In this document: one piece after another, positions 1-64,000 of the stretch
Position numbering within the stretch: the first letter of the stretch is position 1
Layout of the letters: every line of letters begins with the position of its first letter
NCBI RefSeq assembly: GCF_000143415.4
Contig: NW_003314340.1
Coordinates: 1-64,000, forward strand
Direction of reading: 5' to 3'
From: Selaginella moellendorffii
Taxonomy: Eukaryota; Plantae; Lycopodiophyta
Length of the DNA stretch: 64,000 bases
Notes under the pieces: model-generated
The model's input: only the letters and a program-made list of their open reading frames with translations
What the model was told of the DNA's origin: nothing
The model's database searches: none
Translations under genes and position numbers: made by a program

Positions 1-1718
1 AAAAGACCACCCGTAAAGACCACAGCAGACGGCAGAGCACAGGACGGTAGATGCGATTGTTTAAACGTGTAGCTAAGCAGGACAGCGACAAAATCCTTGA
101 ATGCCCTCGCTAACGCCTCTCATTGTGTTGTGACAGAAGTCCAGAGAAGATGGCTTGGCTGGCCGGGATAGAGATTGGCAAGGGAGCTACAGAAAACTCC
201 AGAGCAAGGCTGGGATCTTCCTGGAAGTTTGAGACGAAGAACGTGTTACAACCCCAAGTAAGCTTTGCTTTCAGCACAGTTTTAAATGAAATCGATCGCT
301 TGCGCAAATTGCGAGATCATGGAACGTGATCGCCATGATGTTTGTTCCAGCGCCGGTAAAAAGGTACGAAGAGCTCTAGGACGAGACAAGACCGTGAAGC
401 TTAGAAAAAAGAAAAGCGAGAAAGTATGTGCTGGCTGGCTGTTTTGGAAGTAAGGCTGCGCGATCCAGCTCGTATTTCCATCGCCCAATTACACAGTGTA
501 AGCGGACAAGCTGGAAGGAATCGCCACGCCTCCATAGCTTAGCTCGCGACTAAAGAGCTTGATTTTTGCAGTGGAATTTTCCTCGTGAGAGGGGAATCGC
601 AAAGAGGTTGTGGACAAAAGAGCTCGCGAGAGATGGCTTTGGATTAAGGAGTAGCTGTGCAGCTCTGGTCGCTCTTTCACTCGGCGATGGCGACAAAAGC
701 TTTGTTTATGTCTTTGCTCCTGTCAGCTGGCTAAAGAGGAGATGGGAGAAATAAATGTACTGTAGCCATACGCTGGCTGGTACGTACGAGAGAATACGCT
801 AGAAAAAGTTCTCTACTATAGCTTGATCTCGGGCTTGATCTCGTGAGCTTTTCTTTTTATCGCGATGGTGACAAAGAAGAATTCTTTCTCCTCGTGATTG
901 ATCAAACAAGCTAGCTTTGGAAAGAGTTTTTTAAGGCGATCACATCGCTCTATAGAGAAGCTTGCCTGCCATTTGGAGCTGCTATAAGCTACAGAGCTAA
1001 TCAATATAGAGGCACCATGGAAATCCAAAGCGATCGAGATGATCGAGCGATGGATTGTGGTGGAGCGAGCAACAATCTGTCTCGACCATCCTGTGAACGA
1101 ACCACCGATCGAACGAACAAAACTAAGAACACCCACCAAACTTCCACGGGGGACCGGTTGCTCTCGTGCCTTTCGTGCTAGAAACCCACTGCAAACTTAC
1201 TACCCACTCGCGGGATTGATGGGAACGAACCTGTTATCCACGCCTAGATCTTTAAGAACTCCTGGCGAGACGCGACGGAAGCGTGGAGCTCGCCTGCCAG
1301 ATCTGCAAGACCCAAGTTAGAAACAGCCCAAGAAGGAAGAACGCCATGGATTTGGAGATCTGGAGATCTGGAGAGAACCAAAGTTCCTTATTGATGCCAG
1401 AGTGTGGCAAAAGAAGAGATGCTACAAATGCCCGCCAGGAACGAAGCTACATTAGAGAATGTAGCTTCCCGCGAGCCCCCTCGTCGCCCCCGCAAGATCT
1501 AAAGAGCCTAACTAGACCCACAAACCAAAAGAGAGAGAACATACCCAACCAAGAGAGAGAGAGAGAACCTCTTCACAGTAGCAAGAATGCTGGCTGGAAA
1601 CCCAATAGAGATCTCGAAGAACAAGCATCGGCTATGAAGCGATCGATCCCTCCGCCCTCTTGATCCGAAAGTCTTTTATGACGAACACACCAAAGACGAG
1701 TTTTCTTTCTTTTCTTTC

Positions 1719-1763
1719 TTGCTGCCACTGCTGCTGCTGCTGCTGCTGCTGATACTGCTGCTG
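1719..1763. repeat. Imperfect (CTG/CAG)n trinucleotide microsatellite, with nearby GA/CT tracts (about 1530-1566 and 1790-1815)
   Basis: Directly visible gctgccactgctgctgctgctgctgctgctgatactgctgctgcc. Confidence 0.9.
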
Positions 1764-1909
1764 CCGAGCTGATAGATTGACCGAGAAGATCGAGAGAATA
1801 GAGAGAGGAGAGAGCGCGACGAGAACAATTTTTTTTTCTTTTCCACTTTCATTTCAAAGAGAGACCTCGAACGAACGAACGAGCGACGAAGGAAGAATGA
1901 TCATGATCA

Positions 1910-2134
1910 TCAGTAAGTGTGGTATGGATCCTGCGTGAGCAATTGCCGGGTCGCGTGCTCCAAGCGGCTGCCAAGATCCAGGACTTGCTGCTGCTGCTCC
2001 AGGCTGAGATCGTCCACCTCGAGGCCGCCGCCACCAAACGACTTGGTCAGGCGCGCGGCCTCCGCCACCGCCAGCAACACCACCACCAACATCACCACCG
2101 CGAGCACCTTGTTCAGCACCTTCCCGGCCTCCAT
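1910..2134 (-). CDS. Small secreted peptide precursor (74 aa): signal peptide, acidic/Gln-rich prodomain, RQLL site, C-terminal TQDPYHTY
   Basis: ATG in good context (gagaaATGG), GC3-rich codons, basic n-region plus hydrophobic h-region (VLAVVMLVVVLLAVA) and A-E-A/ARL cleavage, tandem stops TGA TGA, intronless. Confidence 0.8.
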   Translation of the reverse strand: MEAGKVLNKVLAVVMLVVVLLAVAEAARLTKSFGGGGLEVDDLSLEQQQQVLDLGSRLEHATRQLLTQDPYHTY

Positions 2135-3229
2135 TTCTCCGCTTCCTGGATGATGGGCGATTCGATCTGCTCTGGAAAAGAGGGGAGAGAGAGCTCTCGA
2201 GCTCCAAACACCTGTGAGAGTGAGAGAGAGATCTAGCTCGCTCGAAGAACAAAAGTGAGAGAGAAAGAGATCGTCTTCTTCTTCGCTTGCTTCCCTGATT
2301 TGCTTTGCTCGCTTTGATCCTTCACTCTAGCTAGAACTTTGGCGTGGTGCGCGCGAGCTCTCGAGCTCTCGAGCTCTTTTCTTTCAGAGGGTTAAAGCTA
2401 TGGTGGTATTAAAGCCAGAGGAGAATGGAGAAAAAGCAGCGAGTCCAGCGAGGAAGGGTGGTCGCTTTGTGTGTTTTTGTGGCCATTAAACGCGTCGTCG
2501 CGTGGTGTCGGTCACCGCGGCGCCGGTCGCACGGCAGCCGCGGCGTACGGAAGACGCGGCAAAACCAGAGGAATCCGAGGCGAATATGCCTGGCATGATT
2601 CTCTTCAGAGCATAGGATGCTTGCTCTGACCCCGTGTGTTTGTGTTTTTCCTGTGCATGATTGCGTAATTGATCCGTTCATGGGTAGGGAGGGCTTTCTT
2701 GTTTCGCCACCTTTTCTCGCGTCATGAAACATTGTTGTAATCATAGGGATCACGCTATGATGTGAATGGTTTGTTTTTTTTCGCGCCAAGCAAACGTGAG
2801 CGAGTGGATCACGCGTGTTCGATCGCGGTGACTTTTGGAACCCTTCCCATGCAACTTCTCGCGAGTGGCGTTGTTTTGATTGTTTCAATCAGCCGGGAAA
2901 AGAACCTTGACTTGATCCAACTCTCGTGCACGTTGTTTCACGAGATCGCGGTTTCCGGAGATCTTCTTGTTTACCATTTCCCTTCGCGAACTTCTAGAAG
3001 CCACCTGGCCAAGTTTCTAATTCTATATCGTGGGATCCCCCGGGGCAACAGTTGGCTCTTGCCGATCAATCGCACTAGCAATAGCATCAACAAAAGAAGA
3101 ACATTTCTAAACAAAAACAAAAACCGGGCGCTCCAGCTACTTCTTAATGGCCTTTGTGGTTGTCAGCCACCATTCCTTGAGGAATTGGCCCGGCCTCTTT
3201 TTTTTTCGATGCTCGACAACTTTGGCAGC

Positions 3230-3460
3230 GTGTACGGAGGAACATGACGCCGCGCGGTGTACGGCAAACCGCAGTGCGGTCACTGTGCCGTCCGCCCGCC
3301 GGACGCACACCTAGCCGGTCGCAGGGAATGGCCATCACCGCCAGCTGGCGAGCAGCAGGCCTTTAACTTTCGGCAGTGTACGGCCAAAACACTATTAAGT
3401 GGCGCACAGCTGGCGGGCAGACAGTTGGCATCGTTAAGTCGAAACTGGGCCGGTGACGTG
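3230..3460. promoter_or_regulatory. Cluster of putative cis-elements: three GTGTACGG (CCGTACAC on minus; SBP/SPL-type GTAC core), CAGCTG/CAGTTG boxes and ACGTGGC (ABRE/G-box-like)
   Basis: GTGTACGG at 3230, 3257 and 3376; another CGTACGG at 2544; GACGTGGC near 3454. Function is inferred only. Confidence 0.45.
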
Positions 3461-3510
3461 GCCTTTGCGTGCGTGGGTTCGAATCCCTAGACGTTTATTA
3501 GGGCTTATGG

Positions 3511-5538
3511 TTATTGTCCGCCACCTTTGAGCGAGGCAATCAGTTTCTTCACGCGGGCGACGTCGTCCCATCGGTTCAGCGTCGCGTACATGTTTGACAG
3601 GGAAATGTATGGACCGGCATTGCCGGGTTCTCGATCGATTGCTTTGGCTGCTACTCGCTCGGCGCGATCTACGTCCTTGTGGTTGCAAGATGCCCCGAGG
3701 AGGGATGTCCATGCCACGGCGAACGGGTGAAAGGGCAGGGTTTCGATCAGGGCCTCGGCTTCTTGCAGCCATCCTGCTTTGGCGAGCATGTCAATAAGGC
3801 TACCGTAGTGTTCTTCCTTGGGCTGGATGTTATGGTCGGATACCATGGAATTGTAGTAGTATATGCCATCCTCGACCAGGCCGGCGTGTGTGCACGCCGT
3901 GAGGACTCCCAAAAGTGTTACCTGGTTGGGCTTGGTGCCTTCCAAGTCCATCTTTTGGTAGAGCTCGAGGGCTTCGGTGCTATGCCCCTGTTGAGCATAC
4001 CCTGCAATGGTGCAAGTCCAGGAGATCTGGTTTGGAGTGGGCATTCTGTGAAAGAGGGCGATAGCGTCTTGCATGCTCCCACATTTGGTGTAAAGATTCA
4101 AGAGAGCGTTGCAGAGAGAAGTGTCTTGTTCGTCAAATCCAAGCGATGCGGCACGCAAGTGGATGAACTTTCCATCTTGCAGTGATCCGATCGATCCCAA
4201 TGCCTCGAGCAAAACCATAAAGGTGACGCCGTCGGGCTTGATGCCCTCGAGATCCATTTGGTGGAATAGCTCGATCGCGGCGTTGCTATCTCCAGCCTGG
4301 GCATACGCCGTGATCATTGTGTTCCAGGCAATCACACCCGGACTCGAGAGCTTTTCGAAAGTTTCCAAAGCTTTTGCAACGCTACCACACTTGGCATACA
4401 TGTTTATCAAGCTGTTGCTCACGAGAGCGTCAACCTTTACAGACGATTCAAGGATTTTCTCGTGAATCAAAACTCCTCGATCGAGATCGCCCACATTCGC
4501 GCAAGCCTCGAGGGCACTCAAGAAGACCGGCGTGTCGAGATCCAAAGGTGGCGACGACGATCCAATAGCCTCAAAGAAGAGCTCCAATGCCTCCTTGCTA
4601 TGCCCATTCTGGGCATATGCCGAGATCATAGCCGTCCACGTCACCCTCGTTCTTCGTTCCATGGCATCAAACACACGGCGCGCCATGGCGGCGCTCCGGC
4701 ACCGCCCGTACAGGCTAACCAGCGCGTTCCGTACGGCGATATCGCCCTCGAATCCAGCCGCGGCGGCGCGCTCCTGGACGAATTTGCCGCGATCGATCGA
4801 CTGAATGCCGGCGATCGCGTTGAGAAATGTGATCCTGTTGTGCCGGACGCCATCCAGATCCATCGCGCGAAAGAGGAACAGCACCAAATCCTCGCGCCCG
4901 AGCCGGGCGTAAGCGCCAATCATCGCGTTCCAGGAGACGAGGGTCTTCTCCTCCATGGCGTCGAAGATGGATCGCGCCAGCTCCAGCGCGCCCAATCGCG
5001 CGAAGGAATCGAGCATCACGTTGTCGAGGACGAGATCGCGGGCGCTGCTGGCGGTGGCCCTGGCGTGGATCGAGCGGAGGAGGGGAAGATCCGCGGTCCC
5101 AGCCGCGGCGATGGCGACGAAAGTGGATCCATTCGGCTTGACGCCCTCGTGATCCATTCTTCGCAGGAGATGGATCGCTTGCGCCAGATGCCCGTTCTGG
5201 GCATATGCTGCGAGCATGATTGTCCAGCTAAAGACGTTGCGATGCGCGATCCCATCGAAGACCAGGCGCGCTTCCTCGAGGCTGGAGCACTTGCCATACA
5301 TCTCCACCAGGAGATTGAGAAGGAATGTGTCACTGGAGGAATGCGTGGAGATCAGGGACGAGGAGGAGGTGATGTGGGCGTGAATCCGGCGCCCCTGCTC
5401 GATCGCCCTGGCATTGCTGCAGCGCTTGACGATCCAGGCACACACCCCCCTGTCGCTGCTGGAATCGAGGCGCTGGATGTCCTCGTCGATTCGATCCAGG
5501 CAGCGCCGGCTCAAGACGTGCTCATCGCTCTTGAGCAT
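3511..5538 (-). CDS. PLS-class PPR protein with C-terminal E domain, no DYW (PPR-A)
   Basis: Intronless ORF with P/L/S motifs (NVFSWTIML, MYAKCGS, HAGLVEDG, HYGSLIDML, WTSLLGAS). First ATG at 5538; the ORF track starts at an upstream TTG (5547). Confidence 0.93.
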   Translation of the reverse strand: MLKSDEHVLSRRCLDRIDEDIQRLDSSSDRGVCAWIVKRCSNARAIEQGRRIHAHITSSSSLISTHSSSDTFLLNLLVEMYGKCSSLEEARLVFDGIAHRNVFSWTIMLAAYAQNGHLAQAIHLLRRMDHEGVKPNGSTFVAIAAAGTADLPLLRSIHARATASSARDLVLDNVMLDSFARLGALELARSIFDAMEEKTLVSWNAMIGAYARLGREDLVLFLFRAMDLDGVRHNRITFLNAIAGIQSIDRGKFVQERAAAAGFEGDIAVRNALVSLYGRCRSAAMARRVFDAMERRTRVTWTAMISAYAQNGHSKEALELFFEAIGSSSPPLDLDTPVFLSALEACANVGDLDRGVLIHEKILESSVKVDALVSNSLINMYAKCGSVAKALETFEKLSSPGVIAWNTMITAYAQAGDSNAAIELFHQMDLEGIKPDGVTFMVLLEALGSIGSLQDGKFIHLRAASLGFDEQDTSLCNALLNLYTKCGSMQDAIALFHRMPTPNQISWTCTIAGYAQQGHSTEALELYQKMDLEGTKPNQVTLLGVLTACTHAGLVEDGIYYYNSMVSDHNIQPKEEHYGSLIDMLAKAGWLQEAEALIETLPFHPFAVAWTSLLGASCNHKDVDRAERVAAKAIDREPGNAGPYISLSNMYATLNRWDDVARVKKLIASLKGGGQ

Positions 5539-5673
5539 CGCCCTCAATGATCCAGAGCGCTAGAGATTGCACTAGACATGCTTGATCGCACGGAAGATCT
5601 CCATGCCAGCGTCGAGCGATGGCTGGATTTGCCAAGAACATAGCTTCCATTGTCAAACTATGACAAGTGATCC
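5539..5673. promoter_or_regulatory. Putative bidirectional promoter (135 bp) between head-to-head PPR genes
   Basis: ATGs at 5538 (-) and 5674 (+), with in-frame stops just upstream of each. Confidence 0.55.
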
Positions 5674-8121
5674 ATGGATGGCTACTTGCGGGAGATCCAA
5701 GGCTGTGCCTCGCTCGATCGCGCGAGAGATCTCCACGCCAGCGTCGACCGCTCGCTGCGATCTGGGGATATCTTCCTCGGCAACAAGATCATCGAGATGT
5801 ATGGACGCTGCGGCAGTCCCGGCGATGCCAGCAGCGCCTTTCGATCCATGCCGGTTTGGGATTCCTTCACTTGGAATCTCTTGCTTGGTTCTCATTGCAA
5901 GAATCGCGATTTGGAGGGCGCTCGAGATGTTTTCGATGGCATGCCCAGCGCGGCCAAGGACATGGTGTCGTGGAACACGATTTTTTCTGCATATGCCCGC
6001 TCGGGGCAACTGTCGGTGTGTCGGGAGATATTTGGAAAAATGCCGGGAAGAGATCTTGTGTCGTGGAACACAATGATTGCTGTCTCTACGCAAGCGGAAA
6101 CTACGGACCATGCAAAGGGAATCTTTGATGAGATGAAAGAGAAGAACTTGGTGTCTTGGAACTCTCTTCTTGCGGTATATGCCCGAGCGAGGCATTGGCA
6201 AAACGCTAAGGCGGTCTTTTTGGCAATGCCGCTGCGGGATTTAGTCGCCTGGAACTCATTGCTGGCTGCGAGCAAAGATCTCAAGGATGGAGTTCATGTT
6301 TTCTTGCATGAAATGCCGGAGTATGATCAAATCTCTTCGAACGCAATGCTAGATGTTTATGCTTCTAATGGGCATGTTGAAGAGGCCAGGGAGTTTTTTA
6401 CTGCGATGCCTTCTCGAGACGTGGTGTCTTACACGACACTTCTTTCGCTAAATGCCGAGGCTGGGGATATAGAATTTGTGGAAAAGACTTTTGCCGTCAT
6501 GCCAGAGTATAATTCTGCTTCCATGAACGCTATGACTCGTGTGTATGCGCGAAGTGGTCATGTAGATGAAGCCAGGAAGGTTTTTGATGAGAACCAATCA
6601 ATAAACTTGATCTCCTGGAACACGCTTCTCACGGCATATGCCCAAAAAGGGTATACTTCGGAAGCAGAGAGCATCTTCAAAGAGATGCCGAAGAGAAATC
6701 TGGTGTCTTGGAACGCAATGCTTGCGGGATATGCCCACTTTGGGTATGTCAAAGAAGCAAAGCTCTTATTCGATGATTTTCCAAAGCGGGACTTGGTAAC
6801 CTGGAACATTATGCTTTCTGCTTTTGCACAAAGCGGGTATTTGGAGGAATCAAAAAAAGTATTTGATGAGATGCCACAGCAAAACGTGGTGTCCTTGACG
6901 ACACTGCTGGGACTCTATGCCCAACAAGGACGCATGCAAGATGTTAAGACATTGTTTGAAAAGGTGGTGGAGTGGGATCTTGTTTCATGGACGTGCATGT
7001 TGATCATTTTAGCCGAGAACGGCGAGCTAGACGAGGCAAAGAAACTGTTTGATAGGTTGCGCGAACGGGATTTAGTGTGTTGGAACGCCATCCTTCGTGC
7101 CTACTCTCGCCATGGCCAGGTGTTAGAGGTGGAAAAGATTTTCCAGCAAATGCCACAAAAGGATCTCACGTCTTGGAATGCGGTTCTAGCTGCGTACTCT
7201 CAAACTGGAGGTTTTGAAAAAACCGAGAGGATGTTTGGACAGATGCCTCAGTGGGATGTTCTAAGCTGGAACTCACGCATGGATGCTTTCGTCCAAGGTG
7301 GTCATTTAAAGAAGTCGGAAGAAATCTTTGATCTGATGCCAGAGAAAGATCAGTTTTCGTGGAATCTCATCCTCGCCGTGTGGATTAAGCTCCATGGTTT
7401 GGAGAAAGCGAAACACGTATTTGATTCAATGCCTTTTAGAAATGTTGCCTCGGGAACGATGATGATATCTGCATATGCCCACGATGGGCATCTTGATCAA
7501 TCACTCGTGATGCTCAGCGTCATGCCTCAAAGGAACGCCTTCACGTGGAATGTGATGCTAGGAGCTTATACTCAGAATGGGAATATGCTCGCTGGAGAAG
7601 CACTTTTTGAGACACTGCCGGAGGAGAACTTAGTGTCATGGGGTGTTCTTCTCGCTGGTTACACCAACAGTGGCAACCATGCAACAAGCTTGGATGTATT
7701 AAATCGCTTGAAGATGATCCATGTTCCGGAAGAGACGTGTTTCGTCACAGCTTTGATCTCGTGTAGCTACCTAGGAAGGATTGAAGAGAGCAAATCGTGC
7801 TTCCTGTCCATGACGCTCGATTATCACATCAATCCCAGCAAGCAGCACTACTGCTGTATCGTAAGCGTCCTCTGCCGCTCGGGGCATCTGAATGATGCTG
7901 TGGAGCTTGTCTCGAGCATGCCTTTCCATCCCGATAGGATGGAGTGGACGTGCTTGCTGGGAGCTTGCAAGAACTTTAATGATCTTGCTAGGGGAGCTAA
8001 AGTTACTAGCCAAGTTCTTGCACTTGATCCAGGTCGTGAGACATCATATGTGCTGCTCGCAAACATATTTGAATCGTCTTTGAAACCGATGATCACTGAC
8101 CGAGCTAGAGCTCGACCATAG
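5674..8121 (+). CDS. PLS-class PPR protein with a long run of 31-aa S/SS motifs and E domain, no DYW (PPR-B)
   Basis: 815-aa intronless ORF with repeated MPxRDLVSWN-type motifs; ends HYCCIVSVLCRSG...WTCLLGAC. Confidence 0.93.
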   Translation: MDGYLREIQGCASLDRARDLHASVDRSLRSGDIFLGNKIIEMYGRCGSPGDASSAFRSMPVWDSFTWNLLLGSHCKNRDLEGARDVFDGMPSAAKDMVSWNTIFSAYARSGQLSVCREIFGKMPGRDLVSWNTMIAVSTQAETTDHAKGIFDEMKEKNLVSWNSLLAVYARARHWQNAKAVFLAMPLRDLVAWNSLLAASKDLKDGVHVFLHEMPEYDQISSNAMLDVYASNGHVEEAREFFTAMPSRDVVSYTTLLSLNAEAGDIEFVEKTFAVMPEYNSASMNAMTRVYARSGHVDEARKVFDENQSINLISWNTLLTAYAQKGYTSEAESIFKEMPKRNLVSWNAMLAGYAHFGYVKEAKLLFDDFPKRDLVTWNIMLSAFAQSGYLEESKKVFDEMPQQNVVSLTTLLGLYAQQGRMQDVKTLFEKVVEWDLVSWTCMLIILAENGELDEAKKLFDRLRERDLVCWNAILRAYSRHGQVLEVEKIFQQMPQKDLTSWNAVLAAYSQTGGFEKTERMFGQMPQWDVLSWNSRMDAFVQGGHLKKSEEIFDLMPEKDQFSWNLILAVWIKLHGLEKAKHVFDSMPFRNVASGTMMISAYAHDGHLDQSLVMLSVMPQRNAFTWNVMLGAYTQNGNMLAGEALFETLPEENLVSWGVLLAGYTNSGNHATSLDVLNRLKMIHVPEETCFVTALISCSYLGRIEESKSCFLSMTLDYHINPSKQHYCCIVSVLCRSGHLNDAVELVSSMPFHPDRMEWTCLLGACKNFNDLARGAKVTSQVLALDPGRETSYVLLANIFESSLKPMITDRARARP

Positions 8122-8385
8122 ATGAGGTTTTTATAAGCATTGGACTTAGCTTCGTTGGACGGAGGTATAGCAACGACCTTTGAACCGTGGTCTATGTGAC
8201 GTCTGATTTTACTGATACCATTGATTTTTTTCTTCCAGGTAAGAACTAGAAGGATTTCACGAAGCAACTGATATACTATATGAATCTCATGAGTTGGGAT
8301 TTTATGGAGGGATCCACAGGACCATCCTTTTAAAAAGAGATCAAGCTAGGAGTTGACTGGAGAACAATTCTATGCTGGAAACGCC

Positions 8386-10829
8386 ATGGCGTTTGCAGCG
8401 TCGGCTCCAGCAGTGTCATCGAGACGGCACTACAACCAAGGCCTTGATTCTGCTCGCTGCATAGTTCGATCCAGGATATCATTTCTCAAGCTTCGCCGAG
8501 TGAATGCTATAGCTCTGGAAGCAGCAGTGAAAGAAGATCCGGAGCAGTTGTCCCCATTGATAACACCAGTAAGTCTCTTGGATTCACATTGAGCTCTCAT
8601 TTTCCTTGTCTTTGCAGAAACGAACTACAGACTTTCAAACACTCTTTCGGAGATTTTGCAAAGTTGCTCAACCTTACTGGCTCGACTCCAAGGAGGGAAA
8701 CCAGGCAATCCTCCGGTTAGCGAGTGTTTTTGCTCTTACGCTTGCTTCCACGGGGACGAGCGTGGCATTTAGCTACCTTGGAAGGAGTTTTGACAACGCT
8801 TTGACAAGTAAGTGTGTCCAGATCTATCAGATTTCTTTAAACTTTTCTCCAGGTAAGAATCGAGAGGAGTTTGTCAAGCAGCTGATCTATTATTTGGGGC
8901 TTATGGTCGCAGCACTTCCAGTAAGTCGTTTGAATGTTTGTGCCTTTTTCAGCGTGTAGTTAACTCGCTTGTCTTCGAGGTTTATGTAATCCGCGGATAC
9001 GCACGAGACACTCTTGCTCTTCGATGGCGATCTTGGATGACGAAACGCTACATGGCTCAGTATTTTTCTCAGAGATCCTACTATAACATTCAATCTCTGG
9101 CACTCATGGACAATCCAGATCAGAGAGTTGTGGACGATATCGGCTCGTTCACTCGCACGGCACTTATATTTACCATGACTTTGTTCCATTCCATCACCGA
9201 TCTGGCGTCTTTCAGCGGAATTCTATACAGGATTTATCCACCACTGTTTGGTGTCTTGCTTGTTTACTCCATTGGTGGCACTGGAATTAGTTTCCTACTT
9301 GGAAAGGTATGATTTTCATCTTTTTGTTTTCAGCGAGTTCGTTCTGTTTCCTTGCAGGATCTCATGAACTTGAATTTCGTCCAAGAAAAGAGTGAGGCAG
9401 ATTTTCGATTTGGATTGGTAAGAGTTCGAGAAAATGCAGAGTCCATCGCGTTTTATGGGGGAGAAAAGGATGAGCTTCAGTTGCTGCTGGAACGTTTTAA
9501 GCAAGCTTTTTCCAACTACAGTGTAAGTTTTGCTGGTTTTTCCATTGTCATTCTTTCGACAGTGTAAGCTACTGCATTGTCTTTGCAGAAACTACTCATA
9601 GCTTCGCGAAACCTAAGATTTTTCCAAATTTTTTACACCAACTTGATCCAAATCCTGCCCGCCGCCGTGGTGGCTCCGTTCTACTTTGCTGGAAAAGTCG
9701 ACTTTGGGATCGTCAGTCAGTCTTTCCATGCTTTCAGCTCCGTTCTCTACGACCTCTCCTTGGTCGTGGAGGAGTTTCAATCGCTTAGTTCCTTCTCCGC
9801 GGTTGTAGATCGCCTTGGTACAATTTCCTTCGTTTGCTTGGTTCTCTTCGACCTACCTTTACATTCACAGGTGAATTCAGTGACATATTGGATCAACAAG
9901 GCGTAATGAATGCTTCGGAGCTAAGCACCATCAAATCGATCGAGACCACGGAAAGCGAGGTTCTTATAGAAGTTTCGACCTTGACACTGTTGTCTCCTCA
10001 ACACACACTGACTCTTGTCGAGGGGCTCTCTTTCAGGATGATCGCTGGACAAAATCTTCTGGTCTGTGAATTTCTCAAAGTTTCTTCGTTGCTATCAGAT
10101 GAATAACTCGGGTTTAAGACCAGGTAACTGGCCCCAGTGGAAGTGGCAAGACATCGTTCTTAAGAGCTATCGCAGGACTATGGAAATCCGGGCAAGGAAC
10201 CATAGCAAGAAACTCTACCATGGATGTATTCTTCGTGCCGCAAAAGCCATACATGACTCTTGGAACACTCCGGCAACAATTGCTATATCCAACTTGGAGC
10301 ACAGACGAGGAGAAAAAACACGATCAAGGTAGCGAGAATTTTTGGTCTTTTACACGTGAATCTATCACAAGTGTGCTCTCATGATCCAGAATCCAAGCAC
10401 AGCGATGCCGACTTGATGGAAATCTTGCGTAGAGTGAAGCTTGAACAGCTCCTGGAACGCTCGTTTCACTTGGACGCGAATGCCGACTGGTCCAGTGTCT
10501 TGTCACTGGGAGAGCAACAGCGCCTGGCTTTTGCTCGATTGCTTCTATCAAAACCAAAGCTTGCGCTCCTGGATGAAGCAACCAGTGCCATAGACGAAGC
10601 AACTGAGGTAAAAGCTTGTCTCTTTGGTTCTCTTCTAAGATCTAGTCACTCTACGCAGGCTTACTTGTATCGACTTCTCCTAGAATCGGGAACTTGTGTG
10701 ATGAGCGTTGGGCATCGCAGCACGCTTCGCGAATTCCACACACACTTGCTTTTCTTTTCCCCGCAAATCTCCGGGACGAGTATCTCGGAGTGGTCATTAC
10801 AAGACCTTCCTCAAAGAACCAACTTTTAG
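8386..10829 (+). CDS. ABCD2: ABC subfamily D half-transporter, ABCD2/YddA-like, probable plastid transit peptide (copy 1, multi-exon)
   Basis: Spliced exons give DNPDQR, the EAA region EADFRFGLVRVRENAESIAFY, Walker A GPSGSGKT, PQKPYM, signature LSLGEQQR, Walker B LLDEAT and SVGHR. GT-AG introns of about 45-60 nt; Ala/Ser/Arg-rich N-terminus. Confidence 0.88.
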
Positions 10830-10879
10830 TAGCAATAGTTCTTCGTCCATTGAAGTGAATAAGTGGAAGACTGGCCATG

Positions 10880-13800
10880 GTGTTAGCCAATACTTTAGGC
10901 CAATGGTTGGTTATGGCGTGCAATGTGAACAATTTCGCGCACCACATCACCTCACCATGACCTCAAGGTCATGGGACCAACCATGCACCTCATGGATGAC
11001 TCATGGATGTAGTCATACATGCATTTGGATGACCCATCGACCTCATCCTCTTGAATCTGCTACCACACAATGGAGGTTTGCATAGCAGCAGCGGCAGACT
11101 TGGTATGCATTGGCTTTCAGCACTCAATGGAGGCACCTCAGAAATGATAAGTTTTACTTAGAGGTATACTGATGCTTTAGTCTAGGTGTTCACAATATGG
11201 GCAATCTTTACTGTTGAAAAGCTCATCACATGCATGGAGTTTGATCTAGAGTTTTCTCCCATTATGTGGGAGTAATTGCAAGAAACAATAAATTATAAGG
11301 TAAATATGCACATTTTTATATTTTATTTCCATATTCCATTCATTTATATTAGTGGTAATTTTGATTGTCCCTGCAAAATGTTTGGATTTGTGCTTTTGGT
11401 TTAGATTTAACTTTTATATTATCTAGATCTCTCTTTTCTTGTAGCTTTTTCAAATTTTTTTTCTTTTTTGGCAAAGAACCAACCTCCTCTTACTGACAAA
11501 ATGGCTTACAAAATTCCATAACTTCATAACTGCAAACAGGTTTTCAGAGGCCTATACTTGTTGAAATAACATCCTAGAAGCTATTTGAGGATACAGCTTA
11601 TTAGATTGATTCAATATTCCATAGATTCGCATAAATACAAAAGGACTCACTTCCTTTCCCCAAAGGAAATCTGAGAAAATGCAACTTGTAATGCATCCAA
11701 TTGTGTTTTGTGATTTGGGGACTGATGCTTATTTGGGGCCTTTGAGTCTTCATACTTTGGCACTTTGTCAGAGTTAAAATCTTCTTGAGCTGTGACATAG
11801 CCTTCCTCACCGTTGGACAGCCGCATGCCATTTGCTAAAAGGACCTACCACCCCACTCTTGCAGCCAAAGCTGAGCTTCATTGGAGTTAAAGCCCCTCTA
11901 ATGGGCTTTACCTGCTTCAATCTAAGGGGTAGACAATGAGAGATTCCAAAAACTTTACGTAGTGCCCAGCAAACGGCAGATAAAGGGAAAGTTTGACCTA
12001 TACTTATTTAAACCCTAAAATTTTTCAATGCCTAAAGAATCATGTTTAGATAACTTGGACATCATTCACACGAACAGATTTGAAGGGACCCAAGCTCACT
12101 CCTTGTTACCATGAATAACAAAATTTATATGAAATGGAAGCATGGAAGCATAAGTAAGACTATAACTATCTTTATCTAGACTTAGTTACTTATGTATATT
12201 GTCTCATTTCCATATTGCACACAACACTCAAAGGAAACTCTGATCAAGATGGTAAGAATATATATAAGTGGAAAGGAAGATCTCAAAAGATGTTAGAACA
12301 AATGTAGTGGAAGGAAATACGACTGGACTTAATCTCAAACTTCATAACTCACTAGATTTCAAAAAGAAACTCCTTCACTGCAAAGGTGGATCTCAGGCTA
12401 TTACTATCTAAAAGATCTACTATTGCTTTCTAGTAATAGAAGGTCTTAACTAGTGCTCTTGCAAGTAGTCTAGAAATCATAGTTTTGGGAATGAATATAA
12501 TCTCATGAAGGGTTTTGCAACAAAAGAATTGGAAAAAAGTGTAAGGGATATGCGGGATTGTAGTATATATGTGCAAGAATGGATGAAGAAGCACTTTAGT
12601 GGCTTTCCTAAAGTCATGAACAGCTTGAATGGATGGAGGTGATATGCCAATAATGCCCATATCTGACCATCCATGCACATTGCATCAAAATGTAAAAATA
12701 TTGATTATCTAGGTTTAACCCTGTAAAAATGCATAATTTTGGATTATTATTATGTGCTACTCAAAACAAGGAAGGAATTAGCATAGGAATCATACTACAT
12801 ATCTTTGGCAAAGTAAAACTTTAAACTCTGCATAAAAAAGGTCTAAGGGTATCCTTGCAACAATGTTTTGACTATACTGTGAAACCAATAAATATATTAA
12901 AGAAAAAAATAGTATCATTACCCAAGTTCCCGCTCCATAGGTTAAAATAAACTAGTAAGAACAGAAGAAGCTCTAATATATTCACCATTTTAAAATGCTT
13001 AAACCATATAAACGTTCTAAATTGCAACCCAATGTGCAAGGTCCTTAGCAATATAAAATGTAAATATGCATCTCAAGCTCTGTATGTGCTATATATTAGA
13101 CATATCTAAAATGTCAATGTCCTCCATTAACTCAAATAACTACCTATAAAACCATATCACTCTCTTGTAAAGCTCTTTCTAGAGACTAGAGATACTCAAT
13201 AAAACACAAAAAAATTAAAACTTTAGACTGCATATTTATATCTGGTTTCATATTGGCCAGCTTGAGAGGCTTATTCTATTTATATCCCTTTCCACATTAT
13301 TAGCTTTTAGTATGTGATCATTCTTAATTTATTTTTGTCAATCAAATTTACAAATAGCATGTATATAGGTGTTGAAGATTGCATACAACTAATGTAGTAT
13401 GTTATACTATGAATCATGGCATAGACATAAAATCTATATGATACTAGTTAACAATATACTATAAAAAGATGATAACATCAAAAAGATTGAAAACCAAATA
13501 AAAAACTCACAATCTATATAGCATAGTGCATAAGGCACTTCATTAGTGTATATCTACCTTCAAATCTTAGATAAATGCATGTGTGTGAGCTTTGTAAGGT
13601 TGTGTATAACTAAAGCTTTGCAAATTTAATGTCAGCTAAAATAATATTCTATTATTTGACAGCTTGAGTGAGATTTCACAATCCCCTAGGTAATACCTTC
13701 ATGTTCATAGCAATGCTAGTGTGGACATAATGAAGTACCTTTGGTGGTGCTATCTTATAGTACACACTTCTTTAGTTTGCATTAACAAACTTCATATATT

Positions 13801-14370
13801 TGTACAATGTTAACTTTGAAATTTGTAGACAACATGCCAAGTAATCTATAATCTTAGTTTCACAAATCTCACAAATCTCCAAGTAATCTAATTTTTTAAA
13901 TAAAATTAGAATGCTAAAACATCTAGAATCAACAAAATGTTAGAATTCTTACAATTAAATGTTACTCTTAACAGGAAGTTATATACCTCTATGTATTATT
14001 CCTTGTTACCACTCTCAAATGTTGAAGAAGAGTCTGAATCATATGAGATAGATCCACTTACCTGGTAAAATTCTCAAGCAAGTATCATCTATAACAAAGT
14101 AGTTTGAAATTGACAAAAGAAACTTATTTATGTTTCTTGTATATTCTATATATCAAAACCTCCTTACAAATTCTGTCATACAAAGAAAATAGCCATTTAG
14201 TTGTTTTGATTGTTATATGCATAATAGTCATATATGGCTGACCATTGGAACCATTTTATCACATTAGATGCCCATTGAATGTACATAATAGCAACATAAT
14301 TATGGTGGCCGAGGATATAACATTGTGCAAATATGAACTTTTTTCATGCAGCAAGGTTTACAAATAACAA
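10880..14370. other. AT-rich non-coding insertion/spacer, probably degenerate transposon-derived, between duplicated blocks
   Basis: Homology to the other copies ends abruptly at gactggcc (about 10877) and resumes at 14372. No long ORFs; no element family could be confirmed. Confidence 0.4.
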
Positions 14371-14371
14371 A

Positions 14372-15400
14372 ACACTGCTAGGACTCTATGCCCAACAAGA
14401 ATACATGCACGACATTAAAACATTGTTTGAAATGGTGGATGAGTGGGATCTTGTTGTTGATCATTCTAGCTGAGAATGGCGAGCTAGAATAGGCAAAGAA
14501 ACTGTTTGATAGATTGTGCAAACGGGAATTAGTGTGTTGGAACGCCATTCTTCATACCTACTCTCGCCATGGCCAGGTTTTTGAGGTGGAAAAGATTTTC
14601 CAGCAAATGCCACAAAGGGATCTCACATCTTGGAATGCAGTTCTCGCTGCGTGCTCTCAATGTGGAGATTTTGAAACGACAGAATGGATGTTTGTACAGA
14701 TGCCGCAGTGGGATGTTCTAAGTTTGAACTCACGCATGGATGCTTTCGTCCAAGGTGGTCATTTAAACAGGTCAGAAGAAATCTTTGATCTAATGCCAGA
14801 GAAAGATCAGTTTTCGTGGAATCTCATCCTTGCAGTGTGGATTAAGCACCGTCATATGGAGAATGCCAAACCTTGTGTTGATTCCATGCCTTTTCGAAAT
14901 GTTGCTTCGGGAACAATGGCATATGTCCAAGATGGGCATCTTACTCTTGATGTTCAGCGTCATGCCTCAAAAAAACGCCTAATCAGAATGGGAATATGCT
15001 CGCTTTGAGACACTGCCGGAGGATGGCAACCATGCCACAAGCTTGGAGGTATTAAATCGCTTGAAGATGAATCATGTCCCGGAAGAGACGTGTTTCGTCT
15101 CCTCTTTGATCTCGTGTAGCTACCTAGGAAAGATTGAAGAGAGCCAATCGTGCTTCCTGTCCATGACGCTCGATTATGATCAAGCAGCGCTGTATCGTAA
15201 GCGTCCTCTGCCGCTCGAGGCATCTGAAAGGTGCTGTGGAGCTTGTCTCGAGCATGCCTTCCATCCCGATAGGATGGAGTGGTGGGAGATTGCAACAACT
15301 TCAATGATCTTGCTAGGGGAGCTAAAGTTACTAGCCAAGTTCTTGCGCTTGATCCAGGTAAACATCATATGTGCTGCTCGCAAATATATTTGAGTCGTCT
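14372..15400 (+). pseudogene. 5'-truncated, frameshifted duplicate of PPR-B (matches about 6901-8080)
   Basis: acactgctaggactctatgcccaacaag matches 6901; in-frame TAG, several deletions, fragmented ORFs 14514-15008 and 15043-15393. Confidence 0.9.
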
Positions 15401-15883
15401 TTCAAACGGACGATAGAACAGGTTTTTATAAATATTGGAGCTGGCTGCGTATAGCAACGCCCTTTGAACCGTGGTCTTCTGATTTTACTGAAGAACCGGG
15501 AAGGATTTCAAGAAGCAAGTGATCTACTATATGGGATATTTTATCGCTGCTCTTCAAAAACGTTTTACTTTATCTTTTAGTTCAGGTTTATATGATCGAT
15601 GGCGAGTTCAGTTTTTCCTGAGAGGTTCTACTACAACATCCACAGTTTGAGAATGCTGATCAAAGAGTTCTTTTCAGCTCCATTATCACTGATCTTTTCC
15701 CTTTCAGCAGTATTTGTAGAAGATCTATCCACCAGTCCTGACGCACTGGAATTAGTTTCGTTCGTGGTATGTTTCTGATGAAAGTTCTGGTCAATCTCGT
15801 GAGTTGGAATTTTTATGGACCATCCTTTGAAAAAGAGATCAAGCTAGGAGTTGACTGGAGAAAACTTCTATGCTGGAAACGCC

Positions 15884-18318
15884 ATGGCGTTTGCAGCGTC
15901 GGCTCCAGCAGTGTCATCGAGACGGCACTACAACCAAGGCCTTGATTCTGCTCGCTGCATAGTTCGATCCAGGATATCATTTCTCAAGCTTCGCCGAGTG
16001 AATGCTATAGCTCTGGAAGCAGCAGTGAAAGAAGATCCGGAGCAGTTGTCCCCATTGATAACACCAGTAAGTCTCTTGGATTCACATTGAGCTCTCATTT
16101 TCCTTGTCTTTGCAGAAACGAACTACAGACTTTCAAACACTCTTTCGGAGATTTTGCAAAGTTGCTCAACCTTACTGGCTCGACTCCAAGGAGGGAAACC
16201 AGGCAATCCTCCGGTTAGCGAGTGTTTTTGCTCTTACGCTTGCTTCCACGGGGACGAGCGTGGCATTTAGCTACCTTGGAAGGAGTTTTGACAACGCTTT
16301 GACAAGTAAGTGTGTCCAGATCTATCAGATTTCTTTAAACTTTTCTCCAGGTAAGAATCGAGAGGAGTTTGTCAAGCAGCTGATCTATTATTTGGGGCTT
16401 ATGGTCGCAGCACTTCCAGTAAGTCGTTTGAATGTTTGTGCCTTTTTCAGCGTGTAGTTAACTCGCTTGTCTTCGAGGTTTATGTAATCCGCGGATACGC
16501 ACGAGACACTCTTGCTCTTCGATGGCGATCTTGGATGACGAAACGCTACATGGCTCAGTATTTTTCTCAGAGATCCTACTATAACATTCAATCTCTGGCA
16601 CTCATAGACAATCCAGATCAGAGAGTTGTGGACGATATCGGCTCGTTCACTCGCACGGCACTTATATTTACCATGACTTTGTTCCATTCCATCACCGATC
16701 TGGCGTCTTTCAGCGGAATTCTATACAGGATTTATCCACCACTGTTTGGTGTCTTGCTTGTTTACTCCATTGGTGGCACTGGAATTAGTTTCCTACTTGG
16801 AAAGGTATGATTTTCATCTTTTTGTTTTCAGCGAGTTCGTTCTGTTTCCTTGCAGGATCTCATGAACTTGAATTTCGTCCAAGAAAAGAGTGAGGCAGAT
16901 TTTCGATTTGGATTGGTAAGAGTTCGAGAAAATGCAGAGTCCATCGCGTTTTACGGGGGAGAAATGGACGAGCTTCACTTGCTGCTGGAACGTTTTAAAC
17001 AAGTTTTTTCCAACTATAGTGTAAGTTTATTTTTCTGGTTTTCCATTTAATTTTTTAAAAAGTGCTGCATTGTCTTTGAAGAAACTACTCATAGCTTCAC
17101 GCAACTTGAGTTTTTTCCAAGTTTTCTATAGCAACTTGATCCGAATACTGCCCGCTGCCGTGGTGGCTCCGTTCTACTTTTCTGGAAAAGTCGACTTTGG
17201 GATCGTCAGTCAGTCTTTCTATGCTTTCAGCTCCGTTCTCCGCGACCTTTCCTTGGTCGTACAAGCGTTCCAATCGCTTAGTTCCTTCTCCGCAGTTGTC
17301 GATCGCCTGGGTATACTCTTTTCTTCGTTTGCTTGATTCTCTTCGAACTAAATTTACATGCACAGGTGAATTCAGTGACATATTGGATAAAAAAGGCGTA
17401 GTGAATACTTTGGAGCTGAGCACCATCAAATCGATCGAGACCACGGAGAGCGACGTTCTTATAGAAGTGTCGACCTTGACTCTCTTGTCTCCTCAACACA
17501 CTCTGACTCTAGTCGAGGGGCTCTCTTTCAGGATGATCACTGGACAAAATTTCCTAGTATGTGAATTCTTATATTTTCTACTTTGTTATCAGATCACTAA
17601 CACGGCTTTAAAACCGACCAGATAACTGGCCCCAGTGGAAGTGGCAAGACATCGTTCTTGAGAGCTATCGCAGGACTTTGGAACTCCGGGGGAGGAACCA
17701 TAGCAAGAAACTCTACCATGGATATATTCTTCGTGCCTCAAAAGCCGTACATGACTCTTGGAACGCTCCGGCAACAAATTCTATATCCAACTTGGAGCAA
17801 AGACGGGGAGAAAAAACACGATCAAGGTAGCGGGTCTTTTACACGTGAATCTATCACAAGTGTGCTCTCATGATCCAGAATCCAAGCACAGCGATGCCGA
17901 CTTGATGGAAGTCTTGCGTAGAGTGAAGCTTGAACAGCTCCTGGAACGCTCGTTCCACTTGGACGCGAATGCCGACTGGTCCAGTGTCTTGTCACTGGGA
18001 GAGCAACAGCGCCTGGCTTTTGCTCGATTGCTTCTATCAAAACCAAAGCTTGCGCTCCTGGATGAAGCAACCAGTGCCATAGACGAAGCAACTGAGGTAA
18101 AAGCTTGTCTCTTTGGTTCTCTTCTAAGATCTAGTCACTCTATGCAGGCTTACTTGTATCGACTTCTCCTAGAATCAGGAACTTGTGTGATGAGCGTTGG
18201 GCATCGCAGCACGCTTCGCGAATTCCACACACACTTGCTCTTCTTTTCCCCGCAAATCTCCGGGACGAGTATCTCGGAGTGGTCATTACAAGACCTTCCT
18301 CAAAGAACCAACTTTTAG
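15884..18318 (+). CDS. ABCD2: ABCD2/YddA-like ABC half-transporter (copy 2, multi-exon, apparently intact)
   Basis: Same exon structure and motifs as copy 1; diverges mainly from the late TM domain to the early NBD. Confidence 0.85.
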
Positions 18319-18484
18319 TAGCAGTAGTTCTTCGTCCATTGAAGTGAGACTGGCCTTTGGGAATGCGAGCAAGCAAGCGCTTTGCAGTCTTCTACGTTCT
18401 TGCAAGAGTGTGGCGGAGCTCCAGCAGCTCCATGCAACGATCTGGGATGGGCAGGAGACCCTGCTCGGGAACGTCTTGGTTGAG

Positions 18485-20389
18485 ATGTATGGCAAGTTTG
18501 GAGCTGTGGACGAAGCGGGTGCGGCGTTTGATAGCATCCAGCGTCCAAACGTCTTCTCGTGGAACAACATCGTCACGGTATATACACAGAACGGTTTTTT
18601 GGAGCGAGCGCACAGCGAGTTCGACGCCATGACCGAGAGGAACTCCGTGTCCTGGAACATAATGGTGACGGGCTATGCCCAAACTGGGTATCTCACACAA
18701 GCTGAGGCTTTGCTCGAGAAAATGCCACAGTATGGAGTGGTTTCGCTCAGTGCTATGGTTGTCGGCTTTTCCAGGAGTGGCCAAACCGACCAAGCAGAGG
18801 CTACTTTCGAGAGAATTATTCAGCGTAATATCATAACTTGGACTGGGTTTCTAACTGGATATGCCCAGTGCGGGTATATCCATGAAGCTTACGGGATTTT
18901 TAAGAGAATGCCAGCGTGGAACGTTGTCTCATGGACTGCTATGATCGACTTGCTGGGTCAGATGGGTCAGCTCGAGAACGCGAAGACTCTTTTTGATCGG
19001 GTTCCAGAGCTCAATGCTGTGTCTTGGACGGCCATGGTTGCTGCTTATGCCGCGAATGGGCATATCCGAGAGTGTCGAGATTTGTTTGATGATATGCCCG
19101 AGCGCGGTATAGTAACTTGGAACGCCATGCTTGCTGGATTTGGGTCGAGTTTGCAAGCGGGAGAAGCGAGGAGAGTTTTTGGAAGAATGCCTTGGCACAA
19201 CTTGGTCTCGTGGAATACCATGCTTGCTTTGGTTGCTAGGAACGCTGGAAGCCTGGAAGGATTGGATATCTTCCATGGAATGCCTGCGAGGAACTGTAAA
19301 TCGTGGAACCTTGTAGTCCATTGCCATGCCGCGAATGGAGATATGGGGGACGCCGGCAAGCTTGTGTATAGAATGCCGCAGCACAGTGTAGTGACTTGGA
19401 CTTCCATGGTCGTTGGATATTCCTGCAAGGGAAGAGTTGACGAGGCGATTTCCTTGTTTGACTGGATTCCAGAACGGAATGTTGTGACCTGGACGGGCTT
19501 GCTTGCCGGATATGCCCAAGTAAGTGATGTGGGTGAAGTGTTTCGCAGAATGCCGGCCCATAACGTGGTGTCATCGACGGCTGTGATTGATGCCTACGGC
19601 CAGAATGGCCACCTGGTGGCGGCCAAGGAGCTGTTTGACCGGCTCCCGGAAGCCAACGAGTTGACTTTGATAGCCATGCTGGGGGCATATGCTGCCAAGG
19701 GATGCGCATCCGAGTCCAAGAGGCTGTTTGACTCTTCGCCATCGCAGAGCGTGCTTACGTGGAATACAATGGTGTCCACGTACGGAAATAGCCTCGAGCT
19801 CTGTGCCGCAATGGCCATGTTTGAGAAGATGCCCAAGCACAACACTGTGTCGTGGAACGCAATCGTTACGGCAAATGCCAGGAATGGGCATTTGGGGGAA
19901 GCTAGGATGATTTTTGACACGATGCCATATAGGAGCTCAAGGTCGTGGAGCGTGATGATCGATTCATATGCGCTGAGTGGCCAGTGTTTTGAGGCAGTCG
20001 AGATGCTTACACTCGTGATGTGGGAGGGTTTTGTGCCAGATGAGAGTGTATTTACAGGTGTTCTTGCTGCCTGCAGCCACCAAGGCTTGCTCGAACTCGG
20101 TATAAGGCTGTTTTCGTTGATGGTGAGAGATTACTCCATTGCTCCAGCACTAGTACACTTCAAGTGCCTAATTGCATTGCTGACTCGAGCTGGGCAACTT
20201 GATAGTGCAGAGCAGCTTCTCAATGAAATGCCCTACCATCCAGATGAAGTTGCATGGGTGACACTCCTTGCCGGCTGTAGCTCACACTTTGATGTGGGAC
20301 GAGCGTCCTATGCCACTTGCAATTCTAGTGCTCTGCACGTGTTGCTAGGAAATGTGTACGATCAGCAAACATTTCAAATGAGTTTCTAA
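18485..20389 (+). CDS. PLS-class PPR protein (SS-rich, truncated E domain, no DYW) (PPR-C); the open frame extends upstream to 18197 without an ATG
   Basis: PPR motifs from LCSLLRSCKS...MYGKFG to HFKCLIALLTRAG...WVTLLAGC. First in-frame ATG is at 18485; start uncertain. Confidence 0.8.
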   Translation: MYGKFGAVDEAGAAFDSIQRPNVFSWNNIVTVYTQNGFLERAHSEFDAMTERNSVSWNIMVTGYAQTGYLTQAEALLEKMPQYGVVSLSAMVVGFSRSGQTDQAEATFERIIQRNIITWTGFLTGYAQCGYIHEAYGIFKRMPAWNVVSWTAMIDLLGQMGQLENAKTLFDRVPELNAVSWTAMVAAYAANGHIRECRDLFDDMPERGIVTWNAMLAGFGSSLQAGEARRVFGRMPWHNLVSWNTMLALVARNAGSLEGLDIFHGMPARNCKSWNLVVHCHAANGDMGDAGKLVYRMPQHSVVTWTSMVVGYSCKGRVDEAISLFDWIPERNVVTWTGLLAGYAQVSDVGEVFRRMPAHNVVSSTAVIDAYGQNGHLVAAKELFDRLPEANELTLIAMLGAYAAKGCASESKRLFDSSPSQSVLTWNTMVSTYGNSLELCAAMAMFEKMPKHNTVSWNAIVTANARNGHLGEARMIFDTMPYRSSRSWSVMIDSYALSGQCFEAVEMLTLVMWEGFVPDESVFTGVLAACSHQGLLELGIRLFSLMVRDYSIAPALVHFKCLIALLTRAGQLDSAEQLLNEMPYHPDEVAWVTLLAGCSSHFDVGRASYATCNSSALHVLLGNVYDQQTFQMSF

Positions 20390-21321
20390 TCTTTTAAATC
20401 TTGCGTCCCTCCATAAGGCGGAATAAGGATGAACAGTTTTTTTTGGCCATGATCCACCTGATCCTCGCCAGATGATTCTTGGCGAACCTGAGCCGATTCA
20501 GCACTCCACGGACGAGCGTGGCATCGGTGGAGGCTCGTGCTGGCCGCTACAATCAAGGGTAAGCATCCTCAATCTGCAGAATTTGCAACTCCAGCACCAG
20601 AAATATTATGTCCAAAATCATTTTTGGACACATGTACAATAAACATCTTGCCATTTGTATTGCAATTGCTTCTTCATCCTTTTAATCTTTCATTTATGTT
20701 CTTCTCCCAAAAGATGAATTTTCTCATATGATCAAATATGATTACTAATTAGGGTGAAAATTTATTTGATAATAAGTCAATGTCATAAAGGAAAATGCTC
20801 ATTGTAAAAAAAAATTTTCATTAGAACACTTAAACACTCTATTACAAATTAATTTGTGTATGTTCCAGTTTGGATCAATTGATCACAAATATACAACACT
20901 ATCAAGCATGAAATATGCAAATCTACTTTTGCTTTCTAATATCATTCATTTAACTTGGAAATCATCAGCACCCTAGTAACATTTGAAAAGGCATATTCTC
21001 CCAACACCATCATCCCTTTCTCCTCTATTACAATTACCCATTTAGTGAAAGATGTTCATCTCCATTTTTCACAGTAGTAGTGCTGCAATGTGTGCCATGC
21101 CTTGAAAGCAATAGGAGAATCCTTGACCTTCCTCCCATGGAACTCTCTTGATCAACTTGCATTAAAGCTCTTTTAGCTTTATACAAGCTCAGCACCTTTA
21201 ATTCTTGTTTCTGGAAACATGTGTCCAAACTGGTACAAAAGTTCCTCGCAAGGAAGCTTCTTTGAAATGGCAAAGGCGGCTTGTATGAAGGATAAGCAGG
21301 AGAAGCAGGAGAATTGGTAAA

Positions 21322-22512
21322 ATGGGGCTTGATCCAAAGGATGGGGGGTTTCCCATGGTTCAGGATTTGGTTGAGTCTGGCATTGATGAAGTGCCTCAGC
21401 GATTTGTGAAGCCAGCGGAAGAGCGGTCATTCTCTGCAGCAAGGACGGAAGATGATGAGGTTCCAGTTATTCACGTAGCAGAGCTTGACACAGCTGAAGG
21501 CATCGCTAAGCTCGACAGCGCTTGCCGAGATTGGGGATTTTTCCAGGTGAGATCTGCTCAAAAATCCATGACTAACATCTGGTTCAGCTGATTGGACATG
21601 GCATCCCTCCGGAGTTGCTTAAACAGGTGAGGAAGACTGTGAGGGACTTTTTCCGGTTGCCCCGGGAGCAGAGGGAAGCATATGCTATTCGCTCTGATGC
21701 ACCATCTCTAGCCAGCCAGGAAGGATACGGAAGATTCTTCGTTCCTTCGGAGGAGACTGTGCTCGACTGGGGCGATTCTGTTTATCATTTTCTTCCTCCC
21801 ATAAGGAATTGGCCAAGAAATCCTCCAGAGTACAGGTAACATTTTTGAGAACTTTCAGCGTCGTTCTGAATTCCACTCTACAGGAAAGTCGTGGAAGAGT
21901 ACGGCCAGGAGATACGGCCTCTGGCAATCAAACTGCTACAATGCATGGCAGAGGCATTGGGGCAACGTGCCAGTTTTTTCTCTGAAGCTTTCGGTCCTAG
22001 TCCTCATTATGCGATCAGGCTGAACTATTATCCGCCTTGTCCACAGCCAGAGCTTGTGATTGGCCTCAGCCCTCACTCCGATCTCGTGGGTCTTACCGTT
22101 TTGCTCCAAGATGAGGTGGAAGGCCTGCAGGTTAAGAAAGGCGGGCAGTGGAGGAGCGTCAGGTCCATCCCAGACGCGTTTGTGGTGAATGTTGGAGACA
22201 CGGTTGAGGTGAGTGCATGAGGATTCTCAGCTTTGGTTCATAGTTAAAGCTATGGTGCATGGTTTTTGTTGCGTCCCAGATACTAACGGATGGAGCTTAC
22301 AAGTGGAGCACAGAGCTGTCGTCAATAAGGAATGCTCTCGGATCTCCATTGCAACAATTTACGGTCCTGGCCGCGACAGGAAGTTAAAGCCAATTACCTC
22401 GGAAGAAATGCCACCTTTGTACAAGGAAGTCTCTATGGCAGAGCTCCTCGAAGCGTTCGTCAATGGAAAACTGAATGGTAAGGGGCATCTCCAGTTTGTC
22501 AGAATAGGATGA
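21322..22512 (+). pseudogene. 2-oxoglutarate/Fe(II) dioxygenase (SRG1-like) with a 4-nt frameshift deletion in the last exon
   Basis: WGFFQ, NYYPPCPQPE and HSD motifs present. Reads TACAAG-TGGAGCAC versus TACAAGAGCGTGGAGCAC in the copy at 31400-31420, which moves the distal His and RxS out of frame. Confidence 0.8.
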
Positions 22513-23259
22513 GGAAGTATTATGACAAAAATAAAATAATGTGACAATACAGTAAATTATATAAAGATATATATATGTATTGAATGTTTGGAAAGCTATT
22601 TTACTTGTATAAAAGAACAATGCCCTTTAAAGTGTCAAAAATACATGATATGCATGAGTCTGAATTATTTTTATTTTCATTCATTCATTAATTGTTTATA
22701 AAGTTTGTGTTGCCCTCTAAGAAGCATGAAACTGATACATTATAATATGCTTGTACGTTTTATGCCTTCAGCTATCAGTACACCTCTCAAGGAGAGTGGA
22801 CTCACAAATTGATATTTTAAAGGATTTTTTTTTAATGCATGAGCATGCATTGATGCCTATACATGGCAAAGTCTAAGTAATACTGTGTATGCAATTTTTT
22901 TGCATTATATAAATTTCAACTCTATATCAATTTTTTTGACACATTAGGTTCAAAATTAGGGTTTATAGGCATGATGTTTGCTAGTGGGCAAGCTAGATTT
23001 TTTAGTGCATTTTGGATACCACATATTAAGCTCGTGTTTAAAGCTATTTCCTTGGTGAAGGTAATGAAAAACATTTTATGCAACAAAACATTATAATGTT
23101 AAAATCTTTAATGCATGATTAAGATTGCAAAAAATCCATTTGAGAACAAACAGTATAAAAAAGCATTAAAACTATTTCAAACCATGCAATCCAAGGGCTA
23201 TATGCCAAATTTTTGAAGATATGTGACTGCTCTTAAGGCATGCTCAAGTTTTAAGTGCT

Positions 23260-23910
23260 AGAGAAGAAAGCAAAAAGATGGATGGAGGTTTTGTGAAATT
23301 GGTGGCATTGAAGTAAGGCATGGCTTTGTACTGCTAGGCAACAAAAGTAGTAACGGGGACTTAAAGCTTGTAGCAGCATTAGGGCCTAATAGCTAGGACA
23401 AAGAGATGATGTGGAAATTTGCTACTGTGGACTAGAGAACAACCAAGTCACAGTGATGTGTTTAGTTGACTTCTACTACAAATTTAGAAATGTGGTCTCA
23501 ACTCAACAGGTTTTTAACTCAATGCCATTTAAAGATCTTGTGGCCCAGATGGCACTTATAGTTGGACTCGATCACCAAGGAGATGCTGCCTCCATGTTTG
23601 AAAACTTTAATAGCATATAAGATCCTAGCATTCATCTTGATAGCTTTATATTCTTCTCGATCATCAATGTTTGTAATCATGTGGGGTTTGTGAAACAAGG
23701 AAAGGAGTGCTTCTATGCAATAGAGATGAAGTATGAGATCTGTCCTACGCATGAACACTATTATGGAATGATTGATCTCTTGGGATAAGTAAATCACTTG
23801 GATGAGACAATGATGGTGTATGAGTAAGTTGGAAAGATTGCATACAATGCTTTAGTGAAGATCAATAAGAGGAACAAAGTTGCATATACACTTATAACTA
23901 ATCTATATAA
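23260..23910 (+). pseudogene. Highly degenerate PPR remnant (paralogous to 32790-33520)
   Basis: Residual motifs LVDFYYK...VFNSMPFKDLV and EHYYGMIDLLG with stops. Confidence 0.6.
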
Positions 23911-24957
23911 AAACTAACATTTCCATGCTTGCTAAAGGAACAAAAGTTGGCAGTTGTGACCAAGAAAGCATTAATAGGCATTCCATTGTAATATATAATG
24001 CTGTGACAAAATGAGAAGCTCTCATTCAATACCTCAATTATGGTGATAGTGCTTCTTGTCCCACTACTCCACATATCACTCATGGATTTCATCTTTACAT
24101 GACATTATAAAAGTAAAAGAAGAGTTCTAGAATATTTATTTCACATAATATTGCATACTTGCTTGTGTGAAATTTATATTATATAATTGTTTGTGTAAAA
24201 CCTTCACTAGATTTGTGGTGACATCATGTTATCTTGGATGACATGGCATCAGTCTTATGTGGCAGTTTAAAGTGTCATGCCTCATACATCTATGATATAC
24301 CTTATGACAAAAATATTATACACATAATCACATTTTGTTTATATAACAATCAAAAGTGATTGTGTGCATAATATTTTTGTATGCAACTCAAAACAAAAAA
24401 ATAAATTCTCAGATGTGTAAATATATAATGCTCTCACAAACAATCATATATTTGTTGCCACGCTATGGCTGGGCACCAAATTAAATTTTGATATTTACAA
24501 AAACACAAATAATATTGTGTTTGTATGTAAGATGTTGTGAAAGTAAGCTTGAATCAGACACAATGGTTGAAACTGTATGAGCTGCTTAAACTTGAGCATT
24601 TGATCACAAAACGAGATCCATGCTGGTCGCTAGTGCCCAACATCACCAATGATCTTGGATAGAATCTATTCACTTCCGTTGCACCTCTGGCTAGCGAGAC
24701 CTTGACTTTTTATATCGATCCATGAGGATCATGCCAAACGTCTTCCACTGTGCCGCACTTGTGAGATGAGGATTTATCACTGACGTGATCAAAGATGATG
24801 TATACCTGTCGAGTAAAGCTTGAGAGATTGCTCCAAGAAATGCAGCGATGTTCTCTGAATGAACCTCTTGGTGCATGTACAATCCATAGAGACAAACACA
24901 TTGCCAAACAGCTCGGCACTAGTCAGCATATACATCCATTTGTGCCAATCTTTAAGC

Positions 24958-26742
24958 TCATCCAAAAGGGAATGAATTGCTAGCAAGTATCGTATATATT
25001 GCTTGGTTTCCTGGGTCCAAACGAAGGACCTCCGTAGCTGCCCAGCTTCCATGGTCGCCATCACAGTGGAGCTTGGAGGCTCCAAGAACACACGACCACT
25101 CCAAGATCCTGGGAACGAACGGCATGCTACTCAAGAGTTCTTGTGCCTCGCGCAAATGACCAGCCCGGCCAAGTGCGTCAACCATGCAAGAATAGTGCTG
25201 CTCGGTGTGCTCCACACCATAGTCGGCTACCATGGAAGTAAAATGCGACCGGGCATCGTAGAGTTTTCCCCGCCGCGCGCACGTAGCGAGCACTAGGACG
25301 AAGCAAATCCCATCCGCAAGCTCGGCCGCCACCTTCAATTTAGAAAAGATATCCTGTACGCGTTCGAGGTGGCCGACGCTTGCGTAAGAGTGTAACACAA
25401 CCGTCCAAGAGATGGTGTCACGCTCAGGCATTGAGTGAAAGAAGAGCTCGGTCGATCCTGGGAGGCCTCTTTGTGGGTAGCAATTGAGCATGGTGTTCCA
25501 TGTCACGAGATCTCGCTCGACCATGTCACGAAAGAAGAATTTCTTTGCAAGCGGCTGGCGGCAGGCTTGGATGTGAGCTGCGAGCATGTAGGTGCATGAT
25601 CCAGCATCTCGCTCAGGCATCTCATTAAAAACTTTGATGGTACTAGCATAATCGCTAATTCTCATGTAGCCACCAAGAAGAGCTTTCCACGACACTAAGT
25701 CTTTTACAGGCATTTGAACGAATGTGCATGTTGCAAGCTCAATATGCCCGGCTAAGGCATATGCTGCAAGAACGATATTCCATGACACTAAGTCCAAGCG
25801 AGAAATAGTTTCTAGAAACAAAAGAGCGTCCCCTAAGCTTTTATATCGCGTATACGAGTCAAGCATAATGTTACACGAGACGATATTACGCACAAGCATC
25901 CTATCGTACAGGTTTTTCATCTCAAAAAATCGCCCAGACACGGCATACGCAGTAAGCATTGCGTTTGCTGATACTGTATCGTGTTTTGGCATCGATTCAA
26001 ACGTTTTCAACGACTGATGAAAATTCCCAGCCTCAACGAACATTGAAAGAAGAGCCGTCCAGGAGACAATACTCTGCTGCAGCATGATACCAAACACTGT
26101 TTCCGCTTTATCAAATTGCCTGTTAGAGGCATATGCTGTGAGCAATGTTGTGTACGACACAAGATCTCTCTCAGGCATCAAACAAAACAAATCTATAGAC
26201 TCCTCTAAGAGGTGTCGGCTGACCAAAAATGTTAGGTAAACGTTCATGGTGATTAAGTCCCTCTCCGGCATTGTCTCATACGCTCTTTTTGCCTGAGAAA
26301 CACCCCCAACACGGGCATATGTACTAAGCATGCTGTTCCAAGTGAAAAGATCTCTTTCCGGGATTTCTTCGAACGCAAGAGTGGCTTGCTCTAAGAGACC
26401 TCGGAGGGAATACGCAGCTAGCAGGGTGTTCCACGTAGCAAGGTTTCTTTGTGGCATGGAATGAAAGATCTCTTCGGCCTCTGCGAGGTGTCCCTTTTGA
26501 GAATACGAGCCAAGGATACAATTCCAGGAGATGAGGTTCTTGAACGGCATCTGGTTGAAGAATTTCCTGGCATCGTCCACGTATCCATTCTTCTCGTAAG
26601 CTGCAAGAAGGGCATTCCAAGAAACTGGGCTCCATGCGGGCATAGAATCGAATGCGTACTTTGCCTCCTCGAGGCATCCTCTGCGAGCGCAAGAAGAAAG
26701 GAGTACGTTCCACTCGACGAGCGTTCTACGTTGTGAATCCAT
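24958..26742 (-). CDS. PLS-class PPR protein, E domain, no DYW (PPR-D; about 93% aa identical to 54500-56284)
   Basis: Intact 594-aa ORF with SS motifs, HYSCMVDALGRAG and WSCVLGAS. Confidence 0.88.
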   Translation of the reverse strand: MDSQRRTLVEWNVLLSSCARRGCLEEAKYAFDSMPAWSPVSWNALLAAYEKNGYVDDARKFFNQMPFKNLISWNCILGSYSQKGHLAEAEEIFHSMPQRNLATWNTLLAAYSLRGLLEQATLAFEEIPERDLFTWNSMLSTYARVGGVSQAKRAYETMPERDLITMNVYLTFLVSRHLLEESIDLFCLMPERDLVSYTTLLTAYASNRQFDKAETVFGIMLQQSIVSWTALLSMFVEAGNFHQSLKTFESMPKHDTVSANAMLTAYAVSGRFFEMKNLYDRMLVRNIVSCNIMLDSYTRYKSLGDALLFLETISRLDLVSWNIVLAAYALAGHIELATCTFVQMPVKDLVSWKALLGGYMRISDYASTIKVFNEMPERDAGSCTYMLAAHIQACRQPLAKKFFFRDMVERDLVTWNTMLNCYPQRGLPGSTELFFHSMPERDTISWTVVLHSYASVGHLERVQDIFSKLKVAAELADGICFVLVLATCARRGKLYDARSHFTSMVADYGVEHTEQHYSCMVDALGRAGHLREAQELLSSMPFVPRILEWSCVLGASKLHCDGDHGSWAATEVLRLDPGNQAIYTILASNSFPFG

Positions 26743-26986
26743 TCAAATGTGGACCGTTGACTGACCAGCTTTAAATGTCGACCATTGGATTGGCGCCAAA
26801 ATTCGCAAGCTTGCCGATGTAAGCCACAACCATTGAGCAGTGCCGACCACGCATTCACGCCAGGCTTGCAAGGCATGGCTTGGAATAATCTTTGGGCTTC
26901 TTCCAGCCGCCCAGAAGATCGATCACGCAGTGGTAATGCAAAGGGCTAAAGATCTCACTGTTGGAGAGATCATCAAACTTTCTTGC
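26743..26986 (-). pseudogene. Decayed C-terminal fragment of the PPR at 52331-54499
   Basis: FDDLSNSEIFSPLHYHCVIDLL...MPCKPGVNAWSALLNGCGLH, with deletions relative to 54233-54499. Confidence 0.85.
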
Positions 26987-27175
26987 TCCATGAACATCTT
27001 TATACCAGTTGACTTTTGGATTCTTGGGAGTAACTCCAATTGTTTTTTCTATTGGGTACGACAATAGAGTGACATCAGAAAAAACTTAATAAAGTTGTGA
27101 GTACTTAATAGCAAGTTCCTCCAAGTTTATGAGGCAGATCGATGGGAGAACATCCATTGCAGCTATTTGTCCCGT

Positions 27176-27807
27176 GCAGGACATTGGAACTCCGGGCGAG
27201 GAACCATAGCAAGAAACTCTATCATGGATATATTCTTCGTACATGACTCTTGGAACACTCCAGAAACAATTGCTATATCCAACTTGGAGCAAAGACGGGG
27301 AGAAAAAACACGATCAAGGTAGCGAGAATTTTTGTTCTTTTACACGTGAATCTATCACAAGTGTGCTCTCATGATCCAGAATCCAAGCACACTTGGTGGA
27401 AGTCTTGCGTAGAGTGAAGCTTGAACAGATCCTGGAACGCTCGATTCACTTGGACGCGAATGCCGACTGGTCCAGTGTCTTGTCACTGGGAGGGAGAGCA
27501 ACAGCGCCTGGCTTTTGCTCGATTGCTTCTATCAAAACCAAAGCTTGCGCTCCTGGGTGAAGCAACCAGTGCCATAGACGAAGCAACTGAGGTAAAAGCT
27601 TGTCTCTTTGGTTCTCTTCTAAGATCTAGTCACTCTACGCAGGCTTACTTGTATCGACTTCTCTTAGAATCCGGAACTTGCGTGATGAGCGTTGGGCATC
27701 GCAGCACGCTTCGCGAATTCCACACGCACTTGCTCTTCTTTTCCCCGCGAATCTCCGGGACGAGTATCTTGGAGTGGTCATTACAAGACCTTCCTCAAAG
27801 AACCAAC
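27176..27807 (+). pseudogene. 3' fragment of ABCD2-like transporter (copy 3)
   Basis: Starts after Walker A; has deletions, a 4-nt insertion, Walker B D->G (LLGEAT) and a deleted stop codon. Confidence 0.88.
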
Positions 27808-27849
27808 AGTAGTTCTTCGTCCATTGAAGTGAATAAGTGGAAGACTGGC

Positions 27850-29778
27850 GTTTGTAAATGCGAGCAAGCAAGCGCTTTGCAGCCTTTTACGTTTTGGCAA
27901 GAGTGTGGCGGAGCTCCAGCAGCTCCATGCCACAATCTGGGATGGGCAGGAGACCCCCCTGGGATGTATGGCAAGTTTGGAGCTGACAAGAGGCTGCGGT
28001 GTTTGATAGCATTCAGCGTCCAAACGTTTTCTCGTGGAACAACATCGTCACGGTGTTTGCACACAACGGGTGTTTGGAGCGAGCGCACAGCGAGTTCTGC
28101 CCGAGAGGAACTGCGTGTCCTGGAACATAATGGTGACGGGCTATGCTCAGACTGGGTATCTCACGCAGACTGAGGCTATGCTCGAGAAAATGCCACAGCA
28201 TGAAATGGTTTTGCTCAGTGCTTTGATCGTGGGCTTTTCCAGGAATGGCCAAACCGACCAAGCAGAGGCTACTTTCGAGACAATCGTCCAGCGGAATATC
28301 ATAACTTGGACTGGGTTTCTAACTGGATATGCCCAGTCCAGGTATATTCGTGAAGCTTACGGGTATTTTTGAGACAATTTCAGCGTGGAACGTTCTCTCG
28401 TGGACTGGTATGATCGGCTCGCTGGGTCAGATGGGTCAGCTCGAGAACGCGAAGATTCTTTTTGATCGGGTTCTAGAGCTCAATGCTGTGTCTTGGACGG
28501 CCGTGGTTGCTGCTTATGCCGAGAATGGGCATATGCGAGAGTGTCGAGATTTGTTTGAGCGCGGTATAGTAACTTGGAACGCCATGCTTGCTGGATTTGG
28601 GTCGAGTTTGCAAGCGGGAGAAGCGAGGAGAGTTTTTGGAAGAATGCCTTGTGACAACTTGGTCTCGTGGAATACCATGCTTGCTTTGGTTGCTAGGAAC
28701 GATGGAAGCCTTGGATACCTTCCATGGAATGCCTGCGAGGAACTATAAATCGTGGAACCTTGTCGTCCATTGCCATGCCGCGAATGGAGATTTTGGGGAC
28801 GCCGGCAAGCTTGTGTATAGAATGCCGCAGCTCAGTGTAGTGACTTGGACTTGCATGGTCGTTGGATATTCCTGCAAGGGAAGAGTTGACGAGGCGTTTT
28901 CCTTGTTTGACTGGATTCCAGAACGGAATGTTGTGACCTGGACGGGCTTGCTTGCCGGATATGCCCAAGTAAGTGATGTGGGTGAAGTGTTTCGCAGAAT
29001 GCCGGCCCATAACGTGGTGTCATCGACGGCTGTGATTGATGCCTACGGCCACCTGGTGGCGGCCAAGGAGCTATTTGACTGGCTCCCGGAAGCCAACGAG
29101 TTGACTCTGATAGCCATGCTGGGAGCATATGCTGCAAAGGGCTGCGCATCCGAGTCCAAGATGCTTTCTGACTCCTCGCCATCGCACAGCGTGCTTACGT
29201 GGAATACAATGGTGTCCACGTACGGAGCTAGCCTTGAGCTCTGTGCCGCAATGGCCATGTTTGAGAAGATGCCCAAGCACAACACTGTGTCGTGGAACGC
29301 AATCGTTACGGCAAATGCCAGGAATGGGCATTTGAGGGGAGCTAGGATGATGTTTGACACGATACCATATAGGAGCTCAAGGTCGTGGAGCGTGATGATC
29401 GATTCATTTGCGCTGAGTGGCCAGTGTTTTGAGGCAGTCGAGATGCTTACACTCATGATGTGGGAGGGTTTTGTGCCAGATGAGAGTGTATTTACAGGTG
29501 TTCTTGCTGCCTGCAGCCACCAAGGCTTGCTCGAACTCGGTGTAAGGCTGTTTTCGTTGATGGTGAGAGATTACTCCATTGCTCCAGCACTAGTACACTT
29601 CAAGTGCCTAATTGCATTGCTGACTCGAGCTGGGCAACTTGATAGTGCAGAGCAGCTTGTCAATGAAACGCCCTACCATCCAGATGAAGTTGCATGGGTG
29701 ACACTCCTTGCCGGCTGTAGCTCACACTTTCACGTGGGACGAGCGTCCTATGGCACTTGCAATTCTGGTGCTCTGTAG
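27850..29778 (+). pseudogene. Frameshifted duplicate of PPR-C
   Basis: Colinear with 18340-20340 but split into ORFs 28034-28372, 28329-28748 and 28588-29778. Confidence 0.88.
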
Positions 29779-30421
29779 GAAGTGTGTACGATCAGCAAAC
29801 ATGAGTTTCTAAACCTTTAAATCTTGCGTCCCTCCGTAAGGTGGAATAAGGATGAACAGTTTTTTTGGCCTTGATGACCTTTCTGTTCCCTGATCCTCGC
29901 CAGATGATTCTTGGCGAACCTGAGCCGAGTCAGCACTCCACGGACGAGCGTGGCATCGGTGGAGGCTCGTGCTGGGCGCTACAATCAAGGGTAAGCATCC
30001 TCGATCTGCAGAATCCGCAACTCCAGCACCAGAAATATTAAACAGGAGTGTCGAAAATCATTTTTGGACGCGTGTACATAAACATCTTGCCATTTGTATT
30101 GCAATTGCTTCTTCATCCTTTTAATCTTTGGTGCCTTCTTCATTCATGTTCTTTTCCCAAAAGATATTTTTTCACAGTAGTAGTGCTGCAACGTGTGCCA
30201 TGCCTCAAAAGCAGTAGGAGAATCCTTGACCTTTAAGATGTCCTCACATGGAACTCTCTTGATCAACTTGTATTAAAGCTATACAAGCTCAGCACCTTTA
30301 AGTCTTATTTTTGGAAACATGTGTCCAAATTGGTATAAAAGTTGTACGCAAGGAAGCTTCTTTGCAATGGCAAAGGCGGCTTGTATGAAGGATAAGCAGG
30401 AGAAGCAGGAGAATTGGTAAA

Positions 30422-31620
30422 ATGGGGCTTGATCCAAAGGATGGGGGGCTTCCCATGGTTCAGGATTTGGTTGAGTCTGGCATTGATGAAGTGCCTCAGC
30501 GATTTGTGAAGCCAGCGGAAGAGCGGTCATTCTCTGCAGCAAGGACGGAAGATGATGAGGTTCCAGTTATTCACGTAGCAGAGCTTGACACAGCTGAAGG
30601 CATCGCTAAGCTCAACAGCGCTTGCCGAGATTGGGGATTTTTCCAGGTGAGATCTGGTCAATAATCCATGACTAACCTCTGGTTCAGCTGATTGGACATG
30701 GCATCCCTCCGGAGTTGCTTAAACAGGTGAGGAAGACAGTGAGGGACTTTTTCCGGTTGCCCCGGGAGCAGAGGGAAGCATATGCTATTCGCTCTGATGC
30801 ACCATCTCTAGCCAGCCAGGAAGGATACGGAAGATTTTTCGTTCCTTCGAAGGAGACTGTGCTCGACTGGGACGATCTTGTTTATCATTTTCTTCCTCCC
30901 ATAAGGAATTGGCCAAGCAATCCTCCAGAGTACAGGTAACATTTTTTTTTGAAAACTTTCATCGTCGTTCTGAACTCCACTCTACAGGAAAGTCGTGGAA
31001 GAGTACGGCCAGGAGATACGGCCTCTGGCAATCAAACTGCTACAATGCATGGCAGAGGCATTGGGGCAACGTGCTAGTTTCTTCTCTGAAGCTTTCGGTC
31101 CTAGTCCTCATTATGCGATCAGGCTGAACTATTATCCGCCTTGTCCACAGCCAGAGCTTGTGATTGGAATCAGCCCTCACTCTGATCTCGTGGGTCTTAC
31201 CGTTTTGCTCCAAGATGAGGTGGAAGGCCTGCAGGTTAAGAAAGACGGGCAGTGGAGGAGCGTCAGGTCCATCCCAGACGCGTTTGTGGTGAATGTTGGA
31301 GACACGATTGAGGTGAGTGAATGAGGATTCTCGGCTTTGGTTCATAGTTAAAGCTATGGTGCATGGTTTTTGTCGCGTCCCAGATACTAACAAATGGAGC
31401 TTACAAGAGCGTGGAGCACAGAGCTGTCGTCAATAAGGAATGCTCTCGGATCTCCATTGCAACAATTTACGGTCCTGGCCGCGACAGGAAATTAAAGCCA
31501 ATTACCTCGGAAGAAATGCCACCTTTGTACAAGGAGATCTCTATGGCAGAGCTCCTCGAAGCGTTCCTCAGTGGGGAACTGAATGGTAAGGGGCATCTCC
31601 AGTTTGTCAGAATAGTATGA
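30422..31620 (+). CDS. 2-oxoglutarate/Fe(II)-dependent dioxygenase, DOXC class, SRG1-like (4 exons, intact)
   Basis: DIOX_N (ACRDWGFFQ-LIGHGI), EGYG, RLNYYPPCPQPE, HxD (HSD), distal His (VEHR) and RxS (RIS); GT-AG introns. Confidence 0.9.
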
Positions 31621-31806
31621 GGGTCCAAGTATTATGACAAAAATAAAATATTGTGACAATATATGTCTTTAATATAGTAAATGATATATATATATATATG
31701 AATTGAATGTTTGGAAAGCTATTTTACTTCTAAGTGAAAATTACCTAAGAAGAATGCCCTTTGAGCCCCTTAAAGCTCTTTTCTAGGGCTACTGTCAAAC
31801 TCCACA

Positions 31807-31923
31807 TAGGGTTTAGGATTTAGGGTTTAGGGTTTAGGTGCGTTTATAGTAACTCAATCTATTTATGTCTTAAATTATGTAATAGAAATCCTGCAGTTTA
31901 GGTTTAGGGTTTTAGGTTTAGGG
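31807..31923 (+). repeat. Interstitial plant telomeric repeats (TTTAGGG)n, two short imperfect blocks
   Basis: tagggtttaggatttagggtttagggtttagg and gtttaggtttagggttttaggtttaggg. Confidence 0.85.
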
Positions 31924-32789
31924 TATAAACATTTAATCCAGATCAGTGCATATCATGAAACTTTCACATTGAATCGACTCCATTGGTTGTTGGTCCTAAT
32001 TGTGGCAACTGGATCCAAAAATTCTCTTTTCCAGATCATCCTCAAAGCAAGACACCATATATAGTCTTCTAAAGAGAATCTAGAAAGCTAGGTTTTTCAA
32101 GTCCCAACTGCTCCAAGTCACCCTTGACATCCAACTCTACCAATCCTTGACCGTTACTATCTTCATCATGTGTCAAGGCAAACAAAATCACATAAATCTT
32201 GGCAAAAAGCTCCATTTCTAAAGATTTTGCAACTGTCCATCCACGGATTGCACAACTTAAAGTAGGTTTAAAGTTGTCTCACATTACTCATTCTCACATG
32301 GATTTTTTGCATTCTTATTCATTAATTGAAGATTTTGTCATTATAATGTTTTGTTGCATAAAGTGTTTTTCATTACCTTCACCAAGAAAACAACCCTAAG
32401 CACATAGTAATGGCAAATTTAGCCTGTGGTATCCAAAATATGTTAAAAACTCTAGCTTTCCCAGAAAACATCAAGTCCATAAAACTTTGCTGATGTGTCA
32501 AAAATGTTGATATGGAGTTGAAATTTACACTAAAAAAATTACATACAAGCATCAATGCATGCTCATGCATAAGAAAAAAATTATCTTTAAAATATTATTT
32601 TGTGAGTCTACTCAAGATACACCTGCCTCATTGAGAGGTGTACCTCCCCTTAAAACTGCAATCACAAATTAGCTAAAGGCATAAGATGTATACAAATAAA
32701 AAAAACAACATATGATAATGTATCTATTTCATGCTTTTTCTTGGGCAACACAAAAACTATCAATTTTATTAAGATATGGGATTGTTTTT

Positions 32790-33520
32790 AAGATGTGCTT
32801 AAGTCTTGGTGCTAGAGAAAAAAGTAGGGAGATGGATGGAGGTTTCATGAAATTGATGGCACTAAAGCAAGGCATAGCTTTGTACTACTAAACAACAAAA
32901 GTAGTAATGGGAGCTCAAAACTTGTAGCTGGAATGAAGAGATCATGCAAAGATTTGCCATTGTGGACTATAGAGCAATCAAGTCATAGTGACATGTTTAG
33001 TTGATTTCTATTGCAAACTTGAAAGCATAGTCTTGGCTCAACAGATTTTTAGCTTGATGCCCTTGAAAGATCTTGTGGCCTAGACAGCACTTATAATTGG
33101 ACATAGTTGCCAAGGAAACATTGACTCCATGTTTGAAAACTTTAACAATATATGAGATTTTGGCCTTCATCTTGATAGCTTTACATTCCTCTTGATCATC
33201 AGTGTTTACAGCTATGTAAGGCTTGTGAAACAAGAAAAAAAGTGCTTACATGCAATAAAGATGAAGTATGAGATTTGTCCTAGGCATGAGCACTACTATG
33301 GAGTGATTGATTTTTTGGGATAAGTAAACCATTTGGATGAGGCCTAAGGCCTCATCCAAATGTCTATGCCTCTAGGGCTGAATTGTGTAACTTGGACTAG
33401 TATTCTAAGCACGTGTAAGAAGTGGAAAAATATGTAGATTGGGAAGATACTTTGGTGAAGATTGATAAAAGGAACAAAGTTGCATATACATTTATAGCTA
33501 ATCTATATAAAAATTAAGAT
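32790..33520 (+). pseudogene. Highly degenerate PPR remnant (paralog of 23260-23910)
   Basis: Colinear with 23230-23910; residual EHYYGVIDFLG and VTWTSILSTC motifs. Confidence 0.6.
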
Positions 33521-33998
33521 TTGCAGTTAGGTGACTAAATTTTCCATTTTACTTTAGTTACTTAATCACACCTCCAACCACTTGAAAGAGTCTCACTTAT
33601 AACCTCTATAAGTCTTATTCCAGACTTAGGGATTTGCTAGCCCTGAGAACTTTTACACTTAGTCCAAATGCTCTATGTGTTTGATCCCATGACCGACACC
33701 CAAAGGTACCACCGACATATCAACCCATTATACTAAAGCCATGCTCATTCACCATTGTCACACCGGTGATCCAACATCACCTACATCACAGTCCTATCTC
33801 TCAAAGATTAGGCCATTTGTCTATGAGTGATCATCCCAAACCCAAGTTTAGACCACTAATTGATCATCAAGAAATTGTTGCTTCTTTTAAGCCTATTTCC
33901 TCTTCTTGTCAACCCTTACTTATAAAAATTGATAAACCAAATTCAGTCTCAAATGGATAATTTATATGTTATAGTACTATAATTAATGTATTATCTAA

Positions 33999-34916
33999 TG
34001 TCGCGAATGTGACTTCGGGTATCGAAAGATACTTGTCGGCCAGTCCTTACGGGCACTCTTTCCTTACTGCCACGACGGCAGGAGGTCGGTACTGCTGGTC
34101 CCTTTTATGGTCTCCACTCAAGCTAGTTGAGAAACTGGTCATCGCATGTGCACTTGACCAGATGAGCATAAGGACGGAATTCCTACATGCTATTTGTCAA
34201 GAATACTTGACCTGGTTAGAGAAACTCATTCGCTGACTTGCACTTGCTAGTGTTGGGAACCCCCGTGATATTGAAACTAGTCCCTCAATATTCGCTAGAT
34301 GATAGCTTATCGTGTTTGCCAAACACCCTCGCTATCATGCCTTTAGTGTTGGTCTCATTTCGGTCCCATATACTATTTATAGAAAGTGTCTAGATTTGCT
34401 CATTTGGCATATCTACAGAATGTAAAGATCGGCCTGAACACAATGGTGTTCGTCCCGTGTCTAGATTCGCAATCTAAGGCCATTCCATATTTAGTAAGTT
34501 TCGGACTTGTCCCAGAGACTAACTCCTGGTACTAAGGGAGGCTTGGGGTGAAAGCCCAAAGCGTGTGTCCCTCAAGGGGGGGGGGGGCTGTGGGGGGTTC
34601 CAAATGTATAGTAGGGATAGTGGTTAGAATGCATGTCCGACCACCTAAGACATTAGTTTGGCTCCCGCTGGGCTGTGTCGCTCCTTGTTCTGCGTCCGGC
34701 TTGGGTCTAAACCCAAGCTCCACGCTGCTCTAGTCGGTGGAGTACCCTCCTCCTCGCGTTAGGCCACCGGTATGCCAAAATTGTGCCAGACTCCGTCTGA
34801 CACCATTTTGCGTGCAGGTGCTGGATACGGGGACCTGGTGCTCGTGGGATTGTACTGGACCCTCGTTTCGTAGCGCTACGAGCTTGGAGTTCGGCTCCAA
34901 ATTCAGGTGCGCTACA
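33999..34916. mobile_element. Solo LTR (about 918 bp)
   Basis: TGTCGCG...GCGCTACA termini with an imperfect terminal inverted repeat; flanks TCTAA/TCTAG (5-bp TSD, 1 mismatch); GC-richer than its flanks; shares a motif with 58080-58130. Confidence 0.7.
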
Positions 34917-35381
34917 TCTAGCTAGGATAATATATGTATATACATATATATATTTATAAACCTTATACCATTCTCCCCTCAAGAAGATGAAAAAATGATG
35001 ATAATAAGTCAGATGGAACATTTGGAACTTCTATTAGGTGATTATAAATTACCATAAGAATTTGAAGTTTTCACAAAACCATTAATAAAGTTGTTGATAC
35101 AATTGCCAAATGCTCAAATTAACCTCAAAGCAATTGGACCAAAGCAAAAACTTTGAGAACCATTGTTCTATAAAATGTCATTGCAATAAGTTATATATCT
35201 CATATTTAAGTCTACTTGCCAATAATCCTTTTAGACCATTATTAACTCTAACTCACAACTATAAATAGAACCTATCTTTACATCTTCCTTTCAATCAACA
35301 TCCAAGACCCATGTTAATTTAGATTTATGACCTTTTGCCTTATAAATTATAGAGCTAATTATTGAAATGATCATAGGAGGT

Positions 35382-35435
35382 ATGAATAATCATGCAATGT
35401 ACAAGATTGCAGCTGGTTATAGAGAGAGGTATTAA
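35382..35435 (+). pseudogene. Small GH3 exon-2 fragment (KIAAGYRER plus splice donor)
   Basis: caagattgcagctggttatagagagaggtat matches caagatttcagcgggttatagagaaaggtat at about 39219-39249. Confidence 0.55.
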
Positions 35436-37320
35436 TCCAAGTCAGACCATCTATGAGCTATAACTTATTCCCCCATAAGAACGGCTATGAGCATGTGAGC
35501 CTCGCAAGCACAGCTGAGCAATTGGCTGTGGCACAATACGAGTTTGAGGCCATGAAGAGTCATCAGGTAAAGCATCTTGGACAACTGTGTGGTTAGGAAC
35601 ACTAAATATAGGAGATTGGATTCATTTTATTTGTCCTTCACATCCTTTTTATCCCTTCCTTGAAGGAAAAAAAGTTCTAAAACACTGACTCTATTTATAT
35701 TTGTTACATTTGTCCTCACTTTGCCATTTATGTTTGGCCTCACTCCACTATTACATCCATTCAATTTCATTATCTACTCATCCTCACTCCATTGTTAGAG
35801 CTAAATTCCTGTTTGTCCCTTCTACCCTTTCCTCCAAAGAAAAAAAGTTTGAAATATTAGGGTAAAAAAGAGAAAGCAAAAAAAAGGGGAATAAACATTG
35901 TGGAAAAAGAAAAAGTGAACAAAACATTGAAAAAGGAATTTTTAGCAATAGTTAAGGTAAAAATTGAGAGAAAAGAAGGAAATGTTCAAAGCCTAGAGAA
36001 TAAAGGATTTGCTATGATAAAATACTTTATCTAGCATGAGATAAGTAAATTATATTGTTCAACCTTCTCAACACATAATTTAACACTTTGAGATAGAAAA
36101 ATCAATACAAAAATCCACACTCTCAAGGAGTACATAAACCTTTTAGCAATAATAATAAAACAAAAGCTCTTAACATCGCTCACAACTAAGGATACACACT
36201 TAACTTGAAATTCTGGCTAAAGTGATTCAACCTTTGGAATAGGAGAATATTTAATATTAGAATTGATTAAAGACTCCGCCAAAGAAACAAAAGCAAGATT
36301 CTCAACTTCATATACATGTTCAATATTTAGATTAGTATGAGAATTATAGAAAACACTCAACTCAATACTGGATTGGAAATGAAAATCATAAAAGTCAAAA
36401 GTGATTGATGTGCCAAAAAATATTATAGACAAGGAAGGAACACTAGGAACATAAAAAAGTAGCTTAGGCTGAGAAATCAAAAAAAGTTAAGAAAGAGTAA
36501 AAAGTAAAAAGAAATGATTAAATGGCAAATTAAAGGATTGATATCTATCTTGTGAAATCTCCAACTCATTTTCAAAGCTATCTTTAAAGTTGTCTTTGTA
36601 ATAATCAAATTCTTTATCACAATTTAAAATCCATTCGAGCTCGTAAACATTGTCTTCCCATAAACTCGATCTTCAAATATTCTTTGAGAACTAGATTGCA
36701 TCATCTATAACTCACTAATCAATGTCACAATCATATTTCACATTAACAGGAGATGGCAAAATGTCAAAAATAAAACAAGCTATATAATCACATTCTATAG
36801 AAGTTGAAGACCATAACACATCAAGGATGGGTGTAACATCAATATGATCACACCCCATAACATGAAAAACTCAATCCAATAGAGTAATATCAACAACCTA
36901 CTCCTTGATCAATGACAACATAAGATGTTAAAAAAAGAGAATGCAATGAAGATAAGAAGAAAAAACAAATTTAAGCATAAGGACAATTAAAATTCTAGAT
37001 CTTGACTTTATGGCCAACATAAGTCAAAGGGAAGTGACTTTGTGGTCAATATGGGTCAAAGGGAAATTCAAAAGTATATTTATGGTAAAGGCTAGCCTAT
37101 CACAGTGAAGTAGTAGTGTAATGGAGTTTTTGAGGTAGATTGGGGGTGGTTAGGTGGTGAAGAACCTTAAGAGGAGGTGTTGTGTAGTCTAGGGAGATTA
37201 AACCTCTTATAAAATTAGATCTAAAAGAGAATGAAAAAATAAGAACAAAAAATATAATCTCAAACATTAGAGTAAAGCATTGCAAAAAACTTTATCCTTC
37301 AAGGACAAATTACAGTGCCT

Positions 37321-37902
37321 TGTAAACTCTTGAGTTTAGATTTCCCGGGAAGTCACCTAACTCAATACTATTCAAACCCAAGGACGCTTAATCCCAAATA
37401 TCCCAAGACCATTAATCGATTGGAAAAGGGGGTGCATTCTTATTCATAGGTCCTTTCTCTCTATATTTGAACTTATGGATCGTCTCTTGAGTTGTTCTTT
37501 TTGGTTGCTTACAATCCACCATGCTCCCTGCAAATTCACACCTTCGTGAAAAAAAGCTGAGAGCCACAACTTTCCCGAGAGCCCTGCTTTCTTGACACCT
37601 TACCCCTTGGGTCGAGCCCAACGGGAGCAAACTAGACCAGCCAAATATCAATTAACATGTGGTGTAATTCCCTTAATCCAACCAACAAAATCAAACTTTA
37701 AACCACTTTGATACCAAATATAAACTTCTAAGTTTGGACTTCCCAACCCAGTATTATTCAAACCTAAGGACACTTAACCCCAAATATCCCAAGACCCTTA
37801 ACCGATTGGAAAAAAAGGGTGCACTCTTATTCATGGGCTCTTTCCCTTTATATTTGAATCCTTATGTATCGTCTTTTGAGTTGTTCCCTTTGGTTGCTTA
37901 CA
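37321..37902 (-). mobile_element. TRIM (terminal-repeat retrotransposon in miniature), about 580 bp
   Basis: Direct repeats 37321-37513 and 37719-37902 (TGTAA/TATAA...TTACA); tRNA-iMet-type PBS TGGTATCAAAG on minus (within 37703-37716); purine-rich GGGAGCATGGTGGAT before the other LTR; TSD TGCCT/TGCTT; non-coding 205-bp interior. Confidence 0.82.
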
Positions 37903-38126
37903 TGCTTCTTATCTCCATCAATGTGAACGCTCGGGATATAGGAATAAGTATATTAATTAAGGTTTATACTTTTATTTATATATAAGAATGGATAGACTAA
38001 ATTTAGTTTTAAATGGATAGTTCATATGTTATAATACTATAATTAGTGTATTACTAGCCAGGATATACAAATATTTAATAAAGCATTTTTTTTTTAATTG
38101 TGAGTTTTAACTTAACAAAAAATACT

Positions 38127-38480
38127 TTGTGGTATGTGGAAAAGCCTTGGTGCTTCTCAGTGGTTGTTCCGGAGCTACATAAACATATGTTCTATAGAGC
38201 TGAACATGCTAAAATGTTTTCAGATCTTGACAAGAATGCAATGACTGGATCTTTGCACAAGGTTGAGCTTGGATCTTCATCTGCCATGCACTAAATTGTT
38301 GCAGCAATGTCTTCATAACCCACAACATGACATGAGCTTTGAGTGAATCTATATCAGTGACATTGTAACTCTTGAGGTAAGCATTGTGCTCAACAATGTT
38401 CCCCAAGATCTTTTCCCGAACAACTGTTGCATCCCCACACATATCCTTAAACTCATCAATCAGCACCTCCATTCTCCTTT
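38127..38480 (-). pseudogene. Inverted, truncated GH3 paralog (exon 1, intron 1, start of exon 2)
   Basis: MEVLIDEFKDMC...IVEHNAYLKSYNVTDIDSLKAH, then a frameshift; exon 2 begins SSGTTTEK. Confidence 0.85.
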
Positions 38481-38825
38481 CCCTTAGCACATTAGTCTCA
38501 TGTATCAAGATGGACACCACAAACTCTCAAAAACAGCAAATAGATAGATAAAGGCAAGATCCACCAGAAGGTTCCTCTGACAGGAATGTCTGCCATGGTA
38601 GAAAACTAATAATGACATATGAGAAGCTTTGATTTGGTGGGTGCGACACTCAGCACAACTTTGCAAGTGAGGTGGAGACCACGAAAGACGGTCGAATGGC
38701 AGAGGCGATCTAAGAATATTCCTTACTCCATTCTCCTGCAATTAAGGTACTCATCATGCCTACATGGTAACTTTCCCTCTCTGATCTGGTTCCAGGAGCG
38801 AAACTTCGAAGATCGCTTTGTGAGA

Positions 38826-40715
38826 ATGGAGGCGTTGGTCAATGAGTTTGAGGATATGTGTAGGAATGCAGCACTTGTTCAGGAAGAGATCTTGGGGGCC
38901 ATTGTGGAGCACAATGCTTCTTGTGAGTACCTCAGGAGCTACAATGTGACTGATACAGATTCATTCAAAGCCCACATCCCCATTGTGGACTACGAAGACA
39001 TTGCTGCAAGGATTCAACGTATGGCAGATGGAGGTCCAGGCTCTGTCCTGTGCAAAGATCCCGTCATTGTATTCATCTTGAGGTCTGAAAGCCTTTTCAG
39101 CATGTTTGATTGCTTAGCTCCATACAACATATGTTTTATGTAGCTCGGCAACAACAACTGATAAGCGCAAGGCTTTTCCACTTACCACAAAGTCCCGCAG
39201 CCTGAAAAACCATGCAGACAAGATTTCAGCGGGTTATAGAGAAAGGTATATCATGCTAAGCCAACAAAACCTCATAAACTCTTGTGTGTTTGAGCAGAGA
39301 TTTTCCAGTCGGTTCCTTTCCAACAGCTTTGGCTTTCATGTATGCTCAACCTCATGGGACACTCTCCAAATCAGGCCTCCCAATCATGCCTGGTTCTAGC
39401 TTCTATTTCACAAGCCAGGTTTACAAAGAGAGGCCAAGCAGGAGCACAAGTACAGACGAGGTTATCTTTGGTCCTTGGTGGGAGTCAACGTACTGTCACT
39501 TGCTCTCTGGACTCATTTTACGCACGGAAGTGGATTATATTACTTCCTTCTTTGCTTATACTCTTGTCCACGCGTTCAACATGCTGGAGGCTGAATGGAG
39601 GAACCTCTGTTACGACATAAGAACTGGAAAACTGGACGAAAGAGTCAAAGACGTTAAATTGAGAGCAGCTGTTGTAGGGGTGCTGCGCGAAGATCCAGAC
39701 TCAGCTGGCTCAATAGAGGAGGTCTGCAGCAGCAACGTGTCATGGGATCAAGGGATAGTTCTAAAGCTTTGGCCCAAAGCTAAGTACTTATTGACTGTGG
39801 TAACAGGTGATCTAGTTTTTTATTTCTCTATATATGTAATGTGTGGTTTTGCAGGTGGTATGAAACCTTACATTCCTGCTCTAAGGAGGTATGCAGGAGG
39901 TGTACATATTATGGGAAGGGCGTACATAGGTTCAGAAGGAGTCTATGGAATAAACATAGATCCCGCTACTGAACCAGAGAATGTTGTCTTCACACTTGTC
40001 CCTACAACATTATACATGGAGTTTCTTCGGCTCAGGGACAACAAGCTGGTGGACTCAAGTAACTTAGAAATCAGTGAGCAGTACGAACTGGTTATTACCA
40101 CACATTCAGGTGAGCAGTCCTGCCTTGTTTCATTTCGCACCATGCAATCAACACTTTGCAGGTTTGTATCGGTACAAAGTGGGGGATGTGGTCAAAGTCG
40201 TCGCTTTCTTTCATGAGAGTCCACAAATGGCCTTTGAATATCGTCGCAGTGCGGTGCTAAGTGTAAGCCTGGACATGACCAGTGAACAAGAGCTCCAGAA
40301 CGTGGTAAGAAGAACATGCATCGAGGCGAACCTGGAAATTGTGGATTTCACAAGTCACTCAAACCTGTCAGAGCAGCCTGGCCACTATGTCATTTACTGG
40401 GAGCTGAAAAACGAGCCAAACATTTACTCCAATCATGCGCTTCTAAATAGGTGTTGTAACGTTCTGGATCGGTCATTTACTTCTATTTTATACATCACGG
40501 GGAGAAGAACTGGTACAATCGGACCCCTGAAGCTTGTGACCGTGAAAAAAGGTTGTTTTGGAAGACTTCTGGAGCATGCAGTTAGAAATGGCTCTGCAGC
40601 TGGACAGTACAAGACTCCAAGGTGCATCAAGAGCCCAAAAGTGCTAGAGATTTTGGAAGGGGAAATTGTCACCACTTATAGAAGCTCGGAATACCTTCCT
40701 AAAGATCATATCTGA
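38826..40715 (+). CDS. GH3: GH3 acyl-acid amido synthetase family protein (5 exons; start could lie further upstream)
   Basis: FKAHIPIVDYED, P-loop region SSATTTDKRK, LWPKAKY, YIGSEG, GLYRYKVGD, PGHYVIYWE, IGPL and QYKTPRC; splice phases are consistent. Confidence 0.9.
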
Positions 40716-40779
40716 AATAACAATTCTCTGAGCCAATTGGCTAAAGGGGTGATCACTTTATCTTATTATCCTGACTTAA

Positions 40780-41060
40780 TGCTTAATAATTGGGAATGAA
40801 ATGATGATCTGTGATCATTGTCATTCATTGTAATGTTGATGGTTGAAATGGAAACCCAAACCAGGGTGGTCACTTTGGTCATTATGTTTATTAAACCTTG
40901 GTAAATATTCCTTCAAAATATTTTTACCCCATCATCCACAAGAATTGAACTAGGCTCAAATACCAATGTTAAGATTTTATCCTTTACACCCTAAACCAAC
41001 TAGCTAAAAGGATTGCCTTATCCTATTATCCTAACCTGCTGTCTAATCTTCCATCAATTC
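40780..41060 (-). mobile_element. Possible LTR-retrotransposon 5' remnant (LTR end plus Met-type PBS)
   Basis: On minus, ...aaCA followed by TTGGTATTTGAGCC (about 40952-40968) resembles TGGTATCAGAGC; otherwise degenerate. Confidence 0.3.
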
Positions 41061-41099
41061 TAATCCTTGGTAGAGAGAGATGCCATTGTAAACCAGGAT

Positions 41100-42000
41100 T
41101 TAGTCCAGGATGTGTTTGATACGATCGATCTTGCGAAGCAAGCTGTGGAAGTCCAGTGCCCGAGAGTAGTCTCAGTGTACTGATATACTTGTGATGGTCA
41201 CTTGAGATATGTTGATCCTGGAGAGTATCACCTGGCAGGCCATCCCGTGTGTCTCATCGAACACGATATTGACAATGCTGGTGCAGGGTGAGAGGCTGGA
41301 AGAAGTGAGGGCTCTCTTTGATGACATGGATTTGGTGGTAAAGGATTCAGAATGTGATTTTTACCATCTATGTAGGAGATTGTTGTGTTGCTTCCTTACA
41401 CTTAGGTATATCTTCTGCTTATCTCATTGCAAGAAAGTGAACTGAGGAACTGGAGGCTAATCACCATGCTTACAAGGTCTACCCCTCTCAGCTTGCAAAA
41501 TCTGGCACCAATGCCAAAGCAATGACTCTCAAGCTCCAACTAGAAGCCATGGATGGAAGGGCAGAGAAAAAACCATGGTTTTGCAAAGAGAATCTCTTCT
41601 CGCATTTATTTCTTGAAGGTCTGTTTGACGGCATGCCCGCGATGCTTGTTACTGTTGCCACTCTTGGGCATCTTCATGAAGCAGCGGATCTTTACCGCGA
41701 TGCGACACAAGAACGCTTCATCGTGGAGCCTACTCATCTTCGAGAACGATGAGTATTGCCGCTGTGGAACACGCGCGCGGAGCTCTCAAGACCGCGGATA
41801 TGTTTAGTGAGATGGCGGTGGATATGGATGGTTTTTCTCCATGGGAATGGACTACGGCGTGAGAAGGAGCAAGCAGTGTGGGGCGAGCGGATGAAGGCCA
41901 TCTTCTCACAAACATGCCGTTCAAGCTACAGCTAGAGAAGAGTTATAGCCTGGACTCCATGATGAACTTGGCGGCGAGTAGAGTGTCTGCCATGGAGTCG
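41100..42000 (+). pseudogene. Heavily deleted duplicate of the PPR at 60204-62213
   Basis: Segments match, e.g. NTILTMLVQGERLEEVRALFDDMD versus NTILTALVQGESMDEARAIFDGMD, and KSYSLDSMMNLAASRV versus KSYSPDSTMNLAASRV. Confidence 0.8.
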
Positions 42001-42284
42001 GAAAATGCTGCTCCGAAATCTACCATTGATTCAGTTTACTGTAGCATTGTTGCGACAGTTCGTCTTCCAGCCGTCTTGCCAAGTCTCATCGTCTGCTGAT
42101 ATTCAACCTCGTGAGGTGTCATGTAGCATGACATTTGTGATGTCGCAGCACTTTGCTGCTCGCATTCGAGAATCTTTCTTGTTGAATACATCAAATCCCA
42201 CGTTTTTCGTGTGAACTCAGAAGTGAGAACTTCGATTTATTCGTTTCCTGTAGATATGTACAAAATTGCGAGCTCCCATCTCGA

Positions 42285-42907
42285 TCAACGGTGGCGGGTG
42301 TGAAACCTTTGCAAGTGTGCGTTCTCGAGCTTGTTGAAAAGCGATCGATTCGAATGAAACGAATGCTCTGGACTGAACATGCTGAAAAAGGTAGCTCGCA
42401 GATCCTCAAAGCTCGCGTTTTCCTCCTGCAACTCGATCTTAAAAAAAGAAAAGAAAAGGCAACTAGAAACGCACCTCGTGAACCTGCTGTTGCATCATCG
42501 TCCGCAATTCACCCAAGAAATCCTTCATTCCCTGCAAAGAAAGAAACGTTAAATAGAAGAAAAAAAATCTTTAACTCACATAGGTGGGGTTTTGGTGAAA
42601 TCCTTGAAACTGGCTTTGTTGATCATACAATAACCTCTTTTTCCAGTCCGATAACACCACATAGGCGTTATGGATCTCCTGGAACTTTAACTTTGCCGCC
42701 TCTGGATCCCTTCCGAGGTACTTATCCGGGTGCCAAATCTGTCAATCAGTGTCTAGAATCACTCCAATCACTCCGAAAAATCAAGAAGGATCAACAAGAA
42801 CTTACCCTCGCAAGCCTTCGGTACGCACTGCGAATCTCTCTCGGCGACGCTCCCCGGTAGAGCCCAAGAACAGCGTAGAGATCGCCGCTCGGCCTATCGC
42901 CCCCCAT
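42285..42907 (-). CDS. Small plant J-domain (DnaJ type III) co-chaperone, 4 exons
   Basis: DLYAVLGL...[17 protein letters not shown] (HPD)...[20 protein letters not shown], then [13 protein letters not shown] and [13 protein letters not shown]. Confidence 0.88.
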
Positions 42908-43111
42908 TTGCTTGCGATCGGGCGCCAGCGCCCTCGAGCGCCAGGAAAATCCTCGCGGAGAAGAACAAGACAACACACCACCGCCACCATCGCTCCGCTT
43001 AGCCTAATATAATTCTATCTCTTCGGGACACGTCACCGGGAAATGGAATCTAGAAGGTTCTGGATCCTGTTTGAAGAAAGAATATTCCAAAGAGTATGAA
43101 AAATTGGCGCG

Positions 43112-46100
43112 CTATGAAGATACGCGCCGTTGTCTTAATCTCCACAGCATGAAGACGCACATTCCAGCCCCCGCTGCCGCTATTACAAGCTGAAAAGATT
43201 CGCTTAGTATTCGTGGAGAGGCTGGTTTTCAGGGAAAAATCTTACCTTGCGTGAGACTGTGGTAGTGTTGAGTAAACCGGCGATGGCTTTCATCCGGGAA
43301 GGTCTCGGAACCAAAGCCACTGCCGTGTGACGCTGAGCGCATGGAACTGGCAAAATTCTACACAGGGCCTTCTGCATTGCGACTTCGTCGAGAGAGGACC
43401 TTACTGAGTCCCTCCATTGGTCTTGTGCCTGTGAAAGGAAAATGAGAAAACGATGCTCAAAAGCAAATCTCTTTTTTCGTTCTTCTCAAACCTGGAACGA
43501 GGTGTTCAAGTCGCCAACGTAGAGCCTTGATTGATACGCTCGCGACAATCGGTCTAGCCAATATATGTTCTCCTGTTTATCAAAAAAAAAAAAAAAAAAG
43601 AGGCATTGCTCGGTCAGCTCCAGAGAAAGATCACTCGTGATGGTTTGCACCTGTTGCCCATTCTCGTGAGCTCTCTGCTCAATCTCCAAGACCGTCAAAA
43701 CTTCCTGTTTGGTGGGTCCTTCTAGTTGCAACCTTGCAACCTCTTCAAGAGAGAATTCGACCTAACAACAGAATGTTTATGTGCCAAAACATTCTGATTG
43801 AAGAGAAACTACTTACAAGTTTCCAGGCGCTATCGGGATCACAGGAGAAGCTGATCGCAATGTCACCACATACATCGCTTGACCTTGATGGCTTACTTCC
43901 GCCCAGAAAAGCCGAAACGGATGCAGTATATATCTGGTTACATCCCAACGTAAACAGAAGAGAAGGAAAAACAGAAGCTACGAACCTGCCCATGCTTGAA
44001 CCTTAAAACTTGCATCATTTTCGTCTCCAGCAACTTGCTTATGAAACTTGTAAAGTGTACCTCTTCCATCTGGAAGGAAAGAGTAAGTTCCATCCTCAGA
44101 ATAGCCTCAGAAATTACTCACCATATTGGAAGCTTTAAGCTCCACTGGAAATGTTATCTGTACGGAGCCTTGTGCTTCAACCATGCTGCGACGAACTTCC
44201 TCCCTGCACCACAGCAAGCTTGTCTCGTTGCAAAATGTAATTTATGAACCTTATGATTCCAGCAGGAAAAGTAAATGGCAGGCCTTGCAAATCGTCTCGA
44301 TTGTACTTCATAACAGGCTCAGAAGGACTCGGGATACCACCCTACAAAAATAAGCATAAAAAATGGTGCTCATAATGAACTACGTACCAGATACTGTAGA
44401 ATCAGCGGCACGACTTTCTCTGGAATAATCTTGCCAACAATCGCAATAGTAAAAGCAGAAGGATCTTTAAAACAAGAATCAAAGAAAGCGCACGCCCTCA
44501 GAGGATCAACTTTGCGAAGATCTTTTACAGTAATGGGCTGCATTGCAAGGAAATGTCCGTATTTGGAAGACGATGAGTAAACGCATGCATACCTTGAAGT
44601 AATAAGAGTTGCCATAATTGATTTCACGAACTCGGTTAACATACGCGGTAAATGGATCTCTTTCCTGAGCCTCAATGCCTTCCTTCGTCATTTGCATAAC
44701 TAGCTTTACTTCATCGTTCCCAGGATGGACACTGGTAACGAAAAGTTGATAGATCAGCTGCACATATTATAAAAAAAAACGGTAAAGTGTGGGAAGAAAA
44801 AAGAAGTATACAAAATTGATGAACCTGGAGTGCAATTTCTAGATCAGTGGGAGAACAATCCCCCGAGAAGCTACGCATGTAGGCCCCAATCTTTGTTCCC
44901 ACTTCAGCTCTTTTGCCAGCCAAGATATCCATGAGGACTGACGGCTTATGTCCAAAAACTCCAATCTCCCCAGCAATGGTAGATCCCATCGAACAGGTGA
45001 GAAAATCTTTCTCAGGCACTTGAGAGAGTCCACCATATGCAAATCCCGAAAATACTATCTGCATATATTACTGTCAGCTTCCAAGGTAAACGGACTCAAA
45101 ACTAACCTGATCATCTAAAAAGTCCGTCGGCTTGTAACAAACACGAAGCCCATTGCTCAGAACGAGTTCTGTGGCTCCAAATTCTTCATAAACAGTGGTT
45201 TCCAGAATGACCCTGTGCAAATCATAGTCAGTAATGGAATGTGTGAAGAGAGATCCAAACAGAAATAAAACAATACCCCGGCTCAGGTTTATTCTCAACA
45301 ACCTCCTCGGGAACGTCCTCTTCATTCCACGGAGGAATAGAGCCCTCGTCTTCGAGAGCTTGAACTTTCGCAATCACATTCTTTAAATCTTTAACCGTAA
45401 CACTAACGCGAGGCTCTATCGTCTTGATAATGCAGCTGAGACGAGCCTTGAGAAGGTTAGCAATGTCAGCAACTTCTGTCGCAGTGATTCCTGCATGAAC
45501 ATGAACGTACACAAACATCAGGAAAATAGAAGCATCAGTAGCAAACCTGGTAAAACAGCCTTTTGAAGACGAGCTTCGTACTCAATTCCAACGACAGGTT
45601 CATTATGGAGGAAGTGCTGGAGAAACGGAAAAACAAAGGTCAAATATGGAGACGAGAGAACCACCCACCTCCATGTATTCTTCTCGGTAGGATGTTGATT
45701 GCATCTGGTCCCTTTCTAAGTATGCTGACTCCATGTCTGCTGTCAAAAACGCACGAACCATTGCAAGTTCACGTTCCGAAAATCCGTGCAGTCTTATTCT
45801 AGCGACCTGCAGACAATATACGTCAGCTAGAGAGAACATCCTCATAAGTACAACCTTACTTCAGTAAGAATGGACTCGACAGCTTCGAGCGTGCCTTTCT
45901 CCTTGCAGCTTGCAGTGATGGTGTAGGCTTTTACAGGTCGAACCAGATTGTCGTCCACTGAGGCACAGGAAAAGAAGGGAGGCTCCTGCTGCCTTGAAAG
46001 TTTAAAGAATCTCTGATTGAGAGCGCTATGAAACATTCCCTCGGCTACAGTATATCGATAGTCTGCAACTGTAACAATTTGCCTCGATGGGATTTTCCAG

Positions 46101-47307
46101 CTGACCACCACAGCTGACTGCGGACAAGTTGCGTTAGCGACGATTATGAAAGTAGAGCGTGCATACTTACTCCTCCGGCCTCTGTCTCAGCAAAGCAAGA
46201 AAATCGGGGCTCTTCGTGACTTGGAACATGATATAGAGGCAATTCATTGTATGCCCGTTTCTCAACCACGGGGTCCTTCTCTTGAAAGTGAAGCTTTATG
46301 AGTTCTACCACACTCTGCATCAACAGTACCATATGAGATCAACAAATAAAATTAAAAAACGTAGCAATTACCTCCGTATCTTCAAAGTCTCCTACGGCTA
46401 CAAAAGCCATATGTTTCGGGTGATACCATTTACGATAAAAGTTTCTGACAGTTTCCGCAGAGACATTCCGAATGATATTTTCGAGTCCAATCGGTAAACG
46501 ATCAGCGTACTGGGAAAATCACAAGTCAAAAACTGCAAAAAAATTCATAGTGATAATCGTTACCTTTGATCCTTGCATGAGGAGTAACCAATGCGCCTCT
46601 TGCATCCGTCCTAAGGCATTGCGATCGCCTCTGTACTCCTCCATGACCGCTCCCCTCTCCTTTTCCAAATCTTCTTGTGATGCACGAATCTAAACAAAAC
46701 TCAACCATACAGAAAGAAAAAAAAAAAAGCGAGAGTAGATACCCCAGCGCTAAACTCCGCGAGGACCGAGATAGCTTGTGATAGAAGCTCTGGTTTGTCA
46801 ACAGGAACCAGGAGCTCGTAGATAGTCTCGTCTGCCGACGTCATGGCATTTTGACAAGCACCAAATTCAGCACCAATGCTCTCCAGGAATTTCACAATGT
46901 CGTGGTTCGTATACTTCGTCGTGGCACTGAAAGCCAAGTGCTCGAGAATGTGAGCCACTCCACGCTCCTCCTCCTCTTCCATTACCGACCTAGACAAGCA
47001 AAGAAGCAAATAAGATTTCCCGGAGAAACGCAGAGAATGCAGGGAAGAAAGCTCCATACCCGATCCTAACTCCCAGCGCGAGCGCAGCTCTCGCCCGAGG
47101 CTTGGCATTCTGCCGAACGTAATAGCACATACCATTGTCAAGCGTGCCATAGACGACCCCGACCGGCGTCGACGGCAAAAAATCCTCCTCGCGCAGCTCC
47201 AGCGGCTTGAGCGATTTGAAGGAGAGATCGGATGGCATCGCTAGAATGTCCGCGGCGGCTGGAGCAGCAGCAGCGGCGACCTCTCCTCGCTCCATGGCGA
47301 TCGCCAT
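43112..47307 (-). CDS. PQQL: M16 (insulinase) zinc metalloprotease, PqqL-like, multi-exon, with C-terminal tail anchor
   Basis: YGTLDNGMCYY, ERGVAHILEHLAF (HxxEH), QNAMTSADETIY, LSNGLRV and PTDFLDDQ; ends LVIAAAGAGMCVFMLWRLRQRRVSS*. Confidence 0.9.
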
Positions 47308-47347
47308 TTCATCCACCAGAGAGCTCGAAAGCCCTAAAATTGGAAGC

Positions 47348-47356
47348 TTAGGGTTT
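47348..47356 (-). promoter_or_regulatory. Telo-box (AAACCCTAA) just upstream of the PqqL-like ATG
   Basis: ttagggttt on plus, about 40 nt upstream of the ATG at 47307. Confidence 0.55.
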
Positions 47357-47448
47357 TATACAGAGTTAAAAGCGTTTACATTAAAGGCGATAACAGACTT
47401 TAGCTAACTATACACATTACAGTTAGTTAGCACAGCTTTACGTAATAC

Positions 47449-50400
47449 TTACTTGCACGAAGAGAGGAGAGAGTTCACGACGTGGATGACGAGCCGGAGA
47501 GAGTTTGCGAGCTCGCCGGTAGCGGGTGTGATCATCACTTGGCGATGGAGGTTCTGGTAGAGCTGGTCCAGGAACGCTCTCATGTGTGGCGCTAGAACTG
47601 GATCGCTTGGATTCAATGCCACTGATGCTCCTTGGATCCAAGTTAGCTTGCGAGCGGTGTCTTTGCCGAGATCACAGCCCAGTTGCTGGACGAGCGAGAG
47701 CAGCACCCCTTGGCTCAGTGGAGGTGTCGCGGACGAGAAGACTGTCGCGGGATCCACCTGGAGCGAAAGTGTCTCATTTTCCATGGAAGAGATCGAATGG
47801 AAAAGAGTACCTGGTTGCAAAGCCACGACACGACCGAGACGTCGCTGAGTGAGAGAGCCTTGTTGAAAGCTTCCTCCAGCTTCCCTTGAGATAGTAGCCT
47901 GCTGAGCTCTTTCGTGGGATCCAGCGTCTCTTCGACATGCTGCAAAGAGAGCACCTGTAAGATATCGCAACTTAGTTACCGAGAAAGCGTCTGTTAACGT
48001 AGAGAAACGATCACCTTATCAGGGAGCGTCCCGCTGGCTTGTTTGAGAGGGAACTGATAGCGAGTTTCCGCAAGAGCAGCAAGCTTTCTCTGGCCATCAG
48101 CCAACTCAGACTTGAGTGTTTGAGCCAGGCTATTCACCGAGTCCTGAAAACAGTAACAGGGCAGGGCGTAAGAACATACAGAAATGAGAAGCCGGTTTTA
48201 GACCTGAAGGCTCGATGCTAGAGCATTATGGGATGCGGAAGCTTGCTGCTGTGCATGGCTAGTGTGCTCAGCCATTCCTTTCTGGAAAGCTCCATCAACT
48301 TGTTCAAACATAGCTCTACATGAGCGCTCGAAACTTGGGACAACGGATCCTTCGAAACAGGTCCGCATTGCATCCTGCTCGCACAAGTGCTAAATGAAAA
48401 AAACATCACATTCAAAAGAATACAGCACCTGTAATGCCTGCTTGGCAGTAGTCTGGAATTGAGATTGCAAGTGACGGGCCACAGATGCATCCAGCTTCGT
48501 TGTGACTGCCTTCTCCACATTTGCTACAGCTTTCTCACTCAAGTTCTACACACAAAGCAAAGGTGAGAAGCACGTTGGAACTAAAAGCTTAGGGGGACAA
48601 ACCTGTGAGGATTCAGCCAAAGCAGTCGCTATTGCCTTCTCAACTGATTGAGAAAGCAGCTTAGCAACGGCAGGCCCGACGGCGGCCAGTTCCTTCTTTA
48701 AAATACGCTCCATTGCCGTCGGCACCTCCTTCGTTGAGTTTATGCAGTTTGTCAGCGTGGTTGTCAGCTGCTGAGACCGCTCACGCTCGGCTTTCTCTCG
48801 TTTGACGCTTTCTTCCTGTAGCTTTGCATACATCGCGTCCACATTCGCTTTCAAAATCTTTTCCAGCCGTTGCCCCAGAGATGTCTCCATGCGCTTCACC
48901 TCTTTAGTCATAGGCACAGTTATCATGACCGACAGCTGCTTCTGCAAATCCTTATGCATCGCCAAGAGCTGAAAATACAAACTTAAGAAGATTGAATGAC
49001 AAACAAAAGCCTCAAACCTGGTTAAGAGTGTCTTGCAGACTATCAGAAGGAGAAATCCCGTTCGTTTCCGCCTCAGGAAGAACAGCACTTGATGACGGAA
49101 CTTGTACTGCGGGCGCAACAGCCTTGTTCTTGTTTTTCTTGCCTTTTAAAACCGCTGGAGACTGAGAAGCTGATGCAGCATTTCCTTCCGAGATTTTGGA
49201 GACTTCTTTCAGGTCGCCTAGATCCTCAACAGGCATTCCCACACTTCTTCCGTCGGGGAGTTCGGCCTCATCTGTCCGTTCGGAAAAGGATGGCTGCATC
49301 GATGGTTGCGAGAACTTCTGAATGAGAGCATCTGCTTCAGCTTCAAGTTCCGGATTGCCGCTCTCCAGCGCGTCGATGATCTCATCAGTATTCTCAATGA
49401 AGCCTCGCGCAGTAGAAACCCTTGCCTCATATGTACCTTCGTCATCGCCACCAGCTCTTGCATCAAATTCTTCATCCCCTGTCGTTCCAGCTTTCAAGGG
49501 AACTTCAGTCTTCGAACGAGCAACCATTGACATCAACTCTGATGGCGTAATCAAATGTGGCTGCTTTGACGGCTTTACACCTTCCTTTTTGTCTTCCTTC
49601 TCATCAATTTCCTCACTCCTCTTCGCAGGCTCTGTCACGTCCAAGACGGCATCCGATAAAACAGCTTTATCGATTTGATCTGAAATAACAATAGTCAGTC
49701 GATCACCACATGTCGAAATAAAAGCTACGTACCAGCGTCGGAAGGCACCGCAGCTGCCACCTGACTATAACTATCCTTGGGCTTACTATCGACGTGTCCC
49801 TTGCCTTTCTCCGTAGTCGTAGCAGCGAAATCCTTGTCGATGCTCGGTTTTGGAGTATGCATTGGTGACGTTGCCTGAATGCTTGCTGAGAAACCGGAAT
49901 CAAGTACCGAATCTGGTTTCCCTTCTGCTGGAGGAAGGCACATAAACAAGCTCAGCGAGTATTGCTGAATAGCCTGCGTCTGGACGCAGTATACTTGCAT
50001 GGCCCCGTCACCATCCAGTTGACTGTCGCTGGTAGCCGTAAAGCTCAGAATCGGCATTTTGACAGAAAACTCTGCTAAATAGTCCATCCGGGCCAAAGAC
50101 GCCGTTGTTCCCATCTCGACGTGTATCGCGTAGATAGCATTCCTCTTTGCGTTTGCTAGCAAAATCAGGTTGGCGCGAGGAACTATTATCATCTGGTTGA
50201 AGAAGGCTTCCTCAACCTTCTTTTCGAGAGAGCTTTTCAGCTCCAAAGTTTGTATGCATTTCCAATTCACCGCATCAATAGGAGCCCAAAGCTTCAGGTC
50301 CTTGTTCAGTGGTCCCTACAAACACAGGATCATTAAAAAAACTTATCTCATTAGTTCGAGACATACCGCAGTTAGCAGGACAACTTGGTCTTGACGTCGA

Positions 50401-51946
50401 GGAGAGCTCAAAAATGCAACCGAATTGACGGTCAGTGTGCCGTGGGGATTGAGTACAATCGGTTGATTATCGCCCCAAATACGAACCTGAAAATTTGGAT
50501 GGGAACAAGAATAACAACGTCCTGAACACAAACCGTTCCATCTTTGGACGAAGAAGCAAAACGATGACTTCCGGGATAGACAGCGAGGCCAGTGACTTCG
50601 TCCTCATGGTTGCCGACGACACGAACCCCATCAATGGGGGTTTTCACGTTGCACTGTATCGGCTCTTCAGCTGAAAACGTTGTATTTCTGAACCTAGAGA
50701 GGTCTATAGTCAAAACATACTTTCCAATGCCCACTATCAAAAAGTCCTGCACAATTGGGATCACTTTTAGCCGCGTTTCTCAAACATGAAAGGATACTAA
50801 CCTGGCGTGAGTGCCAACACACGCGTGGTTGAGCAGATTCCCAGTCCCCAACAAAATGGATTGCTGCTAGAATCTGCTCGGTCGGTAAGTTCTTCCCATC
50901 TTCACCAACATCTTCCACTATCCTCCGAGCAAAAACCCGCCCTTCGATGCTTGAACTAAAACAACCACCAAAAGAAACATTCAGTCACCATCATGCGAAT
51001 AGAAGATCGCCATAAATACCTTGCTAGAACATGAGTATCACTAGACAAAAAAGTCATATCCAGTACCCTCTGCAAATCGACGAAAGCGTCAGTCCGGCCT
51101 CTAGAAAAACAAGAGAAAACTTACTTGGGTATGGCCTGCGAAGAGGTTACGTGTCCCAGTGTTAATGTTTAGAATACGAATTTTTCCAGCTCGGAGACCA
51201 TAGCAGATGTAGCTCTTGTTCACGGCAATCTGACGTCCCACCACCAACGCAGGCTCGGAGCTATAAACAGTGATCGTAGAAACTTCGAGCTGAGGCTGTT
51301 CTTCTGTATCACCCCGATTGTCGATATCATACACCGCTCGCTCTCCAGACAAGAATCGTCCCTTTGCTGCTTTTCCCGAGATCCTGCTTTGCGGAGCCAA
51401 ACTACTCACGGGAGGAGCCGAAGGCAAGGCTGGAGCTATCGCTGGAGGAGCCTCGGAGGTTTCAATGGCACTGGGAGCTGTATTGGAAGACGAGGAAGAA
51501 GTAACAGTAGTGGTAGTAGTCACAGCAGCTGGTGGAAGCTCCAAGGACGATGGATGGCTCAAGAGAGGAGCTTCGCTGCGAAGATCTCCCGTGGACTGTG
51601 TGGTGAGGAGAGCCATAAGCCTTGCTCCATCCAAGGGCGGGCTCGACACGGATGGCTGTGAGGAAGATTGTTGGGGCAGTGGAGAGACAATCGATTGGCT
51701 GAAAGGAGCTTGAGGCTGGATGAAAGGAGGAGCTGGGCGAGCGTCCTGGGCGGGATAATGCATGAAAGAGTATGGCGCTGGGAATGGGAAAGAAGGCGCT
51801 GGCGAGGACGATACTGGAGGAGGATAAGTGCTCTGTGGAGGGAAGGGGTAAGGATGATACGGAGAACCTGTGCTGGAAGCCGGTGACGGCGATGAGCTCT
51901 TGAAGAAATTCTGGATGTCAAAGTTTTGAGGAGCGCCCGTCCCCAT
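47449..51946 (-). CDS. VCS: VARICOSE / EDC4 (Ge-1) mRNA decapping scaffold, multi-exon
   Basis: Pro-rich N-terminus with [35 protein letters not shown]40 region, HLITPSE, coiled coil, and C-terminal [16 protein letters not shown]...[11 protein letters not shown]. Confidence 0.93.
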
Positions 51947-52330
51947 CTCTTCAGTCGCTAGAATCCTAGAATCACAGCCGAGGCGAGTAGAATCAACGCG
52001 CGCACTGGAAGAATGCCGCAATGCTTACCGATGATCGAGCGGATCACAGAGCTCCGCGGCCCCGGGCGGCGTCCAGCTTGGAAGCAGCAAGCGATGAAGC
52101 TGGCCCTAACCCTAAAATCTCGCTCCTTGGATACCCATTGTCGCCATAGCCGGATCACGCAAGGACTTCCGTACCCTTCAAAAGTGGAACGCGCCTGGCC
52201 GTCGGATCCTGCTAGTACCGCGTACGGCAAATATCATGACTTTGATATTCCCGATTTGTAGGCATCTTTCTTACGTTTGCGGCGTTATTTAGTTCAACTC
52301 ATAAATGTGGAACATAGGATAGAAATATCC

Positions 52331-54499
52331 ATGCTAGATGCGAACTTTACAAATCTCGTCAAGGATTGCAAGAGCCTCTCTTTGGCAAAATCTCTCCACA
52401 AAAAAATCCTCGAGAGCGAGCGCCGAGACGAACGCTTCCTTTGCAACCTTGTGGTGGGCATGTACGGAAGGTGTGCAAGCTTGGAATCTGCGCAACTCGC
52501 CTTTAACAATATCCGCAATCCCAACAATTTCAGCTGGAACATTCTTCTCACAGGATATGCCCAGAATGGGCATATTGAGAAAGCCAAAGAGATTCTTGAA
52601 ACGATGCCGAATCCCAACACTGTCTCATACACAACGGTCTTAGCTGCCATTTCTTACTATGATAAAATCGAATCTCTTACGAAGTTCTTTGAAAACATAC
52701 CATGCAAGGACATCTTTACGTGGAATGTGATGCTTCACGCATATGCCCGGACGGGGCATATGCTACTTGTTACCGAGACTCTGGAGAGAATGCCCGTGGC
52801 AGACATAGTCTCCTGGGCAATCGTTATTCAAGCTCACGTAGACGAAGATCTTGATCAAGCCATTGTTCTATTTAGTTCGGTTCCAGCAACGGATCTTGTG
52901 TGCTACAACATCGTCATGCAAGCTTGTGTGAAGCACGGCCAGATAGAAAAAGCTCGAGACATCTTTGAATCCATGCCAGAAAGGAACTTGGCATCGTGGA
53001 ACATCATGGTGGGAGCTTACGCATCCAGTGATCATGCAAACTGTGCTGAGGCACAGGCGATATTTGAGCAAATGCCCGCTCGAGAAATTCTCTCGTATAA
53101 TTGCCTCCTTACTTTTTACGTTCACAGCAATGAGATTGGAGTAGCGAGGACGATCTTCGAAAGACTTATGCCCGAGCACGACACGGTCTCGTGGACCATC
53201 CTTCTCACGAAATATGCCCATCTTGGGTATCCAAACATCGCCGAAGAGATGTTTAATAGCATGCCTGTCTACGATGTTTATGCTTGTGATGCAATGCTGG
53301 CTTCTTATTGCCAGGATGAGAACCTTGAGAAAGCGGAACTATTGTTTGCGTCCATGCCGAAGCGAGCCATAGTCTCGTGGAACACACTTCTCGCCGGATA
53401 TGCCCGCAAGGGGCATGCTGCGAAAGCAAAGAAGCTGTTTGACGAGATGCCCGAGAAAGATATTCTGTCGTGCAACTCCTTACTTCTGGCTTACGTTGAA
53501 TCCAAAGAGAAGGTTTTCTTTGATCAAGCCTGGAATTTTTTTCTCACACGGACGCCACACCACGACGTTGTTTCGTGGAACACCCTGATATCGGCCTATG
53601 CCCAAAACGGGTATGTAAAGAGCGCCCGAAACTTATTCGACAGTATGCCACACCGGAACCAAGTGAGCAATAATGCAATGATCTCCGCGTATGGAAGTTT
53701 TGGAACAATCGAGGAAACAAAGCTCTTCTTTGACACAATGCCGGCTTGGGACTCACAGTCATGGAGCGCGATGATGAATGCCTACTCTCGAAATGGACGA
53801 AGCAGCGACGCTATCGATTTCTTCCGAGACTTGTGCTTCTCAGGAATACTTCCGGACGAGCTCAACTTCGCGAGCGCTCTCGAGGCCTGTGCGAGTGTCA
53901 CGGATCTAGCCAATGGCCTCGAGATCTACTACAAGTTTGTGAGCTCGGGACTTCCCTGGGATACAAAAGTTGGCTGTGCTCTCGTCGACATGCTGGGAAA
54001 ATTCGGCCAGTGCGATCTCTCGCGACAGGTTTTCGATCGAGTTTCCCACCGCACTGTGGATTTGTGGGCTGTTTACATGCAAGCTCTTGCTCACAACAGC
54101 AAGAACTTGCTCGCGTTGCAAGCTTTATACGAGATGTACCTCGAAGGTTTGAAGCCGGATCAATCGGTGTTTGTCACCATTCTCTCCGTTTGCAGCCAAG
54201 CGGGATTTGTCTCTCGGGGATTGGAGCTCTTTGCAAGAAATTTTGATGATCTCTCCAGCAGTGAGATCTTTAGCTCTTTGCATTACCACTGCGTGATCGA
54301 CCTTCTGGCAAGAGCTGGGCGGCTGGAAGAAGCCCAAAGATTATTCCAAGCCATGCCTTGCAAGCCGGGCGTGAATGCGTGGTCGGCACTGCTCAATGGT
54401 TGTGGCTTGCATCGCGATCTTGATCCAGCAAGCTTGCGAATTTTGGCGGCAATCCAATGGTCGACATTTAAAGCTGGTCAATCAACGGTCCACATTTGA
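52331..54499 (+). CDS. PLS-class PPR protein, partial E domain, no DYW; divergent from VCS
   Basis: Intronless ORF with first ATG at 52331; MYGRCAS, SS motifs, HYHCVIDLLARAG and WSALLNGC. Confidence 0.9.
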   Translation: MLDANFTNLVKDCKSLSLAKSLHKKILESERRDERFLCNLVVGMYGRCASLESAQLAFNNIRNPNNFSWNILLTGYAQNGHIEKAKEILETMPNPNTVSYTTVLAAISYYDKIESLTKFFENIPCKDIFTWNVMLHAYARTGHMLLVTETLERMPVADIVSWAIVIQAHVDEDLDQAIVLFSSVPATDLVCYNIVMQACVKHGQIEKARDIFESMPERNLASWNIMVGAYASSDHANCAEAQAIFEQMPAREILSYNCLLTFYVHSNEIGVARTIFERLMPEHDTVSWTILLTKYAHLGYPNIAEEMFNSMPVYDVYACDAMLASYCQDENLEKAELLFASMPKRAIVSWNTLLAGYARKGHAAKAKKLFDEMPEKDILSCNSLLLAYVESKEKVFFDQAWNFFLTRTPHHDVVSWNTLISAYAQNGYVKSARNLFDSMPHRNQVSNNAMISAYGSFGTIEETKLFFDTMPAWDSQSWSAMMNAYSRNGRSSDAIDFFRDLCFSGILPDELNFASALEACASVTDLANGLEIYYKFVSSGLPWDTKVGCALVDMLGKFGQCDLSRQVFDRVSHRTVDLWAVYMQALAHNSKNLLALQALYEMYLEGLKPDQSVFVTILSVCSQAGFVSRGLELFARNFDDLSSSEIFSSLHYHCVIDLLARAGRLEEAQRLFQAMPCKPGVNAWSALLNGCGLHRDLDPASLRILAAIQWSTFKAGQSTVHI

Positions 54500-56284
54500 A
54501 TGGATTCACAACCGAGAACGCTCTTCGAGTGGAACGTACTCCTTTCTTCTTGCGCTCGCAGAGGATGCCTCGAGGAGGCAAAGTACGCATTCGATTCTAT
54601 GCCCGCTTGGAGCCCAGTTTCTTGGAATGCCCTTCTCGCAGCTTGCGAGAAGAATGGATCCGTGGACGATGCCAGGAAATTCTTCAACCAGATGCCGTTC
54701 AAGAACCTCATCTCCTGGAATTGTATCCTTTGCTCCTATTCTCAAAAGGGACACCTCGCAGAGGCCGAAGAGATCTTTCATTCCATGCCACAAAGAAACA
54801 TTGCTACGTGGAACACCCTGCTAGCTGCGTATTCCCTCCGAGGTCTCCTAGAGAAAGCTACGCTTGCGTTCGAAGAAATCCCGGAAAGAGATCTTTTCAC
54901 TTGGAACAGCATGCTTAGTACATATGCCCGTGTTGGGGAGTTTTCTCAGGCAAAAAGAGCGTATGAGACAATGCCAGAGAGGGACTTAATCACCATGAAC
55001 GTTTTTCTAAAATTTTTGGTCAACCGACACCTTTTAGAGGAGTCTATAGATTGTTTTTGTTTGATGCCTGAGAGGGATCTTGTGTCGTACACAACATTGC
55101 TCACAGCATATGCCTCGAACAGGCAATTTGATAAAGCGGAAACACTGTTTGCTATCATGCCTCAGCAAAGTATTGTCTCCTGGACGGCCCTTCTTTCGAT
55201 GTTCGTTGAGGCTGGAAAATTTCATCAGTCATTGAAAACGTTTGAATCAATGCCGAAACACGATATAGTTTCAGCAAACGCAATGCTTACTGCGTATGCC
55301 CGGTCTGGGCGCTTTTGGGAGATGAAAACCCTGTACGATAGGATGCCTGTGCGTAACATCGTCTCGTGTAACATTATGCTTGAGTCGTATACGCGATGTA
55401 AAAGCTTAGGGGACGCTCTTTTGTTTCTAGAAACTATTTCTCGCTTAGACTTAGTGTCATGGAATATCGTTCTTGCAGCATATGCCTTAGCCGGGCATAT
55501 TGAGTCTGCAACATGCACATTCGCTCAAATGCCTGCAAAAGACTTAGTGTCGTGGAAAGCTCTTCTTGGTGGCAACATGAGAATTAGCGATTATGCAAGC
55601 ACCATCAAAGTTTTCAATGAGATGCCTGAGCGAGATGCTGGATCATGCACCTACATGCTCACAGCTCACATCCAAGCCCGCCGCCAACCTCTTACAAAGA
55701 AATTCTTCTTCCATGACATGATCGAGCGAGATCTCGTGACATGGAACACTATGCTCAATTGCTACGCACAAAGAGGCCTCCCAGGATCGACCGAGCTCTT
55801 CTTTCACACAATGCCTGAGCGTGACACCATCTCCTGGACGGTTGTGTTACACTCTTACGCAAGCGTCGGCCACCTCGAACGCGTACAGGATATCTTTTCT
55901 AAATTGAAGATGGCGGCCGAGCTTGCGGATGGGATTTGCTTCGTCCTAGTGCTCGCTACGTGCGCACGGCGGGGAAAACTCTACGATGCCCGGTCACTTT
56001 TTACCTCCATGGTAGCTGACTATGGTGTGGAGCACACCGAGCAGCACTATTCTTGCATGGTTGACGCACTTGGCCGGGCTGGTCATTTGCGCGAGGCGCA
56101 AGAACTCTTGAGTAGCATGCCGTTAGTTCCCAGGATCTTGGAGTGGTCGTGTGTTCTTGGAGCCTCCAAGCTCCACTGTGATGGCGACCATGGAAGCTGG
56201 GCAGCTACGGAGGTCCTTTGTTTGGACCCAGGAAACCAAGTAACATATACGATACTTGCTAGCAATTCATTCCCTTTTGGATGA
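54500..56284 (+). CDS. PLS-class PPR protein, E domain, no DYW (PPR-E); ATG immediately follows the upstream TGA
   Basis: Intact 594-aa ORF; junction CAC ATT TGA ATG GAT. Confidence 0.88.
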   Translation: MDSQPRTLFEWNVLLSSCARRGCLEEAKYAFDSMPAWSPVSWNALLAACEKNGSVDDARKFFNQMPFKNLISWNCILCSYSQKGHLAEAEEIFHSMPQRNIATWNTLLAAYSLRGLLEKATLAFEEIPERDLFTWNSMLSTYARVGEFSQAKRAYETMPERDLITMNVFLKFLVNRHLLEESIDCFCLMPERDLVSYTTLLTAYASNRQFDKAETLFAIMPQQSIVSWTALLSMFVEAGKFHQSLKTFESMPKHDIVSANAMLTAYARSGRFWEMKTLYDRMPVRNIVSCNIMLESYTRCKSLGDALLFLETISRLDLVSWNIVLAAYALAGHIESATCTFAQMPAKDLVSWKALLGGNMRISDYASTIKVFNEMPERDAGSCTYMLTAHIQARRQPLTKKFFFHDMIERDLVTWNTMLNCYAQRGLPGSTELFFHTMPERDTISWTVVLHSYASVGHLERVQDIFSKLKMAAELADGICFVLVLATCARRGKLYDARSLFTSMVADYGVEHTEQHYSCMVDALGRAGHLREAQELLSSMPLVPRILEWSCVLGASKLHCDGDHGSWAATEVLCLDPGNQVTYTILASNSFPFG

Positions 56285-56984
56285 GCTTAAAGATTGACAC
56301 AAACGGATGTACTATTGGATCTAAGTGCCGAACTGTTTGGCAATGTGTTTGTCTGCATGGATTGTACATGCACCAAGAGGTTCATCCATAGAACATCGCT
56401 GCATTCCTTGGAGCAATCTCTCGAGCTTTACTCGACAGGTACACATCCTCTTTGATCACGTCAGTGATAAATCCTCATCTCGCAAGTGCAGCTCAGTGGA
56501 AAAGGATTGGCATGATCCTCATGGATCGATATAGAAACTCAAGGTCTCGCTAACCAGATGTGCAACGAAAGTGGATAGATTCTATCCAAGATCATAGTAG
56601 AGCTCCAAAACGTTGTGATGGTGATGTTGGGCACTAGCAATTAGCATGGATGTCGTTTTGCCATTCAAATGCTCAAGTTTAAGCAGCTCATACAGTTTCA
56701 ACCATCGCATGTGATTCAAGCTTACTTCAAAGTATTCAATATCATTTGTGTGGAGGGGCAGTTTGTAAATATCAAAATCTAATTTGGTGCACAGCCATAG
56801 TATGGCAATAAATATATAATTGTGTGTGAAAGCATTATATATTTACACATGTGTGAATTTATTTTTTTTGTTTTGAGTTGCATACAAAAATGTTATGCAC
56901 ACAATAAATTTTCGATTGTTATATAGGCAATCAAAATGTGATTATGTGTATAACATTTTTGTTATAGTTTTTGTCATAGTTTTT

Positions 56985-57070
56985 GGTTAGTTATAACTAA
57001 CCAACTAGTTAGTTAACCAGTTAACCAGTTATAGTTAGTTATAAGTTAGTTATAACTAGTTAGTTAGTCA
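56985..57070. repeat. GTTA/TAAC low-complexity quasi-palindromic repeat
   Basis: gttagttataactaaccaactagttagttaaccagttaaccagttatagttagttataagttagttataactagttagttag; absent from the inverted paralog. Confidence 0.8.
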
Positions 57071-57427
57071 TATTTTTGTCAAACTACCACACAAGACTGA
57101 TACCATATCATCCCAAATAATACGATGTCATTGCAAATCTCAAGGGTTGTACATCAGCAAGTATGCACCATAGGTTTCACACAAGCAATTATACAATGTT
57201 TATGTGAGATAAATATTCTAAAACTCATCTTTTGCATTTACAATATCATGTGAAGATGAAATTCATGAGTGATCTATGGAGTAGTGGGACAAGAAGCACT
57301 ATCACCATAATCAAGTATTGAGTGGGAGCTTCTTATCTTGTCATAACATTATATATTATAATAAAGTGCTTAGTTAGTGCTTTTTTGGTCACAACTGTTA
57401 ACTTTTGTTTCTTCGGCAAGTATGTAA

Positions 57428-59640
57428 TGTGAGACACAAATCCCTAAGCTCCAAAATGGAGCTAAAAGGGTGCCACATAGTAGTGGCCGAAGCAAAAGCC
57501 AAACAAATGTAACACATTTGGACTAAAAAATTTCGATTTGGATAGTCGAAAGTGAGGATAGAACTCCTAACAAAATGCTTAGGGAATGAGCACGAAGCAA
57601 GTAATAAGTGAGTCTCCAAAAAAGGCACTTGAGATGGACTCGAGATAGAGTCTGAGAAGGAGTCCAAAATGCACCCGAAACAGAATCTAAAATGGGACCT
57701 GAGATGGACCCAAAATAGAGTCCAAAATCGAATTCAAGATGGACCCTAGAAGGAGTCCAAGATGAAGTCCGAAATGGACCCAAGATGGAATCTAAGATGG
57801 ACTTGAGATGGAGTCTGAGATGGAGTTTGAGATGAACCCAAGAAGGAGTCCGAGGTAGAGTCTGAGATGGATCTAAGATAGAGTTTGAAATGAACTTGAG
57901 ATAGAGTCCAAGATGGAGTCCAAGATAGAATTGAGACTGAGACTGAAATTGAGTTCGAGTCCAAAATTGAGTTCGAGTCCGAGATTCGAGTTCGAGATCC
58001 AAGGTTCGAGTCCAAGTCCAAGATCTGAGTTCGAGGTCCAAGCTCTAAGTCCAAGTTTGAATACTAATATAAATTGTTGGGTGAAAGCCCAAAGCAATTG
58101 TTCTCCAAGGGGGGCTGTAGGGGGTTCCAAAAATATAGTAAGAAGAGTGTGGGGGTTGGACTTTAGTGGAAATAGTTTGGCTAGGAAAAGCTAGTGTAGC
58201 CTAAGAAGGCTATGATGATATAACCATTGAGAAGTCCAAGGCTAGAGTGAATATGGACAATTAAATGAGGTAGTTTAATGAAGTGTTCAAAAGTCGATTC
58301 TAACTCCCCTGGGAGATCAAATAATCAATGCTCCTAGTCTAGTGGGTAGCACTACCTACTTGGATACTTGGCATGGCTCATCAGAATCTCGCTCTAGCCA
58401 CCTATTTAGGGCATCTAAAGGCAAATGGGAACAATACCCATGAAACTTGCATAGGGCCACAGTGTTATGAAATGTTGTCTTAAAGTCGCAAACTATGGAT
58501 AGAAAGAGGAGCAATCCACTTGTGTGGTGACCAATGATATAGTCATACAACAAAGAAGTTCTAGAGGTCATTGGGACATAGTGGTCGGGCTTGTGGGCCT
58601 TGACCCAGAGACAGTGTTAACAAACATAGTTGTGGATAGAAAGGGACTTGATAGAGACTGAAAAAAGGATATTGGGGAAAGTTATTCCTCAAGATTCAAT
58701 CCAAAATGTATTTTGACTTTCATTGTCCATAAACGGATAAGAGTTGCTATACAACTGAAAGGAAGAATGTACAACAAAAATGGCCATACCAATAAAAAGG
58801 AAGGGAGAATTGGGAGAGATAGAGCAAAGAGAATAAAGTAAACATAACTTCCCTCATTGAACATTTTGGTCCCTAAACAGGAGATGTCTTGTTTCAGAGT
58901 ACTCAATTGTCTCAGTCCATGACCTGGTTTGGGAGGAGTAACCTCTGTTGCATGTGGCCAGAGACAGAGCTGGAATCTCAAGCTGACTTGGAAGCAGACC
59001 CTTCTGAGCTTTAAGCTCGGTATATGCAACACGTTGTGAAGGGTGGGAAACACAATTTATAGGCCACTTTGTTGATCTATTCTTCAAAGAAGTGTGGGTG
59101 CAGTTTTGATTGAGACAATGCCTTGCTCCTCAATGTGTGGTGCTCAGGTCTTAACCTTACATACACCCACTCTCTAAACGTCCGATGTTTGTCCACATAA
59201 TACTTCATCCTCGTCTGGGCTACTTCTAAGCGTTGTTGCACCCTGGAATGCATTGCTTATATTGCTTAGAGGTGATCATCAACTGCTGGGGAAGCTGATG
59301 GTCAGAAGTTGAAAAGTCCTAGGACATCTTGGCCATGAAGTGCCACATATGGTGCCATAAGTGGTGTCTTGTATTGTAAGCATACTCAGCATGTAGAAGC
59401 CATCACAGCCATGAAGTTGGTTTATCCTTGCAGAAAGCCTATAGTGGTGTCTCAAATGTTTGATTTGTGTGCTCAATTTGAGTGTCAGACTAGCACTGCT
59501 GAAACTGAGCGTTGTTCCCAGGCTTCTCCAAGAATTTCCAACGAACTTGGAGCCTCTATTTGAAACGATGTCATTTGGAATACCATGAAAGCGTAGAAAA
59601 AAGCCTTGGCCACCTTGTGAACTGAGAACGTGACTTTGAT
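57428..59640 (-). mobile_element. Degenerate Ty3/gypsy LTR retrotransposon fragment (integrase remnant plus probable 3' LTR with tandem repeats)
   Basis: Minus-strand FHGIPNDIVSNRGSKF..WRSLGTTLSFSS (integrase core) and LHNVLHIPSLK (HxVFHVSxLK-like); starts with TGT at the breakpoint of the inverted duplication. Confidence 0.72.
57630..58060. repeat. Degenerate 6/12-nt tandem repeat (GAGTCCAAGATG / GAGTTC units)
   Basis: Visible periodic gagatggagtct, gagtccaagatg and gagttcgagtcc units. Confidence 0.8.
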
Positions 59641-59927
59641 CCAAAGTTTATTTAGGAATTTTTTTAGGATTAACAAAAATGCTTTATAGATTTTGTAAGA
59701 ATTACCAGTCTTTTAATGTTGATGATACAATATTAAGATATAATTTTTCTATGAGCATTATCACAAGTCTAAAGGCTTTTGGATGTATAATTTCATTTTC
59801 TTGATGTTGTGCATGTTAATTAACTTTGCTACTACTAATTGTTCTTCAAACATTTTATGGTTTTCTTTTGGATTCAGTACAAAAGAAATCAATTTCCAGC
59901 TCTTGGGCTCCTGCCAGACAAAGAAGC

Positions 59928-60140
59928 ATTGCATGCTCCAAAATTCTGCAAAGCTGCATTTTTACACAATCACAAGCTGGAGGAGTCCGATTGTCCCAGT
60001 TCTCCCCATTATGTATGGGATAGAAGTGAATGACCATCACAACACCTGTTTAAAAGCAAATGATTGGAGTAATCTAGATTGTTTATCAGCTCCCAGTAGA
60101 TGGCATAGTGGCCAGGCTGCTCCGACAGGTTTGAGTGAAT
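59928..60140 (-). pseudogene. GH3 last-exon fragment
   Basis: Reverse complement tcactcaaacctgtcggagcagcctggccactatgccatctactgggagctg matches about 40355-40580, with indels. Confidence 0.8.
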
Positions 60141-60203
60141 AAACCATCAATCCAAAGTTCTAAACTCAATGATAGTAGAGAGAGAGAGAGAGAATTCACT
60201 AAT

Positions 60204-62213
60204 TTAGTTGCTAGTGTTTCTTCTAGTGAGCAACAGGTACGGAGCAGCATTTCTCGGCTCAAGGACAAACACTCTACTTGCCGCCAAGTTCATCGTGGAG
60301 TCAGGGCTATAACTCTTCCTGCAAGCTCCGAGAAAGCAAGTCCACTCAGGAGCTTGCGGCTTGAACGGCATGTTTGCGAGAAGATCCTGGGCTTCGTCCA
60401 GTCGCCCAGCTCGCCCCAGCAAGTCGATCACACACCCATAGTGGTGCTTGCTCGTTCTCACGCCATAGTCCATTCTCATGGAGCAAAACCATCCATATCC
60501 CGCCTCCAAGTCCCCCGAATGGCTACACTCGAGTAGAATCCACGTAAAGCTGATCTCATCTGGGCTGCTCGCGCCTTCCATCGTCATCTCTCTAAACATC
60601 TCCTCGGCGGTGCCGATGTTTTGCGAGCTCTGTGCGAGAACTCCCAGCATCGTGTTCCACAGCGGCAAATCCTCGTCGCGACTGATGGTCTCGAAGATCT
60701 TTCTCGCGGCGCTGGGCCTGCCATCACCGGCGATGGCGGCGATGAGCAAGCTCCACGACGCAGCGTTCTTGTGCGGCATCGCGGTAAAGAACCGCTCGAG
60801 CTGTTCCATATGCCCTTCTCGGGCATACGCGACGAGGATAGCGTTCCAGGAGCTCACGTCGTGGGCAGGCATGGAATCCACAATCGCCTTGGCCTCTTCC
60901 ACACGCCCAAGCTGGGAAAACCCATTTACCATCGCGTTGCATGCCACCACGCTCCACTCGCGCATCGCCGAGAACACGTCCATCGCCTCAAGCAAAAGCC
61001 CTCGTTGTGCATATGCGTGGATCGCCGACGTAGATGAAACCACGTCGTGGTGTGGCATCCTATCCAGCAGAGCTTCGGCGTCCTGGTATCTCCCACTCTG
61101 AGCGTAGGCGCACATCATGGTGACAAACGAGACGAGGTTCTGGCGCGGCATGGCCGCGAAGAAAATCCTAGAATTCTCCAAGGAGTTTAGGTCGCGAGCA
61201 TAGACGCTCAGCATGGCATTCCAGCACGCGATATCGTCATTGTACCGAGCCGGGATGCTCGCAAAGATGCGCTCCGCTTCACTGGCTCGATTGCTGTGAG
61301 CGCAGCCGCCGAGAATCGTCGTGCACGACACGGAGTTTCGCTCGGGCATGGCGTTAAAGAGCTCCAAGGCAGAATCAAGATGCTCGCATTGGGTATATGC
61401 AGATAGCATGGCGTTCCACGAAATAAAATCCCTCGCAGGCATCTCGTCAAAAACCCTTTTAGCTTGTTCTAAATGCCCGTGTTTTGCAAAGCACGACAGC
61501 ATAGCCGTGCATGAAATGGTATTCCACTCGGGGATTAACCCAAAAAACTCCTTAGCTTCAGACAGATGCCCCAAGGTGGCAACTGTAGCAAACATGGCAC
61601 TCCACGAAGTTAAATCTTTCGCGGGCATGCGATCAAACACATCCTTGGCTTCCTCAAAACAATCCGCTTGCGAGTATCCTGACAACAGCGCATTCCAGGA
61701 GCTCAAGTTCCAAACCGGCATCCCATCAAAAACCTCCTGTGCTTTCTCCAAATGCCCAGCTTGGGCATATCCAGTAAGCATCACATTCCACGACACCGGA
61801 TCCCTGTCCTCCAAATCCATGCCATCAAAGATCGCCCTCGCTTCATCCATACTCTCACCCTGGACGAGCGCAGTCAAAATCGTGTTCCATGACACCGAGT
61901 CTTTGCACGGGATGGCCTCGAACAACCGCCTGGCGTCCTCCAATTCCCCGTTCTGGGCATGCGCCGAGAGCAGCAAGTTCCACGAGAAGACATCTTTGTG
62001 GCGGATGCCGTCAAAGACGCCGCGAGCGTTTTGGAGGCTGCCGCATTTGCCATACATCTGGACGAGCAAGTTGGAGAGGAAAGTGTCGAATTCGAGACTC
62101 TTGTGCAAGTGGAGGAGCTGTGCGTGGAGCTGCGTCGCTCGAGAAAGGCTTGTGCATGACTTGATGCGCTCGACCCACTGGCCAACGCCCAGTTTCTCGT
62201 GTATGCTTCTCAT
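60204..62213 (-). CDS. PLS-class PPR protein, E domain, no DYW (PPR-F)
   Basis: Intronless ORF with first ATG at 62213; MYGKCGS, SS motifs, HYGCVIDLLGRAG and WTCFLGAC. Confidence 0.92.
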   Translation of the reverse strand: MRSIHEKLGVGQWVERIKSCTSLSRATQLHAQLLHLHKSLEFDTFLSNLLVQMYGKCGSLQNARGVFDGIRHKDVFSWNLLLSAHAQNGELEDARRLFEAIPCKDSVSWNTILTALVQGESMDEARAIFDGMDLEDRDPVSWNVMLTGYAQAGHLEKAQEVFDGMPVWNLSSWNALLSGYSQADCFEEAKDVFDRMPAKDLTSWSAMFATVATLGHLSEAKEFFGLIPEWNTISCTAMLSCFAKHGHLEQAKRVFDEMPARDFISWNAMLSAYTQCEHLDSALELFNAMPERNSVSCTTILGGCAHSNRASEAERIFASIPARYNDDIACWNAMLSVYARDLNSLENSRIFFAAMPRQNLVSFVTMMCAYAQSGRYQDAEALLDRMPHHDVVSSTSAIHAYAQRGLLLEAMDVFSAMREWSVVACNAMVNGFSQLGRVEEAKAIVDSMPAHDVSSWNAILVAYAREGHMEQLERFFTAMPHKNAASWSLLIAAIAGDGRPSAARKIFETISRDEDLPLWNTMLGVLAQSSQNIGTAEEMFREMTMEGASSPDEISFTWILLECSHSGDLEAGYGWFCSMRMDYGVRTSKHHYGCVIDLLGRAGRLDEAQDLLANMPFKPQAPEWTCFLGACRKSYSPDSTMNLAASRVFVLEPRNAAPYLLLTRRNTSN

Positions 62214-63714
62214 GGCTTTTCTTGGCAGCGGCCTGGAAAATGAGAAAACCAAGTTAAGTCTCGTGGCGGGTGCCGCACAGGGTGCATGGGGAATGTAGGG
62301 AGAAGGACGTGATGCTCACAAACTTGTTGTCAACTTTCATCATATATATTGATTGATCTATGAGAAATTTAGACAAGCTGGACATGGACAAGATTAGTGT
62401 ATTTTTTTGTATCTTCTTTAACCTCCACACTCCATGACTCCATTCAATAAGTTTATACCACTATTTGTCCTTTTGTCATTCCAAAGTCCCCAATCTTCTT
62501 GATCATCAGTTCCAGTCAAGCATGCAATCTCCTTGGCATTGCTCCCCACCACTTCGCAGGCCCAGTATTATACTGGAGAACTAAGTAACCATTCTGCCAC
62601 TTCTCAAGCTTGAATACTCCGAATGGCGGCGAGACAAGCTTGATTTCTCCAATTGCACGCTAACCTTTAGCAACTGTGATGCTAATCGCTCCTCGTCTGA
62701 TCGAAGAGCCTTCAACCCATACCATTCACCCCCGCGAGAAATTACAGTACTCCGCCGAGCATCGATCCATTCGCGCTACATCAACACAGAGTTCCAAGCT
62801 CCGATATGGACCATAGGCACAACAAGCTTGTATCGTCTTGCATTCTTGTCACTCACCATGGCCATTCCAAAGGAATATTTTGGTAAGATTCAAAATTGGG
62901 TAGTGCCTTTGAACAGAAAAGATCACACACAAATACTGTCCATATAGTAGTGAAGTCCTTCCAACTCGCAAAGAAGAAGAAGGCAAGGTTGCTCTCAAGA
63001 TCGTAGGCCATAGAGCCTTTATAGTAAAGAGGAGTATAACTCTCCTCCTGGACAGTTTGCCAGTGCTGCCGAGGAAAGCTCGATCAAAGACGACGAGGAA
63101 ATGGATGATGAGGACGAGGACTGGATGTCCTGGAAGATTGGCGAGGATGTTTTGGAGATACTCATCAAGTTCCTGTGGCTCCATCCAGGCCATTGTCTCT
63201 TACAATTGGCCGATCTCTTTGAAGAGCATGCTCCTTGTGCTGCACTTTCGAAAGCTTTGCTTGGCATCCTGAGGCCTGGAGCAATGCGAGCTTTTGTGGA
63301 CACAAATCCATCAAAAAGTCCAATGGTATTTCCTTCCATGACAACTTCCCACCATTGCGACTTTGTAGAACAAGATCAAGCTTGAGATTAGTTGGGATTG
63401 GACTTGCCAAAAGCATGAGCTTCTTAGAATTTCGCCTCGGGGATATCTTAGAGATGGTTCCAGTGGAGGACTTGGTTGTTAGTGTAAGGCCCTTCACACA
63501 TCCCTTTAGCATACTTCTCCCAAGCATATTCTCTAGAAGCAATAATGGTTATGCCTAGTCTTTGAAATCGCTTCCATGGTTCTTGCCATTTTCCAGGGCA
63601 CTCTATGTCACTGGTGCCATGCAGCGGATAGCAGACCTAAGCCAGAATCTAGCGAGCTGCTAGATAGAAAACACTTCTTGATTGCTTAGACCCTAAACCT
63701 ACGATTATAGTGAC

Positions 63715-64000
63715 CAACCTAGATTTCTCCAAGGAGGTTACGTTGCAAGCATAGACATGTCGTTCCAGCACACGACATAGTCATTGTAGATGACTGCTCC
63801 GCTGGTAGGGTCAGCCGCCGAGGATCGTCGTGCATGACACGGAGTTTCGCTCGTGGCAAAGAGCTACAAGGCCAAATCAAGATGCCCTCATTGGGCATAT
63901 GCTGCTGCATGGAATCTCGTCAAAACGTGCGACGGTATTCCACTCGGGAATCAAACCAAAAAAACTCCTTGAATTCTTGAAGATGCCCAAGGGTGGCAAC
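63715..64000 (-). pseudogene. Degenerate fragment of a PPR-F paralog running off the window edge
   Basis: Matches about 61170-61585 (e.g. tcgtgcatgacacggagtttcgctcg, gtattccactcggga) with deletions. Confidence 0.75.

Follow-up and report, generated by a model that had tools for sequence, protein, structure and literature searches.

The window, by which we mean the whole 64,000-nucleotide stretch of Selaginella moellendorffii DNA analysed here, contains on its minus strand a 74-codon open reading frame (ORF) that runs from ATG to TGA (2134..1913, with the stop codon at 1912-1910) and is followed by a second in-frame TGA at 1909-1907. The first 26 residues of the product start with MEAGK… and include two Lys, a 15-residue hydrophobic run of V, L and A, and the junction AEA|ARL, a candidate signal-peptide cleavage site that was judged by the −3/−1 rule and hydrophobicity and is a rule-of-thumb call. 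Beyond this segment come a run of Gly and then a stretch rich in acidic residues and Gln. R-Q-L-L occupies residues 63-66, and the product closes with the tail TQDPYHTY (residues 67-74). The putative mature part has four Lys/Arg, seven Asp/Glu and no Cys, with a net charge of about −3. An earlier note on this DNA had listed such features (74 residues, a hydrophobic signal-like start, AEA/ARL, an acidic/Gln-rich part, RQLL, TQDPYHTY and a double stop), and all of them are found in the translation.

By itself the ORF proves nothing, because three other mechanically called ORFs of 78-132 codons, two of them on the opposite strand, overlap the same stretch, and because its hydrophobic run is partly encoded by a degenerate GTG/TTG triplet repeat. 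It is also unannotated in the source genome, since it was never met as a database protein, whereas the product of the neighbouring PPR gene (P0012) was. These three observations would fit a chance ORF in a non-coding or plus-strand transcript that works as RNA, with a GC-rich and repeat-rich stretch keeping frames open. Such an explanation is already at odds with the plus strand of the locus, where ORFs started by ATG are only 13-26 codons long, and with the lack of any Rfam family match at the locus.

The locus is abundantly represented in public sequence data: contigs cross the ORF, and the 801 bases around it are present in 20 runs from eight studies. Contigs from four runs (X1, X4, X6 and X8) were mapped on window positions 1-6000; being assembled contigs, they record neither the strand nor the exact ends of the RNA. 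Depth over 1401-2400 was 290-430 in X1, 2,700-27,000 in X8 and 4,000-6,800 in X6, and the corresponding values over the neighbouring exon at 135-1534 were 15, 64-390 and 177. In these RNA-seq-like contigs the small-gene transcript is covered 25-70 times as deeply as the neighbouring gene. Over the adjacent intergenic DNA (2401-3200) depth was zero or nearly zero, and on the PPR gene at 3511-5547 it was about 10-20 where coverage is unique, a figure that leaves out the repeat-rich part of that gene, which attracts contigs of paralogous genes. The absence or near-absence of depth at 2401-3200, the low depth on the PPR gene and the very high depth over 1401-2400 together indicate that the mapped runs are RNA-like and not DNA. 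In X4, which is labelled as another organism, the small-gene transcript alone is present, which is consistent with a very abundant mRNA.

Unbroken contigs cover 1768-2383 (X1) and 1768-2374 (X4), with further pieces at 1538-1667 and 1638-1698. Between the contigs, 1699-1767 is occupied by a (CAG)n microsatellite, which was skipped in mapping; its (CAG)15 tract at 1720-1764 breaks all assemblies. No credible splice joint between 1400 and 2400 was found in the contigs of the four runs. The small gene is transcribed at a high level as an unspliced mRNA of ~0.85 kb, extending from about 1538 to 2383. At 1538-1667, two allelic forms of the 3′ UTR occur as contigs in three unrelated runs and differ by five substitutions and an AGA insertion at 1610, which is a heterozygosity or two-haplotype signal in the source species.

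The orientation of the transcript on the minus strand is suggested by its leader, its start context, an upstream TTTAATA and the shortness of the plus-strand ORFs. The ATG of the ORF is the first in a leader of 249 nt (2383 to 2135), an ATG-free leader being obtained in 2.5% of shuffles, and its context is gagaaATGg. The variants among runs, though few, point the same way: the single SNP within the ORF (1970 G>A, GGC->GGT, Gly55) is synonymous, and all four indels (1610, 1800, 1828 and 1876) fall in the 3′ UTR. The features of the locus and of the remainder of the window are collected in Table 1.

Table 1. Positions of the features discussed in the text, in window coordinates.
Feature	Position	Strand	Basis
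Candidate TATA-like element TTTAATA	2407..2413	-	sequence; ~30 nt upstream of the outermost contig end; inferred
5′ leader, 249 nt, 0 ATG	2135..2383	-	sequence, contigs, shuffles
CDS of the 74-residue pre-pro-protein, including the TGA stop	1910..2134	-	ORF, homologues, alignment
Signal-peptide-like segment, residues 1-26	2057..2134	-	two Lys, 15-residue run, AEA|A; equivalent in all full-length members
Variable spacer, residues 27-37	2024..2056	-	alignment; 5 to ~30 residues in relatives
Conserved block 1, residues 38-54 (LEVDDLSLEQQQQVLDL)	1973..2023	-	7 of 10 family-invariant residues; predicted helix from residue 45
Semi-conserved linker, residues 55-62	1949..1972	-	within the predicted amphipathic helix
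Candidate subtilase/S1P-type site R-Q-L-L, residues 63-66	1937..1948	-	R-x-L-[LF] in all members (motif scan)
C-terminal tail TQDPYHTY, residues 67-74	1913..1936	-	D69-P70-Y71 family-invariant; disordered in the model
3′ UTR with (CAG)15 microsatellite (1720-1764, TGC on +) and other short repeats	1538..1909	-	3′ end near 1538 inferred from contig ends, inexact
PPR genes	3511-5547, 5674-8121, 18197-20389, 24958-26742, 28588-29778, 52277-54499, 54500-56284, 60204-62252
Segmental duplications	8319-10858 / 15817-18347; 17670-22606 / 27176-31729; 24303-26986 / 54233-56966 (inverted, ~30 kb away)

Homologues, selection and family anatomy

A word-indexed protein search with the ORF alone gave no match. 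An exhaustive phmmer search of 1.84 billion cluster representatives yielded six matches (E 4e-9 to 8e-5), all over the C-terminal half, and a profile search added three more proteins, for a total of nine. The lycophyte Diphasiastrum complanatum has four homologues, located on four chromosomes, and the conifer Cryptomeria japonica has one. The third group comes from two JGI metagenome samples and Logan run ERR550389, and represents a transposon-rich plant genome of ~34% GC. All of the homologues are annotated as "hypothetical protein". The earlier note had called the ORF an orphan; this does not hold, as the family is common to two lycophyte lineages, one conifer and one more plant.

The homology is robust to circularity when judged from profiles built on separate parts of the family. 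With a profile of the five lycophyte sequences alone, E values were 7.5e-11 for the conifer protein and 1e-9 to 7e-8 for the third group, and a reverse profile, built without the window ORF or any lycophyte sequence, found the window ORF at E 1.3e-7 (library size 1.8e9 for both). All homologue genes whose DNA was read are single-exon, and one homologue contig (L002) spans an entire mRNA that is polyadenylated in the same sense as its ORF. The 5′ leader of a homologue transcript (L004, 1-305) contains four tandem copies of a ~60-nt unit, of which its sister L002 has one.

We found no family paralogue in the 64-kb window or in the flanks of the homologues. In the third plant, a decayed paralogue (L007, 9977-10531), its frame broken by a stop codon, lies between Ty3 and Ty1/copia retrotransposon genes, which shows turnover of family copies there; a 36-residue family fragment (P0010) also comes from this plant. 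Two scans of JGI metagenome contigs with the family alignments returned 88 and 600 pattern stretches, and none was confirmed by tblastn, so this collection did not widen the range. The transposon proteins of the third plant group with JGI proteins only. Some Ty3 capsid-like plant retrotransposon proteins in the JGI annotations are named 'gas vesicle protein', which is an annotation artefact. Among annotated proteins of angiosperms, ferns and bryophytes, in which small ORFs are often left unannotated, no relatives were seen. Small ORFs have been described as frequently overlooked (PMC8462819).

Synonymous and nonsynonymous rates were computed among three close homologues (L001, L002 and L004). 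Against L001, the conserved core has a dN of 0.057 and a dS of ~0.35 (ratio ~0.16), and the signal segment and spacer have a dN of 0.18-0.20 and a dS of 0.28-0.31 (ratio 0.6-0.7). The closest pair, L002 and L004, gives ratios of ~0.5 for the core and ~1 upstream, on very few differences. These comparisons of coding sequences show purifying selection on a C-terminal core of ~37-40 residues. Together with protein-level homologues in distant plants, significant at library scale, and the polyadenylation of a homologue mRNA in the ORF sense, such selection leaves a chance ORF highly improbable and close to refuted. The ORF is almost certainly a real protein-coding gene that is intronless, unannotated and nuclear.

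Members of the family are 74-95 residues long after start-codon correction and have no Cys past the signal segment. A hydrophobic run of 14-19 residues is common to the window ORF and the seven full-length homologues; Lys/Arg precede it, and small residues follow at −3/−1 (AEA, VRG, SEA, VWG, VEA or CMA). In the third group a longer charged N-terminus (…VWRR…) precedes the hydrophobic segment. One annotated Diphasiastrum model of 39 residues (P0002) comprises the conserved core only. After the signal segment come 5 to ~30 unconserved spacer residues, and conservation then begins sharply in the alignment at [GS][ML]E.

The conserved core of ~37 residues has the motif [GS][ML]E-x-[DEN]-D-L-S-[LF]-x-[QE]-Q-Q-x-x-x-D-[LM], followed by 6-9 semi-conserved residues, and ends with R-x-L-[LF], one to three residues, and D-P-Y-x-[TL]. 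Ten residues are invariant across the family (E39, D42, L43, S44, Q48, Q49, D53, D69, P70 and Y71, numbered as in the window ORF). Both R-x-L-[LF] and D-P-Y occur in every member of the alignment of HMMER homologues, as the reading in the earlier note requires of the C-terminus. In the third group the tetrad takes the form R-[LIV]-L-L and lies one residue nearer to D-P-Y, which is masked by a gap in the MAFFT alignment. The last few residues vary among members in number and identity (HTY, YTKY, HTKY, STNY, STY, SLT or HT). We refer to the family by its motifs as 'DLS-QQ / RxLL-DPY'; the window ORF carries every element of this definition, the single exon included.

The AlphaFold2 model of the window protein, based on a nine-sequence alignment, has a mean pLDDT of 68.5, with one helix over the signal segment (continuous over residues 3-32) and a second over residues 45-67. 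No structure is predicted for the Gly run or the D-P-Y tail, and in this model the protein is not a globular domain. The predicted second helix is amphipathic, with a hydrophobic moment of 1.25 (0.55±0.29 in shuffles, 1.3% of which reach 1.25).

Given the charged start, the hydrophobic run and the small residues that follow it in every full-length member, the protein is very probably targeted to the secretory pathway. The segment could instead be an uncleaved type II signal anchor of a membrane micro-protein whose helix and D-P-Y end would be exposed to the lumen or apoplast and would regulate a partner in the membrane. The single continuous helix over residues 3-32 would suit such an anchor, as would the positive charges ahead of the hydrophobic run and the longer charged N-terminus of the third group. 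Runs of 14-19 residues are short for a plasma-membrane anchor, however, the small −3/−1 residues are retained in all members, and the segment evolves near-neutrally, as signal peptides do. We therefore regard the anchor as improbable and a cleavable signal peptide as the more probable reading of the segment.

Comparison with known secreted peptide precursors

Searches of Pfam with the ORF and all nine members gave no match at E ≤ 1 to the PSK, RALF or GLV models, and only noise otherwise. The best Pfam match was Peptidase_S49_N (E 0.057, on the hydrophobic N-terminus), which we discarded as noise. A profile search of the PDB gave XPB at E 0.07 or worse, on the Gln-rich helix, and no solved structure matches. 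No paper in the literature searched contains the motif strings of the family or the accessions of the runs and samples, and general searches yielded reviews and no such family. A language-model feature search of the ESM Atlas gave scores of at most 0.82, which are leads only; the nearest are clusters of small plant proteins, among them Organ-specific P4-like (0.80) and RGF9 (PF21529, 0.75). A survey of peptide families in non-flowering plants covers CLE, IDA, RGF, CIF, CEP, PIP, Pep, PSK and PSY, none of which is like the present family (PMC8462819). These comparisons agree with the statement of the earlier note that the tail matches none of the motifs familiar to it (there is neither YIYTQ nor a D-Y start). 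None of the three grounds on which that note would have dropped its reading applies: transcripts are abundant, the C-terminus is kept in the homologues, and the ORF is neither a member of a known family nor a piece of a spliced larger protein. On the last, the single-exon structure of all homologue DNA read points the same way as the lack of Pfam and PDB matches.

Precursors of PSK (PF06404) offer one parallel. They are pre-pro-proteins of ~80 residues with a signal peptide and an acidic region, and they have a basic/Leu subtilase site a few residues before a short Tyr/Thr motif that lies beside Asp near the C-terminus. Bryophyte PSK-like sequences also have a conserved region outside the mature peptide (PMC8462819). 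The present family differs in that no member has YIYTQ, its motif being D-P-Y-x-[TL], in which Pro separates Asp from Tyr. It also lacks the conserved Cys pair, and none of the nine members matches PF06404 at E ≤ 1. We know of no PSK-precursor counterpart of the block E-x-[DEN]DLS[LF]-x-[QE]QQ.

The layout of the family, with a candidate signal peptide, a spacer and a conserved C-terminal part in which Asp/Tyr and Pro are potential modification sites, parallels that of the precursors of RGF/GLV/CLEL, PSY and CIF peptides, and GLV1 in addition has an S1P/SBT6.1-type R-R-x-L site. In contrast to these precursors, no member of the present family has D-Y in its conserved part or a …PP-x-HN end, and none has a Pfam match to them; the conserved part is 37 residues long and predicted to be helical, not an extended peptide of 13-21 residues. 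To our knowledge, D-P-Y differs from the D-Y motif of known plant TPST substrates. TPST itself has been reported in S. moellendorffii, mosses, ferns and gymnosperms (PMC8462819).

A third parallel concerns the tetrad. RALF, PROSCOOP and the pro-regions of type I pectin methylesterases (PMEs) have a basic-x-Leu-Leu tetrad (R-R-I-L, R-x-L-x and R-R/K-L-L, respectively) between the pro-part and the C-terminal product. The Cryptomeria member carries R-R-L-L and one Diphasiastrum member R-K-L-L, which are also the two processing tetrads of type I PME pro-regions. Documented subtilase sites include RRIL in RALF23, RRAL in GLV1 and RxLx/RxxL in PROSCOOPs (PMC13157962). What follows the tetrad is different: it is 7-10 residues without Cys in the present family, whereas the product of RALF (PF05498) is ~50 residues with YISY and four Cys, and that of PME is a whole enzyme. 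No sequence similarity to RALF, PROSCOOP or PME was found in the Pfam and PDB searches.

Set against the class of secreted peptide precursors as a whole, the family falls within the usual length (~70-120 residues) and has few or no Cys in the mature part. Conservation is not limited to a short C-terminal peptide and is strongest in a 17-residue block located ~15 residues upstream of D-P-Y. The earlier note had proposed a signal segment, a variable prodomain and a short C-terminal motif. Its R-Q-L-L and D-P-Y tail are conserved as expected, but the acidic and Gln-rich stretch is the best-conserved block, so the functional unit may be the whole core of ~37 residues and not the tail of eight. The layout of a signal-like segment, a spacer and a C-terminal motif with a subtilase-type R-x-L-L is real and ancient. 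In our reading this is an unnamed family within the known class of plant secreted peptide precursors and a credible candidate for a signalling-peptide family. Its conserved pro-part, predicted to be helical, is unusual, and the members found so far come from lycophytes and gymnosperm-type genomes.

Possible processing and functions of the product

We hypothesize that the product is a processed extracellular signal, and give this a probability of roughly 40-45%. The N-terminal segment would act as a cleavable signal peptide for entry into the secretory pathway, and its removal would yield an acidic pro-protein of ~48 residues. Within this, the conserved core from [GS][ML]E could fold as an amphipathic helix with a flexible end behind it. 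An S1P/SBT-type subtilase might then cut after R-x-L-[LF], releasing a 7-10-residue D-P-Y peptide and an acidic helical fragment of ~30 residues. The D-P-Y peptide may bear modifications on Tyr or Pro. The tail peptide, the helical fragment or the uncut core could be the form that acts as a ligand outside the cell.

Several observations count against a signal. In peptide-hormone precursors conservation normally peaks in the short mature peptide, and a best-conserved block upstream of R-x-L-L is unusual for a hormone prodomain. The tail is variable past D-P-Y-x-[TL], whereas the C-termini of ligands are usually fixed. The motif is D-P-Y in place of the D-Y of TPST substrates. Finally, the large excess of this mRNA over those of its neighbours suits an abundant protein with a structural or defence role, or an apoplastic or vacuolar one, at least as well as it suits a hormone.

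An alternative is an abundant secreted or vacuolar protein without a signalling role. The acidic 48-residue form would work through its amphipathic helix in the cell wall, at the surface, or in stress or defence, and R-x-L-L and D-P-Y would serve structure or sorting, for instance as a C-terminal sorting determinant. Such a protein would account for the very high contig depth relative to the neighbours, the presence in X4 of the small-gene transcript only (as for a most-abundant mRNA), conservation that spans the full 37-residue core and peaks upstream of R-x-L-L, the amphipathic character of the predicted helix and the variable extreme C-terminus. It is harder to reconcile with a charge of about −3 and the lack of Cys, which are unlike the known antimicrobial and structural classes of small proteins, and with the lack of an independent fold (pLDDT 68, one helix). 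Moreover, R-x-L-[LF] and D-P-Y have stayed invariant since the lycophyte/seed-plant split, as one would rather expect of a motif for recognition or processing. We consider this alternative somewhat unlikely.

The most specific form of the signalling hypothesis is an undescribed peptide hormone that predates the lycophyte/seed-plant split (>400 million years). It would consist of the 7-10-residue D-P-Y peptide cut after R-x-L-L, possibly with sulfotyrosine or hydroxyproline, and be perceived by a receptor kinase, and it would have been lost in flowering plants or be hidden there among unannotated small ORFs. In this detailed form we regard the hypothesis as unlikely.

Almost all known plant peptide-hormone families were found in flowering plants first and then traced to other plants. 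The present family would run the opposite way, as it is conserved in lycophytes and a conifer and is not detectable in annotated angiosperm proteomes. If the precursor is processed as its motifs suggest, it would provide a new ligand family, and imply a receptor, from the time when vascular plants arose. Even as an abundant protein without a signalling role, it would be a strongly expressed and conserved small gene that escaped annotation, and its defined motif could be used to re-screen fern, bryophyte, gymnosperm and angiosperm genomes.

Neighbouring genes in the window

Next to the small gene, contigs of several runs cover an exon-like stretch without a long ORF (135-1534, depth 15-390) and end exactly at 135, from where they run on for >1 kb that lies outside the window sequence. 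The stretch probably belongs to a spliced neighbour as its long terminal (UTR) exon, and it converges on the 3′ end of the small gene and may overlap it.

Elsewhere in the 64 kb lie at least eight PPR genes without introns, an E motif being present in some of them (Table 1). The product of the one nearest to the small gene matches its own database record at 100% and otherwise relatives from many plants at about 37%. Joints and loose ends of RNA contigs at 4300-5300 stem from paralogous PPR repeats and not from splicing. Also present are segmental duplications of 2.5-4.5 kb with 91-95% identity, which carry PPR genes, including two copies of 594 codons. An ORF at 39284-40216, with a match to the N-terminal and central domains of the acyl acid amido synthetase GH3, is probably one exon of a GH3 gene.
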